A stretch of 64,000 nucleotides of DNA, from positions 62,001 through 126,000 of IMG/VR virus record IMGVR_UViG_3300033153_007973. The stretch is one strand, 5' to 3'. This document shows, in pieces, positions 1 to 64,000 of this stretch; within the stretch, counting starts at the first letter, position 1, and every line of letters starts with the position of its first letter. The notes under the pieces are model-generated. The model ran no database searches and was not told the origin of the DNA. It was given only the letters and a program-made list of their open reading frames with translations. The position numbers and the translations under genes are program-made.

Positions 1-14
1 AGAGGACTAGAGAT

Positions 15-278
15 ATGGGCAATGGACCTTCATTTATTGTTAAACATGCTAGAGCCGCCGATGATGCTGTTAATGTCGAGGTCATATGTCCACATTGTAG
101 TAAGATTCAATATGATATGATCGTCAGAGGGATTGATGTTGGAAGATGCTGTATGCATTGCATGAGTTCAGCTACTATTAGAGCAAAGGATGTGGAACAC
201 GCCATCAATGATTTGTTAGAACAAGATAAGCCCATGAATATGAGTGTGTTGCGTGATGGGCTTATACCGGAGGAATAA
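15..278 (+). CDS. small Zn-ribbon-like hypothetical protein with C-terminal LRDGLIP motif
   Basis: GAGGA SD; CPHC...CMHC; stop overlaps next ATG (TAATG). Confidence 0.75.
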   Translation: MGNGPSFIVKHARAADDAVNVEVICPHCSKIQYDMIVRGIDVGRCCMHCMSSATIRAKDVEHAINDLLEQDKPMNMSVLRDGLIPEE

Positions 279-733
279 TGTCACAAGCAGATGCACTAGA
301 AGCATTAATGAGGAGAAGAAATATGGCATTGACACCAGCACCACGAGCTATATCACGTAGTGAAGCAGCATACGAACGCCCACCAATGATTGCACAAAAT
401 GCTTGGCTCCGGGTTCCAAATGGAAACGTAAAGCCGCCGGAGCCAAAAATAGATGGCCCTGATATCAGTACGAAAACGATTATCCTAGATATGATCTCTA
501 TGGGTGTCGCTGTGCTGCGTCGGCTTTGGACCAAGAAGAAGGTATCATATGGTAATGTCGCGGCTGATGTACTGAAGACGCGTAAAAAAGAAGATGAGAA
601 GCTGGCGATTCTGGTCAGTCCAGTTATCAGACCGGGGATTATTACACTGGATAAACTTCCAAAGAAGAGACCGCGACCGGTTCCAACTATAGATGGCATT
701 GGCATAATGAGAGGAGATATCGATGGCGACTAA
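278..733 (+). CDS. hypothetical protein
   Basis: GGAGG SD, coupled to upstream ORF; internal IRPGII motif. Confidence 0.7.
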   Translation: MSQADALEALMRRRNMALTPAPRAISRSEAAYERPPMIAQNAWLRVPNGNVKPPEPKIDGPDISTKTIILDMISMGVAVLRRLWTKKKVSYGNVAADVLKTRKKEDEKLAILVSPVIRPGIITLDKLPKKRPRPVPTIDGIGIMRGDIDGD

Positions 734-1028
734 CGTAGGAGAGAATGATCCGCGTTTCCTTCAAGATATGCTCGATATACCGACGAATGAGCCAGCATGG
801 CAGCTGGATAGTCGGGGCAATATCATAGGTATAGTTAATTGTCCGCGGGCTGTGCATTATCAGCTGGATGAGAATGGTGTGATAGATTTTAATCATACGG
901 TTAATGTGCCGCCAGCGCTAGGAGATATATTCTCTGCTATGAATAAAGAGAATGAAGAAAAACCGGTAGTACCTGATGTTGCGCAGATAGTGCGTTCTGG
1001 ACTTATTCCTGATGATACCATTCGGTAG
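723..1028 (+). CDS. hypothetical protein with C-terminal VRSGLIP motif
   Basis: AGGAG SD; overlaps end of upstream ORF. Confidence 0.75.
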   Translation: MATNVGENDPRFLQDMLDIPTNEPAWQLDSRGNIIGIVNCPRAVHYQLDENGVIDFNHTVNVPPALGDIFSAMNKENEEKPVVPDVAQIVRSGLIPDDTIR

Positions 1029-1041
1029 TATAGGAGGAGAC

Positions 1042-1407
1042 ATGGGAATAGTAGTTTGCGGGCCAATGTGCATATATCGATCTGGACGTAAGTGTTCACA
1101 TGAGGATGCGCCGGATACTTTCCTCAGTAAATGGTTCCCGAAATGGTTCTCGCCCAGATGCACTGAGTGGGGTAAATTACAGGAAGACTGCGACATGCAT
1201 GAGCTTCCCCCGCGACCACCCATGCGTGGAAGAGCGATGCGAACTGAGAGGCCGGCTAATCTAGATGGTATCTCCATGCAGTTACATACGACAATGGACC
1301 CAGATGTATTCTTTGGTAAGAGGACAATGGGAGGAAAACAGTTGCAGCCAGACTCCACCAAGGTAATCAGGAAGGGACTTATCCCGGAGGATAAAAATGG
1401 CAAGTAA
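1042..1407 (+). CDS. Cys-rich hypothetical protein with C-terminal IRKGLIP motif
   Basis: AGGAGG SD before ATG 1042, preferred over the track start 1012. Confidence 0.75.
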   Translation: MGIVVCGPMCIYRSGRKCSHEDAPDTFLSKWFPKWFSPRCTEWGKLQEDCDMHELPPRPPMRGRAMRTERPANLDGISMQLHTTMDPDVFFGKRTMGGKQLQPDSTKVIRKGLIPEDKNGK

Positions 1408-1684
1408 AATATATTTCATGAGCGATGCACATATCGGAAATGGAGATATGATAGACAATCTGAAACTATATACTAGAGATCCAAGTAAAGAGATCTCGCT
1501 GCTTTGGGACAAGATCGCAGACCAGAAAAAGGTCTCTAGTGATCCAAATGACATGGTACTGACATATTCAGTGGGTAAGTTCGGGAAGGGGCTGAGAATA
1601 GAGGAGAAGAAGGAGAGACCGGTGATCCCTGAAATCTCGAAGACCATCAGAGATGGGATCATCCCGTTCAGCAAACTGACATAA
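1397..1684 (+). CDS. hypothetical protein with C-terminal IRDGIIP motif
   Basis: GGAGG SD; overlapping coupling. Confidence 0.75.
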   Translation: MASKIYFMSDAHIGNGDMIDNLKLYTRDPSKEISLLWDKIADQKKVSSDPNDMVLTYSVGKFGKGLRIEEKKERPVIPEISKTIRDGIIPFSKLT

Positions 1685-2286
1685 TGCCTATATCTAAGTC
1701 ACATTTTCTTGGTATTCTGAGAGAACGCCGGGACCGGCGCGAGCAAGAGAAGAGACTGGCCACACATGATGATGTATCAAAAGAGAAGAAGAGGAAGAAG
1801 CTTGCCAGGATCTCAATGACCGATGAGGTATTTATGAGATTCCTCACTGGAGAATACTACATAGATCTAGATGATGATATTGTCATAGAAAGAATGTGGA
1901 TTGAGAACCAATATGTGGAGGCCAAAATAAATATCGTTATATCAGGGGAGAGTCTGAAAGTAGGTTATACTACGCCAAATGCAAGTATCCCGGAGTTCTC
2001 TATGGATATACAGACTTCGAATTCCAAGCCAATCTCGCGCGGACAGGTTGACGTCACCGAATGTCCTGGTATAATGGGAGTTAGAGCGAAAACCAGAGGT
2101 GAGATCAAGATAGTCGAGAGACTCCTTGATCTCGATAAGAATGCGGTTGATGCAGATAGTGATATGATAAGTATGGCTGCTCAGCGTCTTATTGGTGATA
2201 TTCCTAATATATCTAACGAGGTTGCTGAGATGATCATCAGAGAGCTTTTGGAAGGAGAAGAAAGAACGACACATGATGTGGTATAA
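1684..2286 (+). CDS. hypothetical protein
   Basis: 200-aa ORF coupled by TAATG. Confidence 0.7.
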   Translation: MPISKSHFLGILRERRDRREQEKRLATHDDVSKEKKRKKLARISMTDEVFMRFLTGEYYIDLDDDIVIERMWIENQYVEAKINIVISGESLKVGYTTPNASIPEFSMDIQTSNSKPISRGQVDVTECPGIMGVRAKTRGEIKIVERLLDLDKNAVDADSDMISMAAQRLIGDIPNISNEVAEMIIRELLEGEERTTHDVV

Positions 2287-2289
2287 TAT

Positions 2290-2571
2290 TGCCTTATGGC
2301 GGAAAGGGAGACGCAGGAGGGTAGGTGAGAGCACCAGCATCTGTGGCCAGGATGCTACACGACTGTGACAAGCAGGAGAGCAAACACCGTTAGCTTGGAG
2401 GATGAGCGGGATCCAAAGGGTGAGCGCGGACACCTACAGTGGTATGTCAGTGAGAAGAGCAGAAGTGTATGACCCAAAGTAAATGGCCTATGCTGACATG
2501 AAGCCGAGAATCTTGTCCGGCCAGATACCCACAAAAAGGTGCTCATTCCAGTTCGAGTCTGGATAAGGCAA
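2290..2571 (+). ncRNA. ~280-nt structured RNA with tRNA-like acceptor, D and T arms
   Basis: TGCCTTA/TAAGGCA stem; Leu-type D arm GCGGAAAGGGAGACGC; T arm TCCAG-TTCGAGT-CTGGA; long-range internal helices. Confidence 0.7.
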
Positions 2572-2586
2572 ATGTGTAAAATGATC

Positions 2587-2664
2587 GCGGGACGGCATAA
2601 GAGGCAGGGGAGCCTTGTTGGTTTCATACGCCATCGCCTGACGAGTTCGACTCTCGGTCCCGCT
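2587..2664 (+). tRNA. atypical tRNA, anticodon CAT
   Basis: GCGGGAC/GTCCCGC; TGGT-TTCATAC-GCCA; CGAG-TTCGACT-CTCG; irregular D region. Confidence 0.55.
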
Positions 2665-2668
2665 AACT

Positions 2669-2785
2669 TGTGGGTGGTACGCACCAATAGAAAGGTGTAC
2701 GCGGCAGAGCCACCGGATCGGTCGCGTGGTCCCTCTCAGATGGCCACTGAAACCTTTGTCAGGTTGAATTCCTGACCCACCCACA
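2669..2785 (+). ncRNA. tRNA-like RNA without canonical anticodon arm
   Basis: 9-bp terminal stem TGTGGGTGG/CCACCCACA; T-like arm GTCAGG-TTGAATT-CCTGAC; D-like hairpin GCACC/GGTGT. Confidence 0.6.
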
Positions 2786-2807
2786 TTCTTTTAATAGAGG
2801 AGATAAG

Positions 2808-3323
2808 ATGATACCAACAGAGAGTGCCTGGGACCTGTATTACCGCGTATTCAATGACAATGATGATGTCTATGTGATCACTGATAGTGATGAAGCATAC
2901 TGGGGTAAGGCACACGCCACCCAGACAGGACTTCTGCTATCTCATCCTAACGTAGTGGACAGGTTCTTAGATTGGGATGATATTACGTTTATGGCACATG
3001 ATGGATTCCCTGTCCGCAAGCTGATGGGAGCTGATGGATCAAAGGCGATCGAGAAGACGAATACCAATACGATCGAGGCAGGTATCAGGAAGCTCCTGAC
3101 TAAGAACCCAAGCATCACAGATGGTCCGCGGGTGAAGCAGGCAGTATTCGGAGATCCGTTCCTGGTCGAGAATGTCGAAGCTACTCTGATGAATACATAT
3201 TATCCCGGGAACCACATCTGGGAACCAGAACACGAGGAGCTGATCATCCTCAAGGCGCCGGATGGTGCAGTTGGTCTTCTGTATGAACTGAACCGTATAT
3301 ATCATTTTGATGCGCGGGAGTAG
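2808..3323 (+). CDS. hypothetical protein
   Basis: AGGAG SD; 171 aa; stop codon inside tRNA-Gly. Confidence 0.8.
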   Translation: MIPTESAWDLYYRVFNDNDDVYVITDSDEAYWGKAHATQTGLLLSHPNVVDRFLDWDDITFMAHDGFPVRKLMGADGSKAIEKTNTNTIEAGIRKLLTKNPSITDGPRVKQAVFGDPFLVENVEATLMNTYYPGNHIWEPEHEELIILKAPDGAVGLLYELNRIYHFDARE

Positions 3324-3385
3324 CTCAGGGGTAGAGCGCCTGCTTGCCATGCAGGAGGTCGAGGGTTCGAATCCCTTTTCCCGCT
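3314..3385 (+). tRNA. tRNA-Gly(GCC)
   Basis: cloverleaf; CCTGC-TTGCCAT-GCAGG. Confidence 0.95.
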
Positions 3386-3397
3386 CAGGAGGAAAGA

Positions 3398-3484
3398 ATG
3401 AGAAACGAAGAACAGGAAATACTGAAGATCCTTGGAATTCTCATTTTGACAGGAATTCTTCTTGCAATTTTCTTCTCTTTCTGA
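3398..3484 (+). CDS. 28-aa single-TM peptide MRNEEQEILKILGILILTGILLAIFFSF
   Basis: AGGAGG SD; manual translation. Confidence 0.6.
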   Translation: MRNEEQEILKILGILILTGILLAIFFSF

Positions 3485-3499
3485 TAATATAGATTATAT

Positions 3500-3571
3500 G
3501 CGGATAAGGTGTTAATGGCTGCACGGGAGCCTTCCAAGCTTTCGGATCGGGTTCGATTCCCGATATCCGCT
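3500..3571 (+). tRNA. tRNA-Gly(TCC)
   Basis: cloverleaf; loop CTTCCAA. Confidence 0.93.
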
Positions 3572-3578
3572 CATGAAT

Positions 3579-3652
3579 GGCTGCGTAGCGTAGCGGTCTA
3601 ACGCACCGCCCTGTCAAGGCGGGGATCGACGGTTCGAATCCGTTCGTGGCCG
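3579..3652 (+). tRNA. tRNA-Asp(GTC)
   Basis: cloverleaf; loop CTGTCAA; G73. Confidence 0.95.
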
Positions 3653-3654
3653 AT

Positions 3655-3728
3655 GCACCCTTAGCTCAGCTGGCTAGAGCAAGCGGTCGATAACCGCTAG
3701 GTCCCTGGTTCGAGTCCAGGAGGGTGCA
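3655..3728 (+). tRNA. tRNA-Ile(GAT), C33
   Basis: cloverleaf; AGCGG-TCGATAA-CCGCT. Confidence 0.92.
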
Positions 3729-3729
3729 C

Positions 3730-3954
3730 ATGATTGAGATATTAACTATAGTGGCTGCAATCGCTGAGATTGCTGGTATCTATCTTCTGGGTCAGAAAAA
3801 GAAGCTCGGGTTTATTCTGGGTTCAATTTCTGGTGTGCTCTGGGTCGCCTATACTGTGATAACCGGGAATGCGATCGGTCTTGTAATCGTATGTTCCGTA
3901 ACCTTTGTTCTTAATGGACGAGGATTCTTCAAGTGGAGGAAAGAAGAGACATGA
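3730..3954 (+). CDS. PnuC-like three-helix membrane protein
   Basis: three hydrophobic segments; GIYLLGQKKKLGF...LW...GFFKW pattern resembles half of PnuC. Confidence 0.55.
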   Translation: MIEILTIVAAIAEIAGIYLLGQKKKLGFILGSISGVLWVAYTVITGNAIGLVIVCSVTFVLNGRGFFKWRKEET

Positions 3955-4604
3955 ATACATTCATGAAGATTATCAACAAGATATTTAAGAAGAATCCTGG
4001 AAGAAATAAGTGGATGTTGAAAGCTGCTCAGAATGGTGATGTTCTCCTAATTGGTTGCGATAGATTTACTACCAACCTAACATCTAAGCTTCTTCACGAG
4101 GGAATTATCAAGTTTACTGGTGGAAAGTGGTCTCATTCTGGAATCATCAAGATCATAAGAGGTGAGACCAATGTCATAGAAGCAACCAGTGATGGAGTCA
4201 TAACCACTCCATTATGGAGATATATGACATCTAATGGTATATCATATAACATGAAGATTAAGAGAGTCCAAGAAGAACACATCTCACAAGCAAAGAAAGC
4301 GGCATGCAATGCCAAGAAACACAAGGGCAAAAAGTATGATTATGTAGCAGTGATCAATTTGGCCGGTTATATTCTCTATACGAAACAGAAGAGAAAAGGT
4401 CTATCATTGCCGAATGCAGAAGACATCTTCGGCAGAAACACTCCCGATCTCTTTATTTGTTCAGAGCTTGTTCATGCTGCATATAGAGAAGCTGGAATAT
4501 GTCTGTGTGATTTCGTAGAGGATCCAGATGAACAAGAAGCACTGGTAACTCCTCGAGATCTGGACGAATCCAAATATCTACACGATGTGAGAAAACCTAA
4601 ATAA
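3951..4604 (+). CDS. permuted papain-like NlpC/P60 (YiiX/YaeF-type) cysteine hydrolase
   Basis: GDVLL, WSHSGI, IEAT..GV, KKYDY, FICSELV, VTPRDL with His before Cys. Confidence 0.85.
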   Translation: MNTFMKIINKIFKKNPGRNKWMLKAAQNGDVLLIGCDRFTTNLTSKLLHEGIIKFTGGKWSHSGIIKIIRGETNVIEATSDGVITTPLWRYMTSNGISYNMKIKRVQEEHISQAKKAACNAKKHKGKKYDYVAVINLAGYILYTKQKRKGLSLPNAEDIFGRNTPDLFICSELVHAAYREAGICLCDFVEDPDEQEALVTPRDLDESKYLHDVRKPK

Positions 4605-4608
4605 ATCG

Positions 4609-4637
4609 TTGACAAGAAGAAACTTGTGCTTTATAAT
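4609..4637 (+). promoter_or_regulatory. sigma70-type promoter
   Basis: TTGACA-17-TATAAT. Confidence 0.85.
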
Positions 4638-4778
4638 GACACATAGATTAGAGAAAGAAACCAACCAACGCCCGCGGAGGACTATAACATGAAACTATCA
4701 CCTACCTCATTAGAAATTCCCCTTAGTAAGCTAGCCGCGCGGGCATCATTTAGTTATCAGCATATATCTGAACTTCTT

Positions 4779-4850
4779 GGCTCCGTAGTCTAGCGGCTAG
4801 GACACCAGGTTTTCATCCTGGGGGTGGGAGTTCGATTCTCCCCGGAGCTA
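4779..4850 (+). tRNA. tRNA-Glu(TTC)
   Basis: cloverleaf; CCAGG-TTTTCAT-CCTGG. Confidence 0.93.
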
Positions 4851-4854
4851 ATAT

Positions 4855-4926
4855 GTCAGGGGTAACTCAATGGTAGAGTGCACGACTGTGACTCGTGTTA
4901 CGGGGGTTCGATTCCCCTTCCTTGAC
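4855..4926 (+). tRNA. tRNA-His(GTG)
   Basis: cloverleaf with encoded G-1:C73; loop CTGTGAC. Confidence 0.93.
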
Positions 4927-4939
4927 CAAAGGAGATTGA

Positions 4940-5488
4940 ATGGCTAATGTCAGAGATAGCATAGGTAAGATGAGCAAAGTACATTTAATAGATGTCATTG
5001 CTGATGTTGCGATTTATCTCTCATTCCAGCAACATACCCGGAATAAGGATCTGGCGCATGTGGAAAAACTAGAAAAATGCTTGACAACTCTGGAATCATT
5101 GAAGAACTGGAGGACGAAGAAATCTTTGGAAGGGAAGATGAAAACCAAGGAACCTTTAGCATTAACCAATGATATGTTGTTTGATCCAGTAGCTCAAGAG
5201 GAGGTAAATAAGTCTGGCCGTGGTGTGAAGATTAAGAAATCGCCACCAAAGAAACAGGTCAAAAAGAAAACAAAGAGAACAAATGCAACACATACTCATG
5301 AGTTGACACAGGATGAAATAGAAGCACTATTATCAGCTATATCAGATAATCCACCGATAATAGGGTCTGATTCTCTGGAGGAACTCTCGATAAGAGATCG
5401 ACCCCGTCGGCGTCAATCATTTTATAGCCGAACACGGAGCAGACATATACGAATACGAATGGACAGAGAAAGGAAATCACCAGAATAA
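4940..5488 (+). CDS. hypothetical protein with FliM-N-like peptide
   Basis: AAGGAG SD; ELTQDEIEALLSAIS. Confidence 0.75.
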   Translation: MANVRDSIGKMSKVHLIDVIADVAIYLSFQQHTRNKDLAHVEKLEKCLTTLESLKNWRTKKSLEGKMKTKEPLALTNDMLFDPVAQEEVNKSGRGVKIKKSPPKKQVKKKTKRTNATHTHELTQDEIEALLSAISDNPPIIGSDSLEELSIRDRPRRRQSFYSRTRSRHIRIRMDRERKSPE

Positions 5489-5490
5489 TT

Positions 5491-5575
5491 GGAGAGGTGC
5501 GAGAGCGGTTGAATCGGGCTCCCTGCTAAGGAGTTGGGTGTAACAGCCCCGGGGGTTCGAATCCCTCCCTCTCCG
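5491..5575 (+). tRNA. tRNA-Ser(GCT)
   Basis: cloverleaf with long variable arm; G73. Confidence 0.95.
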
Positions 5576-5599
5576 AACTAACTTAAAAAGGAGAAGTAG

Positions 5600-5875
5600 A
5601 TGCCAGACGAAACAAAGATTGTAATACCAAAAAAGGTTCCAAGTAAGAAAGAAGTAGAGGTCATGCAACATGGTGCACAGTGGATCAATGAAGGTAATGA
5701 AATAACATGTCCAGAATGCATGTCGCGTAGTCCAAGGATCAGATGTACTGTAGATAAAGGATTTGATCTCTCTACGGCAAAGGATCCAAATATTGGAAGA
5801 GCAACACATAAGTATATTGCAAAATGTCAATGTACTTTATGTAGTTGCGCATTCGAGATCAGACGCAGCGAGTAG
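5600..5875 (+). CDS. Zn-ribbon hypothetical protein
   Basis: AAGGAG SD; CPEC...CTLC. Confidence 0.75.
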   Translation: MPDETKIVIPKKVPSKKEVEVMQHGAQWINEGNEITCPECMSRSPRIRCTVDKGFDLSTAKDPNIGRATHKYIAKCQCTLCSCAFEIRRSE

Positions 5876-5881
5876 CTAGAC

Positions 5882-5969
5882 GGAGCGGTATCCAAGTCCG
5901 GTTGAAGGAGTCGCACTGTAAATGCGATGCCACGTGCTAAACTCGATGGTTCGAATCCATCCCGCTCCA
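5882..5969 (+). tRNA. tRNA-Tyr(GTA)
   Basis: cloverleaf; TCGCA-CTGTAAA-TGCGA. Confidence 0.92.
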
Positions 5970-5983
5970 ATTGGGTAATGAAT

Positions 5984-6131
5984 CCGGTAATTTTGGTTAC
6001 CGATATTAACGGAAACCGGTAACATGTGTTACCGGAATACCAATACCCGATAAGGTATAATATGTTGGTAGTTATACCCGAAAGGGATGATTTACTGATA
6101 AGATATTAGTAATTATACCCGAACGGGTATA
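5984..6131. repeat. array of six short palindromes
   Basis: 2x CCGGTAA-N6-TTACCG, 3x ATACCCGA..GG(TAT), 1x TTACTGATA-AGA-TATTAGTAA. Confidence 0.8.
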
Positions 6132-6132
6132 T

Positions 6133-6214
6133 GGAGAGGTGGACAACGGTTGTCGAACGGTTTTGAAAACCGTCGCTGGTAAAACAGTTGCAGGTTCGAA
6201 TCCTGTCCTCTCCG
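6133..6214 (+). tRNA. tRNA-Ser(TGA)
   Basis: ACGGT-TTTGAAA-ACCGT; variable arm; G73. Confidence 0.9.
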
Positions 6215-6215
6215 C

Positions 6216-6431
6216 ATGTGTGACAGAGCAGAAGATTGGGACCTAATGATCCGCGCTGAAGCAAAATGCACGGGCGCTAATGTTCACAGGATTCATACCC
6301 TTACATGCTTGCTGGATGGTGCATGGTCGCTCAAACAGGAGAATAGGGAAGATGCTAAAGAATGGCGGAAAGAACTAGTACAATTTGTTTATGGACGCAC
6401 TCGTGCTGGAATGGTAGACAGGTCTGGTTGA
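6216..6431 (+). CDS. possible hypothetical protein
   Basis: fills spacer but has no SD and ends inside tRNA-Leu. Confidence 0.35.
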   Translation: MCDRAEDWDLMIRAEAKCTGANVHRIHTLTCLLDGAWSLKQENREDAKEWRKELVQFVYGRTRAGMVDRSG

Positions 6432-6480
6432 GAACCAGGTGTCAGTAATGGGCGTGTGAGTTCGACTCTCACCGGGTGCA
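6397..6480 (+). tRNA. tRNA-Leu(GAG)
   Basis: cloverleaf with variable arm. Confidence 0.94.
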
Positions 6481-6485
6481 TATGC

Positions 6486-6556
6486 ACACCTATAGCTCAG
6501 GGGCAGAGCAGGAGACCTTTAATCTTTTGACGGTGGTTCGATTCCACCTAGGTGTA
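6486..6556 (+). tRNA. tRNA-Lys(TTT), C33
   Basis: GGAGA-CCTTTAA-TCTTT. Confidence 0.88.
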
Positions 6557-6580
6557 AACCTCTCGAGTTCGAGAGGTTTA
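6555..6580. repeat. perfect 12-bp inverted repeat between the two tRNA-Lys genes
   Basis: TAAACCTCTCGA-GT-TCGAGAGGTTTA. Confidence 0.8.
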
Positions 6581-6583
6581 GAA

Positions 6584-6657
6584 GGACGTGTAACTCAACT
6601 AGGTAGAGTAGCGGGCCCTTAACCCGCAAGTTGTGGGTTCGATTCCCACCGCGTTCA
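6584..6657 (+). tRNA. tRNA-Lys(CTT), C33
   Basis: GCGGG-CCCTTAA-CCCGC. Confidence 0.92.
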
Positions 6658-6658
6658 G

Positions 6659-6760
6659 ATGTTCACGAAGGCTCAACAAAGCCCGACGACACCCGATGCT
6701 AGATCAGGCTGAGGGACGCATGCAGAGGCCGAGTTGTTCAGAGCTGGATCTTTGTGACAT
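6659..6760 (+). ncRNA. putative rod-like structured RNA
   Basis: nested helices TCACGAAG/CTTTGTGA, GCTC/GAGC, AACAA/TTGTT. Confidence 0.45.
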
Positions 6761-6768
6761 GTACAAAA

Positions 6769-6847
6769 GAAGCCGTAGTGTAGAGGCAGCACACCGCCGG
6801 GTAACAACTGTGCGGAGGGGTTATGGTTCAATACCTAGCCGGCTTCC
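6769..6847 (+). tRNA. atypical tRNA with extended anticodon arm (loop GTAACAA)
   Basis: GAAGCCG/CGGCTTC; D arm GTGT/GCAC; bulged T arm GG-TTCAATA-CC. Confidence 0.55.
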
Positions 6848-6852
6848 AAGTG

Positions 6853-6932
6853 ACAGTGTCGGGGCGAGGTCGCGACCACTTCGTGGTCCTCGATAGAAAG
6901 GGTGTGCACACCGCCTTTAGCCCCCGTACTGT
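6853..6932 (+). ncRNA. putative three-way-junction RNA
   Basis: closing ACAGTG-T-CGGGG/CCCCG-TACTGT plus two internal hairpins. Confidence 0.5.
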
Positions 6933-6937
6933 TTTAT

Positions 6938-7010
6938 GGGCTTGTAGCTCTAATGGGAGAGCGCCTCGCTTGCACCGAGGATGTTGCTGGTTCGAATCCA
7001 GTCAGGTCCA
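6938..7010 (+). tRNA. tRNA-Ala(TGC)
   Basis: cloverleaf; G3:U70. Confidence 0.95.
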
Positions 7011-7015
7011 CAATT

Positions 7016-7090
7016 AGCGGGATTGCCTAATTGGCTAAGGCACCAGTCTCTGACACTGGTTTATTGAAGGTTCGAATCCTTCTCCCGCCG
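7016..7090 (+). tRNA. tRNA-Gln(CTG)
   Basis: CCAGT-CTCTGAC-ACTGG; unpaired 1:72; G73. Confidence 0.92.
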
Positions 7091-7106
7091 GAATTATAGG
7101 AGTGAT

Positions 7107-7181
7107 ATGACAGAATTGATGGTAATAGGGTTGATTCTTTTGTGGGGTTTTGGTTTATGGCTCATGGATAAACATTGCTAG
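7107..7181 (+). CDS. 24-aa single-TM peptide MTELMVIGLILLWGFGLWLMDKHC
   Basis: AGGAG SD; manual translation. Confidence 0.55.
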   Translation: MTELMVIGLILLWGFGLWLMDKHC

Positions 7182-7228
7182 TTTGCGTCGAATATTTCCG
7201 TAATCGACGCAGATTTTGCGTCGAATAT

Positions 7229-7302
7229 GCGCTCATAGACCAACGGCAGAGTCAAGGGCCTTAAAAGCCCTCAAGTGATGGGTTCGAATCCCTCTGGGCG
7301 CA
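7229..7302 (+). tRNA. tRNA with TAA (Leu) anticodon and short variable loop
   Basis: AGGGC-CTTAAAA-GCCCT; A73; no long V arm. Confidence 0.85.
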
Positions 7303-7312
7303 AAGGAGAACA

Positions 7313-7384
7313 ATGGAGATTCTAATCATAGTAGTGATAGTCTTAGCAATTTGTGCTATCGATGTGATAGTAAAAAAGAAGTAG
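7313..7384 (+). CDS. 23-aa single-TM peptide MEILIIVVIVLAICAIDVIVKKK
   Basis: AAGGAG SD; stop shares its G with G1 of tRNA-Phe. Confidence 0.55.
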   Translation: MEILIIVVIVLAICAIDVIVKKK

Positions 7385-7455
7385 CCGAGATAGCTCAATG
7401 GGCAGAGCAGGGGATTGAAGATCCTCAAGCGGAGGTCCGAATCCTCCTCTTGGCA
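7384..7455 (+). tRNA. tRNA-Phe(GAA)
   Basis: cloverleaf; T loop TCCGAAT (C55). Confidence 0.9.
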
Positions 7456-7456
7456 A

Positions 7457-7810
7457 ATGAATCGACGAGATAAAATTGTATCGTTCTTACGTAAGCCATA
7501 TCGGAAGGTAAATCCATATGGTCGTATGATGTGTAAGTGTGGTAATTTACAGGTGCACAGTCTTAGGTGGTGCCCTGATTGCGGTGGCGAATACGCCGAT
7601 GATCCATGCAATATGACATTCTGTGATGTTATTATGAGACAGGTAACTGAGAATCCTAGATATCAAAAAGAAGATGGTTATGTTGGATACCTATGGTGGG
7701 AAGCACTACTCAGTAGGTCTATCGGAGTTGGACCAATACCTGCCGCTGAGCTTAAAGATCTGCATGAACAGACATTAAAGGAGGTGCGACATGAAAGATC
7801 TCTAGATTAA
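7457..7810 (+). CDS. Zn-ribbon hypothetical protein
   Basis: first ATG after tRNA-Phe; CKCG...CPDCG. Confidence 0.65.
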   Translation: MNRRDKIVSFLRKPYRKVNPYGRMMCKCGNLQVHSLRWCPDCGGEYADDPCNMTFCDVIMRQVTENPRYQKEDGYVGYLWWEALLSRSIGVGPIPAAELKDLHEQTLKEVRHERSLD

Positions 7811-7825
7811 TCAAGGAGGTTAGAC

Positions 7826-8083
7826 ATGTCACGATCATATAAGAAGAATCCAGGCTACATAGATGGTCCACATGGTGATCATAAACGGTGGGCAAACAAG
7901 GTGGTGCGTAGAACAAAAGATGTCCCAGATGGTTGTCTATATAAGAAACATTATCCACAGTGGGACATCTGCGACTTCAAGTGTATCTACTATAGTAACA
8001 AAGAATGGTTGCGTTACTCCGCTCCAAATAGGACAGAGTTTGGATCAGAATATGACGAACCATATAGAGCAAGAATGAAATAG
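7826..8083 (+). CDS. basic hypothetical protein (MSRSYKK...ANKxVR...WDICD type)
   Basis: AAGGAGG SD; pattern recalled from phage hypothetical proteins. Confidence 0.8.
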   Translation: MSRSYKKNPGYIDGPHGDHKRWANKVVRRTKDVPDGCLYKKHYPQWDICDFKCIYYSNKEWLRYSAPNRTEFGSEYDEPYRARMK

Positions 8084-8088
8084 ATAGA

Positions 8089-8168
8089 GCACTCGTGGTG
8101 GAACTGGCAGACACGCTAGACTTAGAATCTAGTGCGAAAGCATGAGGGTTCGACTCCCTCCGAGTGCA
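8089..8168 (+). tRNA. tRNA-Leu(TAG)
   Basis: cloverleaf with variable arm. Confidence 0.95.
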
Positions 8169-8171
8169 CAG

Positions 8172-8252
8172 GCACTTGTGGCGAAATGGCATACGCGCAC
8201 GGTTCAGAGCCGTGTCCCATTCGGGTTGGTGGTTCGAGTCCACTCAGGTGCA
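8172..8252 (+). tRNA. tRNA-Leu(CAG)
   Basis: cloverleaf with variable arm. Confidence 0.94.
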
Positions 8253-8302
8253 AATATGTATTTTAATTTACGAATACGTTAATTCGAATACATAATTGCC
8301 TT

Positions 8303-8418
8303 GGGCGACATTAATTCAATGGCCAGAGCGAGAGGCACGCGTAGTATGAGGCCTGAGTGAGTTATAGAAATGGGACAGCTTGTCCCTATGTGCGGGTTCG
8401 AATCCCGCATGTCGCCCA
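8303..8418 (+). ncRNA. tRNA-like RNA with two hairpins replacing the anticodon arm
   Basis: GGGCGACAT/ATGTCGCCC; GCGGG-TTCGAAT-CCCGC; D-like TTCAATGGCCAGAG. Confidence 0.65.
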
Positions 8419-8421
8419 CTT

Positions 8422-8494
8422 GCATCCATAGCTCAGTTGGCAGAGCACCTGTTTTACACGCAGGGTGTCGGAGGTTCGATTCCTTCTGGATGCA
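8422..8494 (+). tRNA. tRNA-Val(TAC)
   Basis: cloverleaf; loop TTTACAC. Confidence 0.95.
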
Positions 8495-8499
8495 CAGAT

Positions 8500-8583
8500 G
8501 TGCTGGTTTCCCTCCCGGCGCCCAATATTGTGTTTATGGACTGGGGAGAGTCGTTATGGAGCTCTCCCCTTAGTCCTGCAAAT
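8500..8583 (+). repeat. two-hairpin element, copy 1
   Basis: GTGCTGG/CCGGCGC then GGACTGGGGAGAG/CTCTCCCC..AGTCC-TGCA. Confidence 0.7.
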
Positions 8584-8656
8584 GGTCTTGTAGCTCAATC
8601 GGTAGAGCACCATACTCATAATGTGAGGGTTGGTGGTTCGAGTCCACCCAAGACCA
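8584..8656 (+). tRNA. tRNA-CAT (elongator Met or lysidine Ile2)
   Basis: cloverleaf; loop CTCATAA. Confidence 0.92.
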
Positions 8657-8681
8657 ATAGCTAGCCGATTCCAAGGACGCC

Positions 8682-8769
8682 GCGCGGGTTTCCCCCTTTT
8701 TCCCGCGCCAATTTGATTAGGACTGGGGGAGAGTTGATGTGGAACTCTCCCCCGGGATCCTGCAGATGG
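8682..8769 (+). repeat. two-hairpin element, copy 2
   Basis: GCGCGGG/CCCGCGC then GGACTGGGGGAGAG/CTCTCCCCC..TCC-TGCA. Confidence 0.7.
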
Positions 8770-8776
8770 AGAGAAG

Positions 8777-9175
8777 ATGAAATATTATACAGGTACCATA
8801 CCGCTAAACCCCAAGCTATATGAGAATGATTATATCGACTGTCTCGAGATTGCATCAATCAAACTGGGTGATGATCTCAGTTTCATGACAAGTAATCGAG
8901 TACGTAAGCTGTTAGAAATGACACGTGATGATCCAGAATGTGATCCCGAGGTCCAGAGTGTGGTATCAGTTGAAGCACTGAAGCGTGCTATGGCAGGAGA
9001 TCCTGAAATGGGCATTGCTGGGAGCATGACCACAATGAGAGCTGGAATTCCGAATCAAATTAATATCCACCACCATCATTTACAACCAGTAACACACATA
9101 GAGATCTCTGGCACATTAGTTGATCCTAGTATCTTTGAAGATGCATATTCAGGAGAGATTATTTTACCTGATTAA
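8777..9175 (+). CDS. hypothetical protein
   Basis: GGAG SD; 132 aa. Confidence 0.75.
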   Translation: MKYYTGTIPLNPKLYENDYIDCLEIASIKLGDDLSFMTSNRVRKLLEMTRDDPECDPEVQSVVSVEALKRAMAGDPEMGIAGSMTTMRAGIPNQINIHHHHLQPVTHIEISGTLVDPSIFEDAYSGEIILPD

Positions 9176-9264
9176 AAGAATGGGGCAGAGGGCAGATGGT
9201 TGTAGGTGAGCTATCTGGGAGGGGAGCCCATCTTCGCCGAGAGGCTACCCTCCACCCCAAAGAT

Positions 9265-9483
9265 TTATTTCTTGTTTGCGAGTAGATATCCGATAACCAG
9301 GATAACCACTACTTCTTTGATCCCGAAGCCCGTCATTAGTGAGAGCCTTTTCAGGATTGCGAACTTGGTCTTGATGATGAGATCTGATGTGATTAGTAGC
9401 CCACAAATCGGGACAATGATCATCACTAGTCTCAGTACGATAGCTCTGATCTGGTCTAGCAGTGCTACAATCTTTTGAAACAT
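9265..9483 (-). CDS. small two-TM membrane protein
   Basis: AAGGAG SD; hydrophobic segments, basic C-terminus. Confidence 0.7.
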   Translation of the reverse strand: MFQKIVALLDQIRAIVLRLVMIIVPICGLLITSDLIIKTKFAILKRLSLMTGFGIKEVVVILVIGYLLANKK

Positions 9484-9493
9484 TTCTTACTCC

Positions 9494-9670
9494 TTATCCT
9501 TTTCTCCCACGACCTCTGCCGCGTCCATTGCCCTGACCATATCCAGGACCACCTAATTTACAACCACCAGAATTTGCATTTCTTCGCAGACCACTGCCGC
9601 TACCATTCCTAAGTGGTGTACCATTTTTCTTAGGCTTTGATTTCTTCTTTTTGTCTAGTTCGATGTCCAT
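9494..9670 (-). CDS. 58-aa Gly/Arg/Lys-rich protein
   Basis: AGGAGG SD; manual translation MDIELDKKKKSK...GRGRGRGRKG; below track cutoff. Confidence 0.7.
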   Translation of the reverse strand: MDIELDKKKKSKPKKNGTPLRNGSGSGLRRNANSGGCKLGGPGYGQGNGRGRGRGRKG

Positions 9671-9678
9671 TTTGCCTC

Positions 9679-9924
9679 CTATTTCTTAGAGATATAACCA
9701 CCTATCATCAAACTCATAGCTGACATAAATGCAGTGAACACGCCATGTGATACTTTAAGCGTATCAGGACTCATATTCTTTGAATAGAACATAAGGACAA
9801 AACCTTGTCCCGCGGCAAGGAGAATAAGCATGAGCGTGATAATTGCTCTTACTGTTCCTTTTGGCCATCCGAATGATGAGTTTCGTCTTTGACTTCGATT
9901 TCCGTACTTCCGCACTGTACGCAA
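9679..9924 (-). CDS. small two-TM membrane protein (GWPKGTVRA motif)
   Basis: TTG start with AAGGAG SD; start uncertain. Confidence 0.6.
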   Translation of the reverse strand: MRTVRKYGNRSQRRNSSFGWPKGTVRAIITLMLILLAAGQGFVLMFYSKNMSPDTLKVSHGVFTAFMSAMSLMIGGYISKK

Positions 9925-10022
9925 TATTTTATCTCCTTGAGGTCCTTTATTCCCGGACGCATGCTCATCAGATATGCTTCGTCTCCGCATTTCTTACACT
10001 TTATTGTGACATCGGTAATCAT
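9849..10022 (-). CDS. Zn-ribbon protein
   Basis: CKKCG...CVQCGS. Confidence 0.6.
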   Translation of the reverse strand: MITDVTIKCKKCGDEAYLMSMRPGIKDLKEIKYCVQCGSTEIEVKDETHHSDGQKEQ

Positions 10023-10149
10023 TATTGTTTCCAGTGATGTATCACAGATGCTATAACTGCCAAAGCTGCTAAAGTTATAGACAAGAAGGTTATAACTACG
10101 AGAATAGATAGGAACACTTGCATGTATGCCTCCAAAATGTTGATCACCA

Positions 10150-10178
10150 AGTATACACCTGAGTCGCATTTGTGTCAA
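10150..10178 (-). promoter_or_regulatory. sigma70-type promoter
   Basis: TTGACA-17-TATACT on minus strand. Confidence 0.75.
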
Positions 10179-10202
10179 CCATTTTTATGTAATTCTGTCG
10201 GG

Positions 10203-10231
10203 TTGACAGTCCCAGAAATTCAGTGTACTAT
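10203..10231 (+). promoter_or_regulatory. sigma70-type promoter, probably leaderless transcript
   Basis: TTGACA-17-TACTAT, ATG 6 nt downstream. Confidence 0.75.
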
Positions 10232-10237
10232 CTCTAT

Positions 10238-10942
10238 ATGTCAGCGACACTTCCAGCGATCAAGGTTAAGAAGGTCGCAGACAAAATCTATTGCATTCTC
10301 TTCAAATCGTATCGAGAAATGGGCCGGACAATGCTTCGATTTGAGGAACACTACGAGTGTACATCCGCTTACTTCAGGAAGAATCCATTCACATTGAAGG
10401 AATATAAAGCATGGTATAAGACCGCCCTTCACGGTGGCACCACTGGTAAGTTCACATATTATACAGACTGGGGAGGATATAATCTTCATGCTGAGAATTT
10501 GCTCCCATTCTATGATGGTACATTCAAGTATATCACCAAGCGCGAAAAGCAGCTACTGTATGCATTTAGAGACATGGAACCATATGACTTCTATATCATC
10601 GGATTAGTTGGTGATAGTAGAGATTGGACCGAAGAACTATCACATGAGCTATCTCATGCTATGTTTAGAGTTAACGAGACATATCGCAAACGTACCACCA
10701 AGATCATCAAGAAATGCATGCACAAGCTCAGTACTCTAAACAAATACCTGCGCAGTGAAGGTTACTGTCGTGGGGTTATGATCGACGAAGCCACAGCTTA
10801 TCTTGCCTGTGATTCAGAGTGGCTTGCAACTAAGGGAGTGAAGATTGATCACCTGACAAAGGAGATCACAAAGCTTAAGCACCTCTTTCTACTACATAAG
10901 CCCAAGAACACCTTCGATATCAGTTCTTGGAAGAGAAGGTAA
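10238..10942 (+). CDS. HExxH zincin-like metalloprotease
   Basis: HELSH plus downstream DEATAY; RFEEHYE motif. Confidence 0.7.
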   Translation: MSATLPAIKVKKVADKIYCILFKSYREMGRTMLRFEEHYECTSAYFRKNPFTLKEYKAWYKTALHGGTTGKFTYYTDWGGYNLHAENLLPFYDGTFKYITKREKQLLYAFRDMEPYDFYIIGLVGDSRDWTEELSHELSHAMFRVNETYRKRTTKIIKKCMHKLSTLNKYLRSEGYCRGVMIDEATAYLACDSEWLATKGVKIDHLTKEITKLKHLFLLHKPKNTFDISSWKRR

Positions 10943-10949
10943 ATAAAGG

Positions 10950-10978
10950 TTGACATGATCATTTCTATATGATATTAT
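10950..10978 (+). promoter_or_regulatory. sigma70-type promoter, extended -10
   Basis: TTGACA-17-TATTAT with TGn. Confidence 0.75.
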
Positions 10979-11102
10979 GTACACAGGGTCTAGGTTGGTC
11001 CGCCGAAGCCCTTCCAGAGAACGTGAATCGGCCAACTTAGGAAGTATCCAGATAAAGATATAGATGTAAAGAAGGTAATCAAAAACATGAAGGAGCATAC
11101 AC

Positions 11103-11333
11103 ATGGCAACAACTAACATCAACATGAAGAAAGGCCAACCATCTATTAATATGGGTGTCGGAACCAACCGCGGCGGATCAAATGCAGGTGCTAAGGGTGG
11201 AAAGCCTGCTGGTTACAGTGGTAGTGGTGGTAAGAGTTCTGGTAATACGCTGAACAAATCCGGCCAATCTAAGAGTCTAAATGTAGGACGCAAGGGTGGT
11301 TCCGGTTCGATTAACATGGGCAGCAACAGATAA
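11103..11333 (+). CDS. Gly/Ser/Asn/Lys-rich low-complexity protein
   Basis: AAGGAG SD; repeated (S/N)(I/L)N(M/V). Confidence 0.8.
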   Translation: MATTNINMKKGQPSINMGVGTNRGGSNAGAKGGKPAGYSGSGGKSSGNTLNKSGQSKSLNVGRKGGSGSINMGSNR

Positions 11334-11369
11334 CCACTAAGACAGCACTACAGACAAGAGGAGGGAGAT

Positions 11370-11501
11370 ATGCGAACTCCCAAACAATACCTTGACTTCA
11401 AACGAGATGACAAGGACAAGCGTAAAACGTCCAAAGCATCTCAACGTACGCTCCGGCGGTCGAGCCTTCGTCGCGTAGAGAAATCGGATACTGACAAATA
11501 A
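11370..11501 (+). CDS. 43-aa basic protein
   Basis: GAGGAGGGAG SD; TAATG coupling to next ORF; manual translation. Confidence 0.6.
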   Translation: MRTPKQYLDFKRDDKDKRKTSKASQRTLRRSSLRRVEKSDTDK

Positions 11502-11896
11502 TGCCTACAGTAGAAGAAGCAGTACGTCAGATTATCTCGAGAGAGATCCAGGAGTGTGATACTATCCTTCGGACTGATGAGGTTACTCGCATCAAGGATT
11601 TTGTCCGTGGATTCAAGCTTGGACTGAATCGGACAAAAAGATATTCTCTTGATCAGCCACAGTTGATAAAACTGTATGGTAAGTTTAGGGAGGATGAGGA
11701 TAAGGAATATCGTAGGAAAAGAGTGAATGTTGAGAAGGTTAGATTGATGAAGGGAAAGGTACATGCAATTGCATCTGTAATGTCACTTATACAGGAAGCA
11801 TTGTATGTTGACTATACACCACATCTTGAAATCGGTGGCGATGCCCTTTTACGGATATTTCTCAATAATAAGTCACTCTTTATGCAAGACGACTAG
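11501..11896 (+). CDS. hypothetical protein
   Basis: 131-aa ORF, coupled. Confidence 0.75.
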   Translation: MPTVEEAVRQIISREIQECDTILRTDEVTRIKDFVRGFKLGLNRTKRYSLDQPQLIKLYGKFREDEDKEYRRKRVNVEKVRLMKGKVHAIASVMSLIQEALYVDYTPHLEIGGDALLRIFLNNKSLFMQDD

Positions 11897-11946
11897 ATCG
11901 GTGCATATGTTCCGGATCTCGATACCTGCGAAAGAGGCGCAATTGA

Positions 11947-12111
11947 ATGGTAATTAGATCTAAGATAGGATCTACCGGATCGGGAAGATCAAGTAACACA
12001 CAACGGGGCCGCGGCCGTCCACGAAGCACAATGAAGATAAGACTTAAAATAAGAAGCAAGAAGAAGAGCGGCTGCTGCTTCGGGAGTACGTCGAATACAA
12101 AAGGAGAATAA
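11947..12111 (+). CDS. 54-aa basic protein with AT-hook-like RGRGRPR
   Basis: manual translation; GAGG SD. Confidence 0.55.
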   Translation: MVIRSKIGSTGSGRSSNTQRGRGRPRSTMKIRLKIRSKKKSGCCFGSTSNTKGE

Positions 12112-12117
12112 TATAAC

Positions 12118-13002
12118 ATGCCAATTTCAGACATGGTAAGTGATATCCTGAATAAACGAATGACGAGAGCAGCGAACCAGAAGAAAGCCAGGACAAAAGC
12201 CAAGGAAGATGCACCAAATGACAAAGCAACAGTTCGTCAGGATTTCGAAGATATAGCAAAAGAAGATATCAAAGTAACTGAGAAACCTGAATCACCAAAA
12301 CCCACACAGAAAACAGATTCTGAAGAGACAGTCCCTGCAGTTCCTCAGGTGGGCATTCCTGATTCTAATGCTGCTATGTTCGTGCAGAGATTCCTAGCTA
12401 ACGTGTCAGATTCCAGTTTAGAACTAACAAAACAACAACTTGCAGATCTGGAGCATGATATCAAGAATCTCAACGTATCAGCCAGTACAACGATTCTCAG
12501 ATGCAAGGGAGCAGAAGATTGTGTGTATGGCAAATTCTGTTCACTGGATAAGATCAAGGGCACATTCCCGATTGGTGAGATCTGTCCTATGGAGAAAACC
12601 ATTGCTGAGATATCATTTAATGAATATCTAGTGTCTCTGAATAAGACAATGGATGATGTTGGTATCATAGAATTTAATCAGATCATGAGTCTTATAGAAT
12701 GTGATCTCCTGGATATGCGATCCAGGAGTCGTCTGAATGAAGAAGGTATGACGAGAATGGTTACGACATTTGTGAATCATAAGACAGGCGACACAGCAGA
12801 GACAGAAGAGCTATCTGTTATGTTTGGGATCAAGGATAGGGTAGCAAAGCGCAGGGACACAATCCTGAAACAGATGTTGGCTACACCAGAGATCAGAGCC
12901 AAATACAAGATAGCAGATGTTGGTGACAGAGGCCGCAAAGATGCTCGCCAGCTTGTGAAGGAAGCAAGAGAGAAACTCATTGAATTGAAACAGGATAAAT
13001 AA
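12118..13002 (+). CDS. probable terminase small subunit
   Basis: helical core ending QMLATPEIRAKY resembles P27-type LGLTPxxRxK; four-Cys cluster; upstream of TerL. Confidence 0.5.
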   Translation: MPISDMVSDILNKRMTRAANQKKARTKAKEDAPNDKATVRQDFEDIAKEDIKVTEKPESPKPTQKTDSEETVPAVPQVGIPDSNAAMFVQRFLANVSDSSLELTKQQLADLEHDIKNLNVSASTTILRCKGAEDCVYGKFCSLDKIKGTFPIGEICPMEKTIAEISFNEYLVSLNKTMDDVGIIEFNQIMSLIECDLLDMRSRSRLNEEGMTRMVTTFVNHKTGDTAETEELSVMFGIKDRVAKRRDTILKQMLATPEIRAKYKIADVGDRGRKDARQLVKEAREKLIELKQDK

Positions 13003-16000
13003 TGCCCCCTCGAGTTAATAGAAGTAGCCCCAAAGAAAAGCGAACTTTAGCCAACCTGTTCTTTGGTCTAGGAAAGAGAGTTCGAATAGAAGGAAAGAAT
13101 GGAAAGCCAGCTCGCTATATAACAAGAACAGCTGAGAATGAATGGCGAGATGAGCTTTCATATAGACCAGTACCAATCGAAGAAATTGCCGATGACCTCC
13201 TTAAACCATCTACCCGATTAGTAACTGAGAGAGATCTCCTTGAATTCAAGACATTAGCACGAACTAGGAATACACATCGCAGAAAGGTCTTTATTGACAC
13301 AGAGACCAGGATCAAGTCAAATACAGGTAGACTAGTCAAAGAAGACACACTCCAGGTTGCATTTAAGATAAAAGGTGAGAATAAGGGACATAGTCTTATA
13401 TTCAGTGATATAGCAAAACAACATAAAACATTACAGGGTGCGCCATCTGATCCAATACATGATATGCCAAAGGCACTTGATCAACAATATGAACAGATGG
13501 ATAAGTTCTATACGCCTCATGGAAGATCTGAGTTCATGGTTGATGATAATGCACTTGGCATCAAGATGCATGTTAATATGATCAATCGTTCGGAATATGT
13601 TGGCAAGAGCAAACGCATATTTGATCCAACGAAACATCAAGGCATGGCATATAATTCATCATTCGATGAAGCTAGAATTAACGCAATGAGTGGTCCAGAG
13701 AACCAGATACAACTGGATGATTTAAGAGGATTTGCTTCAATCTCATATGCTCGACACATGCCAGAAGTAGATGAAGTATATATGAAGGCATTGACTACCA
13801 ATTTCAAACCGCTACTGAAGAAGATGAATATTACAGACGATGCAACTGCTCTCATTGTTGATAATGCAAGACATGGATTAGGTAGTCAATACACATCAGC
13901 AACAGCACTCGAAGATCTTCATTATATTAATCAAGGAACACTTGGTCCCCATGCACAGAAGCTAAAGACAGGGAGACTCAATGACGATTTCACCACACAG
14001 ACTCATGAAGGTGTTGGTGATAATATTCTTGCTGAGAATGCTTATAGTGATACCAAGCAACTTAATGAGATGATGCGTCGTGAGAAAATGGGGCTATTCG
14101 GTCATGATCCAAATCGAAGATATTTTAGTACTGCGGATAGACGAGCATATTTTTGGATGCGACAGGCATATGCTAGAGAAGCCGTTGCTAATCCTAATTC
14201 AGTATGGCAAACAGTCGCTGAATTCAATAAGGCATGGGATAGAGCAGCAGGTAAAGATGGCGATCCTGTCATGGTCGCTAGACGTATAAAAGCTAATCTC
14301 GAGATAAAACAAGGCATTAAAATCGAGAAAGGCATATTCAAAGGAACTAAGGGATCATTGGGAGGACCAGGAACAGTCGGCGCACTTCTTGGCGGAGCAG
14401 CACTTTCTGCTGGTGTTAAATGGGCTGTCACGAAAGCATCAATGCGAGCAGGTGAAGGACAAGATCAGGTTCCAGAGGGACTCGGTCATAACTCACTAAT
14501 GACAGTTGCTCGTCGTCTGGCACTAACAGATTTTCACTCATCATGGTCAAGTGGTATATCACAGGCCGCTGGTGCTTTCGTAAAGATTATAGGTGGTTCG
14601 ATGAGGATGATGAAAAATAGTCCAACTGGTAAAGCAGTCGGTGAAGCATTCTCAGCAATCTTAGGATCTCCAAAGTATCAAGGTAGTGGTGATATTACAA
14701 AAGGTGCAGTAAAGAGTTGGTTCGGTGGTGGCGGTGGAACAAAACATATGCAAACTATCATGTCTAAGATACAATGTGCTCTTGGTAAAATGGCTACCAG
14801 TGCTTCAGAGAATGTTCATCTAACTGATAAAGCTCGTGAGAATGTTAGTGGTTTCTTTCAAAAAGCAGCAGAGAAGGTAGCGGAATTGGGAACTTCTGTA
14901 CCGACCGATAAGTCACTTCTAACAGAAGGTACAGTCAAGTTTAAGAAAACACTTAGTGACTTGTTCGCAATGAGAGGTGGAAAACTACCACCACATGCCA
15001 TAGCAGCAATGGCAGGCATTGGTGGTGCAGTACTTCTAGGTGTTACTACTGGAAAATATGATCCAGATAAAGCTCCGGAAGTACCGGAGACACTTGATAA
15101 GAACAAAGTTAGAAATCCTCAGAGACATAGACGAACACCAGGAAGTCTGTGGCAACGCTTGAATGATCTTAGATCTACTCAAGATGAAGGCATTCGATAT
15201 GGTTCTCCAACAAGACAACAACAAAGATACTCAAAGACAGACTTTGGATCTGGCATGCGCCCTCGCAGAACTCTAGATGAGATGATAACAGGAGGTTCAT
15301 TTCCAACAGTACAGAAAAGTGTCATTGATGGAGCACATGGTGTTCATGGTGTTGAAACTGCTCGTACAAATAGAAGAAATGTTAATCTGGATCGGGCTAA
15401 CATTCAATCATCTACAGTACAATTAAAGAGCGGAAAGTCATTACAGATCAGTGGAAAGCTATCAGAAGCAATTAACAGTCTAGAAGATGGAAAGAGCATG
15501 TTAGCTAGCGAAGCGATTAGTGAATCACTAGAAAATAGAAAAGAGGAAACTGCAACTAAGTTAGCACTCGTAAGATCTAAATCCTCACACAGTGAAGCTA
15601 GAAAGATGAAAATGTATACATCTCAATATAGACCTCATCAGCTACCGGACGAAAGCATGGCACATAAGTCAATGAAACGACAGCTTGTTGGTGAAGGACC
15701 AGGCCCATTTTATCGAGGCAAAGACCTATATGGTGGAAGTCTTTCTGGAATTGATGGTAGGATGAGAAGACAAGTCAGCCATAATCCATATAATGCGACT
15801 GCTCGCGGATATGAGCAAATCATTCCAAATGAAGAAGGAATGGTTAATAGACAAACAACAAAGCTAGATGACAGCATTAGTTCAGCAAGTATCGTTCCTC
15901 GTCGTATTATTGATACTGGAAATAAGGGAATGGAATCGGCAGATGCAAATCAATATTATACCAGGAGAAATGTTAGTAGAAATTCTTCTGAATCCGACGC

Positions 16001-16304
16001 ACTAGATGCATCAGATAGCCGAGATTATCTTAAGCCGCTGAGAAATGCCAATCGCATACAAGGAGAAGTACAATCAGAAATAAACCAAGGTAGTATTAAT
16101 AATGCAGTCATGATGAATCAAGGTGGATATCCTGATAGGATTATAGCAATGAGCCTAGATAATAAAGGTCTGCAAGATGCCGGTGTAAATATGCATATTA
16201 ATCGTCAGGAGATGAGTGGTCATCGCATCCCAGGATGGGCAAGCAGTGGATCAAAAACGTTCAATAATGATTCAAACATACATACCACAGAGAATGTCAC
16301 ATAG
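13002..16304 (+). CDS. DEDDh 3'-5' exonuclease domain fused to Gly/Ala-rich putative internal virion protein
   Basis: IDTET, AYNSSFD, THEGVGD; hydrophobic segments; repeated EG..TDF motif. Confidence 0.65.
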   Translation: MPPRVNRSSPKEKRTLANLFFGLGKRVRIEGKNGKPARYITRTAENEWRDELSYRPVPIEEIADDLLKPSTRLVTERDLLEFKTLARTRNTHRRKVFIDTETRIKSNTGRLVKEDTLQVAFKIKGENKGHSLIFSDIAKQHKTLQGAPSDPIHDMPKALDQQYEQMDKFYTPHGRSEFMVDDNALGIKMHVNMINRSEYVGKSKRIFDPTKHQGMAYNSSFDEARINAMSGPENQIQLDDLRGFASISYARHMPEVDEVYMKALTTNFKPLLKKMNITDDATALIVDNARHGLGSQYTSATALEDLHYINQGTLGPHAQKLKTGRLNDDFTTQTHEGVGDNILAENAYSDTKQLNEMMRREKMGLFGHDPNRRYFSTADRRAYFWMRQAYAREAVANPNSVWQTVAEFNKAWDRAAGKDGDPVMVARRIKANLEIKQGIKIEKGIFKGTKGSLGGPGTVGALLGGAALSAGVKWAVTKASMRAGEGQDQVPEGLGHNSLMTVARRLALTDFHSSWSSGISQAAGAFVKIIGGSMRMMKNSPTGKAVGEAFSAILGSPKYQGSGDITKGAVKSWFGGGGGTKHMQTIMSKIQCALGKMATSASENVHLTDKARENVSGFFQKAAEKVAELGTSVPTDKSLLTEGTVKFKKTLSDLFAMRGGKLPPHAIAAMAGIGGAVLLGVTTGKYDPDKAPEVPETLDKNKVRNPQRHRRTPGSLWQRLNDLRSTQDEGIRYGSPTRQQQRYSKTDFGSGMRPRRTLDEMITGGSFPTVQKSVIDGAHGVHGVETARTNRRNVNLDRANIQSSTVQLKSGKSLQISGKLSEAINSLEDGKSMLASEAISESLENRKEETATKLALVRSKSSHSEARKMKMYTSQYRPHQLPDESMAHKSMKRQLVGEGPGPFYRGKDLYGGSLSGIDGRMRRQVSHNPYNATARGYEQIIPNEEGMVNRQTTKLDDSISSASIVPRRIIDTGNKGMESADANQYYTRRNVSRNSSESDALDASDSRDYLKPLRNANRIQGEVQSEINQGSINNAVMMNQGGYPDRIIAMSLDNKGLQDAGVNMHINRQEMSGHRIPGWASSGSKTFNNDSNIHTTENVT

Positions 16305-16305
16305 G

Positions 16306-16334
16306 TTGACATTCTCCGCACTAGATGATATAAT
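16306..16334 (+). promoter_or_regulatory. sigma70-type promoter, extended -10
   Basis: TTGACA-17-TATAAT with TGn. Confidence 0.85.
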
Positions 16335-16352
16335 GATAGATGGAGGTGCAAT

Positions 16353-16661
16353 ATGTCAGCATTCGCGCGCTCAGGACAAATTGTAAAGGGTATTGTTAGA
16401 TCGGGTCTGTTTAGAGGGGTTAAGAATCTAGCACATCCTACAAAACTTGTAGGCACATATGCACATGATGCCAAAAGAATAGCACAAGGTATCACTGCTG
16501 GTAATATACAGTCCACAGCAAGAAGATCTGCTCTAATGCTAGGTACAACAATTGGACTGGGATATACAGCAAGAGCAGTTCGTGGTGCTGCTGGTGGTAG
16601 CGGAGTATTCAAAAATAGAAAAGGTAAGCGAGATATGATACCATTTGTACCATTTATATAG
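16353..16661 (+). CDS. small basic Gly/Ala-rich putative virion protein
   Basis: GGAGG SD; one hydrophobic segment. Confidence 0.75.
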   Translation: MSAFARSGQIVKGIVRSGLFRGVKNLAHPTKLVGTYAHDAKRIAQGITAGNIQSTARRSALMLGTTIGLGYTARAVRGAAGGSGVFKNRKGKRDMIPFVPFI

Positions 16662-16672
16662 AGGGGTGACAC

Positions 16673-17044
16673 ATGGCTACAGTTAATACTGCGATAAATG
16701 CAGCAAGAGCACTTGCCAGTAAAGGTGCAAAGAAGGTTGGTGTTAATTATTTCCAGGCCGGTGGTGTTTTCAAGAGTGGTGGTAACTTTCTTAAGAGTGC
16801 ATTTGCTAAGGGCGGAAACATAAGAGAAACAGTCGGTCTCGCAGCATCGGGTGCACTTGTTATGAGAGGAATCACAGGTGCAGCATCTGGATCATATAAG
16901 ACACTGCGAAACACAGGTTTGATTAATCCATTACTTGGAGGCAGACGAGTTCATCACGGATATGGAAAACGAGGAATAGACTCTAATAATCAACAAACTG
17001 ATGGACTTGTTCAGTCACTTCATAGAAATAGAAGACAAAGGTAG
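16673..17044 (+). CDS. small basic Gly/Ala-rich putative virion protein
   Basis: SD; C-terminal DGLVQSLHRNRR. Confidence 0.75.
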   Translation: MATVNTAINAARALASKGAKKVGVNYFQAGGVFKSGGNFLKSAFAKGGNIRETVGLAASGALVMRGITGAASGSYKTLRNTGLINPLLGGRRVHHGYGKRGIDSNNQQTDGLVQSLHRNRRQR

Positions 17045-17049
17045 GTAGC

Positions 17050-18651
17050 ATGCCTCCACAGCCAGTACCGAGTCAAGGCGAACCATTTGCCACTCAACCT
17101 GAAATTGAAAGTCCTATAGCTAGAGCACGTAATTTCGCTAGTGGCTATAATCCAATGAAGCACCCATTAAGAACTCTCATGCGGTTGGGTGTTGCTTCCA
17201 CATTCATACCTGGAGCACCAAAGCTCTGGAATATTCCAACACAAGGTACCAATCTTAATTCTTTTAGCTTCTTTGGTTTTAGATCACTTCTAACAGGAAC
17301 TGCTAGCATAGGACAAGGAAGATTATATGGAGCAGCAGCTGGTAGTCTTCTTGGTGGTGTACCTGGAGCAGTAATGGGTGCTCTTTCTGGTGGCGGACTA
17401 GCAAGAGACAAGAAGGGCGCTGGTGGTTTAACTAAGTTACTTGGGAAAGGTACAACGATAGGTGGATTTGGACAAACGGCATTCAATACAAGTACAGACT
17501 TCATGCATTCAATGTTTGCTGGTGGGATACCAGAAGGAACATCGGCTGCTAGTAAAGCAGCAACAGGATTCGCCGAACGAACCATTGGTAAACCAATCCC
17601 ACTATATTCAGAGCTATGGCAAAATAGATACTACAAAAGGACAGTAACCGCACCATATGCTATTGCTAAAAATGTTCCTGAAAATGTGATTCGTGCATCG
17701 GGTGAATTAGCAAGTCAAACAATAGGGGCCAAACCCGGCGGTTTCGTCTATGAAGAAGCAACAACAGCAACATTAGCACAACAAAAGTCACGAGTAAAAC
17801 AACAAGTTAAAGCGCGAGCCCGTAGTCGTGGCCGTAAACGAGTATCCAAGAAAATAAGAAGAGGTTTCAGGAAAGAGTCGGCTGCATATAGAAGATTATT
17901 CGATGTCGATAAAATAATAGAAGGTTCTCATAAAGCGTACTTCGCGTCAGCTGAACAATCATATAAAAGTGTATATAGTGCTATGAGAGGCATCACCAAA
18001 CAATCATCAGCATTATCATTAAAGATGAGCATGTTTGGAGAATATTCTCCATTCTTCGCACGAGGTCGAGAAGCGATGGACAAGACGATGCTGGGTTTAT
18101 ATACTGGCCCAGAAGCAATGAAAGCTGGAAATGCGGCATGGATAGCCAAAAGAAATGCAACAGCATATCAAGCAATGAAAACATCAACCAAAGTAGGTGC
18201 AACAGCAGTGCAACAAGCAAAAGCTGGAGGGGAACTTGCAAAGTTCATTAACCCAAAGACAGGGAAAGTATTTGAGAGCGCCACTGTTGCGGGGTTATCG
18301 CCAGAGCAAATAACAGGTGAGGTTGGATTAGGCGCCAAGGCAGGTCTTAAGTCATCAGCTAGAAAACAAATAGCAAGCGCTACTCGCTCTATGATCAAAG
18401 TTGCAATTGCTGCAAAGGTGATCAGAGGCGTCGGAAGAATTGCAGGCGGAGCAGTTAGAGGGGCAATATCTACATTAGAAACAGGATCAGCAATAGCCAG
18501 ACAAATCGGAAAGGCTGAGTTCGGTTCCGGCCGAGCACTTGTCACCAAACAAGCATCAACAGAACGCAGTCGTGCAATTATGGCAATTCAAAATTCAGGT
18601 ATTAATGCGCGCCAATATCTTGGACGCGAAGCACTAATGTATGCGGAGTAA
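17050..18651 (+). CDS. basic Ala/Gly-rich putative internal virion protein
   Basis: glycine-zipper segments; C-terminal TERSRAIMAIQNSGINARQYLGREA. Confidence 0.7.
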   Translation: MPPQPVPSQGEPFATQPEIESPIARARNFASGYNPMKHPLRTLMRLGVASTFIPGAPKLWNIPTQGTNLNSFSFFGFRSLLTGTASIGQGRLYGAAAGSLLGGVPGAVMGALSGGGLARDKKGAGGLTKLLGKGTTIGGFGQTAFNTSTDFMHSMFAGGIPEGTSAASKAATGFAERTIGKPIPLYSELWQNRYYKRTVTAPYAIAKNVPENVIRASGELASQTIGAKPGGFVYEEATTATLAQQKSRVKQQVKARARSRGRKRVSKKIRRGFRKESAAYRRLFDVDKIIEGSHKAYFASAEQSYKSVYSAMRGITKQSSALSLKMSMFGEYSPFFARGREAMDKTMLGLYTGPEAMKAGNAAWIAKRNATAYQAMKTSTKVGATAVQQAKAGGELAKFINPKTGKVFESATVAGLSPEQITGEVGLGAKAGLKSSARKQIASATRSMIKVAIAAKVIRGVGRIAGGAVRGAISTLETGSAIARQIGKAEFGSGRALVTKQASTERSRAIMAIQNSGINARQYLGREALMYAE

Positions 18652-18653
18652 AT

Positions 18654-20444
18654 ATGCCAGATGATCAGAAACAATACGAAAAGAATAACTTCGATAACAT
18701 AGATCAGAGAGACCATTTTACTGAAGAAGAGTTAGAGTGTCTTCGTATTTCTGATGATGTTAGTGATGAAGAATATCTTATAGCAACATGGATTACTTAC
18801 CCTTCAATATGGGCAGAAGAGTTCTGTGCAAATCCTAGAGACGCACAGCAACGAATAGAAATCAGACCATATCAAGCCGCCATCATGAATGATCCTGGTC
18901 GAAGAAAGATCTTGAGACTGGGGCGCCAGATCGGTAAGAGTATGAGTATTGGTATTCTTGCTGTCTGGGAAGCATATCTATTTGGTCAAAGTAAGATCCT
19001 AGTCGTCTGTCCTCGACAGACACACGTTAATAATATCTTTAAGGAAATCAGGTACTTCGTCGATCATGATGAACGACTAAAGAACGAAGTAATCGGGATA
19101 ACGAAGCAACCGCATGAGATCACATTTAGAAACGGATCCTATATTAGGGGACTGACAGCCGGCACCGCGGCAGCTGGTATTCGTGGACAGGTCGCGAATA
19201 CTTTATTCGTCGATGAGGCGGATTATGTACCTGAGGCTGCTGTTGAGGCCATTGATCCGGTCGTTAGTTCATTCAAACATCCAAACATCTGGCTTTCTTC
19301 AACACCATCAGGATTGCGCAAGGCGTTCTATAATAAGTACTACTCCAAGGAATATAAACCATTCCATTTTCCATCATGTGTTAGTCCAGACTGGACAGCA
19401 CAGAAGGAAGCACAATACAGAGCCAGCTATAGTATCGCAGGATACACACATGAGTTTGATGCAGAATGGGGAACAGCTGAGAGCAGCGTGTTCCCACGCT
19501 GGGCAATTGAACAGATCAAATCTAACTCCATCATTATACCGACCGAAGACTCTTCAACCAGACAATATACATATAGCGATGCCGAAGCACTCCATGCAAC
19601 TAATAAATTCAAATGGACCATCATTGGAATCGACTGGAATAAAGCCAAGAATGGTACCAGGTTTGTCATCTGTGGAGTAGATGATAAATACAGAGTTAGT
19701 GTCATAAAGAAGGAGAAGATCGACGCAACTGAGTTCACACAAGTCAAAGCAGTGAACAGAATACTCGAACTTAATAAGATCTATAATCCAAACTATATTG
19801 CCGTGGATGTTGGTTATGGTAGCATGCAGATCGAGTATCTCCGACTGATAGGCAAAAAGTATCCAGAAACTGGTCTGGATGAAAAGCTAATTGGAATTGA
19901 GACAGGTGGCTCCATCGATATTAAAGATATCGTTACTGGCGAGGATAGAAATACATTCGTTAAACCGTTCATGGTAGAGAACATGGCAAGGTTCGTAGAA
20001 CGAGGACTAATCCAATTTCCAGAAGAAGAGAATCTGACAACAGATACTGGATCAGCAGTCGGCGTGATGACACTATCTGACCAGCTTCTAAACTATGAGA
20101 TCGACTATTATACTAGCACCGATAGACCAGTATATAAGGGTACAGAGGATCATGACCTGGATGCATTTATGTTCTGTGTCTATGCTGTTGTTGTTCATAT
20201 TCTCAAATCAACAAATCTATATGACTCTCTCCCAATGGTACAGCCAATGCGTCTTAATGGCAATACACTACTAAAGTCTCTAGTAGGTCACACTGGTGAA
20301 AAGAAAGACGGAAACCAGGGACCCAATGTTGATACTCTTCCAACAAGGCAGATCTTTGGTGGCAAAAAGAATAGGAATAAACCAGCATCAATCTCTAGAT
20401 CGATAGGATTCTCGAGCAGATCAAGATCAGGGAGAGGACTATAA
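18654..20444 (+). CDS. terL: terminase large subunit
   Basis: Walker A GRQIGKS, Walker B LFVDEAD, coupling SSTP, nuclease IGIDWN...DHDLDA. Confidence 0.96.
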   Translation: MPDDQKQYEKNNFDNIDQRDHFTEEELECLRISDDVSDEEYLIATWITYPSIWAEEFCANPRDAQQRIEIRPYQAAIMNDPGRRKILRLGRQIGKSMSIGILAVWEAYLFGQSKILVVCPRQTHVNNIFKEIRYFVDHDERLKNEVIGITKQPHEITFRNGSYIRGLTAGTAAAGIRGQVANTLFVDEADYVPEAAVEAIDPVVSSFKHPNIWLSSTPSGLRKAFYNKYYSKEYKPFHFPSCVSPDWTAQKEAQYRASYSIAGYTHEFDAEWGTAESSVFPRWAIEQIKSNSIIIPTEDSSTRQYTYSDAEALHATNKFKWTIIGIDWNKAKNGTRFVICGVDDKYRVSVIKKEKIDATEFTQVKAVNRILELNKIYNPNYIAVDVGYGSMQIEYLRLIGKKYPETGLDEKLIGIETGGSIDIKDIVTGEDRNTFVKPFMVENMARFVERGLIQFPEEENLTTDTGSAVGVMTLSDQLLNYEIDYYTSTDRPVYKGTEDHDLDAFMFCVYAVVVHILKSTNLYDSLPMVQPMRLNGNTLLKSLVGHTGEKKDGNQGPNVDTLPTRQIFGGKKNRNKPASISRSIGFSSRSRSGRGL

Positions 20445-20445
20445 G

Positions 20446-22719
20446 ATGCCAGATAATATAACAAGAGAAGATTATGATAGTACATCATATCGTCCTCGTG
20501 CTACATCCCAGACAGCACGAGCAGATCGTGAAGCTGTAATAACTAAAGTCAAGAACGTAAGATTAGATAACCCACCAAAAGCAATGCCAGAATTTCCAGC
20601 TATTGATTTCAACAATGCTGAGGAAGTAACACCTGCACAAGCAAGAGAATTAATCAATAGGACACAAGATGAGTTGCAGAGTGTGGATGCTCGAATCAGT
20701 GCTGCAGAAGACATCCTTTATTCCAGCAATTCAATGCTTGGACATTATTCAAATGAAGAATATCCGCGACTGAATCGAGCGATGCGAGATCTTCTTGGAG
20801 TAGGTGACCTTGTACAAGAGGATGGATTTGATCTCACACCAGAAACACTTGCATGTATCAATAAAATCGCAACATATTCAGAACCCGCACCCACACAAGC
20901 GGAACTGCAAGATCCAGATGCTCTAACTGAAAAGATTGAAAAGAATTTCCCTACCAAAGAGCAACTTTGGCCAGGCCTTCTCTATCGCCTATTCTTCATG
21001 TTCTTTACTCTTACTGTGAAATATATCTTTACATCATTGTGTAAGATGTCGAGAGTGTTACCGGATGAGATTATTGGAATTGATGTCGGAATAGCAATAA
21101 GAAAGATGTTCAAGAAAGCTGCAAATTATCTCTTCTATATCATCAATAATCTGTCAGCAAAGGTAAATCCTAAGATTATAGGTGTGAAATCATATCATTC
21201 ATTTCAAGCATATCTCAAAGAGAAGAGTGTCGATGTATGTTCAAAACAATCGATGGATGAACTAGAAGATCCAGATACAATGAGCAGTGTGGTTGATCAA
21301 TATACTATTCAGGAAGAAGGGTGTAAGCAATGCAACGAGGGATGCAAACCTACCCCAGAACAACCGGGCCTTGCAAAACAAGCCATTAAGGAATTATTAA
21401 TAGCTCAAATAAAGAACAAGTCAAACACAAAGACAGACATATCATCAACCCTTATTCTAGAACAACTAAAGAATCAGAGTAAGAATATAAAAGAATCTCT
21501 AACTGGATATGAAATTGCTATCGAGGATAAACCATCTGGAGAAGCAAGCGTTCTTGGAACAGTTCGAGGTACCATTCTTGGTCATCTTATTATGATTGAA
21601 GAGCTTGTGCGCGGAATGGATATCACTGTATCCAGAGTCATTAATCTAGAATTCATTTCTCCCGCGGCTAAGGACTTTGTGTGTTGTTTCGTCAGACTAA
21701 TATTCTTTGCGTTTGCTGATGCTGATAAATTGGGTAGCGATGTAACCGAGTTCCTAAAGGATGGTCTTGATTCCAAGAACATTAACAAGAAACTCCAACC
21801 AAATAAGCAGACTATTGCTATTCTCAAGATGCTCGATAGTGTTCTCTCATATATGATGGGACAGGCACAATATAATATGCTCATCCAGCTACCAATCGAT
21901 TCTGAATTCATCATGGGTGCTATGAAACAAGCACTTGCAGAAACGTTAACTATGTTTAATGAGACAATTAGCTTTCCCATCAATGTTGCATTTACAAAGA
22001 TGTTTGAAATCCCAAGCTTTAAGGTTGCTGCTGAGTTGTGTGTTCCATTCTCATACGTTGCAAATCTAGCCACTTGTGGCTTTCAGATGTTGCAAAATAA
22101 GATATACGAACTCATTGCAAAGCTCTGGATGGAGGGAAACGAGACAATGAAATCATTTGATTCGTTCCTTACATTGTCACTGAGAGTCAAGAATCTGAAG
22201 ATCTTCTCATCCCTAATCAACTTTGTACTAGACAATACAGCAGCACTCCAGCAGTTCTGTGATGTGGATAAGCTAACCACACCAGAAGAGATAGAAAGAA
22301 TTAAGACAATGTTGGAGAATGAAATTCCTGTTACTGTATATGACGATCGCGTTCCGGTGCCAGATGATAATAATTCAGATGCAGCAAAGAAGACTAAAAT
22401 ACTGATGACTCCTATATTTAAAGCAGATGATCCGATTGGCCCAGATGATAATGACTTTATCAATAGTCAATATGGGAGAGGATTGGCTGGAGAATTTGGT
22501 GAACTAGACATGGAACTATCTCCTATGTATGTAGAGCCAGAGGAATTAGAGAAGAAATGGGCAATAGAAGTACCCATTAAAGACTCAAAGACAATCACTC
22601 TCAGAGCAGCTATTGGCTGTGGTAATGACTTTAAGGAAATTCTTGCAGAATCAGCATCAGCAATGAAAGAACTAAAAGACGAGAATGTTATAAGCCATCT
22701 AAAGCTGCGAAACCAGTAG
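20446..22719 (+). CDS. large helical hypothetical protein between TerL and portal
   Basis: 757-aa ORF. Confidence 0.75.
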   Translation: MPDNITREDYDSTSYRPRATSQTARADREAVITKVKNVRLDNPPKAMPEFPAIDFNNAEEVTPAQARELINRTQDELQSVDARISAAEDILYSSNSMLGHYSNEEYPRLNRAMRDLLGVGDLVQEDGFDLTPETLACINKIATYSEPAPTQAELQDPDALTEKIEKNFPTKEQLWPGLLYRLFFMFFTLTVKYIFTSLCKMSRVLPDEIIGIDVGIAIRKMFKKAANYLFYIINNLSAKVNPKIIGVKSYHSFQAYLKEKSVDVCSKQSMDELEDPDTMSSVVDQYTIQEEGCKQCNEGCKPTPEQPGLAKQAIKELLIAQIKNKSNTKTDISSTLILEQLKNQSKNIKESLTGYEIAIEDKPSGEASVLGTVRGTILGHLIMIEELVRGMDITVSRVINLEFISPAAKDFVCCFVRLIFFAFADADKLGSDVTEFLKDGLDSKNINKKLQPNKQTIAILKMLDSVLSYMMGQAQYNMLIQLPIDSEFIMGAMKQALAETLTMFNETISFPINVAFTKMFEIPSFKVAAELCVPFSYVANLATCGFQMLQNKIYELIAKLWMEGNETMKSFDSFLTLSLRVKNLKIFSSLINFVLDNTAALQQFCDVDKLTTPEEIERIKTMLENEIPVTVYDDRVPVPDDNNSDAAKKTKILMTPIFKADDPIGPDDNDFINSQYGRGLAGEFGELDMELSPMYVEPEELEKKWAIEVPIKDSKTITLRAAIGCGNDFKEILAESASAMKELKDENVISHLKLRNQ

Positions 22720-22748
22720 TTGACAGCTAATTAGATAGATGATATAAT
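22720..22748 (+). promoter_or_regulatory. sigma70-type promoter, extended -10
   Basis: TTGACA-17-TATAAT with TGn. Confidence 0.85.
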
Positions 22749-22781
22749 TCAAATCTAAAGGAATTAGGACGGTTCAACCAC

Positions 22782-24452
22782 TTGATGAATCCTTTTAAAT
22801 TTGCTTTCAATAAAGATTACCGCCGCCAAGCTATAATTAACTGGGCATATGATGATGTTAAAGGCGCTGTTTCTGACAATAGGCGCACTAGAGCATTGGA
22901 TGCGCAGCGCATACGGAATCTGCCCACAGAGGTATCGATTGGTCGTTTCACAAAGATCAATATTCCACAAAGGTCTGATCTTGCCGGCCGAGTCTTCATT
23001 AATAATTATTTCTTTGATGATCTAGATAAGGCATATCAGGGCGAGACATATGTCAAGTATGCAGTTGATCGATATGTCGAGAGTGTCCTCAGAAATGGCT
23101 GGAGCATTGTTAGTGGGAATGCAAAAGTTGTTGGGTATCTTGAGAAGCGCTTTCATGAAATGGCAATCGCATCATCAACCACCATGGAGGAAATGTTCAG
23201 TGATTTCCTCTCAACAACAATACTATACGGAAACGCATTTCTAATCAAATACAGAAATGCGAAGTCATCTAGTGGCAAACCTGTTACTAGATCTGATGGT
23301 AGAACCATTCCTCCGATTGCTTCTTTGTTCATCGAAGATACAAGGAAAATGCATATAGCAATGACCGGAGCTAACAGATATATCTATATCAGAACACCAC
23401 AGAATATAACTGGACGCACTCCCAATACACTGAATACATACGCATTCCCATTTGGACTTAATGCATTCTCTTCATATACTGGCTACCCAAAATCACATAC
23501 TCCGCCAGCAATAATCAGTGGTCAGATTGCTCAAGCAATCTCTGCTGGTAGATCTGGCAGAATCGGTGATATCAGAATCTACAGAGATCTTGATGTCGCT
23601 CACATCAGATATCATCATGTGCCTGGAGAGAAATGGGCAATGCCTCCGTTCTGGCCGGTCCTTCCCGATGTTGATACTCTACGAAGAATCGAAGAAAATG
23701 TTGAATTGCTCATGTATCAATATGGTCACAGTCTTCTGCATGCTGCCATTGGAAGTGATCAGCGTCCTGGGTCCAAAGCAGACGTAGCCACTATCACCCA
23801 GAAGATGAAAGACATGGAAGGAAATGGATTTATCGCAACGGACCATCGTGTGAATCTAGAATTTAAAGGCGCGGAAGGGAAAGCAATTCGTGCAGAAGAA
23901 TACCTGAAATACTTTAAGGCAAGAGCATTCTCTGGACTCTGGCTCAGTTCAACGACAGTTGGTGAAGGCGATAGTGCTAACCGAGCAACTGCAGAGACGG
24001 TTGATATGATTCGCCAAGACAAGACGATCGAACTCCAGAGAATTCTGCAGAAAGAGCTTCAGCCTATTCTGATCGAACTCCTACTCGAAGCAGGTGTAGA
24101 TTATGGCTGGGCACTACAGCCAGAGAATATTCCGGCAATACACTTCCCAGAAGTAGACGTTAATAAGAAGATCGCACTGGAAAGTCATATCCTGAATCTG
24201 TATAACTCGAATGTAATCACGGAGACAGAGGCTAGAGTGCTGCTCGGTATGAAGCCTCTGGATGAGAAGGAACGAAGTGGACTATTCGTATATGCGGTTT
24301 CCTCAGTCGCTAGTCTCCTGAAGCTGGGTATGGAACCTGTAGCAAAATTTGCAATGCAGAGAATTGGTGGGGCAAATGCATCGACCAAATCAATCGTAAA
24401 GCCTACGAATCAGAGCGGGCAGAAGACAGGCCCTTCACAGGCAAAGAATTAG
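22782..24452 (+). CDS. portal protein
   Basis: YGNAFL, VAHIRY, GEGDSANRATA, ITETEARVLLG; synteny. Confidence 0.9.
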   Translation: MMNPFKFAFNKDYRRQAIINWAYDDVKGAVSDNRRTRALDAQRIRNLPTEVSIGRFTKINIPQRSDLAGRVFINNYFFDDLDKAYQGETYVKYAVDRYVESVLRNGWSIVSGNAKVVGYLEKRFHEMAIASSTTMEEMFSDFLSTTILYGNAFLIKYRNAKSSSGKPVTRSDGRTIPPIASLFIEDTRKMHIAMTGANRYIYIRTPQNITGRTPNTLNTYAFPFGLNAFSSYTGYPKSHTPPAIISGQIAQAISAGRSGRIGDIRIYRDLDVAHIRYHHVPGEKWAMPPFWPVLPDVDTLRRIEENVELLMYQYGHSLLHAAIGSDQRPGSKADVATITQKMKDMEGNGFIATDHRVNLEFKGAEGKAIRAEEYLKYFKARAFSGLWLSSTTVGEGDSANRATAETVDMIRQDKTIELQRILQKELQPILIELLLEAGVDYGWALQPENIPAIHFPEVDVNKKIALESHILNLYNSNVITETEARVLLGMKPLDEKERSGLFVYAVSSVASLLKLGMEPVAKFAMQRIGGANASTKSIVKPTNQSGQKTGPSQAKN

Positions 24453-24466
24453 AGCACAGTAGCTAG

Positions 24467-24495
24467 TTGACAAGATTACTAGCATAGTGTATACT
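24467..24495 (+). promoter_or_regulatory. sigma70-type promoter
   Basis: TTGACA-17-TATACT. Confidence 0.8.
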
Positions 24496-24516
24496 TTGTA
24501 AAGTGAGGTAACATTA

Positions 24517-26523
24517 GTGGACAAAGAATTACTGATCCGCGACATCCTTGTCATTGACAAGGCACAGTCAGCATACATCGGCCGTACAGGTAAAGTCTCT
24601 AAAGATGTCTCTGAAAACAAGATGAGTTCGTATTTCAGACGCGCATTAAAAGAGGCTGGCGGAATCTATGATAAACCTGTTCTTGTAACTGAAACCGAAG
24701 TAACCCATTATGGATTTGTCAATGGTAATTTTCGGCGTTACAGACTTGAATTCATCAAGCATAATTCCCGCACATGGACTGCTGACTACGCAAAGCCAAT
24801 CCAACTCGATCATAATGACCACGTAATAAACGATACTATCGGACGTGTTCTATTCGCAGTTCCAATTATCTATAAGCAGGATCAGAAACAGCGCGATAGT
24901 CTCGATAAACCTAGTGGACATATTACTGTATTTGGTGCCATTCCTGCTCCCGAACACATCGAAAGAATTATGGATGGTCGGTACCTAACAGTATCAATGG
25001 GCGCGAGAAGCACTGATATTACATGTTCGATCTGTGGAAAACACCCCATGAGCTATGAATGTGAGCATCGGATGGGCAAGCGGTATGATGTGGAAGTAGG
25101 TGACAAGAAGTTAAAGAACCAATTAGCATTTGCTGACTTCGGAAAGAAATACTATAACGAGTATAGTTACGTGTCCGCTCCTGGTGATATCCATGCAAAG
25201 ACTGGCAGATATGAACTGTCAGGAACTGATGCTACTAATATGTTTAACACACAGGATGCATTAGCACAGGACATGGGCAAATTCGATATTCCCAATACAC
25301 CACCAAAGGTGTACTTTTTCTTTGGTGATGCTGCTAGGATGGATGCAGTCACCACATCGGTGACTCAGGATTCATTTAATGATTCGGATGCAAATCCGGA
25401 CATCCTCTTATTCGACTGCAAAAGAATAGGTGAGCTAGTCACATCTGAAGAAGATGTGACAGCCTCTGATTCTACAGCAGAGATACATACAACAGAAGAT
25501 AAAACAGAAGGCGATGTTAATAAACAAGTCCCCGAAAGGGACCAAGAAAAGGAACAGGAGGACAAGATGTTGCAGAAGAAATATGCGGTACTTCACCTCG
25601 TTCACTCCCTCCTTCATGCTGACAATATGGATGTATCCGACGCACTGAAAGAAATTGCGGACGTGAGCGTCGATATCGTCGGTGAAAATCTTAGCAAGGA
25701 TGATGTTCTAGCGAAGATCGTTGCAGTACTTGATAAGATGGAAAAAGAAGATGAGGAAAAAGACGAGAAAGACAAAGCGCTGACCACGAAGACCCGCAAG
25801 AAATTGTCAGCTTCAACATTCTGCGGACCCGATAAGTCTTGGCCTGTTCCTGATTGCCAGCACGTTGCAACTGCCAGATCTTTCCTTGCTCAATCGAGCA
25901 AGACAAAGAATCTGACGACAGCACAAAAAGCCAGAGTTCGTGCATGCGTAAATCGCAAAGCACGTTCACTGGGTTGTGACAAAGGCAAGGATGACAATGG
26001 CAGTGATGAACTTCATTTCCTTTCACAGGATGAAGTACTCACAGCAGACTTCGTAACCACAGCCATCGACGAACTACTTTCTGCTAAGGAAAGAGAAATC
26101 GATACTCTCGAAAGCAAACTCCAGAAGACCTTCATCAATCAGATCATGGACTTCGGTGGACGCCTCGAGAAGGTCTGGGCGAAGGATGACGAGAAGAGGG
26201 CAACATATGTTGCTGACCTGAAAACTCGAGCCATCGATTCCCTGGAAGATACCCTCAACGACCTTATGGCCGAAGCTGGTATCAGTACAGATCAGGACAG
26301 CCAGAATAATCAAAAACTCGATGACGCATCCAATGAGACAGCTGGTGCGCAAGAGGGCAAGGATAATAAAGAGAAGAAAGACGAAGATAAAAAGATCGAT
26401 GCTACGGCGGCTGATTCAAAAGCCGATGAGACCGTAGACAACCCCGGAGACAAGACCAAGACAAATAAAGAGAACGACTCTAAAGGCGTTTCTCTCTTGG
26501 CCAAATCTGGCGCTCTCAGATAA
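24517..26523 (+). CDS. prohead protease-scaffold fusion
   Basis: LDHND..IGRV, TVSMG, CSICG..CEH, EYSYVSAPGD; acidic coiled C-terminus. Confidence 0.85.
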   Translation: MDKELLIRDILVIDKAQSAYIGRTGKVSKDVSENKMSSYFRRALKEAGGIYDKPVLVTETEVTHYGFVNGNFRRYRLEFIKHNSRTWTADYAKPIQLDHNDHVINDTIGRVLFAVPIIYKQDQKQRDSLDKPSGHITVFGAIPAPEHIERIMDGRYLTVSMGARSTDITCSICGKHPMSYECEHRMGKRYDVEVGDKKLKNQLAFADFGKKYYNEYSYVSAPGDIHAKTGRYELSGTDATNMFNTQDALAQDMGKFDIPNTPPKVYFFFGDAARMDAVTTSVTQDSFNDSDANPDILLFDCKRIGELVTSEEDVTASDSTAEIHTTEDKTEGDVNKQVPERDQEKEQEDKMLQKKYAVLHLVHSLLHADNMDVSDALKEIADVSVDIVGENLSKDDVLAKIVAVLDKMEKEDEEKDEKDKALTTKTRKKLSASTFCGPDKSWPVPDCQHVATARSFLAQSSKTKNLTTAQKARVRACVNRKARSLGCDKGKDDNGSDELHFLSQDEVLTADFVTTAIDELLSAKEREIDTLESKLQKTFINQIMDFGGRLEKVWAKDDEKRATYVADLKTRAIDSLEDTLNDLMAEAGISTDQDSQNNQKLDDASNETAGAQEGKDNKEKKDEDKKIDATAADSKADETVDNPGDKTKTNKENDSKGVSLLAKSGALR

Positions 26524-26536
26524 GGAGGAGTAGAAG

Positions 26537-27697
26537 ATGGGTGTTAGACATACTCTCAATTACACAGCAAACGGCCAAGCCCTCAATGTAGACCAGCGTG
26601 CAATGGAAGCTGCCCTGCAGACGAGTGGGTTCCGTTGGGGATTCGAAAGATCGCAAGGTGAACGACCTGCCGAAGCGATGCTTCCTCACCGGTATGCACC
26701 TACACGTCGTGTCATTACTGACCAGGGTCTTTCGCGGCATTCGGTCGTGATTCCTGTTGGAACAATCGTGAGTGCAGTACCTGTAATGAGTAGAGATTAC
26801 TATTACAGAAACTCAACGGTATTCAGCGGATCACCGATCGATGGTTCCGGAGACACATATTCCGGCGAACTCGTGCTAGGAACAGGCAATGACAGTTCTG
26901 TATTGACTGCCCCAGCAGACGACGCTATTGATGGCTATGGCAAGGTCAACGCCGCTCTGATCATCGCAAACGGCGGATCATCTGTCGACGATCTGTATAC
27001 ATCGTACGACTACACTGATCTTGGAAGACTTGACAAGGATGGCAATGCAATCACCAATGTTACGGTGTTTAATCGTCCTCCAAATATTCCAATCGGTGTT
27101 GTTTTCAACGATATCTACATCGAAGACACTGGTGCAACACTGAACTTCGTCGAGAGTCCTCTCATGAAGTTCAGCTCAATTCTGTGTGACTGGTACGTAG
27201 AAATTCCTTACTGTGCCAATATTGCTAATTACGGGATGAGCAACACTCTCGCAAGTGGTACTACACAGGATATCAATAACTCAAGTGCACTCGGCTACAA
27301 TGCCGTGTATAACTTGGGTCTTCCGTTCCTCACAGCGGCATCACTAGCGGACTTAGTCCCTGGTGGGTTCGTGTCAGCTGACTTGAACGGTAAGTACAAG
27401 ATGCAGAATGTGGCTGCAAATTCCTACACTGCATCAAAAACCGCACAGACGGTTGGAAAACTGACGGCTCTTGATAACAAGTTCCCTAAGGACATTGAAG
27501 ACCTCGTTCAGATGTACAACCTGTCAGCGGCTGGTGGTACAGCCACCTACGGGCTCCCTTCACAGTTGTTCGCGTTTGTGTTCAACATTCTGAAGTACGG
27601 TGTAAATGGTGGAACTAATCCAACATTTGCACAGATCATTGCGGCAGTTGATAGTGGCGACATGGGAATGGCGCGCATCAACTTGCACGTGGCTTAA
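26537..27697 (+). CDS. head decoration/minor capsid protein
   Basis: between scaffold and capsid genes; AAGGAGG SD. Confidence 0.6.
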   Translation: MGVRHTLNYTANGQALNVDQRAMEAALQTSGFRWGFERSQGERPAEAMLPHRYAPTRRVITDQGLSRHSVVIPVGTIVSAVPVMSRDYYYRNSTVFSGSPIDGSGDTYSGELVLGTGNDSSVLTAPADDAIDGYGKVNAALIIANGGSSVDDLYTSYDYTDLGRLDKDGNAITNVTVFNRPPNIPIGVVFNDIYIEDTGATLNFVESPLMKFSSILCDWYVEIPYCANIANYGMSNTLASGTTQDINNSSALGYNAVYNLGLPFLTAASLADLVPGGFVSADLNGKYKMQNVAANSYTASKTAQTVGKLTALDNKFPKDIEDLVQMYNLSAAGGTATYGLPSQLFAFVFNILKYGVNGGTNPTFAQIIAAVDSGDMGMARINLHVA

Positions 27698-27709
27698 GGA
27701 GATTATAAC

Positions 27710-29005
27710 ATGAAAGACCTTCTAAAAGCATACAGCGATCCCAAAGTTCTAGAGGTAGCGGATGCAGTTCGTTCGATCCTCTATACTGATGGGGCAATGA
27801 TCACCGAGAATGATGAGACAAAAACGCCAGAACTTTCGAGCCTGCAACTGAAAGACCTTCTGACAAGTGCGGATATTATCCCATTACTGCCGGAAGCGAT
27901 CACTCACGTGATCCTGGAGGAAATCGAACCCGCCTCCATCATATACAACACGTTCTTCAATGAAGTGCGTGCAATCAGAAGTGGCACATTCGTGATCCAC
28001 TCAATCGGACCGATGGTTGCTCTTCCCGTCGGCGCCAATGGCGAATACCCTGAAACAAGCTTCGCCCTGGACGCAACGGGTCATCGGATCAACATCAACA
28101 CCCAGAAGTATGGCCTTGAGATCAACATCGCGGACGAAGTCCTCGAAGACAATCTCATCGGCGTGGTGGGGATGTGGCTCCGCAGAGCTGCTAACGCTCT
28201 GGTTCGGAACAGAGAAAAGATGGCTATTGATATGATCAAGAAATACGGGATCATAATGATGGACAACAATTCTCCTTCCGCTCCTGTGAAAAACCTCTCT
28301 GGACGTGACATCACTGGTACCCAAAATGGTACCATGACGATGAACGACCTGATGGAACTCTACACGAGTGCCCTGATGGAAGGTTTCACTCTGGATACAA
28401 TGATCATGCACCCCCTTGCATGGCAGACTTTCATGACGGATGCAGAGATGAAGGAAATCGTCCTGAATAACAACACCCTGGTGACCTATCGGCCACCTCG
28501 GGGTTCCTATTCAAGGGCACTCCAGCAACTTGCACATCCTGAGAATCTTGGATTGACATGGAACAAGGGCTACGGTAATCCAACTCTTGATCCTACAACC
28601 AACAAGCTCGGAAAGAACCCATACGCATCGACTCTGTCGGTGATGAATGCAACTTTCAATCTTCCACCTCGGAGTGTTCTCCCAACTCCGCTCCAGATTA
28701 TCGTATCTCCTTATGCTCCAATCAGTACGGTTAATAACCGCACGATCACAGACATTATCTTCGCCGAATCTAGCGAAGTAGGTCTGGCGCTGCGTAAGAC
28801 AGATCCGATTACGGAACGGTTTGAGAATCCTGAAAAGGAAAGAGTGAAGATTCGAATGAAAGAAACATTCGGAATGGGAATTCTGAACCAGGGGAAAGCC
28901 ATCAGAATCGCAAAGAACGTTGTGGTCGACAGAAATTACGTGTTCGATAATGTGAACAGCGTGACGAATATGGCCAACCTCAACCGTTACTCCGATCTGG
29001 TGTAA
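27710..29005 (+). CDS. major capsid protein (HK97 fold)
   Basis: VGANGEYPE, KYGLEINIADEVLED, MIMHPLAW, IRMKETFGMGILN. Confidence 0.92.
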   Translation: MKDLLKAYSDPKVLEVADAVRSILYTDGAMITENDETKTPELSSLQLKDLLTSADIIPLLPEAITHVILEEIEPASIIYNTFFNEVRAIRSGTFVIHSIGPMVALPVGANGEYPETSFALDATGHRININTQKYGLEINIADEVLEDNLIGVVGMWLRRAANALVRNREKMAIDMIKKYGIIMMDNNSPSAPVKNLSGRDITGTQNGTMTMNDLMELYTSALMEGFTLDTMIMHPLAWQTFMTDAEMKEIVLNNNTLVTYRPPRGSYSRALQQLAHPENLGLTWNKGYGNPTLDPTTNKLGKNPYASTLSVMNATFNLPPRSVLPTPLQIIVSPYAPISTVNNRTITDIIFAESSEVGLALRKTDPITERFENPEKERVKIRMKETFGMGILNQGKAIRIAKNVVVDRNYVFDNVNSVTNMANLNRYSDLV

Positions 29006-29024
29006 CTAGAAAAACACTGGTAAT

Positions 29025-29056
29025 GACTGGGGTCCTTTATTGGGCCCCAGTCTTTT
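29025..29056 (+). terminator. intrinsic terminator
   Basis: GACTGGGGTCC/GGGCCCCAGTC + TTTT. Confidence 0.85.
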
Positions 29057-29084
29057 ACCATATTAGAATAAAAGGAGACATACA

Positions 29085-29642
29085 ATGGTAGACAAAGGCG
29101 AAAAGATTCTTCATTTCAAATTAGCACCTGGGCGTGTAATTTGGGGAACAATGAATGGTTCGATCAAGCTAAATGCTTTTCCTGATGGTAATGGAATGGC
29201 TAGTATTGGTGGAAAGGTATCATCTAAGGAAGTGGCTGACTATGAATCAGTCGCTCGTGGGATCGTAACTGGAGCACTTATCAAAGTTAGCAAGAAAGAA
29301 GCTATCACTCCACAGAAGATCGAAGTTAAGAGGGTTTCCGATATAAAGGAGACACAAGTAAAGATCGATATGGCAACTAAGAAGCTGCTTGATATGCGGG
29401 AAGAACAGGCTATTATTGAACTGAAAGATATGAAACATCCGGCTCTTCTGACTAGGATTCTTCAGGTCGAATCAAAGAAGAAAAGGAGACCAAAGGTTAT
29501 AGAAGCAGCAAAAGCCGCTCTTGATATGGTACAAGCAAGTTCGATCATCGAGACTGTAGAAGAAGGATCCGATATTGAAGCAACACTCAATTCTGATAAG
29601 CGGAGCGGCTCCATCGAAAGCTCACTCGAAGAATCATTCTAA
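29085..29642 (+). CDS. hypothetical protein
   Basis: AAGGAG SD; 185 aa. Confidence 0.75.
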   Translation: MVDKGEKILHFKLAPGRVIWGTMNGSIKLNAFPDGNGMASIGGKVSSKEVADYESVARGIVTGALIKVSKKEAITPQKIEVKRVSDIKETQVKIDMATKKLLDMREEQAIIELKDMKHPALLTRILQVESKKKRRPKVIEAAKAALDMVQASSIIETVEEGSDIEATLNSDKRSGSIESSLEESF

Positions 29643-29658
29643 AGACAGGTTGTGATGA

Positions 29659-30840
29659 ATGCTCACGATAAGCAGTACAATACCGGCCGCAGAGGCCACT
29701 AATGTTCTTCGCGATGCATCCATTGATATTATCTTTAGTAAAGAAGTAAAGACAGCATCACTCACAATAGTTAATTTCGTTATCTACCGGATGGACGGCG
29801 GTACACCTGTCGAACAGGTTGCTATTGGTCTAAATAAGACAGGCACAACAGTAAAAATAGCACCGGCCGTTGATCTACTAGCAAATACTGGTTATACTGT
29901 ACTGATCCTTGGTGATCAAGACCTCTCTGATGTAATCGACAGTGGGGTTGTCGCTATTGATAATGACACCATGGATGGTAACCATACATTCGTATTCACA
30001 ACTGGTGAAATGCGTCATATTGATGTCGTTGGTGGTGCTGATCCCGGTGATTCATCCACCGTTAGTGGACAAATCGATCTAGCGGTCGTGAGTACAGATC
30101 CTGTGGATTATGAAAGCCAGGTTAATAGTCTTCCAACTATTACAGTAGATTTCGATCGATATATGACTGCCATAAGTGGAGAGACACCATTTGTCATCGA
30201 ATCCAGGGCACTAGTCTTCGGAGAAACCCCAGACCTACCCGGAGTGGCTTCACTGAGTTACAGTTCTGATCATAAGAGTCTCATTGGAAATATCAGTGGA
30301 ACAATTACTTCGAATACTGAATACCATGTGACTGTAGATAAGAATGCAGTCAGTGGTTCTCTGGATACATGGCTACCAGTGAGCCATTGCTTTCGCTTCT
30401 TCACCCAGATGCACCCGTATTATACTGACCCTGGAACTGTCCGCCAGCGGGGTGGGCACTTCATTAGTCCAACCATTGATGACTGGCTAATTAACATGTA
30501 TATCCTGGATGCCAGCATATTAGTCTCTGATGAACTAGAAGTGGGTTTCCTCTCTGGATCCAGTATCACACGCAATATCACCAGGCTAACTACCTGTATA
30601 GTGATCTCTGAGATCGCGCACGGTATAGCTGACGGCTCGCTGAAGGGCATTAGCAGCAAGGCATTGGCCGATCTGAAGATTGAGTACGACTACCGCGGTG
30701 CAATGGCTGCTATAGGCCGTATTGATCAATGTATTGATGATATGCAAAACACCCTCGGTGCCGGTTCTATCCAGACCGGAGTCAAGAGTGGTGATAGTGG
30801 CCATTATCCTGGCCGTAGAAGGGTAATTTGGGCAGAATAA
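29659..30840 (+). CDS. two Ig-like (Big_5-type) domains plus head-tail adaptor domain
   Basis: ISSTIP..ATNV..I.F..L.ANT.YTV pattern twice; C-terminal SKALADLKIEY. Confidence 0.7.
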   Translation: MLTISSTIPAAEATNVLRDASIDIIFSKEVKTASLTIVNFVIYRMDGGTPVEQVAIGLNKTGTTVKIAPAVDLLANTGYTVLILGDQDLSDVIDSGVVAIDNDTMDGNHTFVFTTGEMRHIDVVGGADPGDSSTVSGQIDLAVVSTDPVDYESQVNSLPTITVDFDRYMTAISGETPFVIESRALVFGETPDLPGVASLSYSSDHKSLIGNISGTITSNTEYHVTVDKNAVSGSLDTWLPVSHCFRFFTQMHPYYTDPGTVRQRGGHFISPTIDDWLINMYILDASILVSDELEVGFLSGSSITRNITRLTTCIVISEIAHGIADGSLKGISSKALADLKIEYDYRGAMAAIGRIDQCIDDMQNTLGAGSIQTGVKSGDSGHYPGRRRVIWAE

Positions 30841-31373
30841 TGACCATCGATACATCATATATTACTTCTGCTGTACATGGATCGGCAAATGATATCCGAC
30901 TCAAGAATGAATTTGACGCCCTAGTAGATGAGTTCGGATGGTGGGTTGTCCTGAGAGTTATGGATCTTTCCAAGCATAGTTCATATTGGAATGAAGAGCT
31001 AAAAGAGGCGCCAAATGGTCCCGCATGGGAATACACTGACTATCTCGTGAAGGCACGAAGAGTAGAGATACAGCGTCTAACATCAGAAGAGATGCAGAAA
31101 TTTGGTGTCCAGTACAACCTGGGCAAGATCTTCTATCTGAAAAGCAATCTGACTCCTAAAAGAGAGGATGTCATATACTCAATTACCACGAGATTAAATC
31201 CTACAGTTACTGCACCCCAAAATGTGTTCGCAGCAGAGGGTTTCAATATCGAGGAAATCGAGAGAAAAATTGAACATGGGTTAGTTTACAACAAGTGTTA
31301 TTGCAGTTATAATGTACCTAGGAACAATGAGTCAATTGAGGGTGGCTTTATAGTAAATAATATAATAAGATAA
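30840..31373 (+). CDS. putative head-closure/neck protein
   Basis: synteny; TAATG coupling. Confidence 0.55.
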   Translation: MTIDTSYITSAVHGSANDIRLKNEFDALVDEFGWWVVLRVMDLSKHSSYWNEELKEAPNGPAWEYTDYLVKARRVEIQRLTSEEMQKFGVQYNLGKIFYLKSNLTPKREDVIYSITTRLNPTVTAPQNVFAAEGFNIEEIERKIEHGLVYNKCYCSYNVPRNNESIEGGFIVNNIIR

Positions 31374-31385
31374 AGGAGACAAGAT

Positions 31386-31712
31386 ATGCCAGACACAGTA
31401 GAACCAAAGAAAACAAGCGGTGCGGTACCTGCGCCAAAACAGAAGATTTATAAGACATCAGACATTGCCATTGCTTCATGTCTAATTCTAAACCAGACCA
31501 AGCTGTTAAAGCTTGAACCAATGGCGAATGTACAGAAGGGACGAAAGGTTCCTCAGAATCATTATTTCTTTGTGTTTGTTGATGACAACATTGTTAAACG
31601 CGAAGAGATCGTTATGGGGTATCTGGATAAGTCACTAAAGGTCGTTCCGTCAGATTTTATGGATACGATCCGAAAATTGAAACAACAAACAAAGGAGACA
31701 GCACTAACATAA
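31386..31712 (+). CDS. hypothetical protein (DUF5659-like)
   Basis: YKTSDIAIASCL...YFFVF pattern. Confidence 0.5.
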   Translation: MPDTVEPKKTSGAVPAPKQKIYKTSDIAIASCLILNQTKLLKLEPMANVQKGRKVPQNHYFFVFVDDNIVKREEIVMGYLDKSLKVVPSDFMDTIRKLKQQTKETALT

Positions 31713-31737
31713 GTGTTGATCCAGGAAAGGTCATGAA

Positions 31738-32424
31738 GTGAATCTTGTAGTAGCAGAGAGAAAACCTGGAGAACTCAATATTCTTCAGACCGCATTACTT
31801 GTTGGTATAATTCACAATCTATACAACAAACTGCTTACAGATTCAGACAAGGAATATAAAGCATTTGAATATATGCCTGCACATCCTGCCTGGCTTTTAG
31901 GAAAGACAGGATCAGCAGACACCCAAGATACATATGACAGAGTCATAACTTGGGATGTAATGCGAAGAGAAGACGGAACTCTTGGAAAGTCACCATTTTC
32001 TGGTACTAAGCAGAAAAGACCAGCACTTAGAGAAGAGGTACCTATAACAAGAGACGATGGTACAAAATATGTAAGAGAGATCTATGGAAAGTTCTATGAT
32101 AATCTTTTACGATTTGATTGTTTTGCCCCGACAGCAACGGAGGCACATGATACTCTCATAAAGTTCGAAAGAATGCTTGAGAATCATGCAATGTTCTTCG
32201 AGAATCAGGGTGTGAGCAAATTTCTATATCATGGAAGGACGTCGCCACTTTACTTAGAGAACGCAAGATACCACACGAAGGCGTGTATCTTTTATGTAAG
32301 AACAGAAGAGATGTGGTACAGAGATGAAGATACTATTAAGAAAATAGAGCTCCAAGCTAATAGTGAGCTTCGAACCTGGACATCTGGTTCGGATCTTACC
32401 GGGATTTCCGGCGAAGTCTATTAA
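31738..32424 (+). CDS. putative tail completion/terminator protein
   Basis: precedes sheath; YDNLLRFDCFA...FYVRTEE. Confidence 0.55.
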   Translation: MNLVVAERKPGELNILQTALLVGIIHNLYNKLLTDSDKEYKAFEYMPAHPAWLLGKTGSADTQDTYDRVITWDVMRREDGTLGKSPFSGTKQKRPALREEVPITRDDGTKYVREIYGKFYDNLLRFDCFAPTATEAHDTLIKFERMLENHAMFFENQGVSKFLYHGRTSPLYLENARYHTKACIFYVRTEEMWYRDEDTIKKIELQANSELRTWTSGSDLTGISGEVY

Positions 32425-32451
32425 CATTGGAAGACTAACGGAGGTTGGAAC

Positions 32452-34893
32452 ATGCCAACACAAGATCTTTACCCAAATGTCAATAGTGTTGTTAGTAACA
32501 TTATTGAACAAGATGTTGTTCGCGAGCCTGCGCCTGTTAGTCCTGATGCGATTCTCGTTATTGGGACTGCGACAAAAGGTCCGCTTTATCAACCAATTCG
32601 TATCAATGATGCGAATATCACAGAGCTCTTCGGTGCTTCACCAAATGATCTGTATGGACAGACTTCGCTCGTAAAAGGATACAAGGAAATGGTGGGTTCC
32701 ATGGGAACCACAACCGACATCGTAGCAATTCGGGTCGGAAACGCCACCAAAGCATCCGTATCTCTCTATGAACATAGAGAGATAACAAGCGGAGATCTTC
32801 AATACACAGGGGATACTGTTGCCCTGACGATCGATGCATTAACCGAAGGAGAAGAAGGAAATAGTGTCGAGGCCAGAGTGCGTTCAGCCACACCTGATGG
32901 CGAAACGCCACCTAGTCCTGACTATCCTACTCAACTCGATATCACAACACCAGAGGGAACCTCAGTATTTCCTCTATCAGTAATGGGCGTTGGTGGTTAT
33001 GCTCGAGTGAGTGAACTAGCTGCGGCTATCAATGCAGATACATTGGTGTCTGCATACGTTCAAGCTACATCAAATGTTCTTCAGCAAACAGAAATAGTGG
33101 ACATCGTGTCCGGATCAGTCTCTGGTCATATTGAAACTCGGTATGACATGCAGTCTGTAAGTGGAAGTTATGGCGATAAGATGCTCGAGATCACTGAAGC
33201 ATATACACAAGATCAGTTTGAAGATACTGATAGTGTACTAGCAGGCGTGATCACAGCAACTCTCGAAAATACTCCCATGAAAGATGCGGATGAGAATACC
33301 GAGACAATCGATGAGTTCTGGAGAAAGCCTATCAATGAGGTTCTTATTGGACCCGTTCTGTTCGCAGATGTAGGAACAACTGCTCTTCCTCTGGATGCAG
33401 CTGGCGACTCTTTCTGGGTTGCTGGTGAGATCGAGAGTCTCGTCGTAACAAAAACCGATGGAAATGGAACAGTTACAACTCTAACATTGACGACTGATTA
33501 TACTGTGAATGTAAATACCGGCATAGTCACTCTCGTTGGTGTAGGAGCACAACTGAACGAAACCTACAAAGCAACATACGAATACCAAGCAACTTATGTT
33601 GAAGCAAATGTGCGCTCTGCATTGCAGAGTGGAAATCAGTACAGCTACTTTGTTGGTGGAGACACTATTCTCTTCGGTGCAACTCAGTCTTATTCTCTGA
33701 CTTTGAAGTACCAGGCAAAGAACAACTTCCAGGTACCGCGGGATATTGCCGTAGATGATGATGATGATGGGATTATTCAGTTTAGAAATCCCGATAACGA
33801 ACCGTCTGTTGGTGATTCTGTGTCCGTAACATTCTTATACGAACCAGAACTCCCAGCAAGAGCCGGTAGTTCTCTCGCATCTGGAAGGTTCCAAGCATCA
33901 AGTCTTACTGGTGGATCAGATGGTCGTCGGCTCAGTGGAGCTGAGTACTATTCTGAACTAGCCAAGGGCTATCTTGCGGCCGACAACATTCCTATACGGC
34001 ATGTTGTACCACAAGGTGTTTATCTCGATGATGTACTTGATGGTATCGATTACGAGACTGGCCTACCATCAGAAAGAAATGCTGGATACCATTCTCAGCT
34101 TTCTCTATTCCTAAGACGGAAGAGTCAATATGTATCAGAATGCGAAGGATATATCAGTACACAACCGCTGATTCCTTCGTCTGCTACGAACAATCCTACT
34201 CTTACGGAAAAGGAAGCTTGGTATAATGCGCTCGTAACAGTAAGCGCAACAGAAACAACCAGAGCAGCAAATGTGATGGCTACATTTGATGATTATCATG
34301 TCACTGTTTTGACTGGATCAGCAACACTCCTCACTGCTGGTATATATGGAAACCGTCCGTATGTTGATGGGTTCGCAAACATATATGCAGCTATGAGATT
34401 CCATCACAACAATCTTGACTCGATGATCAACAAGCGTGTCCCTACGAATGTAATCCAGGACATGATTTACCCAGTTCTGGCCATGGATAGGGTCAACGAG
34501 ATCAATGCTGCTCGTTACACAATGATCACACGACATTCGCAAGATGGTTCGATCATCGTTGCGGATGCACCGACCGCGGCACGTGCTTCTTCTCAGTTCA
34601 ATAGACAGTACAATGTCGCGATCGTATTCGAAGCTGTAAATGCTGTCAGGTCAGTGCTTGATCAGTTCATCGGGAAACCGAATAAGAACGCGGTCAGGCA
34701 GTCAATGGAGACAACCGCTAAGATGGTTCTCCGTGAAATGACACCTGATAAACTCCTGAGCTTTGATGTTAAAGTGATCGCAGATCGGAATGATGCAATC
34801 AGCGGTAAAACGCGCGTCAAACTGATTCTGCTCACAGCAAATGAGATCAGGAAGATCGAAATCGAAACCAGAATGCAGCTCGGTTTCGAATAA
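32452..34893 (+). CDS. tail sheath protein
   Basis: LVIGTATKGPLYQPIRI, LTGGSDG, FIGKPN, EIRKIEI. Confidence 0.92.
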   Translation: MPTQDLYPNVNSVVSNIIEQDVVREPAPVSPDAILVIGTATKGPLYQPIRINDANITELFGASPNDLYGQTSLVKGYKEMVGSMGTTTDIVAIRVGNATKASVSLYEHREITSGDLQYTGDTVALTIDALTEGEEGNSVEARVRSATPDGETPPSPDYPTQLDITTPEGTSVFPLSVMGVGGYARVSELAAAINADTLVSAYVQATSNVLQQTEIVDIVSGSVSGHIETRYDMQSVSGSYGDKMLEITEAYTQDQFEDTDSVLAGVITATLENTPMKDADENTETIDEFWRKPINEVLIGPVLFADVGTTALPLDAAGDSFWVAGEIESLVVTKTDGNGTVTTLTLTTDYTVNVNTGIVTLVGVGAQLNETYKATYEYQATYVEANVRSALQSGNQYSYFVGGDTILFGATQSYSLTLKYQAKNNFQVPRDIAVDDDDDGIIQFRNPDNEPSVGDSVSVTFLYEPELPARAGSSLASGRFQASSLTGGSDGRRLSGAEYYSELAKGYLAADNIPIRHVVPQGVYLDDVLDGIDYETGLPSERNAGYHSQLSLFLRRKSQYVSECEGYISTQPLIPSSATNNPTLTEKEAWYNALVTVSATETTRAANVMATFDDYHVTVLTGSATLLTAGIYGNRPYVDGFANIYAAMRFHHNNLDSMINKRVPTNVIQDMIYPVLAMDRVNEINAARYTMITRHSQDGSIIVADAPTAARASSQFNRQYNVAIVFEAVNAVRSVLDQFIGKPNKNAVRQSMETTAKMVLREMTPDKLLSFDVKVIADRNDAISGKTRVKLILLTANEIRKIEIETRMQLGFE

Positions 34894-34952
34894 TAGATAC
34901 TCTTAGAGTAGATAGGTACAGAATACAGTAACTACTGTTCGGAGGAACAGAT

Positions 34953-35684
34953 ATGGGAACAAACACACAAGCGTATTCGAGTTTCTCTGGGATTGACATC
35001 ATCGCAGCGGTAGGAAGCACGGTGATTGGCACCCTCCAGGGGATCTCGTACTCGGTGACCCGTGAAAAGGCACCCGTATACACGTTTGGCTCGGCGAATG
35101 CTAGAAGCTTCTCCAGAGGCAAGCGTGGTCTCGCTGGTTCCATGATCTTCACGCTCTTCGATCGCTCAGCTCTCTATCAAATCATGAGAGCTGACAGTGG
35201 TGAATTCGACTATTACGCACACGAGTTCGAGCAATATACACTCGACTCGAACACCAACGTTTGGGATTGGGCGGCTGATGCAAGTCAACAGATCGCTGAT
35301 GCAGGTGGTGTAAACACGGTACAACGTCATGCAGAATTTGCTGACCAGATTATGCCGTTCAACATCACACTGATTGCTCAGAACGAATATGGTCTTGCAG
35401 CATGGATGGCCATCCTCGGGCTGGAAATCCTCAACGAAGGTGGCGGTCTATCAGTCGATGATATCACAAATGAAGAGCAGATGACGTACGTTGCTAGGTC
35501 AAAGACTGCTTGGGTACCTTGGGTACCAGACGATAGCGCCGATGCCACAACAGGGAATTTCCTTAACAGCTTGAGTGGAAGCATTCAAGGCGAAACTTCC
35601 ATTAAGACAATTGGGGCAGAAGGTGTTCTTGGTCAGTACAAGGCCTGGTTGAATGTACAATCACCCGGCGAAACTGAAGGATAA
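34953..35684 (+). CDS. tail tube protein
   Basis: SFSGIDI..GTLQGISYSVTREKAPVYTFG..RGKRGLAGSMIF; follows sheath. Confidence 0.85.
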   Translation: MGTNTQAYSSFSGIDIIAAVGSTVIGTLQGISYSVTREKAPVYTFGSANARSFSRGKRGLAGSMIFTLFDRSALYQIMRADSGEFDYYAHEFEQYTLDSNTNVWDWAADASQQIADAGGVNTVQRHAEFADQIMPFNITLIAQNEYGLAAWMAILGLEILNEGGGLSVDDITNEEQMTYVARSKTAWVPWVPDDSADATTGNFLNSLSGSIQGETSIKTIGAEGVLGQYKAWLNVQSPGETEG

Positions 35685-35700
35685 TATGTAAGGACGAGGA

Positions 35701-35732
35701 ACAGGGGAGGCATCGCCTCCCCTGTATCTTCA
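35701..35732 (+). terminator. probable terminator hairpin
   Basis: ACAGGGGAGGC/GCCTCCCCTGT, weak U tract. Confidence 0.6.
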
Positions 35733-35749
35733 TTATGATATGAGATGCA

Positions 35750-36976
35750 ATGCCTAAAGTCCAATACAGTGTCCATAGTTTACACAATCAATACCTCGTT
35801 CAAGAGAACGAGTATAATATTCTTATGCGCGATGATGTATTCAAAAGCATCGTAAAGCGCACTCTAAATACAAATAGATTCGATCTTGTTTCCGGCCTAA
35901 ATACAACAATCACAGCACGAATCAATGATGCACTTGGAAAATCTGATATCAATAGTCAACTTGATGCTCTTTTTGCAATACATCTAGATAACGTAACAAG
36001 TGATGCATCAAGAACCATAATGTCCAATAACTTTCGGAATGTGGAGATAGTTCTTAATGACCGAGAAATATCATCACTGGATTCACAGACATTACTTCTA
36101 CTGGGATATACTGGACTAAGTCTAGAAGCTCAGTTACAAGTCCCTCCATCTGCAGTATTCCAAAATAATGTCAACGTCAATCATGGTGGCCAGGTACCAA
36201 CTTATACTGGTTCTGATATGCAGGTATTTGCAATTACCCCGCATACATTCTCACTGATTCCAACCATGAAAGTGCTTTCTTATTCCACACATGTAGATAA
36301 AACATTTGTTAGAGTATTAGGGAGATCCATACCTAAGGGACATTCAGATGGATTTAGGACAATAGCTGGTTCTATGATTCATACCATCAGTGTAAATGAC
36401 CCACTAATGCCACTTCATCCAGAATGGATTAATGGTGACATTAGTACTGTTCATAATATTCAGGATCTCTGGAGAGCTGTTCTAGCAACAGATCAGTTAC
36501 CATCATTTGATCTTCTTATCTTCTTTACAAATGAGGTAGGATTCGCATCAACTATGGCCATCTTTGGTATCCAGATCCCGGATACAGGACAGACAATCTC
36601 TATGTCTGATTCAGAAATTGAGATTAGTTATACATATACTGCGCTCGACATAGATATTATGCGTGGAACACAGTATCGAAAGAACTCAGTTGGTATAGGC
36701 AAGAACAAACAGGACATCTATACACTTGATATCATTGGCATGAATGAATATCTAGCCAGACGAAATAGAATCTTAAATGGCTATTCTCTACATACATCAC
36801 CATTCGAAGCACCAGCACTCTGGGCAAAGATGAATGCAATCTATGAGGAAGTAGACTTTGCAGTTTCTTCTCGCCAAGCTAAAGACAAAGCCAATCTTAG
36901 TCCATTTTCAGGTAAACAGGAAACAGCAAAGTACACAAGAAAAGAAGTAGAACGACTTAAAGGACTGATTAAATAA
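35750..36976 (+). CDS. tube-fold paralog (tube initiator/hub)
   Basis: TYTGSD..LSYSTH..VRVLG..RTIAGSMI..DQLPSFD aligns by eye with the tube protein. Confidence 0.75.
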   Translation: MPKVQYSVHSLHNQYLVQENEYNILMRDDVFKSIVKRTLNTNRFDLVSGLNTTITARINDALGKSDINSQLDALFAIHLDNVTSDASRTIMSNNFRNVEIVLNDREISSLDSQTLLLLGYTGLSLEAQLQVPPSAVFQNNVNVNHGGQVPTYTGSDMQVFAITPHTFSLIPTMKVLSYSTHVDKTFVRVLGRSIPKGHSDGFRTIAGSMIHTISVNDPLMPLHPEWINGDISTVHNIQDLWRAVLATDQLPSFDLLIFFTNEVGFASTMAIFGIQIPDTGQTISMSDSEIEISYTYTALDIDIMRGTQYRKNSVGIGKNKQDIYTLDIIGMNEYLARRNRILNGYSLHTSPFEAPALWAKMNAIYEEVDFAVSSRQAKDKANLSPFSGKQETAKYTRKEVERLKGLIK

Positions 36977-37890
36977 TGAAGAATATATCAGAATATTATG
37001 AGGGACAGCAGCAGTATTATACTGGTGCAAATGTTTCTATCTTCATTGATAATATATATCTAGATGAAGTAACTATGATCAGTTGGAGAGGGGTTAGAGG
37101 TGATACTCCTCTCTATTCATATAATGAAGAACACTTTAACTCCCTTGCAAAAGGCGTATACCGAGTAGAAGGCAAGTTCTCTATCAATTATGTAACTACT
37201 GGATATCTGGAATATATTATAGCTAAAGCAGCAAATCATCCTGCCAATCCACACGGTGAAGCGGCTGAGGATGTTACTGGTGCGGTTCCAGTTGGTCGAT
37301 TTGACTATCAGGTTGAGAAGTTTAAGAGGTCTGAGAATAGAATCAGAGAAGGAGATATTATTAATGACAAGTATGTCTTTGATAAATTCAAAGCGGGCGT
37401 ACAAGTCGGCACTATAGAAGAAGTTAGGAATTCACTTAGAAACTATCTCTGGGGAAACAAAACTGAAAAGATTAAGAGTCTTGGTAAGAATGTTGGTAGT
37501 GTATTATCGGATCACTATTTCAATATTCTAGTAATCTATGGAAATCCTAATAGTGATTCATACACAATGCATAACATTATTAATGCTAAGATTATTGATG
37601 TTAGCCAACAGTCTGCAGCGGATGGAACTCCTATACAGGAAGTATATACATTTCTAGCACAAGACATGGACAGACCACTATTCACAGACCATGCTATTGA
37701 GCATCCATTAGCTGGTGGATATGCCGAGAAACCAAAGATCTCTCCACAAGCAATGCTCGGATATCTGAAAGTGTTAGTAGAGAAGTTTGCGGACCAGAAT
37801 ATCCTTGCTCCAATATTGGATGGTTCTACTAGAAGTAACTTCTTAAAAGTAACTCATAAACAAATGTTTGATACTGGGGATCTAACATAG
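36976..37890 (+). CDS. tube-fold paralog (baseplate hub)
   Basis: YYTGANVSIFID..PLYSY..KG..RVEGKFSINY..YTFLAQD. Confidence 0.65.
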   Translation: MKNISEYYEGQQQYYTGANVSIFIDNIYLDEVTMISWRGVRGDTPLYSYNEEHFNSLAKGVYRVEGKFSINYVTTGYLEYIIAKAANHPANPHGEAAEDVTGAVPVGRFDYQVEKFKRSENRIREGDIINDKYVFDKFKAGVQVGTIEEVRNSLRNYLWGNKTEKIKSLGKNVGSVLSDHYFNILVIYGNPNSDSYTMHNIINAKIIDVSQQSAADGTPIQEVYTFLAQDMDRPLFTDHAIEHPLAGGYAEKPKISPQAMLGYLKVLVEKFADQNILAPILDGSTRSNFLKVTHKQMFDTGDLT

Positions 37891-40800
37891 TGGCTGAGAA
37901 AACACAACCACCAGCATTTCAGGTAATGAAGAGTGGACTGAGAGTAGTATCTCCACGATATATAACTGGGGACCTGCAGTTTCTCATGGTTAATTATATT
38001 ATTGGTCAATATAACTTCATCACATTTAGTCTGAACTATCCAGAATATTATAAGTCCCTTAATACAATGGTACAGTCACTATTTGATGAAGTTGCTGCTG
38101 ATGGGTATCGTCTTGTTGAAGGACAAACGACCGAACAAGGCAAACTATTGCCATCTATATATGAAGTTCCAATCCAATGGAACAATATAAAGAATTATGG
38201 ATATCTCACAAGTGCTGTCCGAACAGCACTAGATGCTGTTGCGGATACACCAACAGATGATACATTTGGCAACAACAGTATTATTAATCTTGGTGACACT
38301 CTTCTTGATGAGTCTGCTGAAGGAATTACAGCAAAACTAGATGGTCCTGTTAATACATGGATGTTTCAGAGTCCAAATCATCCTTCGGAGAGAGTGGATT
38401 TCCGTACTGTAAATGAGGCACGGAGAACCACATTTGGATTAACAGAAGATCAAATCAAGTATACTGATATCTTCAATCCTAACGTTCCAGAACAAAGATA
38501 TCCTGAATTTCAGGATGGAAATCTTAAAGCAACTATTGAACTTGAGTCTCATAATGGGATGGAATTCACACTTGATACTGATAACTACATGAAAGAAACG
38601 GAGAACAGTGTTTTATCTACAGTATATCCTGATCTTCGCGGATACGGACGTGGTTCATTTGATGTAACCGCAGATGAACTCCCATTAAATGTTGAGTCTC
38701 AGTTTAATACACTCGAATACACCACAGCGTATAGTATATTTAAAACAGGAGTATATTATCGAGTAATGAGATATACGATTGATGTATCATGGAAGGAAAA
38801 GGAAGCAGATGCCAAGGATGGAATACACGGAGGAGCAATAAAACAACTTTATGATATCCTTCTTGGTACCTCAGATTATGAAGGCGCAATAATAACAACG
38901 AAAATAAGAGATGATCTAGATCGAGCAAAGTCACCGATCATACCAGTCAGTGCAACGATTACAGGACTAACTACCGATGGTAAGTCACTAAGCATACATC
39001 CTTCAAATATGTTTATAACATATACCGAAAGCACTGCGACAGAAATACACATTGGCGCAGATACCAAAGACTTTCAGGTTCAGCTTCTTGTTGTTGTAGA
39101 AGAACAACAAGACATGGGAATGGCCACCAACTCAATTCTAAGAGTAAGACTAACACCATTGGAACAAACAAGAGATCTTTTAAGATATTGTGACCTATAT
39201 GGATCTCAGCTCGTAAATTCTTCATTCTGGGATATTAATGGTACAACTATCAACGCACGAAATACCGAATGGAAAGCCATATTAGAGAAGATCATTGATA
39301 CAAAACCCACTCTTGGAAGAATACTAGTTAAGGATAAGGTTAATCCAACTCAAAGAATATTCGCCATTACGGGATGTTCTTCTAGTCGTGCTGATGATCT
39401 CATAGAGTTTAAAGGAGAAACCATCGGTGATGAAACAGATACACTATCTCCATTAGATGCAAAATCACCATCTCCAGAAACTATGGAAGATAAGATCAGA
39501 AAGGTTGTTGGTAGAATCCAGGGAGATGTAGATACTCTATGGAAACTAGAACTTGATAGTGTTGCTAAACTAGTAACTGATTACATTATCGATCCAACAT
39601 TGGAAGAAGATGGTCGCAATCCTAAAGGCATGGGAACGCTGAATGTTGTCATAGATAGCGAACATGCAATCATTGCTGAAGTTCAGAAATGGCTCGCATG
39701 CAAATCAGCTCTCGATTCTTTAACATTAAGTGGTGATATATCTCATGAAGTTAAGCAATTATTTTATCCGAATATTACAATAATCAATAAACAGAGAGAA
39801 GATACTAATAAGATAGCATATACCACGGATGAGTATAACACAATAGTTGATGCATTGCAAATCACTAAAGCTATGCTCAAGACTAAGATGGATGACATTA
39901 TTGTACTCATAAAGGGAATACAAAATACTCTAGATATCACAATGGGCGGCGGTGGGCAGCTTGTTCAGACACTAAAAACAATTGAAGCTTTTCCAAAGAC
40001 AGAAACCGCGAAAAGTCAGTTAAAATCTCTAGATCTTTCAGATAGTGTGATCTCTGATCTTTCTAAGCGTCTCAATGAAATGAAAATTAGAATTGATGAT
40101 GAGGTCCTCAAACCCGCTAGAAAATTTAGTCTCGCTGTAACAGAGTTTACATTCTCTACTAGTGCATTATCTGGTCCAAACCCAGAAGCAACATACCAAG
40201 AGAAATATGATATGTTGATACAGCTGCTAGAGCCATTCCCTGTTAAACACATTGATAACTGGATTTATAATGATTATCTCAATATGGGAGATGATAGCAA
40301 AATGAAGGGAGATGTTCAGGGTATAAAACATGATCTTCTCTATGCTATTATTAAAAAAGAAACACTCAATGATAGTGATCTGACTGCCAGTGTCTATAGA
40401 AAGCTGCGGCAGACACTAGCTGGAGACACAGCAGTCGAAGATAGTAAGTTCGTTATTACAGATAAGTGGCTAACAGACGGCACTGCCGGAGATATCATCG
40501 CACTCAGTGATGATTATCCTCTATGTAGACAATGTATGCGATTAGATGAATCTAGTTTCGAAACTGCTGAACCAGTTGTTGATCGCGGTTGGTTTATGGA
40601 TATGGGAATCATTGCGAATACTGACTCCATAAGCAATAATGCAATGAATCCAATACATAGAAATCAGATCTTTGGTATTATAAGAGCATGGAAGGCATCA
40701 GATAGTAATCCCAATGTAGCTATTCCAGGTGCTGATGCTGAGTCTCTAGCGCGAAACCTTCATACACATACTAAGACAGGAATAACACTTCGATCAGATG

Positions 40801-42365
40801 AGAGCGCAGTATTTCCAATGCTTCCTCTATCTAGTATGCTCTTTGGTGAAAGACAGAAATGGATAGATGCAAATAACCAGGCTGAAACTAAAATATATCC
40901 ACTTGTTCCAGACACACTTGTTCCAGATAGAGCTGGATTTGATAAGTGGCTAAATAGACTATATGGACAAGAAGTCAAAACTGCATGGCACAGAATTTCA
41001 TCCAGTGAAGAAGCAACTCTATCTGCGTTGGATGATAAAGAAGTCGTTTTTATAAATCCATCCAGGGAAGTGAAATACATACTTGAAGGTGGATCTGAGA
41101 ATACAATTTCTATAGCATCTCGTCAATTTCTATGTCTTATACGAATCCCTGATCATCGCCCGGAGGGATCCGCTCCAGTTCTCCGATTCCTAGTATTTCC
41201 ATTAGAGAATAAGATTGCGGAATCTGATATTGATGATCTAGAGAAATTACGATTTAGTCCGACGCTCGATTACTTTGATCCAAAGTATGGAGATCGAAAT
41301 GAGTTAGTGAATAAGATCACATTTAGTACATTCAGTCTTACATCTACACATGAAAGTCAGATGGTGTTTCGGCCCCATTATAATCGGATTGAGAATGCTC
41401 AGTGTACATATGCATTGGAGGAACTCAGTGATGCTGAAACACAATTACCACAACAAGAACCAGAGAAACAAACAGCAGAACTGATCATAACAGACTACTG
41501 GATACTCTCATATACTGCTCTGCGGGCAATCAGTGATAAGTTTATGCCACCATATAAATTTGTATCACAACCTCTTATTGATTTTAGCGATGAGTCATAT
41601 ATTTCAGTGAATGTCATTGCACCTTCTCCATTATGGAGAGATACATTCATACCCGTAACCAGGAAAGAATCAACTACAGATATTGCTGATCAATCAATAA
41701 CTCAGAATCTTGCTACTATGTCAAATCTGGCACAGACATCCACAGGTGCACCACAGGCAACATGGGATGGAACCCTTTTCTCGTTTGATGAGATAGATGA
41801 TCCTGATTCAAGTGAAACAAATATAACTTCTCCATCTCACATGTATACTGTTGTCACAAAGGACGAAAAGGGATTTAGTTTCCTACAGACTCTTGTGAAT
41901 AACAATCCATTAATCATTCCAAAGAAAGTTTCTGGTGATCCATATGTGCCACCTGCGGTAGGATCAATTGATGCATGGAACGGTAATACCACCAAGTTCG
42001 AAATAGAGATGAAATCTAGTGACACCTCCAAGTATGATCCTGGAGGAGACATCATGTTATTTGTTGATAGTAAATATGCATCATATCTAGACAATCTGCC
42101 ATCTATTATCTCCAATGGAAAATGTACTATCAGAATGGACTTTAATCATATGGTAGTACAGATAGATACCCAGCATGATACGTTGACAATGCTCCAAACT
42201 ACTCGTATAATACTAGCAAAGCTATTACTTGGAATAATGAAAGATAAGCTTGATAGCATTATTGATGAAGGACACACAGGATTAACACTTTCCTACTTTG
42301 TTACTGATGCTCCAGATACAGAGCAACAGTGGATCGATATAACCGTTCAGATGGAACGTATATAA
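37890..42365 (+). CDS. large acidic putative virion protein
   Basis: 1491-aa ORF in tail module; no motif recognised. Confidence 0.7.
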   Translation: MAEKTQPPAFQVMKSGLRVVSPRYITGDLQFLMVNYIIGQYNFITFSLNYPEYYKSLNTMVQSLFDEVAADGYRLVEGQTTEQGKLLPSIYEVPIQWNNIKNYGYLTSAVRTALDAVADTPTDDTFGNNSIINLGDTLLDESAEGITAKLDGPVNTWMFQSPNHPSERVDFRTVNEARRTTFGLTEDQIKYTDIFNPNVPEQRYPEFQDGNLKATIELESHNGMEFTLDTDNYMKETENSVLSTVYPDLRGYGRGSFDVTADELPLNVESQFNTLEYTTAYSIFKTGVYYRVMRYTIDVSWKEKEADAKDGIHGGAIKQLYDILLGTSDYEGAIITTKIRDDLDRAKSPIIPVSATITGLTTDGKSLSIHPSNMFITYTESTATEIHIGADTKDFQVQLLVVVEEQQDMGMATNSILRVRLTPLEQTRDLLRYCDLYGSQLVNSSFWDINGTTINARNTEWKAILEKIIDTKPTLGRILVKDKVNPTQRIFAITGCSSSRADDLIEFKGETIGDETDTLSPLDAKSPSPETMEDKIRKVVGRIQGDVDTLWKLELDSVAKLVTDYIIDPTLEEDGRNPKGMGTLNVVIDSEHAIIAEVQKWLACKSALDSLTLSGDISHEVKQLFYPNITIINKQREDTNKIAYTTDEYNTIVDALQITKAMLKTKMDDIIVLIKGIQNTLDITMGGGGQLVQTLKTIEAFPKTETAKSQLKSLDLSDSVISDLSKRLNEMKIRIDDEVLKPARKFSLAVTEFTFSTSALSGPNPEATYQEKYDMLIQLLEPFPVKHIDNWIYNDYLNMGDDSKMKGDVQGIKHDLLYAIIKKETLNDSDLTASVYRKLRQTLAGDTAVEDSKFVITDKWLTDGTAGDIIALSDDYPLCRQCMRLDESSFETAEPVVDRGWFMDMGIIANTDSISNNAMNPIHRNQIFGIIRAWKASDSNPNVAIPGADAESLARNLHTHTKTGITLRSDESAVFPMLPLSSMLFGERQKWIDANNQAETKIYPLVPDTLVPDRAGFDKWLNRLYGQEVKTAWHRISSSEEATLSALDDKEVVFINPSREVKYILEGGSENTISIASRQFLCLIRIPDHRPEGSAPVLRFLVFPLENKIAESDIDDLEKLRFSPTLDYFDPKYGDRNELVNKITFSTFSLTSTHESQMVFRPHYNRIENAQCTYALEELSDAETQLPQQEPEKQTAELIITDYWILSYTALRAISDKFMPPYKFVSQPLIDFSDESYISVNVIAPSPLWRDTFIPVTRKESTTDIADQSITQNLATMSNLAQTSTGAPQATWDGTLFSFDEIDDPDSSETNITSPSHMYTVVTKDEKGFSFLQTLVNNNPLIIPKKVSGDPYVPPAVGSIDAWNGNTTKFEIEMKSSDTSKYDPGGDIMLFVDSKYASYLDNLPSIISNGKCTIRMDFNHMVVQIDTQHDTLTMLQTTRIILAKLLLGIMKDKLDSIIDEGHTGLTLSYFVTDAPDTEQQWIDITVQMERI
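42183..42211 (+). promoter_or_regulatory. intragenic sigma70-type promoter
   Basis: TTGACA-17-TATAAT about 170 nt upstream of the chaperone gene. Confidence 0.7.
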
Positions 42366-42383
42366 AACAAAAAGGAGATAGAG

Positions 42384-42818
42384 ATGCCAGATGAAAATGC
42401 AATACCAAGCGTAGCTCCAAAACCAGAGGATGATATAATCGGACCAGAAAATGAGGTCCAGAAGGTTGATCAGAGAAAGATCGAGGAATGGAAAGCACAA
42501 TACACCACGATCTTCGCTGCATATCATCTTGGTGAACCATACGTTTACAGACTGTTCAACTATAAAGAATACAAACTCATCAAAGCAAATCTCGCCAAAC
42601 ACTATCAGGAAACACAAACCCCCATTACCGTTGAACAAGAGATGGAAGCGATCTTAAAGCATTGTGTCCTATGTCCAGAAGACTTTGCTGCAAAACTAGA
42701 CGAAGGTGATATCCCGGGTGGACTCCCTTCCGTTATGTACGAAAGTATTATGCAGGCATCTGGATTTAGTGAGCTTTATCCTGATATCATCACAAATAAA
42801 CAACCTTCCACAATATAA
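42384..42818 (+). CDS. putative tail assembly chaperone
   Basis: WKAQY..YVYR..EY..CVLCP..G.PS....IM..SGF; position before tape measure. Confidence 0.65.
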   Translation: MPDENAIPSVAPKPEDDIIGPENEVQKVDQRKIEEWKAQYTTIFAAYHLGEPYVYRLFNYKEYKLIKANLAKHYQETQTPITVEQEMEAILKHCVLCPEDFAAKLDEGDIPGGLPSVMYESIMQASGFSELYPDIITNKQPSTI

Positions 42819-42828
42819 CGGAGGGTAA

Positions 42829-43749
42829 ATGATAGACAAACAGAAACTAGACAAGTGGAGACGCAGATACGGCATAATCTCCGCATTGTCCACTAAGAAC
42901 GGGGATGAATATGTCCTCCGCGGTCTTCAGTTTGAGGAGATGCATAGATGGTCTTCCTTTATTACCGTATCTAAAGGTACTTCAGATACGTATGATATTG
43001 ATGATCAGATTATCGAAGATGTCCTTTCTGCATGTATCCTTCATCCTGAAGAACCAAACATATCTCTAATCATGGAAAAAGCAGGGCTTGTTGTCGAAAT
43101 GTGTAACCGCATTATGAGTGTAACACAATTCGAGAACATGGACTTTCTGATTAATTGTTATATAGATAAACTTAGATCAGCCAATATGGTATATGGAGTC
43201 ATCCGTATGCGATTGGTTGCTCTCTACGGAGTAGCAGTTCTAGAAAAGCTCAGAGATCTAAAGGCAGAAGAAATTATCGAGCTTTTAGTATATGGTGAAT
43301 ACTCCACAGAGAGTATCGGACAGTTCTCTGAGATTATTAACAAGCCAGAGATCCTTCCTAGAGATAGAAAGGGCAAGATCATAGAGAAAGAGATGATGAA
43401 TCTTCTCTTTGGAAAGGACAAACCAAACACTCCTGCACAGAACAAAAGGGAGAAGACACCACATAAACCAAAGACAATCGATGATCTTCAATCGATGATG
43501 GATAAATCACAACAAGCAAATAGAGGACCATCTGAAGAAGAGCTTCAAACAATGGATAGTAAGACACATGCACAGATGAAGAAAGACGGAAAGATACCAG
43601 ATTTCCAACAAGAAGTTAAGGGATCAATGAATGATGCAACATCAGCACTTCAGAAGAAGATTGAAGAAGATAAAGCCAAGTTTGGCACAGGTGCTGCGGA
43701 CAGAACGGGTGGATTTAGAGGAAACATACAGGATCTAATTAATAAATAA
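42829..43749 (+). CDS. putative tail assembly chaperone paralog with C-terminal extension
   Basis: N-terminal ~105 aa resemble the preceding ORF. Confidence 0.6.
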   Translation: MIDKQKLDKWRRRYGIISALSTKNGDEYVLRGLQFEEMHRWSSFITVSKGTSDTYDIDDQIIEDVLSACILHPEEPNISLIMEKAGLVVEMCNRIMSVTQFENMDFLINCYIDKLRSANMVYGVIRMRLVALYGVAVLEKLRDLKAEEIIELLVYGEYSTESIGQFSEIINKPEILPRDRKGKIIEKEMMNLLFGKDKPNTPAQNKREKTPHKPKTIDDLQSMMDKSQQANRGPSEEELQTMDSKTHAQMKKDGKIPDFQQEVKGSMNDATSALQKKIEEDKAKFGTGAADRTGGFRGNIQDLINK

Positions 43750-46700
43750 TGCTTACTCGAACAAGAGACCGAGAAAACCGTGAGCGACTTGGAGAATTTT
43801 CCAAAAAGTCGCGCGGTAGTCCTATTCGCTCTATCCTAAAGATGGGCGCGACCATGCTGGGCTGGGGCATTGGTCTTAAGGTATTCAGAGGAATGTCATT
43901 CAAGGCTAATCTTGGCCTTGGAAAGATATTAGCCAGCACTGTCCGTAAGGGTTCACTGACAAATGCATTCGTCTCTAAAGTTTCTGAGGTAGCAAAAGCT
44001 GGAATAAGAGCTGGTAAGTACACGCCTGGTCAAATATCAACAATGAAGAAAGGCCGCGGCTGGTATAGGAAACTCCAGACAACAGTAAAGACTTCTCTAG
44101 ATACAATGGCTACTCGACATCTCTCTCTGCATGATGCAATAAAGACAGAGGGACTCGCTAAAAGACAGTACTTTGTTAAGAGTAGTCTCGAGAAGACGAC
44201 TAATAGACTTGGAGGAATGCATCAAAGATATGCACAAGCAAAGATCAATGCGAATATTCCAGAACTATTAGATGATCTAAGTCTAAAAGATATTCGCTTT
44301 ACTTCCATTGTTAGAAATACAAAGAAGTTCAGTGGTTCTGGTCTTGGAAGAAAGATAAATGAGATGAGATCCACAAAACTGCTAGAGCCTGGCGGAGATC
44401 TCTATGCTCGAGCAAGGAAGAACAGTGGTGCCACATTGGGAGGACCGAACTTTGGGAAGGCAATGGCGGCACGCATGTATAGATATGGCACAGACTTTAT
44501 GTCATATGCTCCGCTATTCTATGCTTCACATAGATTGACTGCAGTTGATGATAAGAAATGGTACCAGCCTTCTGCAATAGCGGACTGGACTAAATGGGCA
44601 GTCGGTACAGATATTGTATTCCGCGGTGCTATGCCTGCTGCATCAATTGGTCTTCGTAAGCTGGGAAGAGGAGCAGCAAATATTCTTGAGAATACAATCA
44701 GCCCCACAATGGCTCAGAAAGGTGCCAAGTTCCTTGAGTCGATATCAAAGAGCGCACCAATTAGAGCAGCAGATCTTGCTAGAGACTATACTAAAGCAGA
44801 AATTGGCAAGGTAGGCGTTAAAGATGTTCCTAGATATACAAAGACATTCTTCCAACAGTATAGACGATTCCGCGGAATGATTACTAAAGATCCTAACCTT
44901 CATCTGCGGAAGGGCACTGATCATCTAGAGGAAGCAATGTCAATGCTTTCCAAAATAAATACCAGAATCAAAGGATCGATGCCAAAACACGAGGCACTTG
45001 CTCAATTCAAGAAGGAAACTATAGAACCACCAAGCAGGGCAATGTCATTCTTTAATAAGATGATAAGAGGAGGAGGACTGTCAAGTGCATCACGCACAAT
45101 AAAACCAACCGATGTTGGTAATGCATTCAACAAACAAGTTACTGTTAATGCAGGTAGAGGAATGATTTCCTTACAGGGACAAGAGTTTGATGTCTCTAAT
45201 ATACTGCCAAAAAGACTCATGCAAGAAGCAGGGAGGATGCTTGGGAAAGTCAGTATAGCTGGAGTTCGTCCTGGCACATGGTTTGGACTAAAGGGCGCAT
45301 TCAGAAAGAGGCGTCCTTTCGCACAGTTACTGGAAAAGGATCAGCACCTTGGAATTGGGATAGGCGATCATGACGGATTTAGTGGGAGTGCAATTTTACA
45401 GAAGTTTGGTGAACAAGGTGATCGATTAGAACTAGAAAACCAAATAAAATATGCATCCGTGGGAGGAAAGGGGCAAGTCGCAACACTAATTGATAAAGGT
45501 GACAAGACATCAGAAGGATGGGCAAAAACAAATACAAAGAAACTCTATCAGTCCATGATTGCTGCACGAAAGGAAGAATTAACTCCGACCGGTATGGAAA
45601 AGTATAAAGCAGCTCTCGCTAGAGGACATAATATTCAGAGAGAAGGTGAGTCGTTCTTTCTTATGGGAGACAAATCATATTACTCAGTTTCCTCTGGAGT
45701 CGGCACCAAAAAAGCACCGGTAGTATTCCAAACGGGTTATGATGTAAATGCAGGACAATTTCATAGATGGGATCTATATGCTAAAGGACAGGGAGGAACA
45801 TTATCAGATGTCGCAATGGACCATTTTGGTCGAGCTGGTACTGTAGAAGTCGATGGTAAACCCATATATGGATCATCTGGTCCTAGATTACATAGTAGAA
45901 TGCATCCCGACAAGAGTCCAATTGCGAACATGGCAGCTAAGTTCTTGGATAAATTTGAAGTTGGGTCAAAAGAAGAACGAGCAGTATTAGGTAAGATTAC
46001 TGATCTTGGGTTAGGAAGATACATAGACTCAGCCAATACCAAAGTCTTTCTCAGTGATGAATTCCTCTTTCATCCTGAATTCGCAAAGACAACCCTGGCA
46101 CAAGATGATGGTTCAGCTGCAAAACTTATCAGAAGACTAGATGCTCAATCACACCGAATGGAAAAGGTCCAAGCTCAACGTGTTCTCAAGGGTGAACGAT
46201 TAATTACAGCAATTCGTGGAGATATGCAAGGTAATGCAGCCGGTAAGAAAATAGAAAGTACAATAATAAATAGACTAACAGATGATTTCTCTGTTGTAAA
46301 ACAGAAAGCAAAAGCAAGAATGACATTCAATAAAGCAAACAAAATTCAATTAAGACCAGAAATGGAAGAGATCATAGAAGAGATCGCAAGCGGGAATGCT
46401 ACGAGCTTTAGGAAACTACAATCTTCAGTTCATCCTAAATTACGAATGAATAAGCTTGATGCATATAATAACTCTGCATACCGAACATGGTTTAAGTCAG
46501 AAGATTTTGGTGTCCTAGATAGAGAAATGGCAAGTCTCATGGACAGAGGGATTATAACTAGAAACGATAAAGCATTCAGAGCATTAGAGGCAACACGAAT
46601 AATAAGTGAATTCGATAATTTTGATGTACATAATGAACTAATAAATGCAGAATTGGGCAAGTTAGGTGACTATAATCATAACACAATCAATAGAGTCATC

Positions 46701-49700
46701 GGTCGTTTCCAGACTGATAAGGCTTCAGTATTAGATATAGATAGATCAATAGAACCATTATGGTCACCCTGGGGAAGAAATAGCAGAGTAAAAAGCAGTG
46801 GTGGTGATTTCCCGAGATCTGGTCTTCTTATGTCAAAGAATAAAGATGAACATGGTGACATAATGATGTCAATAAAGGAAGAACTATTTCCTAATTCTAA
46901 TGCAATGGAAGGACAGATCCAACCTATTACAATGAAGGGTGCGCAATCTTTGATGATAACCAATGCGATCAACAATGTCGGAAACATTGTTGGTATGGGA
47001 TTTAATAAGAATACAGCATCATCTACTAAATCATTTATGCAAGCAACGCTCTTCAAAAGAATATTGCCAGCTGCTGCAATTGCATCAGCGTGGCAAACTG
47101 CCGATATGGTTGCAGATGAAAGCAATCTCTTTGAGGGTACAAGTCTTGGCGAAGGTCTGAATGTATTTGTAGGAGAACAGATTGCGAAGACGCGACTTAG
47201 TATTGCGAGAATCAATGATATAACTGGAGTAACTGATAGTGCAAAGTATCTAGAAGATTTAATGCCGGGAGCAGTTAATAGCGGATTCAGTGGTGCATTA
47301 AGAGGATTTGGTATTCCAATGCTGGGAAGTGCACTTGGAATGGCTAAAGGTGGTCCCAAAGGTGGGATGATTGGTGGTGCAATTGGTGGCCTAGTCAGTC
47401 TCTTTACTGCAGGTGGACCACTAGCAACGATACAACAATTTGACATTACTAAATCCAGACGAGAATTATTAGAACAATATGCAGGTAGAGCTGAGGTGCC
47501 AATATATAAAGGTCAAGGTTGGTTATTTGGAGGAGGCTCAGTCGGTGGTATAAGACTTGATAGATATCAACCAAACTGGTTTCATAGATTAAGTTCACAG
47601 TATAGACATAGCGATGTTCTTTATGGTGACAAGTTCGAGAGAATGCGAGCATCTCTAGACCCATTTCATTACTACGAGAAACACAAATACTCACGCCCAT
47701 ATCCAGTCAAAGAGATAGCCGGCGTAAATATGCCTCTCGTTGGTAATGTAATTGGACTTGGTGGACAAATGGCTTCTGAAGAGGATCTGAAATATGGAAA
47801 TCTAGCATCATCTGTAGATAGTAATACATCATATCAATCAATTCCATTTGGTGGACAACCAAGTATATATAGTAATGAAAGACCATGGGGTGGATCCATG
47901 ATGAATGGCATAGGACTTCCAGCCGGATCCGCTCAACCAGATGCTCCTCGAGCTATTAAACCAACATCATTCCCTGCTAGAGTAAATGCAGCATTCAGAA
48001 TGTCCACAGAGTTCGCTGGTCTTCGTGGATTTATGACACAGGAAATGATCACCAATGCAAATGGCGGGATGTATCCATACGAACAGAATCCTATTCTAGC
48101 ATCAGCTAGTAGCATGACCTCTCCAAGTCGAATGTTCTGGGAACAGGAATGGGGAGACATGTTAGCTATGTCAGAAATGATCAGACGTTTTGTTCCTAAA
48201 AAGGGACAACACACAAACGAATGGAATCAGATGCCAAACATAATGCCTAAGTGGATGCCTGGTGATGATGGATTTATTAATTTTCAGGCGGGAGATCCCT
48301 ACTGCGTCAGTGCTGACACTCCAATAAATACTTCAACTGGGTATACATTGGCAGCTGATATCTGCGAAGGAGATAAGATCTATACACATAATGGAAGCTG
48401 GTTACCAGTCAAGAAGAAAGTAAGAAGAAAGATCAGGAAAGAAGAGAAGAGTTACAGTTTGAAAGTTTCTGGAGTGTGTGGAGTCGATCTTGAGTTCTCA
48501 GAAGAGCACCCATTGCTGGTAAAGAGAACATCAAAGTGTACGTTCTCGAATTCTTCTATCTGCAGACCGTTGCGAAATCTGATCAAGCCTCTCCCAGATC
48601 TTAAAGGATTCTGTGACAAGGTCAATTCCAAGAAATATAAGAAAGGGTCAGCAGGAACTCCAAAGAGAGGATGTAGTAACTCATGGGAGAATTCAGAAGC
48701 TTCCTTCGTTCCAATTAAAGATTGTAAGCCAGGAGATTATCTTGTCTACAAAATTCCAGCATCTGGCAACGATGAATCAACAATTGTTTCATATAAGCAG
48801 CTCGTTAATAGGTATCGATCACAATATGTAGATGTTGATAGAGTCCTCCACCTAGACGGAGGAATGTGCTGGGTGATCGGGCTGTACCTAGCAGAGGGAT
48901 CCACAGCAAAGGGTAAGAATGTTCCTCATCGGCTCATCTTCTCTATGTCTGATGATGAAGTTGAAGTTCTTAAACATGTCAAGATGCTTCTGTTGCAGGA
49001 ATTCAGTGACGTTCTGAGAGAAGAGTCGTGCCATATCAAGATTCGAGATAAGTCGGCAGAGCTTGTAATCACATCATACATTCTAGCGCAGATATTCAAT
49101 AATTTAGCTCCTGGTAACCTGTATCAGAAACGGATACCTCAAGTATTGTTTGATACAGACAACGATTGTCGCTTAGCATTATTATTTGGAATGATTCTCG
49201 GTGATGGATACATCTCATCCAAAGGCACAAGAATCGGATACTCTACAGCTAATGGTGATCTCGCACATGACTTTAGACGGCTGGCATTCTCACTAGGCAT
49301 CCCTGCATCATATGAGGCTAGGGAGAGAGTTGATGGAAGAACCGGCCGAAGAAACAACGCATATGAATGCAATTTCCATTCGATCAATGTATATGGAATG
49401 AATCTGGCTGACCTACATTACAAATCCGAGTTTGTTAGTTGGGGTTATAGTAGACTTCCCCACGTGGATAACTTCTCAGATGGCGAATACATATATCAAC
49501 GTATAGCACAAATCGATGAGATCGAACTCGAGTATGTGTACGGATTCGAAGTCGACGATGATGATAGTTTCTGTGTCATGGACTTTGCAACTCATAATAC
49601 AAAAATCACAAGAGGAGAGGCTCGTCTACCAGGAGCAGGTTATACATCTATGAAAGATGTTGCATTTAATTTCCCATTTGAAGCTGAATATCTTGGATTC

Positions 49701-51461
49701 AGTCAGAATGATGCTATCGGAATGTTAACTGGCCAAAAACTTCCAACAAGTCCAGATGATAGATATGACAAAATCCTTAGTGGAAAGATGGCACAGCGAA
49801 TAGCACAGAACATGTCAGCAACTAATATAAATATTAAGACTAATGAACAGGTATTTCATCCAGAGATGAACCTGTCTGGAAAAGCAGACTTAGTTGTTAA
49901 TGGTAATATCATGAAGATCAAAGCTGTCTCTAATAGAACATTCAGCAATCTAACCTCTCCTAATCCACAGCACACTTCAGAACTGAATGCACTTCTTAAT
50001 ATTTCACAGAGTAATGTCGGCTCACTCATGTATGTAAATGCTGAAACTGGAGACACAACTTCATTCAATGTATCTTCAGATCCGAATCGATTTAAACGTG
50101 ATGTAGAAACTTTAGAATCTGCAAAAGCAGTCTCTGAACATCTTATGACAAAGTATGGACCATCTATTGGTGTAGATATGGGACAAGCATATAGCAGAAT
50201 AGATCGTCTACGGATTCTGGGAGATGTCGCACCATACTCTAAGCAATTCAAAGATACACTCAAACAAGTTAAGACACTAGCACAAGTTGATAGATTAAGT
50301 CCTAGAGAACTACAAATTCTAGACGAAACTCTAGCAAGGGTTGATGAAAAGAGGGATAGATTCATATTTACAGAGAAGAGATTCAATCGCGGCAACCCAG
50401 TCACTAGTGAGGAACGACAGTATCAAGAGGGTATAAAATTGCAGTACAGTCCTTTGGAAAGAGCAGTTGGAAGCGGATGGGAAGCATTCACCCACCTCAA
50501 AAGTCCACTCCATACTAAGTTCTTAAATACATATGATCCTATCGAACAATATGAGAGAAATGAAGTCTATGGAAAACCAATTAGAATGTGGGGACAACCA
50601 TATCAGGATTTTGTCCGTCCGTATGCTACCTCTATGACGAATATCGATAGACCTATTCAAGGTGCGTTATCATTTGGAACTGGTGGCCTTATTTTTGGTG
50701 GACCGATAGGTGGTGCCATAGGTGCAGGGATAGGAACGATCTGGGGTGCATCAAATGGCGTTCGAGAAGTACCTGGATATAAACAGAAGGAACGAAGACT
50801 CATTGATACACTAGATAAAGTCCAATATGAGAAGGCCAGACGAGCATATGAACTAGATGGTGATACAGAGCAACTCAAGAAGATGAAGAATACAATGACA
50901 TGGGCATACTCAAATGCAACCACAGCAAACCAGCTTATTGCTGCCACTCCGAGACCAGAGAGAGCATTCATGGAAAGATTCATGAGAGCAGGAACGGAAG
51001 AAGAGCGAGAAAGGATTATGAGTGTTGTTCCAGATTATGTAAAACCTGTATTATCAAATGCCTGGATGGGTGGCTCTGTTGATAAGATTAAAGGAACAAA
51101 ACTCGAACGAATGCCTACCCCAGGTGAGGATTGGTCTGGATGGAAGAACGAGTTTAGAACAGAAGACATTGCAGTAAAGATGTTTAATAGAGCAGGACTC
51201 GATGCACATGATGTAGGACTTGGGTGGCAAAGTCAGATCAGGAAAATGAGCGCAACCCCCAATATTCCAGAATCATTCACAGAGGCTGTTGCTGGTGTTC
51301 CTGAAACACAATATGAACAAGTAATTAGAAGAGTAATTCCTGGAGCGACAGTCTCTGCATCAACATCAGGTGCAGGTGGCGTTAGTGTCAATCTGAGAGT
51401 AGAAGTTATAAATGAAGCAGCAATGGCAAAGAACACAGGGGTAAGAAATGCGCTATCCTAA
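43749..51461 (+). CDS. tape-measure-like protein with intein and degenerate PD-(D/E)xK domain
   Basis: 2570 aa after chaperones; glycine zippers GGPxGGxIGxxIG; internal intein. Confidence 0.75.
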   Translation: MLTRTRDRENRERLGEFSKKSRGSPIRSILKMGATMLGWGIGLKVFRGMSFKANLGLGKILASTVRKGSLTNAFVSKVSEVAKAGIRAGKYTPGQISTMKKGRGWYRKLQTTVKTSLDTMATRHLSLHDAIKTEGLAKRQYFVKSSLEKTTNRLGGMHQRYAQAKINANIPELLDDLSLKDIRFTSIVRNTKKFSGSGLGRKINEMRSTKLLEPGGDLYARARKNSGATLGGPNFGKAMAARMYRYGTDFMSYAPLFYASHRLTAVDDKKWYQPSAIADWTKWAVGTDIVFRGAMPAASIGLRKLGRGAANILENTISPTMAQKGAKFLESISKSAPIRAADLARDYTKAEIGKVGVKDVPRYTKTFFQQYRRFRGMITKDPNLHLRKGTDHLEEAMSMLSKINTRIKGSMPKHEALAQFKKETIEPPSRAMSFFNKMIRGGGLSSASRTIKPTDVGNAFNKQVTVNAGRGMISLQGQEFDVSNILPKRLMQEAGRMLGKVSIAGVRPGTWFGLKGAFRKRRPFAQLLEKDQHLGIGIGDHDGFSGSAILQKFGEQGDRLELENQIKYASVGGKGQVATLIDKGDKTSEGWAKTNTKKLYQSMIAARKEELTPTGMEKYKAALARGHNIQREGESFFLMGDKSYYSVSSGVGTKKAPVVFQTGYDVNAGQFHRWDLYAKGQGGTLSDVAMDHFGRAGTVEVDGKPIYGSSGPRLHSRMHPDKSPIANMAAKFLDKFEVGSKEERAVLGKITDLGLGRYIDSANTKVFLSDEFLFHPEFAKTTLAQDDGSAAKLIRRLDAQSHRMEKVQAQRVLKGERLITAIRGDMQGNAAGKKIESTIINRLTDDFSVVKQKAKARMTFNKANKIQLRPEMEEIIEEIASGNATSFRKLQSSVHPKLRMNKLDAYNNSAYRTWFKSEDFGVLDREMASLMDRGIITRNDKAFRALEATRIISEFDNFDVHNELINAELGKLGDYNHNTINRVIGRFQTDKASVLDIDRSIEPLWSPWGRNSRVKSSGGDFPRSGLLMSKNKDEHGDIMMSIKEELFPNSNAMEGQIQPITMKGAQSLMITNAINNVGNIVGMGFNKNTASSTKSFMQATLFKRILPAAAIASAWQTADMVADESNLFEGTSLGEGLNVFVGEQIAKTRLSIARINDITGVTDSAKYLEDLMPGAVNSGFSGALRGFGIPMLGSALGMAKGGPKGGMIGGAIGGLVSLFTAGGPLATIQQFDITKSRRELLEQYAGRAEVPIYKGQGWLFGGGSVGGIRLDRYQPNWFHRLSSQYRHSDVLYGDKFERMRASLDPFHYYEKHKYSRPYPVKEIAGVNMPLVGNVIGLGGQMASEEDLKYGNLASSVDSNTSYQSIPFGGQPSIYSNERPWGGSMMNGIGLPAGSAQPDAPRAIKPTSFPARVNAAFRMSTEFAGLRGFMTQEMITNANGGMYPYEQNPILASASSMTSPSRMFWEQEWGDMLAMSEMIRRFVPKKGQHTNEWNQMPNIMPKWMPGDDGFINFQAGDPYCVSADTPINTSTGYTLAADICEGDKIYTHNGSWLPVKKKVRRKIRKEEKSYSLKVSGVCGVDLEFSEEHPLLVKRTSKCTFSNSSICRPLRNLIKPLPDLKGFCDKVNSKKYKKGSAGTPKRGCSNSWENSEASFVPIKDCKPGDYLVYKIPASGNDESTIVSYKQLVNRYRSQYVDVDRVLHLDGGMCWVIGLYLAEGSTAKGKNVPHRLIFSMSDDEVEVLKHVKMLLLQEFSDVLREESCHIKIRDKSAELVITSYILAQIFNNLAPGNLYQKRIPQVLFDTDNDCRLALLFGMILGDGYISSKGTRIGYSTANGDLAHDFRRLAFSLGIPASYEARERVDGRTGRRNNAYECNFHSINVYGMNLADLHYKSEFVSWGYSRLPHVDNFSDGEYIYQRIAQIDEIELEYVYGFEVDDDDSFCVMDFATHNTKITRGEARLPGAGYTSMKDVAFNFPFEAEYLGFSQNDAIGMLTGQKLPTSPDDRYDKILSGKMAQRIAQNMSATNINIKTNEQVFHPEMNLSGKADLVVNGNIMKIKAVSNRTFSNLTSPNPQHTSELNALLNISQSNVGSLMYVNAETGDTTSFNVSSDPNRFKRDVETLESAKAVSEHLMTKYGPSIGVDMGQAYSRIDRLRILGDVAPYSKQFKDTLKQVKTLAQVDRLSPRELQILDETLARVDEKRDRFIFTEKRFNRGNPVTSEERQYQEGIKLQYSPLERAVGSGWEAFTHLKSPLHTKFLNTYDPIEQYERNEVYGKPIRMWGQPYQDFVRPYATSMTNIDRPIQGALSFGTGGLIFGGPIGGAIGAGIGTIWGASNGVREVPGYKQKERRLIDTLDKVQYEKARRAYELDGDTEQLKKMKNTMTWAYSNATTANQLIAATPRPERAFMERFMRAGTEEERERIMSVVPDYVKPVLSNAWMGGSVDKIKGTKLERMPTPGEDWSGWKNEFRTEDIAVKMFNRAGLDAHDVGLGWQSQIRKMSATPNIPESFTEAVAGVPETQYEQVIRRVIPGATVSASTSGAGGVSVNLRVEVINEAAMAKNTGVRNALS
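48303..49598 (+). mobile_element. intein with LAGLIDADG homing endonuclease (432 aa)
   Basis: Y/CVSADT start, SEEHPLL, IGLYLAEGS, LFGMILGDG, VYGFEV..SF..THN/T end. Confidence 0.95.
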
Positions 51462-54400
51462 TAGAATACATGCTGGCGATCATGATAATGATAGTATATT
51501 TAGTCCGATCGCTCCTCTTCTAGCAATTGGTGCTGTCAGTGCGATTGGTATGTCTGTAGCTATGATTAATCGCAATAGCATGCTTCGCTCAAAGTATTCT
51601 AGAATAGCCGCGGGGATGGATAGATATCCAACACAAGCCCTACCAAGAGTGGATAACAGTAGTGCATTCAGTGTTCTTCGTAGCGAAGCGGCCATGAATG
51701 AACTGAAAGCCATGAAGAAGCAGCGCTTAATTGATGTAGCTAGAATGGCTATTCAAAAAGAAGAAGAGGTGATCGCTAACGAGGTTAGTGATGCTCTCGG
51801 CGATCTAATGAATATCCGCTACAATCTATCTAATATAGAACTTAGAAGGGCATGGGGATCAGGCCATCCATTCGAACTAGCAGGCACTATCGCCGACACA
51901 CTCGATGAAGCCATATTAGGAATTAGTACAGGAAAACCAGATTCAATTCGAGATGCAATAACTCGCTTAAAAACAGATATAGCAACAATACAAACGCGGC
52001 CGAATACATCAGTTGAGATCAGGGCAGGAGATCTACAACAAGTTCTTGAAAGACTTCAGGGAGCTGAGAAACTATACACTGAAGATCTTCCAAAATTAGT
52101 AAACGCAGTGCAACCATTCGCTCCTGGTGCAGTTACCGCAGAAACAGCAGCAACTATCTTGGGCGGCTCACCAGCTACTTTAGCGAAAAGACTAAATGAA
52201 GAACAAATTCCCGGTGGAAAGAAAGGAAGAGTTAATCGGGAACGAATGGAACAAATAAAGATACTGACTGGATTCAAGACAGAGAAGATCAATAATAGAT
52301 TAGTTACCACACATGGACGAGTAAACTGGGTGCGAAAACTAAGGGGAATCAGTCCAACAACTGGGGCAATCATGCCCGCTGGTTCCACAATTAAAGTCAT
52401 ATATCCTCAAATTGGAGTTACTGGTAATATCGAAGATCTTGATAGAGTAGTTCAGGCTGCTGGAAAAGAATTCAGGACTCATCCATTACTGAAAGAAGCA
52501 CACAAGACACATCTCAGAATGGCTAAAAATGCAAAGGGAAATGTTAAGTTACTATTATCATCTCCAGATATGAAAACGTCACTTAAGAGATTTACAGATG
52601 GAGTAGTGGAACATCTTGGAGTAAACCCTAGAGATATTACTTTTACTCAAGAAGGAGCCAATGTTGTTTCCCTTGTTAAGTTCACTGACGCACCACCGAT
52701 GCGATTTGTCTTCCCATATGAAGAAGCAGGTCTATCAGCATCATATGGACATAATGTAATCTCAGCTTCCAAGAAATCTTTCACACATATGGGCAAAGGT
52801 GAAAAGAAGATACTGTCATCCAGCATCACTAATGGTTTTATTGATAGAATGGTTGGAAAAGGCACCGGTTCCAATGGTGTGTTCCAGAAGATGGCTACTG
52901 CAGGTGATATAAAGAATGGAGCATTCAAGGACGCAACATCAAGAGTTCTTTTCCAACGAAAAGTTAAAGGAATATTCTCTGGTGGTGGTAAAATGATGAC
53001 AGACGTAACAAATGCTTCCCCAGAGGCAATATCAAATGCAGTAACAACTTTTGAAGAGCTTCCAGGAACAGACAAAATTAGTGTATTACAAATAATGAAA
53101 CATGAAGAGGAAACTAAACTCAGTACTATTATATCTAATCCAACTGGTAATAGATTTGTAGGTCAGAAAACTGCGGTCCTCGATAAGATAAATAGTCTTC
53201 AACGACAAATCAATAAACTCCAAAAAGGATATAGTGCAGACAAAGCACTTACCGATCTTGAGCGAACCCACACTGGAAAACTCAAAGTTGCAGAAGTGAT
53301 TAACTATAATAATAATAATATCATTATTAGTGAATTAAGTAAAGACGGATTTATACCTACAACTTCTGTCGTAACGCCAGAACGAGCACTAAAGAATAAA
53401 GCGTGGGGATTGGAAGACATTAGAGAAAGATACAGTGATCCTGGATTGCAATGGATCAAAGGATCTAAATCTATAAATAATATGTATGTTTCTTCTGATG
53501 TATCAATATTTAGTCCCAGTAGCAGTGATTGGGGCAGAAGAATATCAAATTTAAAGAAGAGATCAAAACACAGACTAAAATTAACCATCGGTAAGAAAGA
53601 GGTTAATTTTAGTGGTGTTAGAATGATTAGTAGAGCAGAACAGGTTAAACGAGCAGCACTTGCAGGAGATTATAGCACAGCTCGTGGATCATATGGACAA
53701 GTTAATGTATTATTTGTTGACTCCATAGGAGGAGATGCTGGAGAACTCAGAATCACAGATGAAGTCGGTGACATGTTAGCTGGCTCAAGAGATAGAAAGG
53801 TTTCACTTAATTCTGCAGACATTAGACGGCCATTTAGTGGCATTGATCAGCAAATGACTAAAGCATTAAAGAAAGTATCTAAAGAGAATGGATTAATTGA
53901 TCTAACTGCTCCAGAGAATTGGCACGTTAGAAAGAAGCTTAATGTATTTCTTCCAAAGATAAAAGATCAAATCAAAACTCCTTACGAGGATATAAAGCTA
54001 ACTGCAATAACACATAAAGCAACGGGCAGTTATGAATTTCATTATACTGCGAATATGACAGCTGCGACGAAATCAAAGATTCTGCTTGGTGCGAACAATG
54101 AAAGATTACAAGTACATTCTACATTATCCAAAGATAGAATGTTTGAAATGCTTGCTGCTGAAATGGACTGGGATTTATCAGATGCTAATAGCTCTAAGAC
54201 TCAGTTCCTCAGAGACATAGGAGCAACAGTGGGTGCAAAAGCACCACTCAGTCTCTTCAAGAAGGGAATTGCAACACCAGGAGCAGCAGCCGGATTAGGA
54301 ATGAGCATAACAAATGCGCTAGTTTTTAGAACACTCTATAGAGTTCAAAAGATTCTGGCAGATCGTGGTCTTAGAACCATGGATGATAAACAAGCAACAA

Positions 54401-57400
54401 AGATCGTACAAGGTCTTTTGAAGATAATTGACAATCAAGGAGAACTTGGGCGAAATGTCAAATTTTCAGTTGATGATCTTCTTGGTGGAGCAACACTATT
54501 AACACACATGGGTAATAAAAGCACTAGTGATACAGCAACTCTTATAGGTAGGACTCTCAATATTAATACTATCAAAGATCCTGACACTTATAAAAAGATG
54601 ACTAAAGGTCTGGCAAAAGTGATCGAACAATTTGGACATGAGAATAAGTCGAAGAGTGCAAACACAGCAAGTGAGATTATGGATTCTATTGTAAAATTTA
54701 GAGATGGAGAGATCAGAATATTTGGTCTCTCACAGATGTATCATACTGCACCAGACATTGATGAAACTTTCAAGATGAGCTCTGGAAAGTTTGGGCCCGC
54801 GGGAGTTGGTGGTGATCCAGCTGGGACAATAACATCAATGACAGAAGTAATAGCAGCAAAATTGAGCGGGTTCAATTCACTTGCAGACAAAGCACAATTA
54901 CAAATGGCAATGGGAATGGAATACACAAAAGATTACTTTGCCATATATGCAGGTCTTCTTGAGCCTTCATTAATGGAAGAACGTCTGGCTCAGTTTGGAA
55001 CTGATAGATTCAAAAGTAAGAATCCTGGAAAACAAGAAGTACTAACTATAGATAAGCTCATGAGTATGGCAAAGAGAGATAAAGATGGAAAGAAGAACAG
55101 ATTCTTCGATCTGTTCAAAACCAGATACGGAGTCAATACAGAAGCATTTCAGGAAGCAGTTGGTGAAGGTGGTATTCTATTCGGGAAACAGAAGATTGAG
55201 ATGGCAGAAGCCATGAGTAATATACAAAGACTCGTAAATGAAAACATGAAGGAAGTGGATCTCGAAAAGTTCTCTGGTAATGTAAAGAAACAAATACAAG
55301 AGATCATGTCACTGTCTCCGCTTATTTCGTCAAAACAAGCACAATTATATCACGAAATAACTCGAGATTATAAGTTCCTTGAACTAAGTAAGAAACACCC
55401 ACTGAAAATACTGGGAGTTAATAGATCAATGTCAAGAGTTCCTATGGTTGGATTCTTTGATATTCCTACACGTGATATTCCAGATAACCTTATGGATGTC
55501 TTTGCAAATAGAGATCTATATGCTATAAACCAAAAGATTATAGAAGGTACAAATGTAGATATTGGAAAACAAGTCATAGGGAAAACAGGCGCAAAGATAG
55601 GAAAGGATATTTCAAAGAGTTCAAAGGTGCTTGTTCAAAATGCTCCACATCGCGCATTGTTAAATCTTATGACTGCGGTATCTGTGGGTGCAGATGAAGA
55701 AGTCATCGGAACATTCGCAGATAGATACACAACAGCCATACAACAATACTCACAGGCAGTAGGAAGAACTACAATTAGTCCTAGAGTTGGTGGGTCTTTA
55801 CAGACACGGCCATTACAATCTGAGGGAAAATTTAACCTCGCTATTATGAATACCAAAGCAGCAAAATATAGTCTTATGAATGCTGAGAAAGTAAAGAATA
55901 TGCCTGGTGCACTTTCTGGTACTCGGATATGGCAACCAGATCTAGGTGAGATTTGGATGGATAAGAGCACTTTTATTAATGTAATGAAGAGTGAGATGAG
56001 CGGTGATCATAGATCAATGAACAAGGCAACACAGATGGCTGATGAAATCATGGCCGAATCTAGAATATTTACGAGATTCTATAATAGAAAACCAACACTA
56101 GGACAAGACATAAGAGCACTCCGTGTCAGACTTTTTGATGCTGAGATGCTTACAGATCAAAGATTTGCTGGAAAGGTTGCATCAGGTGAGATAGCAAGAT
56201 TAAAGAAATCAATGATCCTTTCCGTGATTGATCAAAATCTTGCATCAGGTGACTTTGATGGTGATACTGGTGCAATGGTCATGGCTATGTTCAAAGGTAA
56301 GATGTCTGATAATGCAGATGTACTAGCGGATTGGGTAGTTGGTAATAGTTTCAGATATCAGACAAGCGATGGAAATATCAAAGTATTCGAGAATAGTGGC
56401 AGAACTGGTAGAGCATATATGGAGACATTCCAAGAAGTAATAGAAACATCTGCTCATAAATCAGACAATAAAAGATTATCTAATCAATTATCAAAGACAA
56501 CAGTAACAATTGAACAACAGATAGAACACGTTGCAGGAATGGTTCCAGATTCTGCAGAACGCGGACAGTTCTATACAAAAGTAAGAGATCTAGCAAAAAA
56601 GCAATATGGAGATGATCTATCACAGGCTGTAACATTTCGCACTGGAATAGGAGATATCAGATTTTGGAATAACTCAACAAGCATTCCTAGAAATCTTATA
56701 CGCGCTAAAAGAGCAGCAGAAGCAAAGATGACAGAACGAGCAACGGGCATCAATACTGCAGATATTATCGAAGAAGGAATTGAAGCAACTGAACAATTCC
56801 TTGGTGATCACGGTATGGTCTATGACCATAAAGGCATAGCACAAGAACTAAAAGCTACACATGCTGGGACAGGTGGAGGGAAAATAGCACATGCAGCATT
56901 AGCAAACATGAAAGATCAAATAGATTATTATGGTCCTTCACGGCTCATGTTAAAAGCCGGAACAGGACCCGTATATAACTTTATGCACAACCATTTATGG
57001 AACGCAGCAATTAATACCTTTGGTATTACTTCTCAACAATCAAAGGATCTTGTTAAGTGGGGAAGAGTTCCACAGCAAGCAAATATCTCTATGAAACATA
57101 TGCTTCCTGGAATTGCCGGCGATGCTGTTAATAATCTAAAGACATTCTGGACTGCTATACCAGGAAGTTCAGCACACAGAAACTCTGGATTGAAACTAAA
57201 GACAGGCAACTATGATTTTACACTTACAAAGTTTTGGGGAAATCAAGTAAAGAGAACACAACAGATAGCTAAGAAGCTTGGTGATGATAGTCTTGATGAT
57301 ATGCTAGAGAAGGTCACATCATTTGGTACAAATCCCATCGTCAAAGATGATGGAGTAATCAATCTAGGTGACTTTATACGACTTCAGGATCGAAGACTTA

Positions 57401-58272
57401 AATATATGGAACGAGGTCTTCTCGCTAAAGTATCAGATGAAGGAATAGCTGCAACACAAAAGAGTAAGTCTGTATCTGAAAAGCTCATGAACGAGTTAGC
57501 TACAGAAGATCGAGTATATAATGAGATAGAGGAATCTGGAGCTTTCTTCAGAAGTGTTGCTGGTAGTGAATCCGCAACATCTCATATCATGAATAAGAAG
57601 ATCTTTGAAGGTGGTAATCAGAGAATACATAGATCTTTTCGTGCATTATTTAGTGGAGAAAACATTGGAAAACATGTCGATGATGATATATTAAGAGGAA
57701 CACTGGGGCAAGTAGCACAGAAAATAGCACCAGCAAAGATAAAGCCGCTATTCACTCGTCCTAATGTTGCTAAATATGCAGCAGATTCAATCTCTCGAAA
57801 AGCAGCTAGACTGATTGAAGGTACTTCTCTACGGAAACATATAGATACTAAAGGAATGAAAGCCGCGGGAATGGGAATGACTTTGCTCGGCACTGCTGCA
57901 GTTGGTTTCTTGGCATTTGCTGCTGCATCCCCTGGCGGACAACCTTGGCTAGGACCAAAACCTGGATATGGTGGAGAATACAACGAACGCAGACGTCGCA
58001 AAGATGAAGAGCACATGGAGAATATCACCACCACTGGAAGATCCAAGCTCAAATTTCTAGATGGGAACTCATATCCAGATTACACACCATCCAAAACTGC
58101 TAGAATCTATATAGATCCACAGAAGAAGAGATATGCAACTGTATCACAAACCTTACGTTCTGTCCAAAATCTTGGTAATGCAGGAATCATGGACTTTAAT
58201 AAGCGACAGATGGTATCTGGTGGAACAACAATCAATAATATGTCAAGGCCGAATGGATATGGAGGATTCTAA
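51448..58272 (+). CDS. putative single-chain two-barrel (virion) RNA polymerase
   Basis: PRVGGS, NRKPTL (aa 1546), GDFDGD (DFDGD aa 1602-1606) in beta-prime order; beta-like GQVNVLF..DAGELRITDE upstream. Confidence 0.75.
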   Translation: MRYPNRIHAGDHDNDSIFSPIAPLLAIGAVSAIGMSVAMINRNSMLRSKYSRIAAGMDRYPTQALPRVDNSSAFSVLRSEAAMNELKAMKKQRLIDVARMAIQKEEEVIANEVSDALGDLMNIRYNLSNIELRRAWGSGHPFELAGTIADTLDEAILGISTGKPDSIRDAITRLKTDIATIQTRPNTSVEIRAGDLQQVLERLQGAEKLYTEDLPKLVNAVQPFAPGAVTAETAATILGGSPATLAKRLNEEQIPGGKKGRVNRERMEQIKILTGFKTEKINNRLVTTHGRVNWVRKLRGISPTTGAIMPAGSTIKVIYPQIGVTGNIEDLDRVVQAAGKEFRTHPLLKEAHKTHLRMAKNAKGNVKLLLSSPDMKTSLKRFTDGVVEHLGVNPRDITFTQEGANVVSLVKFTDAPPMRFVFPYEEAGLSASYGHNVISASKKSFTHMGKGEKKILSSSITNGFIDRMVGKGTGSNGVFQKMATAGDIKNGAFKDATSRVLFQRKVKGIFSGGGKMMTDVTNASPEAISNAVTTFEELPGTDKISVLQIMKHEEETKLSTIISNPTGNRFVGQKTAVLDKINSLQRQINKLQKGYSADKALTDLERTHTGKLKVAEVINYNNNNIIISELSKDGFIPTTSVVTPERALKNKAWGLEDIRERYSDPGLQWIKGSKSINNMYVSSDVSIFSPSSSDWGRRISNLKKRSKHRLKLTIGKKEVNFSGVRMISRAEQVKRAALAGDYSTARGSYGQVNVLFVDSIGGDAGELRITDEVGDMLAGSRDRKVSLNSADIRRPFSGIDQQMTKALKKVSKENGLIDLTAPENWHVRKKLNVFLPKIKDQIKTPYEDIKLTAITHKATGSYEFHYTANMTAATKSKILLGANNERLQVHSTLSKDRMFEMLAAEMDWDLSDANSSKTQFLRDIGATVGAKAPLSLFKKGIATPGAAAGLGMSITNALVFRTLYRVQKILADRGLRTMDDKQATKIVQGLLKIIDNQGELGRNVKFSVDDLLGGATLLTHMGNKSTSDTATLIGRTLNINTIKDPDTYKKMTKGLAKVIEQFGHENKSKSANTASEIMDSIVKFRDGEIRIFGLSQMYHTAPDIDETFKMSSGKFGPAGVGGDPAGTITSMTEVIAAKLSGFNSLADKAQLQMAMGMEYTKDYFAIYAGLLEPSLMEERLAQFGTDRFKSKNPGKQEVLTIDKLMSMAKRDKDGKKNRFFDLFKTRYGVNTEAFQEAVGEGGILFGKQKIEMAEAMSNIQRLVNENMKEVDLEKFSGNVKKQIQEIMSLSPLISSKQAQLYHEITRDYKFLELSKKHPLKILGVNRSMSRVPMVGFFDIPTRDIPDNLMDVFANRDLYAINQKIIEGTNVDIGKQVIGKTGAKIGKDISKSSKVLVQNAPHRALLNLMTAVSVGADEEVIGTFADRYTTAIQQYSQAVGRTTISPRVGGSLQTRPLQSEGKFNLAIMNTKAAKYSLMNAEKVKNMPGALSGTRIWQPDLGEIWMDKSTFINVMKSEMSGDHRSMNKATQMADEIMAESRIFTRFYNRKPTLGQDIRALRVRLFDAEMLTDQRFAGKVASGEIARLKKSMILSVIDQNLASGDFDGDTGAMVMAMFKGKMSDNADVLADWVVGNSFRYQTSDGNIKVFENSGRTGRAYMETFQEVIETSAHKSDNKRLSNQLSKTTVTIEQQIEHVAGMVPDSAERGQFYTKVRDLAKKQYGDDLSQAVTFRTGIGDIRFWNNSTSIPRNLIRAKRAAEAKMTERATGINTADIIEEGIEATEQFLGDHGMVYDHKGIAQELKATHAGTGGGKIAHAALANMKDQIDYYGPSRLMLKAGTGPVYNFMHNHLWNAAINTFGITSQQSKDLVKWGRVPQQANISMKHMLPGIAGDAVNNLKTFWTAIPGSSAHRNSGLKLKTGNYDFTLTKFWGNQVKRTQQIAKKLGDDSLDDMLEKVTSFGTNPIVKDDGVINLGDFIRLQDRRLKYMERGLLAKVSDEGIAATQKSKSVSEKLMNELATEDRVYNEIEESGAFFRSVAGSESATSHIMNKKIFEGGNQRIHRSFRALFSGENIGKHVDDDILRGTLGQVAQKIAPAKIKPLFTRPNVAKYAADSISRKAARLIEGTSLRKHIDTKGMKAAGMGMTLLGTAAVGFLAFAAASPGGQPWLGPKPGYGGEYNERRRRKDEEHMENITTTGRSKLKFLDGNSYPDYTPSKTARIYIDPQKKRYATVSQTLRSVQNLGNAGIMDFNKRQMVSGGTTINNMSRPNGYGGF

Positions 58273-58469
58273 TGGGTGCTACAATCACAGTGAATGTCAC
58301 GATAAAGAACCAGGATCCAAACGAGATCGCAGCCAGGATCAGAAGTGCCCTTGAAAGCGTAACTTCAGAGCCAGTAACGATTAACATAACAGCGAGTGAA
58401 CAACAGGTTGACAATAATGCTATCTCAGTGTACAATAGAGAAAAACAGGAGAGAGGGCAACCACGCTAG
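58272..58469 (+). CDS. 65-aa beta-alpha-beta protein
   Basis: GGAGG SD; TAATG coupling. Confidence 0.7.
   Translation: MGATITVNVTIKNQDPNEIAARIRSALESVTSEPVTINITASEQQVDNNAISVYNREKQERGQPR
58408..58436 (+). promoter_or_regulatory. intragenic sigma70-type promoter
   Basis: TTGACA-17-TACAAT upstream of ATG 58484. Confidence 0.7.
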
Positions 58470-58483
58470 CCCGCAGCTAATCT

Positions 58484-61400
58484 ATGGCTATATCTGCTAT
58501 ATCCTATTCTTCATTTTCTGTCCACGAGCTGTGTAAATACCAGTTCTGGTATCAGTATTATGCACAGCTTGCTGGTGATACTGGATCCAAGGCAACTGCC
58601 ATTGGTAACGTTACTCACACAGAAGCTGAAGACATGCTTCAGGAGCTGACGAATGTCCTTCCAGACAACACAGAGATAGGCTTCACAGAGATACAGAGAC
58701 AAGAAGTCGTACAAAGATATCAGGCTATTGTGTCATCCGGTCTAAAATCACTCCAGAGCCGATACGATATAACTCCAGCAGATATACAGAGAGCACTGGA
58801 TGGACTGGATAGACTTTCAAAGAGAACATATCTAGTTGGTGTACCAAATGACCAAGGTGTATATGATAAAATCAGATGGCAAGTAATAGACAAGGAAAAG
58901 CGATTTGATAAGACAATCAGTTCTCCAGATGGCGAATATAAACTGACTGGATCTATTGACTTAATCTTGAAGCGTCTCTTGGATGCCGGTGGTAATCCTA
59001 TTGCATCACATGTCCACCAGTTTATGGATCTTAAGTCTGGAAAGAAACAGTTTGGCCCAATCAGCTGGAAATCAGAACAGGTTATGGTTTATGATATCGC
59101 ACTTGGTGACCTATATAAGGTAGACGGCATAGCACCAACTCTCCGATATGACTTCTTCCTCTTACCAGATGATCCGAATCCCCACTATACCACTGTTGTT
59201 CCAGTTGGAAACGAAGTAAGACCAGCAGATTATCTTGCTAGAAGAGACAAGGTAAATAGCAGACTTTCTGCAGCATATAAATTCTTAACAGATGGAATTC
59301 CGAACGATTCAAATGATCCAACTGTTATCATAACTGAACCCAATGATTGGTGTACCAGATGTCCGGCATATCAACATTGTCCTAATAAAGAAAATGCAAA
59401 TCTCAGAAAAGCCCCAGCTGGCGGCCTCCGCGGAGGACCATATCCTGAACTCAGAACGCTCACAGAAAAGACAGGAGCATTTGCGAAGTCTGAACTAAGC
59501 GACGAAACACTCACTGAAATAATTGAACAGATTATAAATCATGGTGGTACAGTACGTGAAGCAATCGGCCACATGAAATCAGATGAAAGAGAATTATGGA
59601 CAACAAAATATACTAAATTCATGCAGGATCATTTATCTAACAAGACAAACGATATTATTGCTGATAATAAAAGGATCAAAGAAACAATACTTCAAATTGG
59701 TGCAGTTCACATAACCGCACCAATTACTAACATCAGTCTAACAGATAGAAAAGAAGTCGTTACCGCAGACACACTACGAACAAAAGAATCATTGACGCTA
59801 AGGAAACAGACATCAAATAGAGAAGCAAATCTCACTATTATCTTTTCTGGTAAAGACCAGATCAACTATGAACTACGTCATATCTTAGCACAGTACCAGG
59901 CTTTTCCATTTACTCAGATCAGGAACAAAGAAATCACAAGGATGCTAATCCCGCTCCAGTCACATCTACCAACATACTTTGCAGTCGATCAGACTCTTCT
60001 CAGAAAGGTACTCACAGACAACAACATAAAAGACTTCTCCACACAAAAAGGAGAAGCACACAGAAAAGACCTTAAAGCAGCTAGAGATGAAGTCTATTCT
60101 AAAGTTAAATTCATGTATGCAATCCGATCAATATCAATCGCACCAGTGCCATCTCTGGTTGATACTATTGAACTCAACTTAAGGATCCAGGTCATGGACT
60201 TGGATCCTGTAAGCGAAACTGGCAGAATCAGATTTCTATATGACACACAATCCGCACTGGAACAGCTTGGTTGGTTCACGCATTTCTGCCGACTAAATGA
60301 ATATCGTAAGAATGATACAAATGGATCTAAAACCATTGTTGATACAATTATACCAAAAGAAAAAGCAATAACGATATCATTCAAGAATGCAACAAACCAT
60401 AGAAAAATTGATCTAGGTAAATATTCAGTATTAGCTATGCCTTTATATATTGGAAGAGAAGATAATACATATTTCGTAAATCCAGGAGACGATGAGTTTA
60501 TTGATAAAGATGCGTACATCTTATTGGTTAGAACTCCTAATCGAGACACAACAACAACAACGTATACTTATCTAGCATTCTTGTATACCAGAGGATTATT
60601 ACTACCGATACGAGAATCAGATACATATCTTGATAAAGGGAAGATCAAGTTACCAGATGAACGATTAGTGGGACCTATAGATTCTCTAAAAACTGCTGAT
60701 CTTTCATATGTGTTCTGTACGGATCTATCAGTATATACTGAATCTGCATATAGCAGACGCGAATTAACAGAAGCATTTAAACTGTCGTGGAATAAACTTA
60801 CAGCGGCAAATTTTAATATAGCGCAAATAAATGCACGTAATGGAGTCCTTTCTCCTAGCACATCTGATCCACGACGTGCACCCGCATGGTTGAATGCATC
60901 AAAGAGATGGAAGAATTTCAATACTAACGGTGATATCTGGCCAATCATTAACCCTACTAATGTTATTGACCCATTCCTGACAATGATTGAAATCAGAAAC
61001 CAATCAAGTAACATAGTATCAGGCATCAGTGCAGAGATAAATGATTTGCCATGGGTAAGCGAACACAGAAACATGCAAAGCAGAGGTGTCTTTGGTGAAT
61101 GGATGTATACTTCACCTGTGATGCCAGCGCGTGTATCATCTGAAAACAGCACAGGAACAAAAGATGCAACAGTAACTATTACAGGGGTGGATAAATCAAC
61201 AATACCATTATTAGTAATCCAAAGGATATTCAGAAAACTATTCCTTAATTCTGAAGTATTGTTTACAACAAATCTTGGTGCTCTTATTAAGAGAAACTTA
61301 CCAAAGACATCTGCAGACCCAAAGCCATTTATTAAAGATCTTCAGAAATCATTTGAGGCTCGGTTCCAAAATGCATACGATAATGGATTTTATGCATCAG

Positions 61401-64000
61401 GACAGACCGAAGCTTATATCAGATTCTTAACTATTGATGCAATAGATAGAAGTAATATGCATCCGATCAACAAGACACAGGAAATTACTGTTAGTGACAG
61501 AAAGGGAACAATATTAACTAAACATAATATAGCATTTACTTCTGATAATCCTAATACAATGGATATAAAGTCTGGGAAACCAAAGGCTGAAATTGATACT
61601 AATACATTTATAGTAATGCCGCCAATCATTAATAAGAAGTACGCACAAATACTTATTAGCGAATATCATCGATATTCTGCAACTACTGAAGTTGCATATA
61701 GATTAGCATACAAAAGATTAGGTTCGGATGCTGATGCAACCAAAATTATATCAGAAGTGCAGAAGATTAAAAGTGCGCTATTACCATCGAATACACTATA
61801 TAGAGTACACAATACATTCTGTAAAAGAATGTCAGAGAAAGGTATTGGTTTTATTAATTATAGGAATGCTGTAGAAGAAATGCTATATGACAGTAGCATA
61901 ATAACCCCCAGTGCTGTTACATATACACCAAATCCTAATTCCACAAATGGAATGCTTGTTAGACTTGACCATGCAGCAGCAAACAATCTTCTAGATAAAA
62001 TAGTAGGATACGAAGGTCAAGATATCACATATTATGAGAAGATACTAAATGGCGGTACTCCGATTTTACGAGATGATATAGAATCATCCGAGGTCACTAG
62101 AGATATAAAAGTTATGTCAGGTGGTGGTTCCAATCCTGCACAAAGAGGATTGACAGTTGATAGTCTATCGCTCTCCAGACCATTCATTAAATATTATACT
62201 TCTCTTCTCGCAGAGTATGTCGATCCAGATAAGTATCTTGATATACTCGAGAGAGTTCCAAGTTACTTATATCACAAACCATATGAACAACACGTAGAAT
62301 TCCCATTACTACAGCCATATATCAAATCAGGCGAAGAAGGAAGAAGGAACAACATCAAAATCTTCTTCCGTAGTCTCAGATCGAGCACATTTGCAGCAAC
62401 TCAAGAAGATAAACTTAGCCGTGCTGCTTTTAGAACTATTAATGATATCGTCTTAAATGGAATACGAGAGATAATCTCAGGTTTCATGCCAGGAACCAGT
62501 GCAGAATATAGGCAATTTATTAATAGCGTTGCAAATGATCCAGAGACATCCAAATTATATAATCCAACAAATTGTGCAGACTGTTACTGTCCACACAATG
62601 CGGATATCAAAGCATACATAGATAGGCAATTAAGTGCTAAAATCAATAAGATGGCGGAAGATCTTGGAAATACTATTCCAACAGATAGTTCGATAACAGC
62701 ATCATCAACTGGCGCAGCCGATGGAATAGCAGCAAAAGAACTAATAATAAGTATAGTAAAGCAACTGAAGAAATATCCTGAACTCGTGACTGTGCATCAA
62801 CCACCAACAGAAGCTTCATATAATAGAATCGTTCGTGCTGTGCATAAACAAGGAACGATTAATCCAAATGACGGAGCAGTTGACCAAAGAAATCCAAGCC
62901 GCAGCCCTAGATTTCAGAGCTATTTGTACATAGGTACATATATAGCTGGTCTTCTTTACCTTCTCATGTGGAGAATGAAAAGATTTGCAGAACAGGATAG
63001 AGATAAGAATATAGTAAATGATGATGTTAGACGAAAAATAAGCATCACAATGAAATTAATAGATACTATTTTGAACAATTCAAGTTCAACTCAAGATAGG
63101 TTGACGCAGGAAATTCGTGGGATATTCAGTGGTATTGTAACAGATTATAAGAAAGATCAGAGTGCAAAAGAGAAGAGCAAATTCCAAAACTTAAATGTTG
63201 ATATAGAAACAACACAAGCAGAAAACAGTGTGTTAGAACTATCAAATCTATTTAATCATTATGGAAGAGCAATTGTAAAGTTAAAGACCATGCCAACATT
63301 CATAATTAAACGCAATGTTGATGGTAATATTATAAATCAAAGACAAGTACTAACTGATAGAGCAATATTAGATAGTGTACCAGAAGGCGATGTCTATCAC
63401 ACTATTATTACAAGTGATATTTTTGAAACACCAAATTTCAGGATATCAAGTGAAGTATCTATTTTGAAGGATGCACTGCTAAGTAGTGTTCTCACCTTAT
63501 TTGATAGTTTCATACCGGATCTCTTCTTTTGGAAAGAAATTAATATCGAGAATTCCAAAGACAGAGAGACTAATGTGACTACGATTACGAACTTCAAAAT
63601 AGCACAAGAGAATAATATTGTACCAGTATATATGGAGGGACATGAATATCCATTCCCACAGTGTCTTGGAGGAAGTTCGACCCAACTAACTATTGACTTC
63701 ATCACAGATGATATGTTCTTGGTAGAAAACATTGCAGAAGCAGCAACTGAACTCAATATCATGATGAAGAAATATAACCTGATCAAGAATGTCAATCCAC
63801 TTCGAAGACCAGCTGGTACTGAAGAATCCAGTTCCAGACATAAACAACTTAATAATCTACTTACTAGAGATCGACACAGAAGACACCTCGTAAATAAGCT
63901 CAATACTGCTATCAATGGTAAAGAACCTCAAATTAGCAAGAGCGGTCTTGATACTCCAATGCTTATCCAGAACAATATCGCAAATATGGTAGGTCTATAT
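58484..64000 (+). CDS. Cas4/AddB-like Fe-S PD-(D/E)xK nuclease fused to giant baseplate-like protein (partial, at least 1839 aa)
   Basis: manual translation: SYSS....LCKYQF, IGNVTH, EKRF, GSIDL, DLKSG, QVMVY, WCTRCPAYQHC; frame spot-checked as open to window end, which explains its absence from the ORF track. Confidence 0.8.
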   Translation, partial: MAISAISYSSFSVHELCKYQFWYQYYAQLAGDTGSKATAIGNVTHTEAEDMLQELTNVLPDNTEIGFTEIQRQEVVQRYQAIVSSGLKSLQSRYDITPADIQRALDGLDRLSKRTYLVGVPNDQGVYDKIRWQVIDKEKRFDKTISSPDGEYKLTGSIDLILKRLLDAGGNPIASHVHQFMDLKSGKKQFGPISWKSEQVMVYDIALGDLYKVDGIAPTLRYDFFLLPDDPNPHYTTVVPVGNEVRPADYLARRDKVNSRLSAAYKFLTDGIPNDSNDPTVIITEPNDWCTRCPAYQHCPNKENANLRKAPAGGLRGGPYPELRTLTEKTGAFAKSELSDETLTEIIEQIINHGGTVREAIGHMKSDERELWTTKYTKFMQDHLSNKTNDIIADNKRIKETILQIGAVHITAPITNISLTDRKEVVTADTLRTKESLTLRKQTSNREANLTIIFSGKDQINYELRHILAQYQAFPFTQIRNKEITRMLIPLQSHLPTYFAVDQTLLRKVLTDNNIKDFSTQKGEAHRKDLKAARDEVYSKVKFMYAIRSISIAPVPSLVDTIELNLRIQVMDLDPVSETGRIRFLYDTQSALEQLGWFTHFCRLNEYRKNDTNGSKTIVDTIIPKEKAITISFKNATNHRKIDLGKYSVLAMPLYIGREDNTYFVNPGDDEFIDKDAYILLVRTPNRDTTTTTYTYLAFLYTRGLLLPIRESDTYLDKGKIKLPDERLVGPIDSLKTADLSYVFCTDLSVYTESAYSRRELTEAFKLSWNKLTAANFNIAQINARNGVLSPSTSDPRRAPAWLNASKRWKNFNTNGDIWPIINPTNVIDPFLTMIEIRNQSSNIVSGISAEINDLPWVSEHRNMQSRGVFGEWMYTSPVMPARVSSENSTGTKDATVTITGVDKSTIPLLVIQRIFRKLFLNSEVLFTTNLGALIKRNLPKTSADPKPFIKDLQKSFEARFQNAYDNGFYASGQTEAYIRFLTIDAIDRSNMHPINKTQEITVSDRKGTILTKHNIAFTSDNPNTMDIKSGKPKAEIDTNTFIVMPPIINKKYAQILISEYHRYSATTEVAYRLAYKRLGSDADATKIISEVQKIKSALLPSNTLYRVHNTFCKRMSEKGIGFINYRNAVEEMLYDSSIITPSAVTYTPNPNSTNGMLVRLDHAAANNLLDKIVGYEGQDITYYEKILNGGTPILRDDIESSEVTRDIKVMSGGGSNPAQRGLTVDSLSLSRPFIKYYTSLLAEYVDPDKYLDILERVPSYLYHKPYEQHVEFPLLQPYIKSGEEGRRNNIKIFFRSLRSSTFAATQEDKLSRAAFRTINDIVLNGIREIISGFMPGTSAEYRQFINSVANDPETSKLYNPTNCADCYCPHNADIKAYIDRQLSAKINKMAEDLGNTIPTDSSITASSTGAADGIAAKELIISIVKQLKKYPELVTVHQPPTEASYNRIVRAVHKQGTINPNDGAVDQRNPSRSPRFQSYLYIGTYIAGLLYLLMWRMKRFAEQDRDKNIVNDDVRRKISITMKLIDTILNNSSSTQDRLTQEIRGIFSGIVTDYKKDQSAKEKSKFQNLNVDIETTQAENSVLELSNLFNHYGRAIVKLKTMPTFIIKRNVDGNIINQRQVLTDRAILDSVPEGDVYHTIITSDIFETPNFRISSEVSILKDALLSSVLTLFDSFIPDLFFWKEINIENSKDRETNVTTITNFKIAQENNIVPVYMEGHEYPFPQCLGGSSTQLTIDFITDDMFLVENIAEAATELNIMMKKYNLIKNVNPLRRPAGTEESSSRHKQLNNLLTRDRHRRHLVNKLNTAINGKEPQISKSGLDTPMLIQNNIANMVGLY

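What the first reader, a model, noticed from the sequence alone, without database searches (positions are those of the whole stretch)
15..1684. Five coupled, otherwise dissimilar small proteins share a C-terminal (I/V/L)RxG(L/I)IP tag
Seen: ORF ends KPMNMSVLRDGLIPEE*, KPVVPDVAQIVRSGLIPDDTIR*, LQPDSTKVIRKGLIPEDKNGK*, RPVIPEISKTIRDGIIPFSKLT*, plus a weaker internal SPVIRPGIIT in 278..733. Codons differ at synonymous sites (CGT/AGG/AGA; GGG/GGA; CCG/CCT), so the peptide rather than the DNA looks conserved. N-termini differ (two are Cys-rich). Inference: a common docking, packaging, degron or processing signal on a family of variable effectors. The array may continue left of the window.
Basis: partly seen in the sequence, partly recalled or inferred. 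Interest (0 to 1): 0.72.

Follow-up and report, generated by a model that had tools for sequence, protein, structure and literature searches.

The report
Shared tail peptide on phage proteins
Nine neighbouring small genes of an uncultured 234-kb phage encode mostly unrelated proteins that all carry the same 14-residue peptide near their C-terminus, most likely a docking handle for one common partner that is still unidentified.

Summary
The array has nine consecutive, overlapping + strand genes (genome 60591-63684). Four lie left of the window. Each carries P-x5-[VI]-[RK]-x-G-[LI]-I-[PTS] near the C-terminus. A tag-only profile scores these nine at 15-24 bits and nothing else in the 234-kb genome above 5.5 bits. 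Codon positions 1 and 2 are fixed and wobble positions are free. The spacing to the next start codon ranges from -14 to +76 nt. So the peptide is under selection, not a DNA repeat or a ribosome-binding site.

Four bodies (A, B, C, E) are zinc-ribbon paralogs. Five (D, F, G, H, I) have no detectable similarity to anything. AlphaFold2 puts B's tag on a disordered tail behind a confident fold.

An exhaustive search of 1.84 billion proteins found one outside homolog, on a 739-bp scaffold, and it keeps the tag core. The nearest phages and five Clostridia genomes lack the tag.

My reading is a short linear docking motif on a diversifying set of small phage proteins. The partner is unknown. Candidates are the phage's own ClpC-like unfoldase plus ClpP, or the prohead, as with the T4 internal-protein targeting peptide. 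The one complex prediction gave no answer.

The parts
1..278 (+). Gene E (87 aa from the ATG at window 15; an alternative GTG start lies 33 nt left of the window). It has a zinc-ribbon body and is the fifth gene of the array. Genes A-D lie left of the window at genome 60591-61079, 61060-61356, 61346-61669 and 61669-61977 (L001 91-579, 560-856, 846-1169, 1169-1477).
   Evidence: paralogy with A/B/C
228..269 (+). Tag copy in E (KPMNMSVLRDGLIP); 2 residues follow it
   Evidence: 23.8 bits
278..733 (+). Gene F (151 aa, net charge +10, orphan body)
608..646 (+). Tag copy in F (…SPVIRPGIIT); it is internal, with 28 residues following
   Evidence: 18 bits
723..1028 (+). Gene G (101 aa, orphan body)
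969..1010 (+). Tag copy in G (VPDVAQIVRSGLIP)
1012..1407 (+). Gene H (131 aa, or 121 aa from a later start; Cys-rich orphan body)
1345..1386 (+). Tag copy in H (QPDSTKVIRKGLIP). It is the closest match to B's tag at the DNA level (36 nt, 78% identity).
1397..1684 (+). Gene I (95 aa, orphan body), the last tagged gene
1625..1666 (+). Tag copy in I (IPEISKTIRDGIIP)
1684..2286 (+). Gene J (200 aa). It is untagged and its start overlaps I's stop codon. It is an orphan. It was tested as a candidate receptor and the test gave no answer.

Best explanation
The nine genes form one tightly overlapping operon. Each product has three parts: a small variable body (about 70-150 aa), a charged flexible linker, and a conserved 14-residue peptide of the form P-[DES]-x4-hydrophobic-[VIL]-[RK]-x-G-[LI]-I-[PTS]. 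I read the peptide as a short linear docking motif. It would tether nine different bodies to one common partner, while the bodies diversify by duplication and divergence or replacement. The motif tolerates 1 to 28 variable residues after it, so it behaves as a docking handle and not as a signal that needs a free C-terminus. The tag is confined to this phage lineage, so the partner is more likely phage-encoded than a universal host hub. My first choice is the phage's own ClpC/ClpA-like unfoldase with ClpP. In that case the tagged proteins would be SspB-style adaptors or scheduled substrates. My second choice is the prohead, with the tag acting as a packaging signal like the T4 internal-protein targeting peptide. 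What is shown: the motif, its restriction to this array, peptide-level selection, the disordered tail in B, and the modular bodies. What is inferred: docking itself, and any partner.
For: The tag is restricted to nine consecutive genes and absent from the rest of the genome. Conservation has codon periodicity with free wobble positions, and the spacing to the next start codon varies from -14 to +76 nt. Only 35% of codons match at identical residues, and no nine-member DNA repeat family exists. The bodies of D, F, G, H and I are unrelated by a body-only HMM (E > 50) and by Smith-Waterman z < 2, while A, B, C and E are paralogs with z 3.5-13.7. AlphaFold2 models B's body at pLDDT 83-91 and its tail (residues 83-98, which carry the tag) at pLDDT < 50 with no secondary structure. 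The linkers are rich in charged and polar residues, and neighbouring genes overlap by 1-20 nt. The outside homolog P0010 keeps the core (VEVVKDGII) at about 39% overall identity to B. The phage encodes a true ClpP at 256 bits. It also encodes a roughly 730-aa class-I Clp unfoldase with a GMGFG ClpP-docking-type loop and an N-domain of no known family. Two precedents are documented. SspB is a folded domain plus a disordered tail ending in a short segment that binds the ClpX N-domain. T-even internal proteins are diverse apart from a conserved capsid targeting sequence. Jumbo phages with ClpP, ClpS or ClpA/ClpX are on record.
Against: No partner was identified. The only complex prediction (unfoldase N-domain + J + G's tail) gave no answer because no chain folded. 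Comparative depth is minimal: one outside homolog with the tag and one B ortholog in which the tag is disrupted or frameshifted, both on a 739-bp scaffold. Four of the nine are plain paralogs. The other five could be paralogs diverged beyond detection, and the single-sequence model of D was too poor to decide. The Clp genes lie more than 49 kb away on the other strand. Expression timing is unknown, because consensus sigma70-type promoters occur throughout the genome.
Confidence: 0.55

Rival explanations
1. Specific version 1: the tag tethers the proteins to the phage's own ClpC-like unfoldase/ClpP. They would act either as adaptors that deliver different host targets or as substrates removed on schedule.
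For: The phage has ClpP plus an unfoldase with an IGF-type loop and an orphan N-domain. B has the SspB-like layout of body, disordered linker and terminal peptide. Jumbo phages are known to carry Clp adaptors.
Against: The complex prediction gave no answer. There is no sequence relation to SspB, ClpS or MecA. The genes are not linked. The residues after the tag are variable and often acidic, unlike ssrA-type C-degrons.
Confidence: 0.2
2. Specific version 2: the tag is a virion-packaging signal. It would load the small proteins into the prohead for ejection into the next host, like the T4 internal-protein capsid targeting sequence.
For: Precedent exists: T-even internal proteins are a diverse set that share only the targeting sequence. 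The proteins are small. The array opens the + strand block that also holds terminase, portal, major head protein and sheath.
Against: The tag is C-terminal, not N-terminal. No conserved protease-site-like residue follows it. The array is separated from the head genes by about 17 kb and a tRNA bank. No T4-type prohead protease was found, although that search's control was silent.
Confidence: 0.2
3. The array is an ordinary, fast-diverging paralog family. The tail is the slowest-evolving remnant and serves the fold, or self- or hetero-oligomerisation, and not a shared external partner.
For: A, B, C and E are demonstrable paralogs. All members are of similar size and are tandem and overlapping. 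The low-confidence model of D has five strands followed by a tail, like B.
Against: Five bodies show no similarity to any other. B's tail is modelled as disordered and detached from the fold. In C and F the tag sits in a different context, with 19 and 28 residues following it.
Confidence: 0.15
4. The tag is a cis-acting nascent peptide. It would pause the ribosome near each gene's end to tune termination and reinitiation in the overlapping operon. The I-R-x-G…P core recalls the SecM arrest motif (recalled from memory, not tested).
For: Selection acts at the amino-acid level. In seven of nine genes the tag ends 1-6 codons before the stop. In most of those genes the next start lies within a ribosome footprint of the tag.
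Against: In C and F the tag is 19 and 28 codons from the stop, and 23-76 nt from the next start depending on the start call. The terminal Pro is replaced by Thr or Ser in three members. No precedent for such an array is known to me.
Confidence: 0.04
5. The conservation lies at the nucleic-acid level, as a repeat, promoter, ribosome-binding site or RNA structure.
For: Gene starts overlap some tags. Short partial DNA repeats exist between some tags, for example B and H share 36 nt at 78% identity.
Against: Wobble positions are scrambled and the spacing to the next start is variable. Codon identity at identical residues is 35%. No DNA family spans the nine copies.
Confidence: 0.01

Closest known systems
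Capsid targeting sequence of T-even phage internal proteins (IPI, IPII, IPIII and their polymorphic relatives)
   Same: Both are clusters of small, highly diverse phage proteins that share only a short terminal peptide, which addresses them to one destination (PMC3012670).
   Different: The T4 signal is N-terminal and directs the proteins into the scaffolding core. Here the peptide is C-terminal, has no sequence likeness to it, and presence in the virion is untested.
SspB-type adaptor tethering peptide (the C-terminal segment that binds the ClpX N-domain)
   Same: Both have a folded body, a disordered linker and a short terminal peptide (bioRxiv 10.1101/2022.11.06.515074). The phage encodes its own Clp unfoldase and ClpP.
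   Different: There is no homology to SspB. Here nine different bodies share one tail. Binding to any unfoldase is not shown (one search gave no answer).
C-terminal degrons of the ssrA type
   Same: Both are short conserved peptides at or near the C-terminus.
   Different: In this array, 1-28 variable and often acidic residues follow the motif. That does not fit a signal read at the free C-terminus.
Small phage zinc-ribbon proteins (Lar-like and other Zn_ribbon families)
   Same: A, B, C and E have CxxC…CxxC bodies, modelled as a beta-sheet plus helix.
   Different: All matches fall below the curated thresholds. There is no significant structural neighbour, with a best Foldseek E-value of 0.13. 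None of those families is described with this tail.

Membership tests
T4-type internal proteins with a capsid targeting sequence | The short conserved targeting peptide is at the N-terminus | tested here: not met
   The conserved peptide lies 1-28 residues from the C-terminus, and the N-termini share nothing.
T4-type internal proteins with a capsid targeting sequence | The proteins are present in the virion and processed by the prohead protease | not testable with these tools
   No virion proteome exists. PF03420 gave no hit, but the control genomes were silent too.
SspB-like adaptors | A folded domain followed by a disordered tail that ends in a short docking segment | tested here: met
   In the AlphaFold2 model of B, the body has pLDDT 83-91 and the tail (residues 83-98, with the tag) has pLDDT < 50 and no secondary structure. 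This was shown only for B.
SspB-like adaptors | Sequence membership in the SspB family, or another known Clp adaptor family | tested here: not met
   No Pfam, PHROG or NCBIfam match.
SspB-like adaptors | The tail binds the N-domain of the unfoldase | tested here: inconclusive
   The complex prediction returned no answer because no chain folded.
ssrA-type C-terminal degron | The motif occupies the extreme C-terminus | tested here: not met
   The motif is followed by 1, 2, 19, 3, 2, 28, 5, 6 and 5 residues of variable sequence.
Zinc-ribbon proteins | Two CxxC knuckles, and a match to a curated zinc-ribbon model above threshold | tested here: inconclusive
   A, B, C and E have four Cys in CxxC pairs and weak hits (best 22.7 bits against a cut-off of 34.4). 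D, F, G and I lack the pattern.
DNA repeat or regulatory element | Conservation at the nucleotide level, independent of reading frame | tested here: not met
   Conservation is codon-periodic with free third positions, and no nine-copy DNA family exists.

The most novel reading that the evidence does not exclude
The array is a virus-encoded set of interchangeable substrate adaptors. Each variable body would seize a different host protein, for example a defence factor. The common C-terminal peptide would plug them all into the phage's own ClpC-like unfoldase/ClpP. Together that would be a modular targeted-degradation system in a bacteriophage.
Probability: 0.1. Interest if true: 0.85.

Novelty: new variant of a known kind. 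Interest (0 to 1): 0.55.

Why it matters
Short addressing peptides shared by otherwise unrelated phage proteins are rare, and they are useful. The T4 targeting sequence became a tool for loading foreign proteins into capsids, and adaptor tethers explain how proteases choose their substrates. This phage offers a new 14-residue handle with nine natural cargo variants, in a phage that also carries its own unfoldase and protease. Finding the receptor would reveal either a new packaging route or a new form of phage-directed proteolysis. It would also assign a role to nine orphan genes at once. The bodies attached to the handle are candidates for host-takeover or anti-defence functions.

Tried and rejected
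- **Family libraries.** Pfam, PHROGs and NCBIfam on all ten operon proteins gave only sub-threshold zinc-ribbon hits.
- **Wider protein searches.** A word-indexed search of 5.8 billion clusters with two profiles returned only this phage's own proteins plus P0010.
- **Contig collections.** IMG/VR and JGI metagenome scans with protein I and with the B-subfamily profile found no relatives. A six-member profile was too divergent for the scan to accept.
- **Second sample.** The contig from the second sample differs by 1 SNP, so it says nothing about selection.
- **Complex prediction.** Unfoldase N-domain + J + G's tail returned no verdict because the chains did not fold. This is not evidence either way.
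- **Protein atlas.** Searches with G, H and J gave no usable hit.
- **Fold search.** Foldseek of the B model against PDB gave nothing significant.
- **Single-sequence fold of D.** The model had pLDDT 45 and was unusable for testing cryptic paralogy.
- **Tag profile against PDB sequences.** The one hit is a chance-level 9-residue likeness to ParD helix 2, at E = 2.
- **Host-motif mimicry.** The tag profile found nothing in five Clostridia genomes.
- **Nearest phage relatives.** The tag profile found nothing in Moorella phage MTATph1 or in the nearest IMG/VR relative. The positive control on this phage's own genome found all nine copies.
- **Early-operon idea.** I dropped it. A sigma70-like promoter precedes gene A, but perfect consensus promoters also sit inside the structural module.
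- **Recent tag transfer between B and H.** Codon identity was 7 of 10 against a 35% background, which is not significant after 36 comparisons.
- **Clamp-binding idea.** The phage has no clamp match, and the tag lacks the conserved Gln of the bacterial clamp-binding motif (recalled from memory).
- **Sequencing runs.** None was listed, so no expression data were available.

Full report
**Setting.** The window is bases 62001-126000 of a 234,008-bp IMG/VR virus record with 114-bp terminal repeats. It is a myovirus-type jumbo phage with terminase, portal, major head protein and sheath genes. It has no close cultured relative. The best terminase match is 32% identity to Moorella phage MTATph1, and the match to Bacillus phage 0305phi8-36 is 25%. 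Its ClpP is 60-66% identical to ClpP of gut and rumen Clostridia, which is a weak hint at a Bacillota host. Genes run on the minus strand up to about 59.7 kb, on the plus strand from 60.6 to 183 kb, and then on the minus strand again.

**The observation.** The five ORFs and their endings are exactly as described. The strict motif occurs six times in the whole genome, always in consecutive + strand ORFs. A slightly looser reading shows nine consecutive genes, which I label A to I, at genome 60591-63684. Four of them lie left of the window. Gene A is the first gene after the divergent intergenic region, and no tRNA lies upstream of it. The public record's gene caller called the same nine genes. 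The genes overlap by 1-20 nt. The exception is D to E, which is +37 or -11 nt depending on the start chosen. The tenth gene, J, is coupled to I but carries no tag.

**Statistics.** The loose pattern gives 10 hits in 178,238 six-frame residues against 1.15 expected. Nine are the array and one is an antisense hit at chance level. A 14-residue profile, P-x5-[VI]-[RK]-x-G-[LI]-I-[PTS], scores the nine copies at 15-24 bits, and the next best site in the genome scores 5.5 bits.

**Peptide or nucleic acid.** In the aligned codons, first and second positions of the core are almost invariant and third positions are scrambled. The distance from the motif to the next start codon runs from -14 to +76 nt. 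At identical residues the codons match in only 35% of cases. The DNA repeat finder recovers only partial two- or three-member families, the best being B with H at 36 nt and 78% identity. Selection therefore acts on the peptide, and the copies are old.

**Are the proteins paralogs?** Partly.
- With the tails removed, A, B, C and E are related. Smith-Waterman z-scores are 3.5-13.7, and a body-only HMM gives E of 1e-18 or better. They share a CxxC…CxxC zinc-ribbon body.
- D, F, G, H and I match nothing. z is below 2 for every pair, and the HMM finds none of them even at E = 50 among about 1,075 ORFs.
- No curated family covers any of them.
- By eye, D and G can be lined up with the ribbon, but no statistic supports that. 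A single-sequence AlphaFold2 model of D was too poor to use, at pLDDT 45.

**Structure.** AlphaFold2 on B with the six-member alignment gives a confident five-strand sheet plus helix for residues 14-80 (pLDDT 83-91). The tail, residues 83-98 with the tag, has pLDDT below 50 and no secondary structure. The 18 residues before each tag are 44-72% charged or polar residues, Gly and Pro. This is the layout of a short linear motif on a flexible tail. The fold has no significant neighbour in the PDB.

**Distribution.**
- Exhaustive HMMER over 1.84 billion representatives returned the nine proteins and one outsider, P0010, at E = 4e-4.
- P0010 lies on a 739-bp ENA scaffold. It is a zinc-ribbon homolog, 39% identical to B, and it ends with the tag core VEVVKDGII followed by four residues.
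- The next gene on that scaffold is a 53%-identical ortholog of B. Its tag reads normally up to the Lys and then diverges at a run of six G. That is either a six-residue insertion or a one-base assembly error.
- No other relative exists in 5.8 billion clusters, in IMG/VR or in JGI metagenomes.
- The tag profile finds nothing in Moorella phage MTATph1, in the nearest IMG/VR relative or in five Clostridia genomes. The same search finds all nine copies in the phage itself.

**Candidate partners.**
- The phage encodes a genuine ClpP at 256 bits.
- It also encodes a class-I Clp unfoldase of about 730 aa that spans the terminal-repeat junction. The unfoldase has AAA_lid_9, AAA_2 (205 bits) and ClpB_D2-small domains, two Walker A motifs and a GMGFG loop of the kind that docks on ClpP. 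Its N-domain, about 125 aa, matches no family.
- Jumbo phages with ClpP, ClpS or ClpA/ClpX have been catalogued (PMC7824862).
- SspB is the textbook example of a folded domain plus a disordered tail ending in a short segment that binds an unfoldase N-domain.
- Nothing folded and the tool gave no verdict, so this question stays open.

**What I dropped.** A sigma70-like promoter with an extended -10 lies about 80 nt upstream of A. However, nine perfect TTGACA-17-TATAAT sites lie on the coding strand all over the genome, including the structural block. The promoter therefore says nothing about timing. No sequencing run was listed for the array.

**Verdict.**
- The best reading is a lineage-specific docking peptide shared by a diversifying operon of small phage proteins (confidence 0.55).
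- The partner is unresolved. I put about 0.2 on the phage Clp machine and about 0.2 on the prohead.
- An ordinary paralog family with a conserved structural tail remains possible (0.15). A cis-acting nascent peptide is a long shot (0.04). A nucleic-acid element is excluded.
- The kind of thing, a shared addressing peptide on polymorphic small phage proteins, is known. The motif, its C-terminal position and its context are new.

Noticed in passing
window 3314-8657: A bank of 20 tRNA genes, all on the + strand, starts 1 kb downstream of the array. A Peptidase_C92 (permuted papain-like amidase) gene sits among the tRNAs at window 3933-4604.
   Followed up: partly
whole genome; in the window at 4609, 16306, 22720, 42183: Nine perfect sigma70 consensus promoters (TTGACA-17-TATAAT) occur, every one on the local coding strand and several directly after a stop codon in the structural module. 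About 0.03 are expected by chance. The phage appears to rely on host-type promoters even for head and tail genes, although it encodes its own RNA polymerase-like protein.
   Followed up: partly
genome 608-4234 (-), outside the window (L008): A 1208-aa protein carries both Rpb2 domain 6 and Rpb1 domain 2 matches. That indicates a fused beta/beta-prime-type RNA polymerase.
   Followed up: no
genome 10896-11486 (-), and 232242-233894 continuing at 1-540 (-): The phage encodes ClpP and a ClpC/A-like unfoldase. The unfoldase gene is split by the linearisation point of the record, so the 114-bp terminal repeat may be an assembly overlap of a circular or permuted genome and not a physical end.
   Followed up: partly
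genome 9351-14023 (-), L008: A cluster of ATP-dependent DNA ligase, NAD synthase and RtcB RNA ligase genes lies next to ClpP. This may be an RNA and NAD repair set relevant to host defence by tRNA cleavage or NAD depletion.
   Followed up: no
window 43749-69871: Three consecutive giant ORFs of 2570, 2274 and 3795 aa lie in the structural block, with no annotation attempted.
   Followed up: no
L006 640-700: In the B ortholog on the ENA scaffold, the tag region breaks at a run of six G. Removing one G would give a short tag-like ending in another frame. It could be an assembly error or a real degenerate copy.
   Followed up: partly
window 1397-1450: The N-terminus of protein I (…YFMSDAHIGNGD…) looks by eye like motif I of calcineurin-type metallophosphoesterases. 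No profile hit supports this.
   Followed up: no

What the first reader, a model, noticed from the sequence alone, without database searches (positions are those of the whole stretch)
2290..2571. ~280-nt RNA closed by a tRNA elbow with ~220 nt of structure in place of the anticodon arm
Seen: acceptor TGCCTTA/TAAGGCA, Leu-like D arm and perfect T arm. Inside are GAGCACC/GGTGCTC, ATCTG.GGCC.GGA/TCCGGCCAGAT, GACAAG/CTTGTC, ATGTCAG/CTGACAT, and GGGTA/TACCC crossing the first helix (pseudoknot). There is no G3:U70 (unlike tmRNA), no group I P7 motifs, and no exon pair that rebuilds an anticodon stem. An internal frame reads GCA AAC... (ANTVSLED...RSV*). Inference: an undescribed tRNA-mimic ncRNA matured by RNase P/Z, possibly a decoy or a highly divergent tmRNA analogue.
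Basis: partly seen in the sequence, partly recalled or inferred. Interest (0 to 1): 0.75.

Follow-up and report, generated by a model that had tools for sequence, protein, structure and literature searches.

The report
Phage tRNA-Leu-like RNA without anticodon arm
This is a real gene for a tRNA-shaped RNA in a 234-kb phage: it keeps the leucine-tRNA "elbow" and acceptor end, has no anticodon arm, carries about 200 extra bases in an enlarged side arm, and belongs to a family found here only in phage DNA and matched by no Rfam family.

Summary
Window 2290-2571 is closed by a perfect 7-bp acceptor stem, a tRNA-Leu-type D arm and a canonical T arm, around 232 nt of non-tRNA sequence.

It is not a known RNA. 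Rfam gives no hit, ARAGORN finds no tmRNA, and no group I intron is detected anywhere in the genome. No single deletion rebuilds a canonical anticodon arm.

The new result is that it has relatives:
- The exact 18-nt D-arm word gives tRNA-like genes in 10 of 10 hits in viral contigs. One is a normal tRNA-Leu and nine are non-canonical.
- About a dozen more non-canonical genes turn up in metagenomes.
- None of 31 hits in 185,579 cellular genomes is tRNA-like.
- A covariance model built from ten relatives, without this locus, matches 2290-2571 end to end (34.8 bits).

Across the family:
- Acceptor and T stems covary, and U48 is invariant.
- A73 is the commonest discriminator (10 of 18).
- A 6-7-bp helix next to the T arm (here GAGCACC/GGUGCUC) encloses an insert of very variable length and sequence.
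- A 10-16-nt linker stands where the anticodon arm should be.

Best reading: a non-decoding, tRNA-processed and possibly leucine-accepting phage RNA. Its function is unknown.

The parts
2048..2075 (+). Sigma-70-type promoter TTGACG-16 nt-TATAAT with an upstream TG, inside the 3' part of the upstream ORF. It is the likely start of the transcript that carries this RNA.
   Evidence: 11 of 12 matches, TG present. The same GTTGAC...TGnTATAAT pattern recurs at three other places in the genome. That it is the actual transcription start is inferred, not shown.
2290..2571 (+). The whole tRNA-like RNA gene, 282 nt, from acceptor position 1 to discriminator A73. No CCA is encoded.
   Evidence: Model R2 (ten relatives, this locus left out) matches 2290-2571 end to end at 34.8 bits, E 8e-10. 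A motif scan found the T arm plus a 7-bp closure. ARAGORN -i places its ends at 2289-2572.
2290..2296 (+). Acceptor stem, 5' strand UGCCUUA (U1:A72, C3:G70).
   Evidence: In relatives, 6 of the 7 acceptor pairs show compensatory changes.
2297..2314 (+). U8 G9 and the D arm: stem GCG/CGC and an all-purine loop GAAAGGGAGA holding A14, A15, G18 and G19. This 18-nt word is the hallmark of the family.
   Evidence: The exact word gives 10 of 10 tRNA-like hits in viral contigs and 0 of 31 in cellular genomes.
2315..2328 (+). Purine-rich linker AGGAGGGUAGGUGA of 14 nt, standing where N26 and the anticodon arm would be.
   Evidence: Relatives have a 10-16-nt linker of unrelated sequence at the same place. 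In L129 it is a shrunken 4-bp/7-nt hairpin (my reading of the sequence). No hairpin can form here.
2329..2335 (+). 5' strand GAGCACC of the closing helix, read as the stem of the enlarged variable arm.
   Evidence: The fold constrained to the tRNA frame plus this helix is -82.2 kcal/mol, against an unconstrained minimum of -83.6.
2336..2537 (+). Lineage-specific insert of 202 nt. Its internal structure is uncertain. It ends in the A-rich stretch ACAAAAA (2531-2537).
   Evidence: No Rfam family. No similar sequence in phage records, viral contigs or this genome. The inserts of relatives share no words beyond chance. A-rich 3' end: 44 of 84 positions across 12 members against a 30% background, p 1.6e-5.
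2538..2544 (+). 3' strand GGUGCUC of the closing helix.
2545..2546 (+). A47 and U48. U48 is the expected partner of A15 (the Levitt pair).
   Evidence: The position before the T stem is U in 18 of 18 family members. The role of A15:U48 in leucine identity is from PMC9976931.
2547..2563 (+). T arm: stem UCCAG/CUGGA and loop UUCGAGU (U54 U55 C56 A58).
   Evidence: T-stem pairs covary in relatives, many of which have a sixth pair.
2564..2571 (+). Acceptor stem 3' strand UAAGGCA and discriminator A73.
   Evidence: The discriminator is A in 10 of 18 family members.

Best explanation
Window 2290-2571 encodes a non-decoding tRNA-like RNA descended from a phage tRNA-Leu.

Shown:
- It keeps the parts that build the tRNA elbow and acceptor end: a 7-bp acceptor stem, U8, a Leu-type D arm with A14, A15, G18 and G19, U48, a canonical T arm and A73.
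- Relatives in other phages keep the same parts, with compensatory changes in the stems.
- The anticodon arm is gone, replaced by a 14-nt linker.
- The helix GAGCACC/GGUGCUC next to the T arm corresponds to the variable-arm stem. Here it encloses 202 nt found nowhere else.

Inferred:
- The RNA is transcribed from the promoter at 2048-2075, together with two further tRNA-like RNAs and the tRNA array.
- It is cut out by host RNase P and the 3' tRNA-processing enzymes and receives CCA from the host. The phage encodes no CCA-adding enzyme.
- It keeps the set of features that E. coli LeuRS needs, and that enzyme does not use the anticodon or the variable arm. It could therefore be charged with leucine, yet it cannot read a codon.

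My best guess for its role is that the tRNA frame serves as a processing and stabilising scaffold, and perhaps a leucine-accepting handle, that presents a fast-evolving RNA insert. The insert could act as a decoy or sponge in the conflict between phage and host. The role is a guess. The architecture and family membership are the supported part.
For: - Architecture at the stated coordinates.
- Not a canonical tRNA, tmRNA or group I intron.
- No deletion restores a canonical tRNA. For this locus there are 0 solutions with a perfect stem (null 0.36) and 4 with one mismatch allowed (null mean 18). None of the non-canonical relatives has a solution except L092 (one, at the shuffle rate), while the two canonical tRNA-Leu controls pass.
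- The family is found in viral DNA only. The D-arm word gives 10 of 10 tRNA-like hits in viral contigs, 9 of them non-canonical, about 12 non-canonical hits in metagenomes, and 0 of 31 in cellular genomes.
- A cultured member exists in Enterococcus phage VRE9_1, unannotated, at the head of its tRNA array. It scores 43.8 bits on model R1, against 24 bits for that phage's own tRNA-Leu.
- Covariation in acceptor and T stems.
- Model R2, built without this locus, matches 2290-2571 end to end at 34.8 bits.
- The closing helix is anchored next to the T arm, Fisher p 5e-6, with a consistent 10-16-nt linker.
- U48 is invariant, A73 is the majority discriminator, and an A-rich stretch precedes the 3' strand of the helix.
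- The tRNA-frame fold lies within 1.4 kcal/mol of the minimum free energy.
- Promoter.
- No PF01743 CCA enzyme and no class Ia synthetase in the phage.
Against: - No transcript data exist. No sequencing run could be listed for this locus. RNA contigs near relative L074 cover only the neighbouring ROOL RNA.
- This phage has no close relatives, so selection on this copy and on its 202-nt insert cannot be tested. The insert could be recent junk inside a functional frame.
- The discriminator is not A in 8 of 18 family members, so leucine charging is not a universal family property.
- Overall folding energy is not better than shuffles.
- The family was collected with an exact D-arm word. D-arm invariance is therefore by construction, and the true breadth of the family is unknown.
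- No conserved neighbouring protein and no cis-antisense target was found that would point to a role.
Confidence: 0.6

Rival explanations
1. It is a tRNA gene interrupted by an intron. The intron would either splice itself, or be cut out by a nuclease or ribozyme and the halves joined by the phage's RtcB ligase, giving a decoding tRNA. ARAGORN suggests Thr(GGU), the one Thr isoacceptor the phage lacks.
For: - ARAGORN -i calls 2289-2572 a tRNA-Thr(GGU) with a 199-nt intron.
- The phage has Thr(UGU) and Thr(CGU) but not Thr(GGU).
- It encodes an RtcB ligase at 219 bits.
- Elsewhere in the genome, canonical tRNA-Gly(CCC) halves are split by 276 nt.
Against: - The ARAGORN model has A33 instead of U33, an A.A mismatch in the anticodon stem, a 16-nt unpaired variable region and a Leu-type D arm.
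- An exhaustive scan of single deletions gives no canonical anticodon arm, fewer solutions than shuffled sequence gives.
- The same is true of the relatives. Several have only about 55 nt between the D and T arms, too little for an intron plus two arms.
- No group I signal at E up to 10 in the locus or the genome.
- No splicing endonuclease and no archease in the phage.
Confidence: 0.07
2. It is a tmRNA-like rescue RNA. A charged tRNA-like domain would enter stalled ribosomes, and the internal frame GCA AAC ... (30 codons) would be translated as a tag.
For: - The overall layout resembles tmRNA: the tRNA-like ends close a long structured middle, and a helix abuts the T arm.
- An open frame begins with GCA at 2380 and ends at 2472.
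Against: - C3:G70, not G3:U70.
- A true D stem is present.
- The Rfam tmRNA models give no hit even at E up to 10, and ARAGORN finds no tmRNA.
- The pseudoknot is unsupported.
- Family members with 54-58-nt middles cannot hold a tag frame.
- The tag would end in KSRSV, unlike known degradation tags (my own knowledge).
- The phage encodes no SmpB.
Confidence: 0.03
3. It is a dead or dying tRNA-Leu gene, wrecked by an insertion and without a function of its own. It would be kept only because it lies inside a transcribed tRNA cluster.
For: - No relatives of this phage are available to show selection on this copy.
- The insert is unique, and the RNA is no more stable than shuffles.
- The cluster holds other odd tRNA-like pieces.
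Against: - Every pair of the acceptor, D, T and closing helices is intact, and all tertiary-contact bases are in place.
- The same anticodon-less design recurs in about 20 unrelated phage contigs, with compensatory changes in the stems and invariant U48. That is the opposite of decay.
- Non-canonical copies outnumber canonical ones 9 to 1 among viral hits.
Confidence: 0.15
4. It acts in cis. The tRNA-shaped fold would be a processing or punctuation signal, or an RNase P entry site, that separates the upstream mRNA from the downstream tRNA array. Alternatively it is an RNase P-matured antisense regulator like the P1 C4 or P4 CI RNAs.
For: - It lies 4 nt after the stop codon of the upstream ORF and heads the array.
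- Many relatives sit alone at the start of runs of small ORFs rather than among tRNAs.
Against: - Complementarity between the inserts and the 600 nt on either side is no better than for shuffled inserts, in this locus and in 16 of 17 relatives.
- A punctuation signal would not need a conserved D arm, U48 and A73, nor a 200-nt insert.
Confidence: 0.1

Closest known systems
Bacterial and phage type II tRNA-Leu
   Same: - Same acceptor, D-arm and T-arm design.
- Same tertiary bases: U8, A14, A15, G18, G19, U48, U54, U55, C56 and A58.
- A73 is present.
- Canonical tRNA-Leu(CAA) and tRNA-Leu(UAG) genes with the identical D arm exist in the same sequence pools (L025, L070/L128).
   Different: - No anticodon arm.
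- The variable arm is enlarged to 216 nt.
- Not recognised by the Rfam tRNA model or by ARAGORN in its default mode.
Minimalist tRNA-Leu made in the laboratory (Larkin et al. 2002, as summarised in PMC9976931)
   Same: [quoted passage not shown] The natural RNA here keeps exactly those parts.
   Different: Those are engineered deletions. Here the anticodon arm is lost in nature and a large insert is added. Charging has not been tested.
tmRNA (SsrA)
   Same: tRNA-like ends close a long structured middle, a helix abuts the T arm, and maturation uses tRNA enzymes.
   Different: - Leu-type rather than Ala-type: C3:G70 and a real D stem.
- No supported pseudoknots or tag frame.
- No match to the tmRNA models.
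- Short family members have no coding capacity.
Bacterial Y RNA-like YrlA (PMC4201824)
   Same: A non-coding RNA with a module that mimics the tRNA D and T arms. Some are phage-encoded.
   Different: In YrlA the RNA's own 5' and 3' ends form the Ro-binding stem and the tRNA-like part is internal (my own knowledge of that paper). Here the ends form the acceptor stem. There is no Rfam hit.
Small stable RNAs in phage tRNA clusters (T4 species 1 and 2), RNase P-matured phage regulators (P1 C4, P4 CI), and tRNA-Other of Bacillus cereus (the last mentioned in PMC5389517)
   Same: Non-decoding RNAs that use tRNA-like features to be processed, or in the case of tRNA-Other to be charged. Some are encoded beside tRNA genes.
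   Different: They have different sequences and folds. None has a Leu-type frame with an enlarged variable arm. The comparison with T4, P1 and P4 rests on my own knowledge, not on a test made here.
Engineered tRNA scaffolds for expressing recombinant RNA (my own knowledge)
   Same: A tRNA frame carries a foreign RNA in place of one arm, which gives correct processing and stability.
   Different: Those scaffolds are man-made and put the cargo in the anticodon arm. Here the cargo sits in the variable arm and the design is natural.

Membership tests
Canonical tRNA (Rfam RF00005) | A cloverleaf with a 5-bp anticodon stem and a 7-nt loop, recognised by tRNA models. | tested here: not met
   No RF00005 hit at 2290-2571 even at E up to 10. 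ARAGORN in default mode is silent.
tRNA with a group I intron in the anticodon loop | A group I catalytic core. | tested here: not met
   RF00028 gives no hit at E up to 10 in the locus or anywhere in the genome. The model is known to miss some subgroups (my own knowledge).
tRNA with an intron of any kind | Removing one segment restores a canonical anticodon arm with U33 and a purine at 37. | tested here: not met
   0 solutions with a perfect stem (null 0.36), and 4 with one mismatch allowed against a null mean of 18. ARAGORN's Thr(GGU) model has A33 and an A.A mismatch.
tmRNA | A G3:U70 pair for alanine charging. | tested here: not met
   Position 3:70 is C:G.
tmRNA | A match to the tmRNA covariance models or the ARAGORN tmRNA search. 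| tested here: not met
   At a lowered ARAGORN threshold only implausible permuted calls appear.
tmRNA | A tag reading frame framed by pseudoknots. | tested here: inconclusive
   A 30-codon frame exists at 2380-2472, which is within chance. The pseudoknot is not supported.
Phage tRNA-Leu-like RNAs without an anticodon arm (family defined here) | The D-arm word UGGCGGAAAGGGAGACGC directly after a 7-bp acceptor strand. | tested here: met
   Identical at 2297-2314.
Phage tRNA-Leu-like RNAs without an anticodon arm (family defined here) | An end-to-end match to a model built from other members. | tested here: met
   R2 matches 2290-2571 at 34.8 bits, E 8e-10, over model positions 1-155. The shorter model R1 matched only the 5' frame, because it cannot span the insert.
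Phage tRNA-Leu-like RNAs without an anticodon arm (family defined here) | A 10-16-nt linker, then a 6-7-bp helix whose 3' strand ends 2-3 nt before the T stem, with an A-rich run before that strand and U48 after it. | tested here: met
   The linker is 14 nt, the helix 7 bp, the A-rich run ACAAAAA and the tail AU.
Leucine-accepting RNA (LeuRS substrate) | A73, A15:U48, G18G19 and intact D/T-loop contacts. | tested here: met
   All are present in the sequence. The criteria come from PMC9976931. Whether the RNA is actually charged cannot be tested with these tools.
ROOL, GOLLD, HDV-like and other Rfam ribozyme or ornate RNA families | A match to the family model. | tested here: not met
   No hit in 2200-3350 at E up to 10. 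A ROOL RNA does lie near relative L074. Theta-ribozyme descriptors were not run.

The most novel reading that the evidence does not exclude
Phages carry a so far undescribed class of natural "tRNA scaffolds". These are leucine-tRNA frames that have given up decoding but can still be processed, and perhaps charged with leucine. They present a fast-evolving RNA insert that acts against the host, for example as a decoy for tRNA-directed defence enzymes or as a sponge for a host factor. This locus carries the largest insert seen.
Probability: 0.25. Interest if true: 0.8.

Novelty: new variant of a known kind. Interest (0 to 1): 0.62.

Why it matters
tRNA-shaped RNAs that do not decode, such as tmRNA, Y RNA-like RNAs and viral tRNA-like ends, have each opened a piece of biology. 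This finding adds a recurrent design found only in phage DNA: a leucine-type elbow and acceptor end, no anticodon arm, and an insert that varies widely. tRNA finders and Rfam miss it, and in deposited phage genomes it is left unannotated or covered by spurious small ORFs.

If these RNAs are processed and charged, they would be non-decoding leucyl-RNAs made during infection. That bears on how phages handle tRNA-directed defences and the host's translation machinery. It would also give a natural precedent for the tRNA scaffolds used in RNA engineering.

A cultured Enterococcus phage carries a member, so the question can be tested at the bench.

Tried and rejected
- **Known RNA families.** Rfam at gathering score and at E up to 10, ARAGORN tRNA and tmRNA searches, and RF00028 over the whole genome gave nothing at the locus.
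- **Close relatives of this phage.** I searched with both flanking proteins in viral contigs, with the upstream protein in the 5.8-billion protein set, with blastn against phage records, and with an exact 33-mer. All found only the phage itself. Terminase relatives are at most 67% identical, and their contigs are short or end before this region.
- **Intron hypothesis.** Exhaustive deletion scans on this locus and on the family found no solutions. By eye, the bulge-helix-bulge motif and the group I splice-site rules do not fit.
- **Pseudoknot.** Pairing between linker and insert is at shuffle level across 11 members.
- **Shared insert motif.** Words shared among 18 inserts are at the null level. 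A GGGUAGG word seen by eye in four inserts is not significant.
- **Cis-antisense regulator.** There is no excess complementarity to 600-nt flanks, except a 10-nt match in L131.
- **Conserved neighbouring protein.** Ten downstream or adjacent ORFs of relatives gave nothing consistent.
- **Expression evidence.** No run was listed for this locus. Metatranscriptome contigs near relative L074 cover the ROOL RNA only.
- **Phage-encoded partners.** No CCA-adding enzyme, class Ia synthetase, splicing endonuclease, archease, SmpB or L/F-transferase was found. Only RtcB is present.
- **Paralogues in the genome.** There are none. The one notable match is a 12-nt identity to the tRNA-His anticodon arm.

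Full report
**Setting**

The window is bases 62001-126000 of a 234,008-bp viral record with direct terminal repeats. The record carries terminase, portal and major head protein genes. It has 31 canonical tRNA genes in two clusters. The finding lies 4 nt after the stop codon of a 200-aa ORF, at the head of the second tRNA cluster. A strong sigma-70-type promoter, TTGACG-16 nt-TGgTATAAT, sits at 2048-2075. The same promoter pattern recurs elsewhere in the genome.

**What is there**

- Bases 2290-2296 pair perfectly with 2564-2570 as an acceptor stem.
- U8 G9 follow, and then a three-pair D stem with the loop GAAAGGGAGA.
- Bases 2547-2563 form a T arm with the loop UUCGAGU.
- Base 2571 is an A at the discriminator position.
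- Between the D and T arms lie 232 nt that are not tRNA.

No known family matches this stretch:

- Rfam reports nothing, at curated thresholds or at E up to 10.
- ARAGORN in its default mode calls neither a tRNA nor a tmRNA.
- The Rfam group I intron model finds nothing in the whole genome.

**Is it a split tRNA?**

With introns allowed, ARAGORN calls a tRNA-Thr(GGU) with a 199-nt intron. Its model is poor:

- A at position 33
- an A.A mismatch in the anticodon stem
- a 16-nt unpaired variable region
- a Leu-type D arm

I enumerated every single deletion that could leave a 5-bp anticodon stem and a 7-nt loop with U33 and a purine at 37.

- With a perfect stem there are no solutions. Shuffled sequence gives 0.36 on average.
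- With one mismatch allowed there are four distinct solutions. Shuffles give 18 on average.

The phage does encode an RtcB ligase. It has no splicing endonuclease and no archease.

**Relatives**

The phage itself is nearly an orphan.

- The flanking proteins, blastn against phage records and an exact 33-mer found only the phage itself.
- The nearest terminase relatives are 67% and about 40% identical. Their contigs do not reach this region.

Scanning for the exact 17-18-nt D-arm word was productive.

| Collection | Hits to the D-arm word | tRNA-like among them |
|---|---|---|
| Viral contigs | 10 | 10: one canonical tRNA-Leu(UAG), nine non-canonical |
| Metagenome contigs (first 120 hits) | 120 | two canonical tRNA-Leu, one with an eight-base anticodon loop, about a dozen non-canonical |
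| 185,579 species-representative cellular genomes | 31 | none; all look like chance matches in other sequence |

One further member lies unannotated in the cultured Enterococcus phage VRE9_1, at the head of its tRNA array and under a spurious 41-aa ORF. It scores 43.8 bits on the family model, against 24 bits for that phage's own tRNA-Leu.

**What the family shares**

An alignment of twelve members shows compensatory changes in six of the seven acceptor pairs and in the T stem. Many members have a sixth T-stem pair. Other shared features:

- The base before the T stem is U in 18 of 18 members. It is the expected partner of A15.
- The discriminator is A in 10 of 18.
- A 6-7-bp helix has its 3' strand ending two or three bases before the T stem. 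The combined p over 17 members against shuffles is 5e-6.
- In ten members, this locus included, the 5' strand of that helix begins 10-16 nt after the D stem.
- The seven bases before its 3' strand are A-rich: 52% against a 30% background, p 1.6e-5.
- A nearly canonical member (L127) has the same A-rich 3' side in its ordinary variable loop (my reading of the sequence). I therefore read the helix as the variable-arm stem.
- The 10-16-nt linker is what remains of the anticodon arm. In L129 it is still a shrunken hairpin (my reading).

The inserts enclosed by the helix range from 24 to 202 nt and share no words beyond chance. In none of the non-canonical members does a deletion restore a canonical tRNA, apart from one solution in L092 that is at the shuffle rate. 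The two canonical controls pass.

**Membership of this locus**

A covariance model built from ten members without this locus, searched with filters off, matches 2290-2571 end to end at 34.8 bits, E 8e-10. The next hit in 8 kb scores 14.4 bits. This locus has the following:

- the identical D arm
- a 14-nt linker (2315-2328)
- the 7-bp helix GAGCACC/GGUGCUC (2329-2335 with 2538-2544)
- the run ACAAAAA before the 3' strand of the helix
- A47 and U48
- a 5-bp T stem
- A73

Folding with the tRNA frame and this helix enforced costs only 1.4 kcal/mol relative to the unconstrained minimum.

**What is not supported**

In this locus a 7-bp alternative competes, 2321-2327 with 2431-2437. In the constrained fold, UACCC pairs with GGGUG at 2418-2422.
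- The bulged helix ATCTG.GGCC.GGA/TCCGGCCAGAT overlaps two of the other proposed helices.
- The insert holds somewhat more short perfect helices than shuffles (p 0.01-0.03). The RNA as a whole is not unusually stable (z -0.31).
- The tmRNA idea fails on G3:U70, on the presence of a D stem and on the tmRNA models. Short family members also cannot hold a tag frame. The phage has no SmpB.

**How it probably works**

The architecture, the family membership and the lack of decoding capacity are shown. The rest is inferred.

- The RNA is probably transcribed from the promoter at 2048-2075, with two more tRNA-like RNAs that fill the rest of the 520-nt gap and with the tRNA array.
- Host RNase P and the 3' tRNA-processing enzymes probably release it.
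- The host probably adds CCA. None is encoded, and the phage has no PF01743 enzyme.

For E. coli LeuRS the decisive features are A73, the A15:U48 pair, G18G19 and the D/T-loop contacts. The anticodon and the long variable arm are dispensable, and truncated tRNA-Leu lacking both arms is still charged (PMC9976931). This RNA keeps exactly that set, so leucine charging is plausible for it. Eight of 18 members have another discriminator, so charging may not be general across the family.

I found no conserved protein neighbour, no cis-antisense target and no phage-encoded partner. The role is open. My best guess is a tRNA frame that presents a fast-evolving insert in the conflict with the host. I give that guess low confidence.

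**Novelty**

Searches of the paper library for phage tRNA introns, tRNA-like phage RNAs, ROOL/GOLLD neighbours and theta ribozymes found no description of this design. The nearest described things are listed below. The T4, P1 and P4 comparisons rest on my own knowledge.

- tmRNA
- YrlA
- tRNA-Other
- the small stable RNAs of T4
- the RNase P-matured P1 and P4 regulators
- laboratory minimal tRNA-Leu
- engineered tRNA scaffolds

I rate the locus as a new variant of a known kind, tRNA mimics, and a real feature. Its ends and family are well supported. Its insert structure and its function are unknown.

Noticed in passing
window 2587-2664: A 78-nt tRNA-like minihelix lies 15 nt after the finding. 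It has the acceptor GCGGGAC/GUCCCGC, a 4-bp T stem with loop UUCGACU, no D arm and one long inner hairpin. Neither ARAGORN nor Rfam calls it.
   Followed up: partly
window 2670-2786: A 117-nt RNA is closed by an 8-bp acceptor GUGGGUGG/CCACCCAC and a 6-bp T stem GUCAGG/CCUGAC with the odd loop UUGAAUU, and has three inner hairpins. It gives a weak hit to family model R2 (9.3 bits). Together with the finding and the minihelix it fills the whole gap 2287-2807.
   Followed up: partly
window 8305-8415: A 111-nt tRNA-like gene lies between tRNA-Leu(CAG) and tRNA-Val. It has good acceptor, D-loop, long variable hairpin and T arm but no canonical anticodon arm. It is missed by ARAGORN and Rfam and scores 10-14 bits on the family models.
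   Followed up: partly
outside the window: genome 210503-210854, minus strand (L002 about 1003-1355): Canonical tRNA-Gly(CCC) halves are separated by 276 nt at position 37/38. Inside the intervening part, a second 5' strand GGGGUAG pairs with the same 3' strand. That gives a 101-nt RNA with G3:U70, which the Rfam tmRNA model matches in part (33 bits, below its threshold). There is no group I signal.
   Followed up: partly
outside the window: genome 12881-13909, minus strand (L170): The phage encodes an RtcB RNA ligase (219 bits) among its first tRNA cluster. No archease, splicing endonuclease or CCA-adding enzyme was found.
   Followed up: partly
L092 about 3070-4250: A metagenomic phage contig has several tRNA genes of 113-146 nt. 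Three carry inserts of 52 or 66 nt just before the anticodon loop, with a repeated motif CGGGCCG...GGUUAUCG. The end of the motif seems to form the true anticodon stem. No Rfam family other than tRNA matches.
   Followed up: partly
L074 235-812 and 1044-1152: A ROOL RNA (368 bits) sits directly between two tRNA genes, 230 nt upstream of a family member. RNA contigs from pig-gut metatranscriptomes cover a close variant of the ROOL RNA (about 90-99% identical) but not the family member.
   Followed up: partly
L127 2912-2999; also L013 and L068: Some genes with the same Leu-type frame have an otherwise normal anticodon arm with an eight-base loop. ARAGORN gives L127 a four-base anticodon, AUAC. 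They may be quadruplet-reading or otherwise odd tRNAs.
   Followed up: no
L171 1496-1590 (PP680567.1 99812-99906) and L171 1160-1430: Enterococcus phage VRE9_1 has an unannotated family member under a spurious 41-aa ORF. Further odd tRNA-like hairpins lie just upstream, after a TGTTATAAT box, at the head of its tRNA array. Related Enterococcus phages share only the 3' part.
   Followed up: partly
window 2358-2369 and 4881-4892: Twelve bases of the insert, CACGACUGUGAC, are identical to the 5' strand plus loop of this phage's tRNA-His anticodon arm. The matching 3' strand is absent. This may be chance (blastn E about 3).
   Followed up: no
window 7228-7303: The gene called tRNA-Leu(UAA) has a short variable loop (class I shape) and U1:A72 with A73, unlike the phage's other three tRNA-Leu genes.
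   Followed up: no
P0004, P0006, P0032, P0046 (terminase relatives): Several distant relatives of the large terminase are about 1,000 aa long and carry intein and LAGLIDADG domains. The window's own terminase (596 aa) has none.
   Followed up: no

Follow-up and report, generated by a model that had tools for sequence, protein, structure and literature searches.

The N-terminal peptides of the bacterial flagellar switch proteins FliM and FliY, which carry the sequence LSQxEIDALL (the "EIDAL" motif), are the docking sites for the phosphorylated chemotaxis signal protein CheY (CheY-P) (PMC6700473, PMC7595845, PMC6946799). FliM_N is intrinsically disordered and folds on CheY-P (PMC6700473), both FliM_N and FliY_N are bound by CheY-P in Bacillus subtilis (PMC7595845), and the Asp of EIDAL pairs with CheY Lys119 in Escherichia coli (10.1101/762922). 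The motif lies at the extreme N terminus, 5 to 8 residues from the start, and is followed by a flexible acidic linker. The same motif has a second partner, the MinD-like ATPase FlhG: EIDAL is reported to be necessary and sufficient for FlhG interaction in Shewanella, and FlhG is reported to act through FliY in B. subtilis (10.1101/2022.04.21.489128; PMC12327844). Other peptides that use the same face of CheY, the CheZ C-terminal peptide and the CheA P2 domain, are host chemotaxis components with no sequence similarity to EIDAL. Phage proteins that manipulate host motility include type IV pilus inhibitors such as PfsE (PMC8764522) and the RNA-guided flagellin repressors TldR (PMC13418256), but mimicry of host short linear motifs, a hallmark of eukaryotic viruses, is barely documented in phages, and no phage factor is known to act on the CheY-FliM signalling step.

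A first-pass annotation of a 64,000-nucleotide stretch of DNA (the window; positions 62,001 to 126,000 of IMG/VR record IMGVR_UViG_3300033153_007973) reported a FliM-like peptide in a Lys/Arg-rich, disordered phage protein and proposed that it is a decoy that titrates CheY-P and alters host motility or chemotaxis. The observation was confirmed. Window positions 5300 to 5344 (+) encode ELTQDEIEALLSAIS, residues 121 to 135 of a 182-aa protein, here called P0001, whose open reading frame (ORF) lies at 4940 to 5488 (+). The Bacillus FliM sequence given in that annotation was also correct, as Bacillus altitudinis FliM starts with MSGEVLSQNEIDALLSAISTGE and was confirmed as FliM by Pfam. The interpretation, on the other hand, is supported only in part: the peptide is of the FliM/FliY type by sequence and is displayed in a predicted accessible region of a real-looking gene, whereas CheY-P binding is an inference, and a flagellated host, which the annotation also suggested, is consistent with the data but not demonstrated.

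The window is part of a complete 234,008-bp myovirus genome with direct terminal repeats and 42% GC. Downstream of the ORF lie the large terminase (TerL), portal, major capsid, and tail sheath genes, which are distantly related (25 to 32% identity) to those of Moorella phage MTATph1, the Bacillus jumbo phages 0305phi8-36, KLEB27-3, WH1, and Edson, and Acinetobacter phage ME3. Hosts of the Bacillus and Moorella kind have this FliM motif type, but ME3 infects nonflagellated Acinetobacter. The major capsid protein gave no relative in IMG/VR, and the nearest TerL relative (67%) lies on a 5-kb contig, too short for a syntenic comparison; several distant TerL relatives also carry intein domains. In the window, an intein-like insertion (Hint plus a LAGLIDADG homing endonuclease) sits at residues ∼1519 to 1877 of a 2570-aa product (43749 to 51461, +) that has no other Pfam domains. 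Giant ORFs of 1491 aa (37890 to 42365, +), 2274 aa (51448 to 58272, +), and more than 1839 aa (58484 to 64000, +) lie downstream of the tail genes, and the first two, those scanned, have no Pfam match. They may be tail fiber or baseplate proteins, as in the curly-fibred 0305phi8-36 group. One "marine metagenome" DNA run holds 6% of the sequence words of the region, and no paper was found for the sample identifiers. No receiver domain, FliM/FliN, or flagellin was found in the genome (no PF02154 or PF01052 match), which rejects the idea that the peptide binds a phage-encoded CheY-like protein; any partner must therefore be a host protein.

The ORF is wedged between tRNA genes. ARAGORN predicted an array of 20 tRNA genes at 3314 to 8657, all on the + strand, interspersed with small ORFs that include a Peptidase_C92 (YiiX-like) protein at 3933 to 4604 and orphan ORFs at 2808 to 3323, 5600 to 5875, 7415 to 7810, and 7826 to 8083. 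tRNA-Glu (4778 to 4851) and tRNA-His (4856 to 4927) lie immediately upstream, a Shine-Dalgarno AGGAG (4930 to 4934) lies 5 nt before the ATG, and tRNA-Ser(GCT) (5490 to 5576) starts 2 nt after the stop codon. A perfect sigma-70/sigma-A-type consensus promoter, TTGACA-17-TATAAT (12 of 12 hexamer positions), is found at 4609 to 4637 on the same strand, upstream of tRNA-Glu, tRNA-His, and the ORF, although that it drives the ORF is inferred from position only. The window has four such sites, all on the + strand (also at 16306 to 16334, 22720 to 22748, and 42183 to 42211), compared to 0.10 expected from shuffles. Some lie inside the structural module, just upstream of the portal gene, which suggests that the host primary sigma factor is used throughout the genome.

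That the ORF is a spurious open frame in a tRNA spacer appears very unlikely. No RNA run was listed, no homologue was found, and its codon-usage score, trained on the long genes of the phage, is lower than theirs (0.13 against 0.295 ± 0.06). However, only the annotated frame has a positive score (+0.13, against −0.34 to −0.90 in the other five frames), other small ORFs in the array score similarly, and a 549-nt open frame with a strong Shine-Dalgarno site exactly fills the gap between tRNA-His and tRNA-Ser. An identical copy of the protein is encoded on a 4.1-kb contig from a second sample, which has two single-nucleotide differences, both outside the ORF.

The protein is very basic (pI 10.0), with a net charge of +7 in residues 101 to 120 and +6 in residues 161 to 180, compared to −5 in residues 121 to 140. 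A single-sequence AF2 model, which is poor overall (pLDDT 60) and thus weak evidence, predicted a long N-terminal helix at residues 13 to 64 (4976 to 5131; pLDDT 65 to 76), a disordered Lys-rich segment at residues 91 to 114 (5210 to 5281; KSGRGVKIKKSPPKKQVKKKTKRT), and an Arg-rich tail at residues 152 to 180 (5393 to 5479) that is mostly low confidence or disordered. An isolated helix at residues 124 to 136 is the most confident block of the model (pLDDT 84), whereas residues 65 to 123 and 137 to 165 are nonhelical with low confidence. This arrangement fits the description of FliM_N as a disordered segment that folds on its partner. A single complex prediction of B. subtilis CheY with P0001 residues 110 to 148, run without controls, gave a score of 0.16, below the mark, and is used neither for nor against binding.

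To compare the peptide with natural examples, one genome per species (185,579 species) was scanned for [ST]QxEI[DE]ALLSAI, which returned at least 119 loci. In every listed locus the match lies a few residues after a start codon, and where the locus holds the whole gene, it heads a frame of about 320 to 340 further residues; two examples were confirmed as FliM by Pfam (PF02154 plus PF01052). The organisms are Bacillales, Leptospira, Brachyspira, and other Spirochaetota, plus a few Clostridia and Negativicutes. In the same loci, the gene just downstream of fliM begins with LSQ[DE]EI[DEN]ALL[RKN]G and is FliY, with a CheC-like domain. The phage peptide satisfies the LSQxEIDALL consensus with L-T-Q-D-E-I-E-A-L-L, and its two deviations are both natural variants: T for S occurs in 1 of 115 FliM and 2 of 89 FliY, and E for D, which keeps an acidic residue at the position that pairs with CheY Lys119 in E. 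coli, occurs in 25 of 89 FliY, as in LSQDEIEALL of Brachyspira and LSQEEIEALL of Lysinibacillus, Ureibacillus, and Sporosarcina. With a position matrix built from natural FliY peptides the phage 10-mer scores 31.5 bits (natural range, 29.5 to 34.7), and with a FliM-plus-FliY matrix the 14-mer scores 38.4 bits (natural range, 29.7 to 47.6), whereas the next best site in all six frames of the phage genome scores 10 to 15 bits. The peptide therefore reads as a FliY-like core with a FliM-like tail, the ALLSAIS extension being found here only in FliM of Bacillales, Spirochaetota, and a few other Bacillota.

Such a mosaic could be a neutral relic, a fragment of a host fliM or fliY 5′ end captured by illegitimate recombination into an orphan phage ORF, but this is improbable. 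The nucleotide identity to 119 fliM 5′ ends reached at most 79% (33 of 42), which is not diagnostic, since shared AT-rich codons would give the same. Furthermore, the similarity ends exactly at the motif borders, the conserved FliM continuation TGE is absent, and no exact donor was found, as the pattern TQxEIEALLSAI had no hit in the 185,579 species genomes.

Is the match more than chance? Some trends were apparent. First, the regular expression [LIVM][ST]Q.E[IVL][DE].L[LIVM] matched only once in all six frames of the genome, at this site. Second, the 13-residue pattern L[ST]QxEI[DE]ALL[ST]AI had no other match in 2.9 million IMG/VR contigs. Third, the motif boundaries coincide with the CheY-binding segment. 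However, the 10-residue core alone is not specific: it occurs in 56 IMG/VR loci, many of them inside unrelated large proteins or at recombinase-like N termini, although none of these continues with [ST]AI. A metagenome-wide scan for QxEIEALL[ST]AI gave three hits, one of which is a XerD-like tyrosine recombinase (426 to 1370, −, of metagenome contig Ga0102940_1016216) with VLSQEEIEALLSAID at the start of its catalytic domain, a chance look-alike of the extended motif and a useful negative control for motif-based screens. The peptide combines generic helix features, namely a hydrophobic staple, an S/T-x-x-E capping box, and an amphipathic I..LL.AI, and it can arise by chance in families rich in capping-box amphipathic helices, although P0001 is not such a protein. 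A chance or generically favored capping-box helix, in a basic protein that binds nucleic acid or the virion, possibly an RNA or DNA chaperone encoded in the tRNA array, and has nothing to do with CheY, is not excluded, given that a XerD-like recombinase carries LSQEEIEALLSAI. This reading is tentative but only slightly less likely than the decoy. It is favored by the pI, the Lys- and Arg-rich disordered tails, and the location of the gene, and disfavored by the score of the 14-residue match, more than 15 bits above any other site in the genome, and by the absence of a recombinase domain. We estimate that a chance origin is unlikely for this genome but not negligible, as the first-pass annotation may have covered many windows.

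Conservation of the motif in homologues, which had been named beforehand as a test of the proposal, could not be applied to P0001, because no usable homologue was found by Pfam and PHROG profile searches, tblastn against GenBank phages, a word-indexed search of 5.8 billion proteins, exhaustive phmmer against 1.84 billion representatives, or searches of IMG/VR and the ESM Atlas. The phmmer search returned only a weak low-complexity hit to residues 37 to 89. Hence, there is no evolutionary evidence that the motif is under selection in this protein. The five nearest cultured phages lack any Q.EI[DE].LL in any frame. A PDB sequence search with the peptide gave only an irrelevant weak hit in a library without FliM peptides shorter than 20 residues.

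The scans did, however, provide independent support for the idea that phages carry such peptides. Five further unrelated small ORFs on viral contigs of 12 to 153 kb have an EIDAL-type peptide 3 to 8 residues from their start, where FliM and FliY carry it: L131 (4738 to 5283, −; MENVMPEILTQEEIEALLEVIEDE), L154 (4454 to 4918, +), which equals L161 (7987 to 8451, −; MRDILSQDEIDALLNG), L159 (5725 to 6231, −; MASILSQSEIDALLDAVDEPE), L130 (327 to 713, +; MGLTQEEIDALLTKK), and L178 (6725 to 7114, −; MSDGSLSQDEIDALLAG), the names being those of the contig loci. The four scanned against Pfam (L130, L131, L154, and L159) have no domain, neighbors of L154 and L159 match phage families, and no homologues were found for the L131 and L159 proteins. 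The L131, L154, and L159 proteins are acidic (pI 4.7 to 4.8), and that of L130 is near neutral (pI 6.6).

A further example is a family of 121- to 128-aa proteins beginning with MAQILSQEEIDALL or MAMILSQEEIDALL, which was found in IMG/VR (loci L175 to L177, L180, and L182 to L184) and in 44 GenBank records (including hits H41 to H80). All are Campylobacter phages (Fletchervirus, Firehammervirus, and DA10): NCTC12673, PC14, CP81, CPX, and the F-series; CPt10, CP20, CP220, and IBB_35; and DA10. All are annotated as hypothetical. Examples are CP220 YP_009169205.1 (L189, 292 to 657), DA10 QGK89688.1 (L186, 292 to 675), and QDYZ WGA02281.1 (L187, 292 to 666). Their extreme N terminus is M-A-x-I-L-S-Q-E-E-I-D-A-L-L, and in an alignment at 33 to 40% overall identity, L5, S6, Q7, E9, I10, D11, and L14 are invariant while the next ∼15 residues vary freely, making the motif the most conserved block. 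This is the conservation signature that P0001 itself cannot provide. In some records, F352 (L191), 1PH123 (L185), and PT14_12670_16 (L190), the reading frame shifts within about 20 nt after the EIDAL-coding segment (e.g., CCCC versus CCC), which separates the peptide from the body of the protein. These look like assembly differences in short homopolymers rather than long phase-variable tracts, although real on/off variation was not excluded. No paper linking phages with FliM, CheY, or EIDAL mimicry was found in the searchable literature.

The most likely explanation, at a probability of about 0.4, is that P0001 is a genuine small phage protein, probably transcribed with the tRNA array from a host-type promoter, that acts as a CheY-P decoy. 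In this view, the peptide would dock on the alpha4-beta5-alpha5 face of CheY-P, which normally binds the N termini of FliM and FliY, compete with the motor and with the FliY phosphatase, and uncouple flagellar rotation bias from chemoreceptor signalling, locking the cell in its default rotation state; in a Bacillus-type host, where CheY-P promotes counterclockwise rotation, this predicts a tumble bias. The long N-terminal helix may oligomerize the protein and raise avidity, and the basic flanks may add electrostatic attraction to acidic CheY. What the analysis establishes is the peptide itself, its fit to natural FliM/FliY variation, its accessibility in a model, and the gene-like features of the ORF, whereas binding, competition, the phenotype, and the benefit to the phage, possibly exclusion of flagellotropic superinfecting phages or keeping the infected cell in place, are inferred. 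Alternatively, though this is unlikely, the mimic may target FlhG and disturb flagellar number and placement or C-ring assembly. The core QDEIEALL is identical to FliY-type cores, but the SAIS extension is of the FliM type, the FliM N terminus is the CheY-P site in Bacillus, and FlhG binding to isolated FliM was reportedly weak or undetected in Vibrio (10.1101/2022.04.21.489128).

A broader possibility, itself doubtful on present evidence, is that grafting the EIDAL peptide onto unrelated small proteins is a recurrent, convergent phage strategy for intercepting CheY-P (or FlhG), of which P0001, the Campylobacter phage family, and at least the five orphan ORFs would be instances. This would define a new class of phage-encoded short-linear-motif mimics that rewire chemotaxis or flagellar assembly during infection. 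If these peptides bind CheY-P, phages would be shown to reprogram the swimming of infected cells at the level of the motor switch, with consequences for superinfection by flagellotropic phages, dispersal of infected cells, and phage ecology. The peptides would also be compact, genetically encoded tools for titrating CheY-P. The hypothesis is specific, unexpected for phage biology, and immediately testable, and the Campylobacter phages offer a cultured, tractable system for it.

Compared to the described systems, P0001 is a previously unreported carrier of a known docking motif. Relative to FliM_N of Bacillales and Spirochaetota, such as that of B. altitudinis, 12 of 14 residues are identical over L-x-Q-x-E-I-x-A-L-L-S-A-I-S with two conservative changes, and both are short helix-forming segments in a disordered context. 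However, the phage motif is internal (residues 122 to 135 of 182), not N-terminal as in every natural example and every other phage example, the hydrophobic V/I that precedes L in FliM is replaced by E, and the flanks are basic, whereas natural linkers, like the phage proteins of L131, L154, and L159, are acidic. Relative to FliY_N, the core is identical to natural cores (LSQDEIEALL in 10 of 89 and LSQEEIEALL in 14 of 89, in Planococcaceae-type Bacillales and Brachyspira), but FliY continues with [RKN]G, not SAIS. P0001 lacks the FliM middle domain (PF02154), the CheC-like domain (PF04509), and the SpoA/FliMN_C domain (PF01052) and is therefore not a C-ring protein. The first helix of the tyrosine recombinase catalytic domain (L[ST]xxE[IV]xxLLxA...) has the same capping-box and amphipathic pattern, and a recombinase-like phage ORF has VLTQDEIDALLYHC, yet P0001 has no Phage_integrase match and no similarity beyond the helix, which is followed by a Pro/Ser/Arg-rich tail. 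With PfsE and TldR it would share the general logic of a phage factor altering a motility organelle that also serves as a phage receptor, but these act by PilC/PilB binding and transcriptional repression, and neither is a mimic of a switch-protein peptide. Finally, the Campylobacter phage proteins likewise carry an EIDAL peptide on a small nonflagellar scaffold, but theirs is at the extreme N terminus and is followed by a conserved helical domain of about 100 residues. P0001 is not a member of this family, as hhalign of the family alignment against it aligned only the 15-residue motif (probability, 16%), so the resemblance is convergent.

What the first reader, a model, noticed from the sequence alone, without database searches (positions are those of the whole stretch)
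8303..8418. 116-nt tRNA-like RNA with perfect T arm but no anticodon arm
Seen: 9-bp terminal stem, GCGGG-TTCGAAT-CCCGC, a D loop with GG, then AGGC/GCCT and GGGACA/TGTCCC hairpins. With 2290 and 2669 this gives three RNAs that keep the elbow recognised by RNase P, CCA enzyme and EF-Tu but replace the decoding part. Inference: a tRNA scaffold used to stabilise cargo RNA or act as a decoy.
Basis: partly seen in the sequence, partly recalled or inferred. Interest (0 to 1): 0.6.

Follow-up and report, generated by a model that had tools for sequence, protein, structure and literature searches.

The report
Anticodon-less tRNA-like RNA in phage
Inside the tRNA gene cluster of an uncultivated 234-kb bacteriophage lies a 116-base gene that keeps the top half of a tRNA intact but has no anticodon loop. 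It cannot decode, and it most resembles the still-unexplained "species 1" small RNA of phage T4.

Summary
The described features are present at 8303-8418: a 9-bp terminal stem, a canonical T arm, a D-like segment with GG, and two hairpins. This tRNA "top half" geometry is far above chance. Rfam's tRNA model scores it 34.1 bits (threshold 29), but only with relaxed filters and with a 49-nt insert where the anticodon loop belongs.

No anticodon-type stem-loop exists, and none of 1,767 possible single excisions gives a convincing one, so splicing to a normal tRNA is unlikely.

The best reading is a tRNA-derived, non-decoding small RNA, possibly of tRNA-Gly ancestry. It would be co-transcribed with the array and matured by the tRNA-processing enzymes.

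Its architecture matches T4 species 1 RNA (rnaC), whose fold I confirmed by covariation. A covariance model of rnaC does not recognise it, so it is an analogue and not a homologue.

There are three caveats:
- Only one sequence is available, identical in two samples, so covariation cannot be tested.
- A related phage lacks the element.
- Thermodynamic folding pairs the "D-loop GG" into another helix.

A decaying pseudogene remains a serious rival. The scaffold or decoy function is untested.

The parts
8303..8418 (+).
8305..8311 (+). 5' strand of the canonical 7-bp acceptor stem (GCGACAU). G8303 and G8304 add two extra pairs with C8416 and C8417, and G8304 would be a G-1 paired to C73.
   Evidence: Rfam alignment. 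The stem is identical to the acceptor of Vibrio phage RYC tRNA-Gly(UCC).
8312..8329 (+). D-arm-like segment: U8, A9, stem UUC/GAG (8315-8317/8326-8328, plus an A.C at 8314/8329), and loop AAUGGCCA with G18 G19 at 8321-8322.
   Evidence: alignment. Predicted pairing probability about 0. The fold is +7.2 kcal/mol, at the edge of the 0-7.1 range of real tRNAs in the array.
8312..8364 (+). Alternative long arm of the minimum-free-energy fold: helix UAAUUCA/UGAGUUA (8312-8318/8358-8364), then GGCC/GGCC (8321-8324/8350-8353), capped by a 25-nt purine-rich loop. It is mutually exclusive with the D arm.
   Evidence: probabilities 0.81-0.96.
8330..8371 (+). Insert of 41-42 nt between the D segment and the next hairpin, where a tRNA has the single base 26.
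   Evidence: Alignment to tRNA-Gly genes. No similarity elsewhere.
8372..8386 (+). Closed hairpin GGGACA-GCU-UGUCCC (6 bp with a 3-nt loop, or 5 bp with a 5-nt loop) in the anticodon-arm position. It is too short to present an anticodon.
   Evidence: Pairing probability about 1.0. It aligns with the anticodon arm of RYC tRNA-Gly. No U33/R37 loop exists.
8387..8391 (+). Five-base variable-loop equivalent, UAUGU.
   Evidence: RYC tRNA-Gly has UAUC here.
8392..8408 (+). T arm GCGGG-UUCGAAU-CCCGC, with 5 Watson-Crick pairs and a canonical T loop.
8409..8417 (+). 3' strand of the terminal stem (AUGUCGC plus CC). No CCA is encoded in register, as in the other tRNAs of this array.
8250..8299 (+). Imperfect 23-nt-arm palindrome filling the spacer between tRNA-Leu(CAG) and the element. 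It is a likely RNA hairpin or processing spacer. In the related phage L092 it is conserved but lies between the two Leu tRNAs.
8422..8495 (+). tRNA-Val(UAC), 3 nt downstream. RNase P cleavage at its 5' end would define the 3' trailer of the element.
   Evidence: The processing step is inferred.

Best explanation
The element is a tRNA-derived, non-decoding, tRNA-like small RNA gene in the tRNA array of a 234-kb phage of a bacterium.

Shown:
- The acceptor/T-arm half is intact and has canonical geometry (7 + 5 bp, T loop UUCGAAU).
- The anticodon arm is replaced by a closed hairpin with a 3-5-nt loop.
- An insert of 41-42 nt sits between the D segment and that hairpin.
- The gene lies on the same strand as the tRNAs, 3 nt upstream of tRNA-Val.

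Inferred:
- It is transcribed as part of the polycistronic tRNA precursor.
- RNase P cuts its 5' end at or near G8305, possibly leaving G-1.
- RNase P cleavage of the downstream tRNA-Val plus exonuclease trimming define its 3' end, and the host CCA-adding enzyme completes it.
- The minihelix therefore serves as a processing and stability handle for an RNA of about 112-116 nt that cannot read codons.
- What the lower half does is unknown. The most likely roles are binding or titrating a protein that recognises tRNA shape, or carrying the insert as a stable structured module.

It works like T4 species 1 RNA (rnaC) but is not its homologue.
For: - Top-half geometry is far above chance, and Rfam tRNA scores 34.1 bits with a 49-nt insert.
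- No anticodon-type loop exists. Of 1,767 single excisions, only 2 give a loop with U33 and R37, and both have 3 or fewer Watson-Crick stem pairs.
- All 20 pairs of the acceptor, T stem and hairpin are Watson-Crick.
- The sequence is identical in two independent assemblies from different samples, so it is not an assembly artefact.
- The acceptor and T arm are identical to a tRNA-Gly(UCC) of Vibrio phage RYC, and the hairpin plus UAU align with that tRNA's anticodon arm and variable loop.
- Precedent: T4 rnaC has a 7-bp acceptor, a long arm, a hairpin and a T arm, with 22 of 46 pairs showing compensatory changes. It lies between tRNA genes in relatives and is a stable RNA of unknown role.
- At least one further long RNA in the same window, at 2290-2572, keeps the same intact top half.
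- The host is bacterial: tRNA-Tyr is class II and tRNA-His has an encoded G-1:C73. No protein-dependent tRNA-splicing endonuclease is therefore expected.
Against: - Only one sequence version exists, so covariation cannot be tested.
- A related phage (79-90% nucleotide identity in flanking genes) has tRNA-Leu(CAG) joined directly to tRNA-Val, without the element.
- The energy model pairs the D-loop GG elsewhere.
- There are no expression data.
- The insert matches no known RNA motif or target.
- The rnaC covariance model scores it at 10.1 bits, E 0.2, below ordinary tRNAs of the array.
Confidence: 0.5

Rival explanations
1. It is a decaying tRNA pseudogene. A former tRNA gene, probably tRNA-Gly-like, lost its anticodon arm through an insertion and a small loop deletion. 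It may still be transcribed and processed but does nothing.
For: - The element is absent from the related phage L092, where Leu(CAG) is followed after 2 nt by Val. The surrounding segment is in flux: the palindromic spacer has moved, and tRNA-Met and the 132-aa ORF are also missing there.
- No homologue exists in IMG/VR, the metagenomes, cultured phages or GTDB genomes.
- Other degenerate tRNA-like genes occur in the same array, at 2591-2665 and 6770-6847, seen only at relaxed ARAGORN thresholds.
Against: - All 20 pairs of three helices are perfect Watson-Crick while the decoding part is entirely gone.
- The same pattern, a perfect top half with a non-tRNA lower half, recurs at 2290-2572 and in part at 2669-2785. 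Independent neutral decay is unlikely to produce this repeatedly.
- The T4 precedent shows that such RNAs can be under strong structural selection.
Confidence: 0.28
2. It is an intron-containing tRNA gene whose insert is removed to give a functional tRNA.
For: - Rfam aligns it as a tRNA with a 49-nt insert at the anticodon loop.
- ARAGORN at an 80% threshold proposes Thr(AGU) with a 17-nt intron.
- Long tRNA genes with perfect anticodon stems around loops of 37-57 nt do occur in phage and metagenome contigs (L005, L007, L041, L038).
Against: - No flanking anticodon stem exists. The Rfam stem AGAGG/UCCCU has an A.C mismatch and competes with the 6-bp hairpin, with pairing probability 0.00.
- The exhaustive excision scan gives no product with a sound stem plus U33 and R37.
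- The insert is too short for a group I intron, and no ribozyme or intron family is hit.
- The host is bacterial.
Confidence: 0.05
3. It belongs to another known tRNA-like RNA class: tmRNA, Y-RNA-like YrlA, or tRNA-Sec/allo-tRNA.
For: It has a tRNA-like top half with a non-tRNA lower half. A potential stack of 9 + 5 bp is longer than 7 + 5. Some jumbo phages encode Ro/TROVE proteins, which use tRNA-like partner RNAs (PMC7824862).
Against: - No Rfam hit to tmRNA or YrlA appears even at E up to 10. Lower-scoring overlapping matches to families of the tRNA clan were suppressed by the tool, and I did not see which families they were.
- ARAGORN finds no tmRNA here.
- The pair at 3:70 is G:C, not G:U.
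- The RNA ends lie at the acceptor stem, not at a Ro-binding stem.
- There is no UCA anticodon loop.
- At 116 nt it is far shorter than a tmRNA.
Confidence: 0.03
4. It is a DNA-level feature, for example an attachment or recombination site carrying part of a tRNA gene, and not an RNA gene.
For: It lies at a rearrangement-prone junction next to a conserved palindrome.
Against: Both acceptor strands, a D-like segment and a full T arm are present. An att site normally carries only the 3' part of a tRNA. No bacterial genome holds the matching 3' half as a tRNA.
Confidence: 0.03

Closest known systems
Bacteriophage T4 species 1 RNA (rnaC / RNAC), and its neighbour species 2 RNA (rnaD)
   Same: - Both are small RNA genes inside a phage tRNA cluster, directly flanked by tRNA genes.
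- Both have a 7-bp acceptor-type terminal stem abutting a canonical T arm, a long irregular arm, a closed hairpin where the anticodon arm would be, and no anticodon loop.
- The function of the T4 RNA is still unknown (PMC3014915; PMC9697503).
   Different: - There is no detectable homology. The rnaC covariance model gives 10.1 bits, E 0.2, lower than for ordinary tRNAs of the array.
- The element is 116 nt against 139 nt.
- It retains a plausible D arm with G18 G19.
- rnaC is conserved in 740 phage records, whereas this element is known from one phage and is missing in that phage's relative.
Canonical tRNA (Rfam RF00005), specifically tRNA-Gly(UCC) of Vibrio phage RYC
   Same: The 7-bp acceptor stem and the 17-nt T arm are identical. 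Both have a G1-C2-G3 start and a similar short variable loop. The element exceeds the Rfam gathering score.
   Different: The element has no 7-nt anticodon loop and carries a 41-42-nt insert after the D segment. Its discriminator is C rather than U. Default tRNA finders miss it. No tRNA with the same top half was found in IMG/VR.
Engineered 'tRNA scaffold' RNAs, in which cargo RNA inserted in place of the anticodon arm is stabilised in E. coli (my own knowledge: Ponchon and Dardel 2007)
   Same: The design principle is the same: an intact acceptor, T arm and D arm with foreign sequence in the lower half, relying on the tRNA-processing enzymes.
   Different: Those scaffolds are man-made. Here the insert sits between the D segment and a retained hairpin, and nothing shows that it is a functional cargo.
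Long 'five-arm' tRNA genes in uncultivated phage tRNA arrays found here (L013/L036 and L023/L067/L085)
   Same: These also carry an extra stretch of about 45 nt with a hairpin between the D arm and the next arm, and they lie inside phage tRNA arrays.
   Different: They keep a canonical 5-bp/7-nt anticodon arm (AUGAUAA or ACGAUAA, and AUCCAAA) and share a conserved insert sequence (CTTAA...hairpin...CAGC) that is absent here.
Bacterial Y-RNA-like YrlA and tmRNA tRNA-like domains
   Same: Both are tRNA mimics that keep T-arm and D-loop features but do not decode by an anticodon.
   Different: YrlA has its ends in the Ro-binding stem and a closed acceptor. tmRNA is about 260-400 nt with G3:U70 and a tag reading frame. 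None of these features is present, and no Rfam match was found.

Membership tests
Canonical tRNA (RF00005) | 7-bp acceptor stem stacked on a 5-bp T stem, with a T loop of the UUCRANY type | tested here: met
   8305-8311/8409-8415 plus 8392-8408, all Watson-Crick.
Canonical tRNA (RF00005) | Score at or above the curated gathering threshold | tested here: met
   34.1 bits against 29, but only with relaxed filters. The default gathering scan and default ARAGORN miss it.
Canonical tRNA (RF00005) | D arm presenting G18 G19 to the T loop | tested here: inconclusive
   The sequence allows it (U8, A14, G18 G19, A21; a 3-bp stem plus an A.C). The energy model prefers another helix by 7.2 kcal/mol. Real tRNAs of the array show penalties of up to 7.1.
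Canonical tRNA (RF00005) | Anticodon arm: 5-bp stem and 7-nt loop with U33 and a purine at 37 | tested here: not met
   No such arm exists anywhere in the element. The hairpin in that position has a 3-5-nt loop.
Intron-containing tRNA | Removal of one contiguous insert restores a sound anticodon arm | tested here: not met
   1,767 excisions were tested. Forty-six pass ARAGORN, but only 2 have U33 and R37, each with 3 or fewer Watson-Crick stem pairs.
Intron-containing tRNA | A recognisable splicing apparatus: group I core or bulge-helix-bulge motif at the exon-intron junctions | tested here: not met
   No intron or ribozyme family is hit at E up to 10. The insert is too short for group I. There is no anticodon stem on which to build a bulge-helix-bulge. 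The tRNA features indicate a bacterial host.
T4 species 1 RNA (rnaC) family | Sequence and structure homology to rnaC | tested here: not met
   Covariance model R1, built from 6 T-even-type phages, gives 10.1 bits, E 0.2 for 8338-8417, below ordinary tRNAs at 14.3.
T4 species 1 RNA (rnaC) family | Location within a phage tRNA cluster, same strand, a few bases from flanking tRNAs | tested here: met
   compared.
T4 species 1 RNA (rnaC) family | Accumulates as a stable processed RNA in infection | not testable with these tools
   No expression data are available.
tmRNA | G3:U70 alanine identity pair, tag reading frame, pseudoknots, length about 260-400 nt | tested here: not met
   The 3:70 pair is G:C, the length is 116 nt, and neither ARAGORN nor Rfam finds a tmRNA.
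YrlA / bacterial Y RNA | RNA ends in a Ro-binding stem, closed acceptor-like stem, Rfam model match | tested here: not met
   The ends lie at the acceptor stem and there is no Rfam match. The presence of a Ro/TROVE gene elsewhere in the 234-kb genome was not examined.
tRNA-Sec / allo-tRNA | 13-bp acceptor plus T stack (8/5, 9/4, 8/4 or 9/3), long variable arm, UCA or other anticodon in a 7-nt loop | tested here: not met
   The potential stack is 9 + 5 = 14 bp. There is no anticodon loop, and the best clan member is plain tRNA.

The most novel reading that the evidence does not exclude
Jumbo phages may carry an undescribed class of tRNA-derived RNAs in which the acceptor/T-arm half is kept as a handle for RNase P, the CCA-adding enzyme and perhaps an aminoacyl-tRNA synthetase, while the lower half is rebuilt. 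In this phage, a tRNA-Gly-derived member with an extra arm and a sealed 'anticodon' hairpin would act as an uncleavable mimic. It would bind host tRNA-targeting immune nucleases, or toxins that attack the acceptor end, without being consumed. G-1:C73 is the main histidine identity mark in bacteria (my own knowledge). That would also give a testable function for the 50-year-old puzzle of T4 species 1 RNA.
Probability: 0.12. Interest if true: 0.75.

Novelty: new variant of a known kind. Interest (0 to 1): 0.42.

Why it matters
Phage tRNA arrays are now understood largely as counter-measures to host nucleases that cut tRNAs. The non-decoding tRNA-like RNAs that travel with them, known since the 1970s in T4, have no assigned function. 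An unrelated jumbo phage has built the same kind of RNA from a different tRNA. At least one more long RNA of this kind lies in the same array, and extra-arm tRNA genes occur in other uncultivated phages. Together these suggest a recurrent solution, not a T4 oddity. The element also shows that standard tRNA finders and default Rfam scans miss such genes. The value of this single case is limited by the lack of relatives and of expression data.

Tried and rejected
- **Homologues.** I looked for homologues of the element by several routes. All found only the source contig or chance or T-arm-only matches:
  - exact and gapped DNA patterns in IMG/VR;
  - one metagenome scan, giving 68 loci with none similar in the insert;
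  - one GTDB genome scan, giving a chance hit in a coding region;
  - blastn against cultured phages.
- **Relatives of the phage through proteins.**
  - The 1100-aa neighbour has no relatives.
  - Exact and cluster look-ups gave an identical copy in sample 3300033143 (L093) and one diverged relative without the element (L092).
  - Distant homologues of the 85-aa neighbour lie in unrelated contexts without tRNA arrays.
- **Splicing.** Rejected.
- **Known RNA classes.** Group I intron, hammerhead or other ribozymes, tmRNA and YrlA are rejected. tRNA-Sec is rejected on the missing anticodon loop.
- **Antisense regulator.** No complementary site exists in the window at up to 3 mismatches. The host genome is unknown, so host targets could not be tested.
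- **Own promoter.** A weak sigma-70-like site (TTTACG-18-CATAAT, 8267-8296) lies in the palindromic spacer. In the relative L092 the same CATAAT sits 3 nt from a tRNA 5' end, which argues against a promoter role.
- **Mini-ORF.** A mini-ORF in the insert (AUG AGG CCU GAG UGA after GAGAGG) was noted by eye and dismissed as too short to evaluate.
- **T4 rnaC membership.** Tested and not met.
- **Neighbouring ORFs.** They have no Pfam or PHROG assignment that links them to RNA metabolism.

Full report
**Context.** The window is part of IMGVR_UViG_3300033153_007973, also known as Ga0366824_1000008. This is a 234-kb uncultivated phage contig. It carries a terminase and a long structural module. It has no close relative among cultured phages.

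Positions 3314-8657 hold 20 tRNA genes that ARAGORN finds on the + strand, and Rfam confirms 19 of them. The tRNA-Tyr has a long variable arm, and tRNA-His has an encoded G-1 opposite C73. These are bacterial traits by established knowledge of tRNA classes, so the host is a bacterium.

**The observation.**
- a 9-bp Watson-Crick terminal stem (8303-8311/8409-8417);
- the T arm GCGGG-UUCGAAU-CCCGC (8392-8408), which abuts the 3' strand of that stem;
- a segment AAUGGCCA with GG (8321-8322);
- AGGC/GCCU (8333-8336/8351-8354);
- GGGACA-GCU-UGUCCC (8372-8386).

The combination of a T arm and a directly adjoining 7-bp acceptor occurs 20 times in the window, against 0.14 times per dinucleotide shuffle. 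Eighteen of the 20 are in the array, including this element.

With relaxed filters, Rfam's tRNA model matches 8305-8416 at 34.1 bits (gathering score 29, E 7.6e-6 for the 201-nt scan). The alignment has a standard 7/5 acceptor/T geometry, U8, A14, G18 G19 and A21, and a 49-nt insert where the anticodon loop belongs. The default Rfam scan and default ARAGORN miss it. The sequence folds better than all 200 shuffles (z = -4.07). It is 100% identical in an independent assembly from another sample, L093, so it is not an assembly artefact.

**No decoding part, and no plausible splicing.** A scan for any 5-bp stem with a 7-nt loop carrying U33 and a purine at 37 finds only the T arm. I removed every contiguous stretch of 5-61 nt between positions 27 and 89 of the element, giving 1,767 variants, and ran ARAGORN on each:
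- Forty-six variants pass.
- Most of these use the GGGACA/UGUCCC hairpin with loop CAGCUUG (A33, U37), or stems rich in G.U pairs.
- Only two have U33 and R37, and both have 3 or fewer Watson-Crick pairs in the stem.

Real long tRNA genes that I met in other phage and metagenome contigs have perfect 5-bp anticodon stems around their inserts (L005, L007, L041, L038). The insert is far too short for a group I intron, and no intron or ribozyme family is hit even at E up to 10. A bacterial host has no tRNA-splicing endonuclease (established knowledge).

**Anatomy.** The only database match outside the source contig is 24 of 24 bases to tRNA-Gly(UCC) of Vibrio phage RYC (E 0.01). Alignment shows three things:
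- The RYC tRNA has the same acceptor stem (GCGACAU/AUGUCGC) and the same T arm.
- Its anticodon arm and 4-nt variable loop (UAUC) align with the element's hairpin 8372-8386 and UAUGU.
- The extra material is a block of 41-42 nt between the D segment and that hairpin.

The element is best described as a tRNA that is probably of Gly type. It starts G1-C2-G3 but has C73 instead of U73. Its anticodon loop has shrunk to 3-5 nt, and it has gained an insert at position 26. The ancestry is suggestive only. No tRNA with the same top half was found in IMG/VR or in 185,579 species genomes.

**Two competing folds.** The nearest-neighbour model prefers a cloverleaf-like four-way junction:
- the acceptor stem;
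- a long arm formed by UAUUCA-type pairing of 8312-8318 with 8358-8364, plus GGCC/GGCC, with probabilities 0.8-0.96;
- the 6-bp hairpin;
- the T arm.

The fold with a D arm is 7.2 kcal/mol worse. As a calibration, the 20 accepted tRNAs of this array have cloverleaf penalties of 0 to 7.1 kcal/mol, median 2.2. The D-arm or elbow fold is therefore at the edge of what real tRNAs show and cannot be excluded. Only probing or covariation can decide.

**Comparison with T4 species 1 RNA.** T4 encodes two stable RNAs of unknown function in its tRNA cluster, rnaC and rnaD (PMC3014915; PMC9697503). rnaC has homologues in 740 phage records. An alignment of six diverse members shows the following:
- a 7-bp acceptor-type stem, perfect in phiR1-RT and with two U.U pairs in T4, abutting a T arm that covaries (CCGGG/CCCGG, CCUGG/CCAGG, CCAGG/CCUGG, CUUGG/CCAAG);
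- a long arm and a 10-bp hairpin;
- compensatory changes in 22 of 46 pairs.

In COW86c and CW742 rnaC lies between tRNA-Trp and tRNA-Gly, a few bases from each. This is the same architecture and the same genomic setting as the element. A covariance model of rnaC, however, scores the element at 10.1 bits (E 0.2), below ordinary tRNAs of the array. The element works like rnaC, as far as anatomy can tell, but is not a member of that family.

**Variation among relatives.** A 3.2-kb contig from the same sample (L092) is a diverged relative, with 79-90% nucleotide identity in the flanking genes and an identical tRNA-Leu(UAG). Its order is tRNA-Leu(UAG), palindromic spacer, tRNA-Leu(CAG), then tRNA-Val 2 nt later. 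Three features of the window are missing there: the element, tRNA-Met (8583-8657) and the 132-aa ORF (8777-9175). In the window, the homologous palindrome (8250-8299) lies instead between tRNA-Leu(CAG) and the element. The element therefore sits in a rearranging part of the array and is not essential to this phage lineage. That fits an accessory gene as well as a pseudogene.

**Weighing the explanations.**

For a functional non-decoding RNA:
- All 20 pairs in the three helices are perfect, although the decoding part has gone.
- At 2290-2572 there is an 8-bp acceptor, a D arm with GGG, a canonical T arm, an insert of about 200 nt, and no Rfam match.
- At 2669-2785 the resemblance is only partial.
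- T4 rnaC is a strongly selected precedent.

For a pseudogene:
- The sequence is a singleton.
- It is absent from the relative.
- Other degenerate tRNA-like genes occur in the array.

I put the functional tRNA-like RNA at 0.5, the pseudogene at 0.28 and splicing at 0.05. Other known RNA classes and DNA-level explanations get about 0.03 each.

The 'scaffold or decoy' idea is reasonable and matches the engineered tRNA-scaffold principle (my own knowledge), but it has no direct support. The insert has no complement in the window and resembles no known motif.

**Mechanism proposed.** Every step below is inferred:
1. The element is co-transcribed with the neighbouring tRNAs.
2. The palindromic spacer forms a hairpin.
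3. RNase P measures the 12-bp acceptor/T stack and cuts at or next to G8305. The two extra G:C pairs, with G-1:C73 as in tRNA-His, may shift the cut by one or two bases.
4. RNase P cleavage at tRNA-Val 3 nt downstream leaves a short trailer, which exonucleases remove.
5. CCA is added, as it must be for the other tRNAs of this array, none of which encodes CCA.

The product would be a stable RNA of about 112-116 nt (plus CCA) that cannot read a codon.

**Verdict.** This is a real, correctly described feature. It is a new, non-homologous variant of a known but unexplained kind of phage RNA. Its interest is moderate and is limited by single-sequence evidence.

Noticed in passing
window 2290-2572 (+): A 283-nt tRNA-like gene with an 8-bp acceptor (UUGCCUUA/UAAGGCAA), a D arm GCG-GAAAGGGAGA-CGC and a T arm UCCAG-UUCGAGU-CUGGA. 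About 200 nt replace the anticodon region. ARAGORN calls it a tRNA with a 199-201-nt intron. No Rfam family (group I intron, tmRNA) matches at E up to 1, and there is no G3:U70. An extended -10-like TGGTATAAT lies just upstream (2280-2288).
   Followed up: partly
window 2669-2785 (+) and 2585-2667 (+): A 117-nt RNA with a 9-bp terminal stem and a 6-bp T-like arm whose loop is UUGAAUU (no C56). Its D-like loop AAUAGAAA has no GG. Next to it is a degenerate tRNA-like gene (CAU) that ARAGORN sees only at a 90% threshold. Neither reaches any Rfam model.
   Followed up: partly
window 7228-7303 (+): A tRNA with anticodon UAA (Leu) is only 76 nt long with a 5-nt variable loop, so it has class I shape. 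Bacterial tRNA-Leu normally has a long variable arm, so its amino-acid identity is unclear.
   Followed up: no
window 6770-6847 (+): An odd tRNA-like gene, Val(AAC) by ARAGORN at a 90% threshold, with T loop GGUUCAAUACC, inside a highly structured 280-nt spacer (6658-6937).
   Followed up: no
window 8498-8582 and 8680-8770 (+): Two copies of a module about 85 nt long bracket tRNA-Met. Each has a GC-rich hairpin, then a hairpin GGACUGGGGAGAG...CUCUCCCC...GUCCUGCA(A/G)AUGG. The whole segment is absent from the relative L092.
   Followed up: partly
window 8250-8299; L092 829-874: A conserved palindromic spacer (arms about 17-23 nt) has changed place between two related phages. In L092 it lies between the two Leu tRNAs. 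In the window it lies between tRNA-Leu(CAG) and the tRNA-like element. It may be an RNA processing hairpin or a recombination hotspot.
   Followed up: partly
L013 1736-1827(-), L036 589-680(+), L023 5248-5344(-), L067 3729-3825(+), L085 1512-1609(-): Long tRNA genes in uncultivated phage tRNA arrays share a conserved insert of about 45 nt (CTTAA..hairpin with compensatory changes..CAGC..) between the D arm and a canonical anticodon arm. The loops are AUGAUAA or ACGAUAA (anticodon GAU) in one group and AUCCAAA (anticodon CCA) in the other. Acceptor stems and anticodons differ between the two groups, which points to an undescribed extra-arm or intron module.
   Followed up: partly
L004 4476-4568(+), L008, L056, L066 (human gut and other contigs); L005/L009/L049; L007 1922-2023(+); L041/L045/L064: These recurrent tRNA genes have inserts of 30-57 nt in or beside the anticodon loop, flanked by good anticodon stems. 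Some lie in phage tRNA arrays: L007 is next to a normal tRNA-Met. In L004 the insert forms a long helix extending the anticodon stem. The removal mechanism in bacterial phages is unclear, and some of the metagenome hits may be archaeal.
   Followed up: partly
window 3722-3840 (+) and 21990-22065 (-): These are two further matches to the 'T arm plus adjoining 7-bp acceptor' geometry outside accepted tRNAs. The first overlaps the end of tRNA-Ile and a called 74-aa ORF. The second lies inside the 757-aa ORF. They are probably chance matches (0.14 expected per shuffle) or degenerate remnants.
   Followed up: no
L014 (T4 AF158101 70908-71046) and relatives L087-L091: T4 rnaC has a covariation-supported 7-bp acceptor-type stem directly abutting its T arm, so the whole 139-nt RNA is one oversized tRNA-like fold. 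It has no Rfam family, and one weak tRNA-Sec alignment was the only hit on it.
   Followed up: yes
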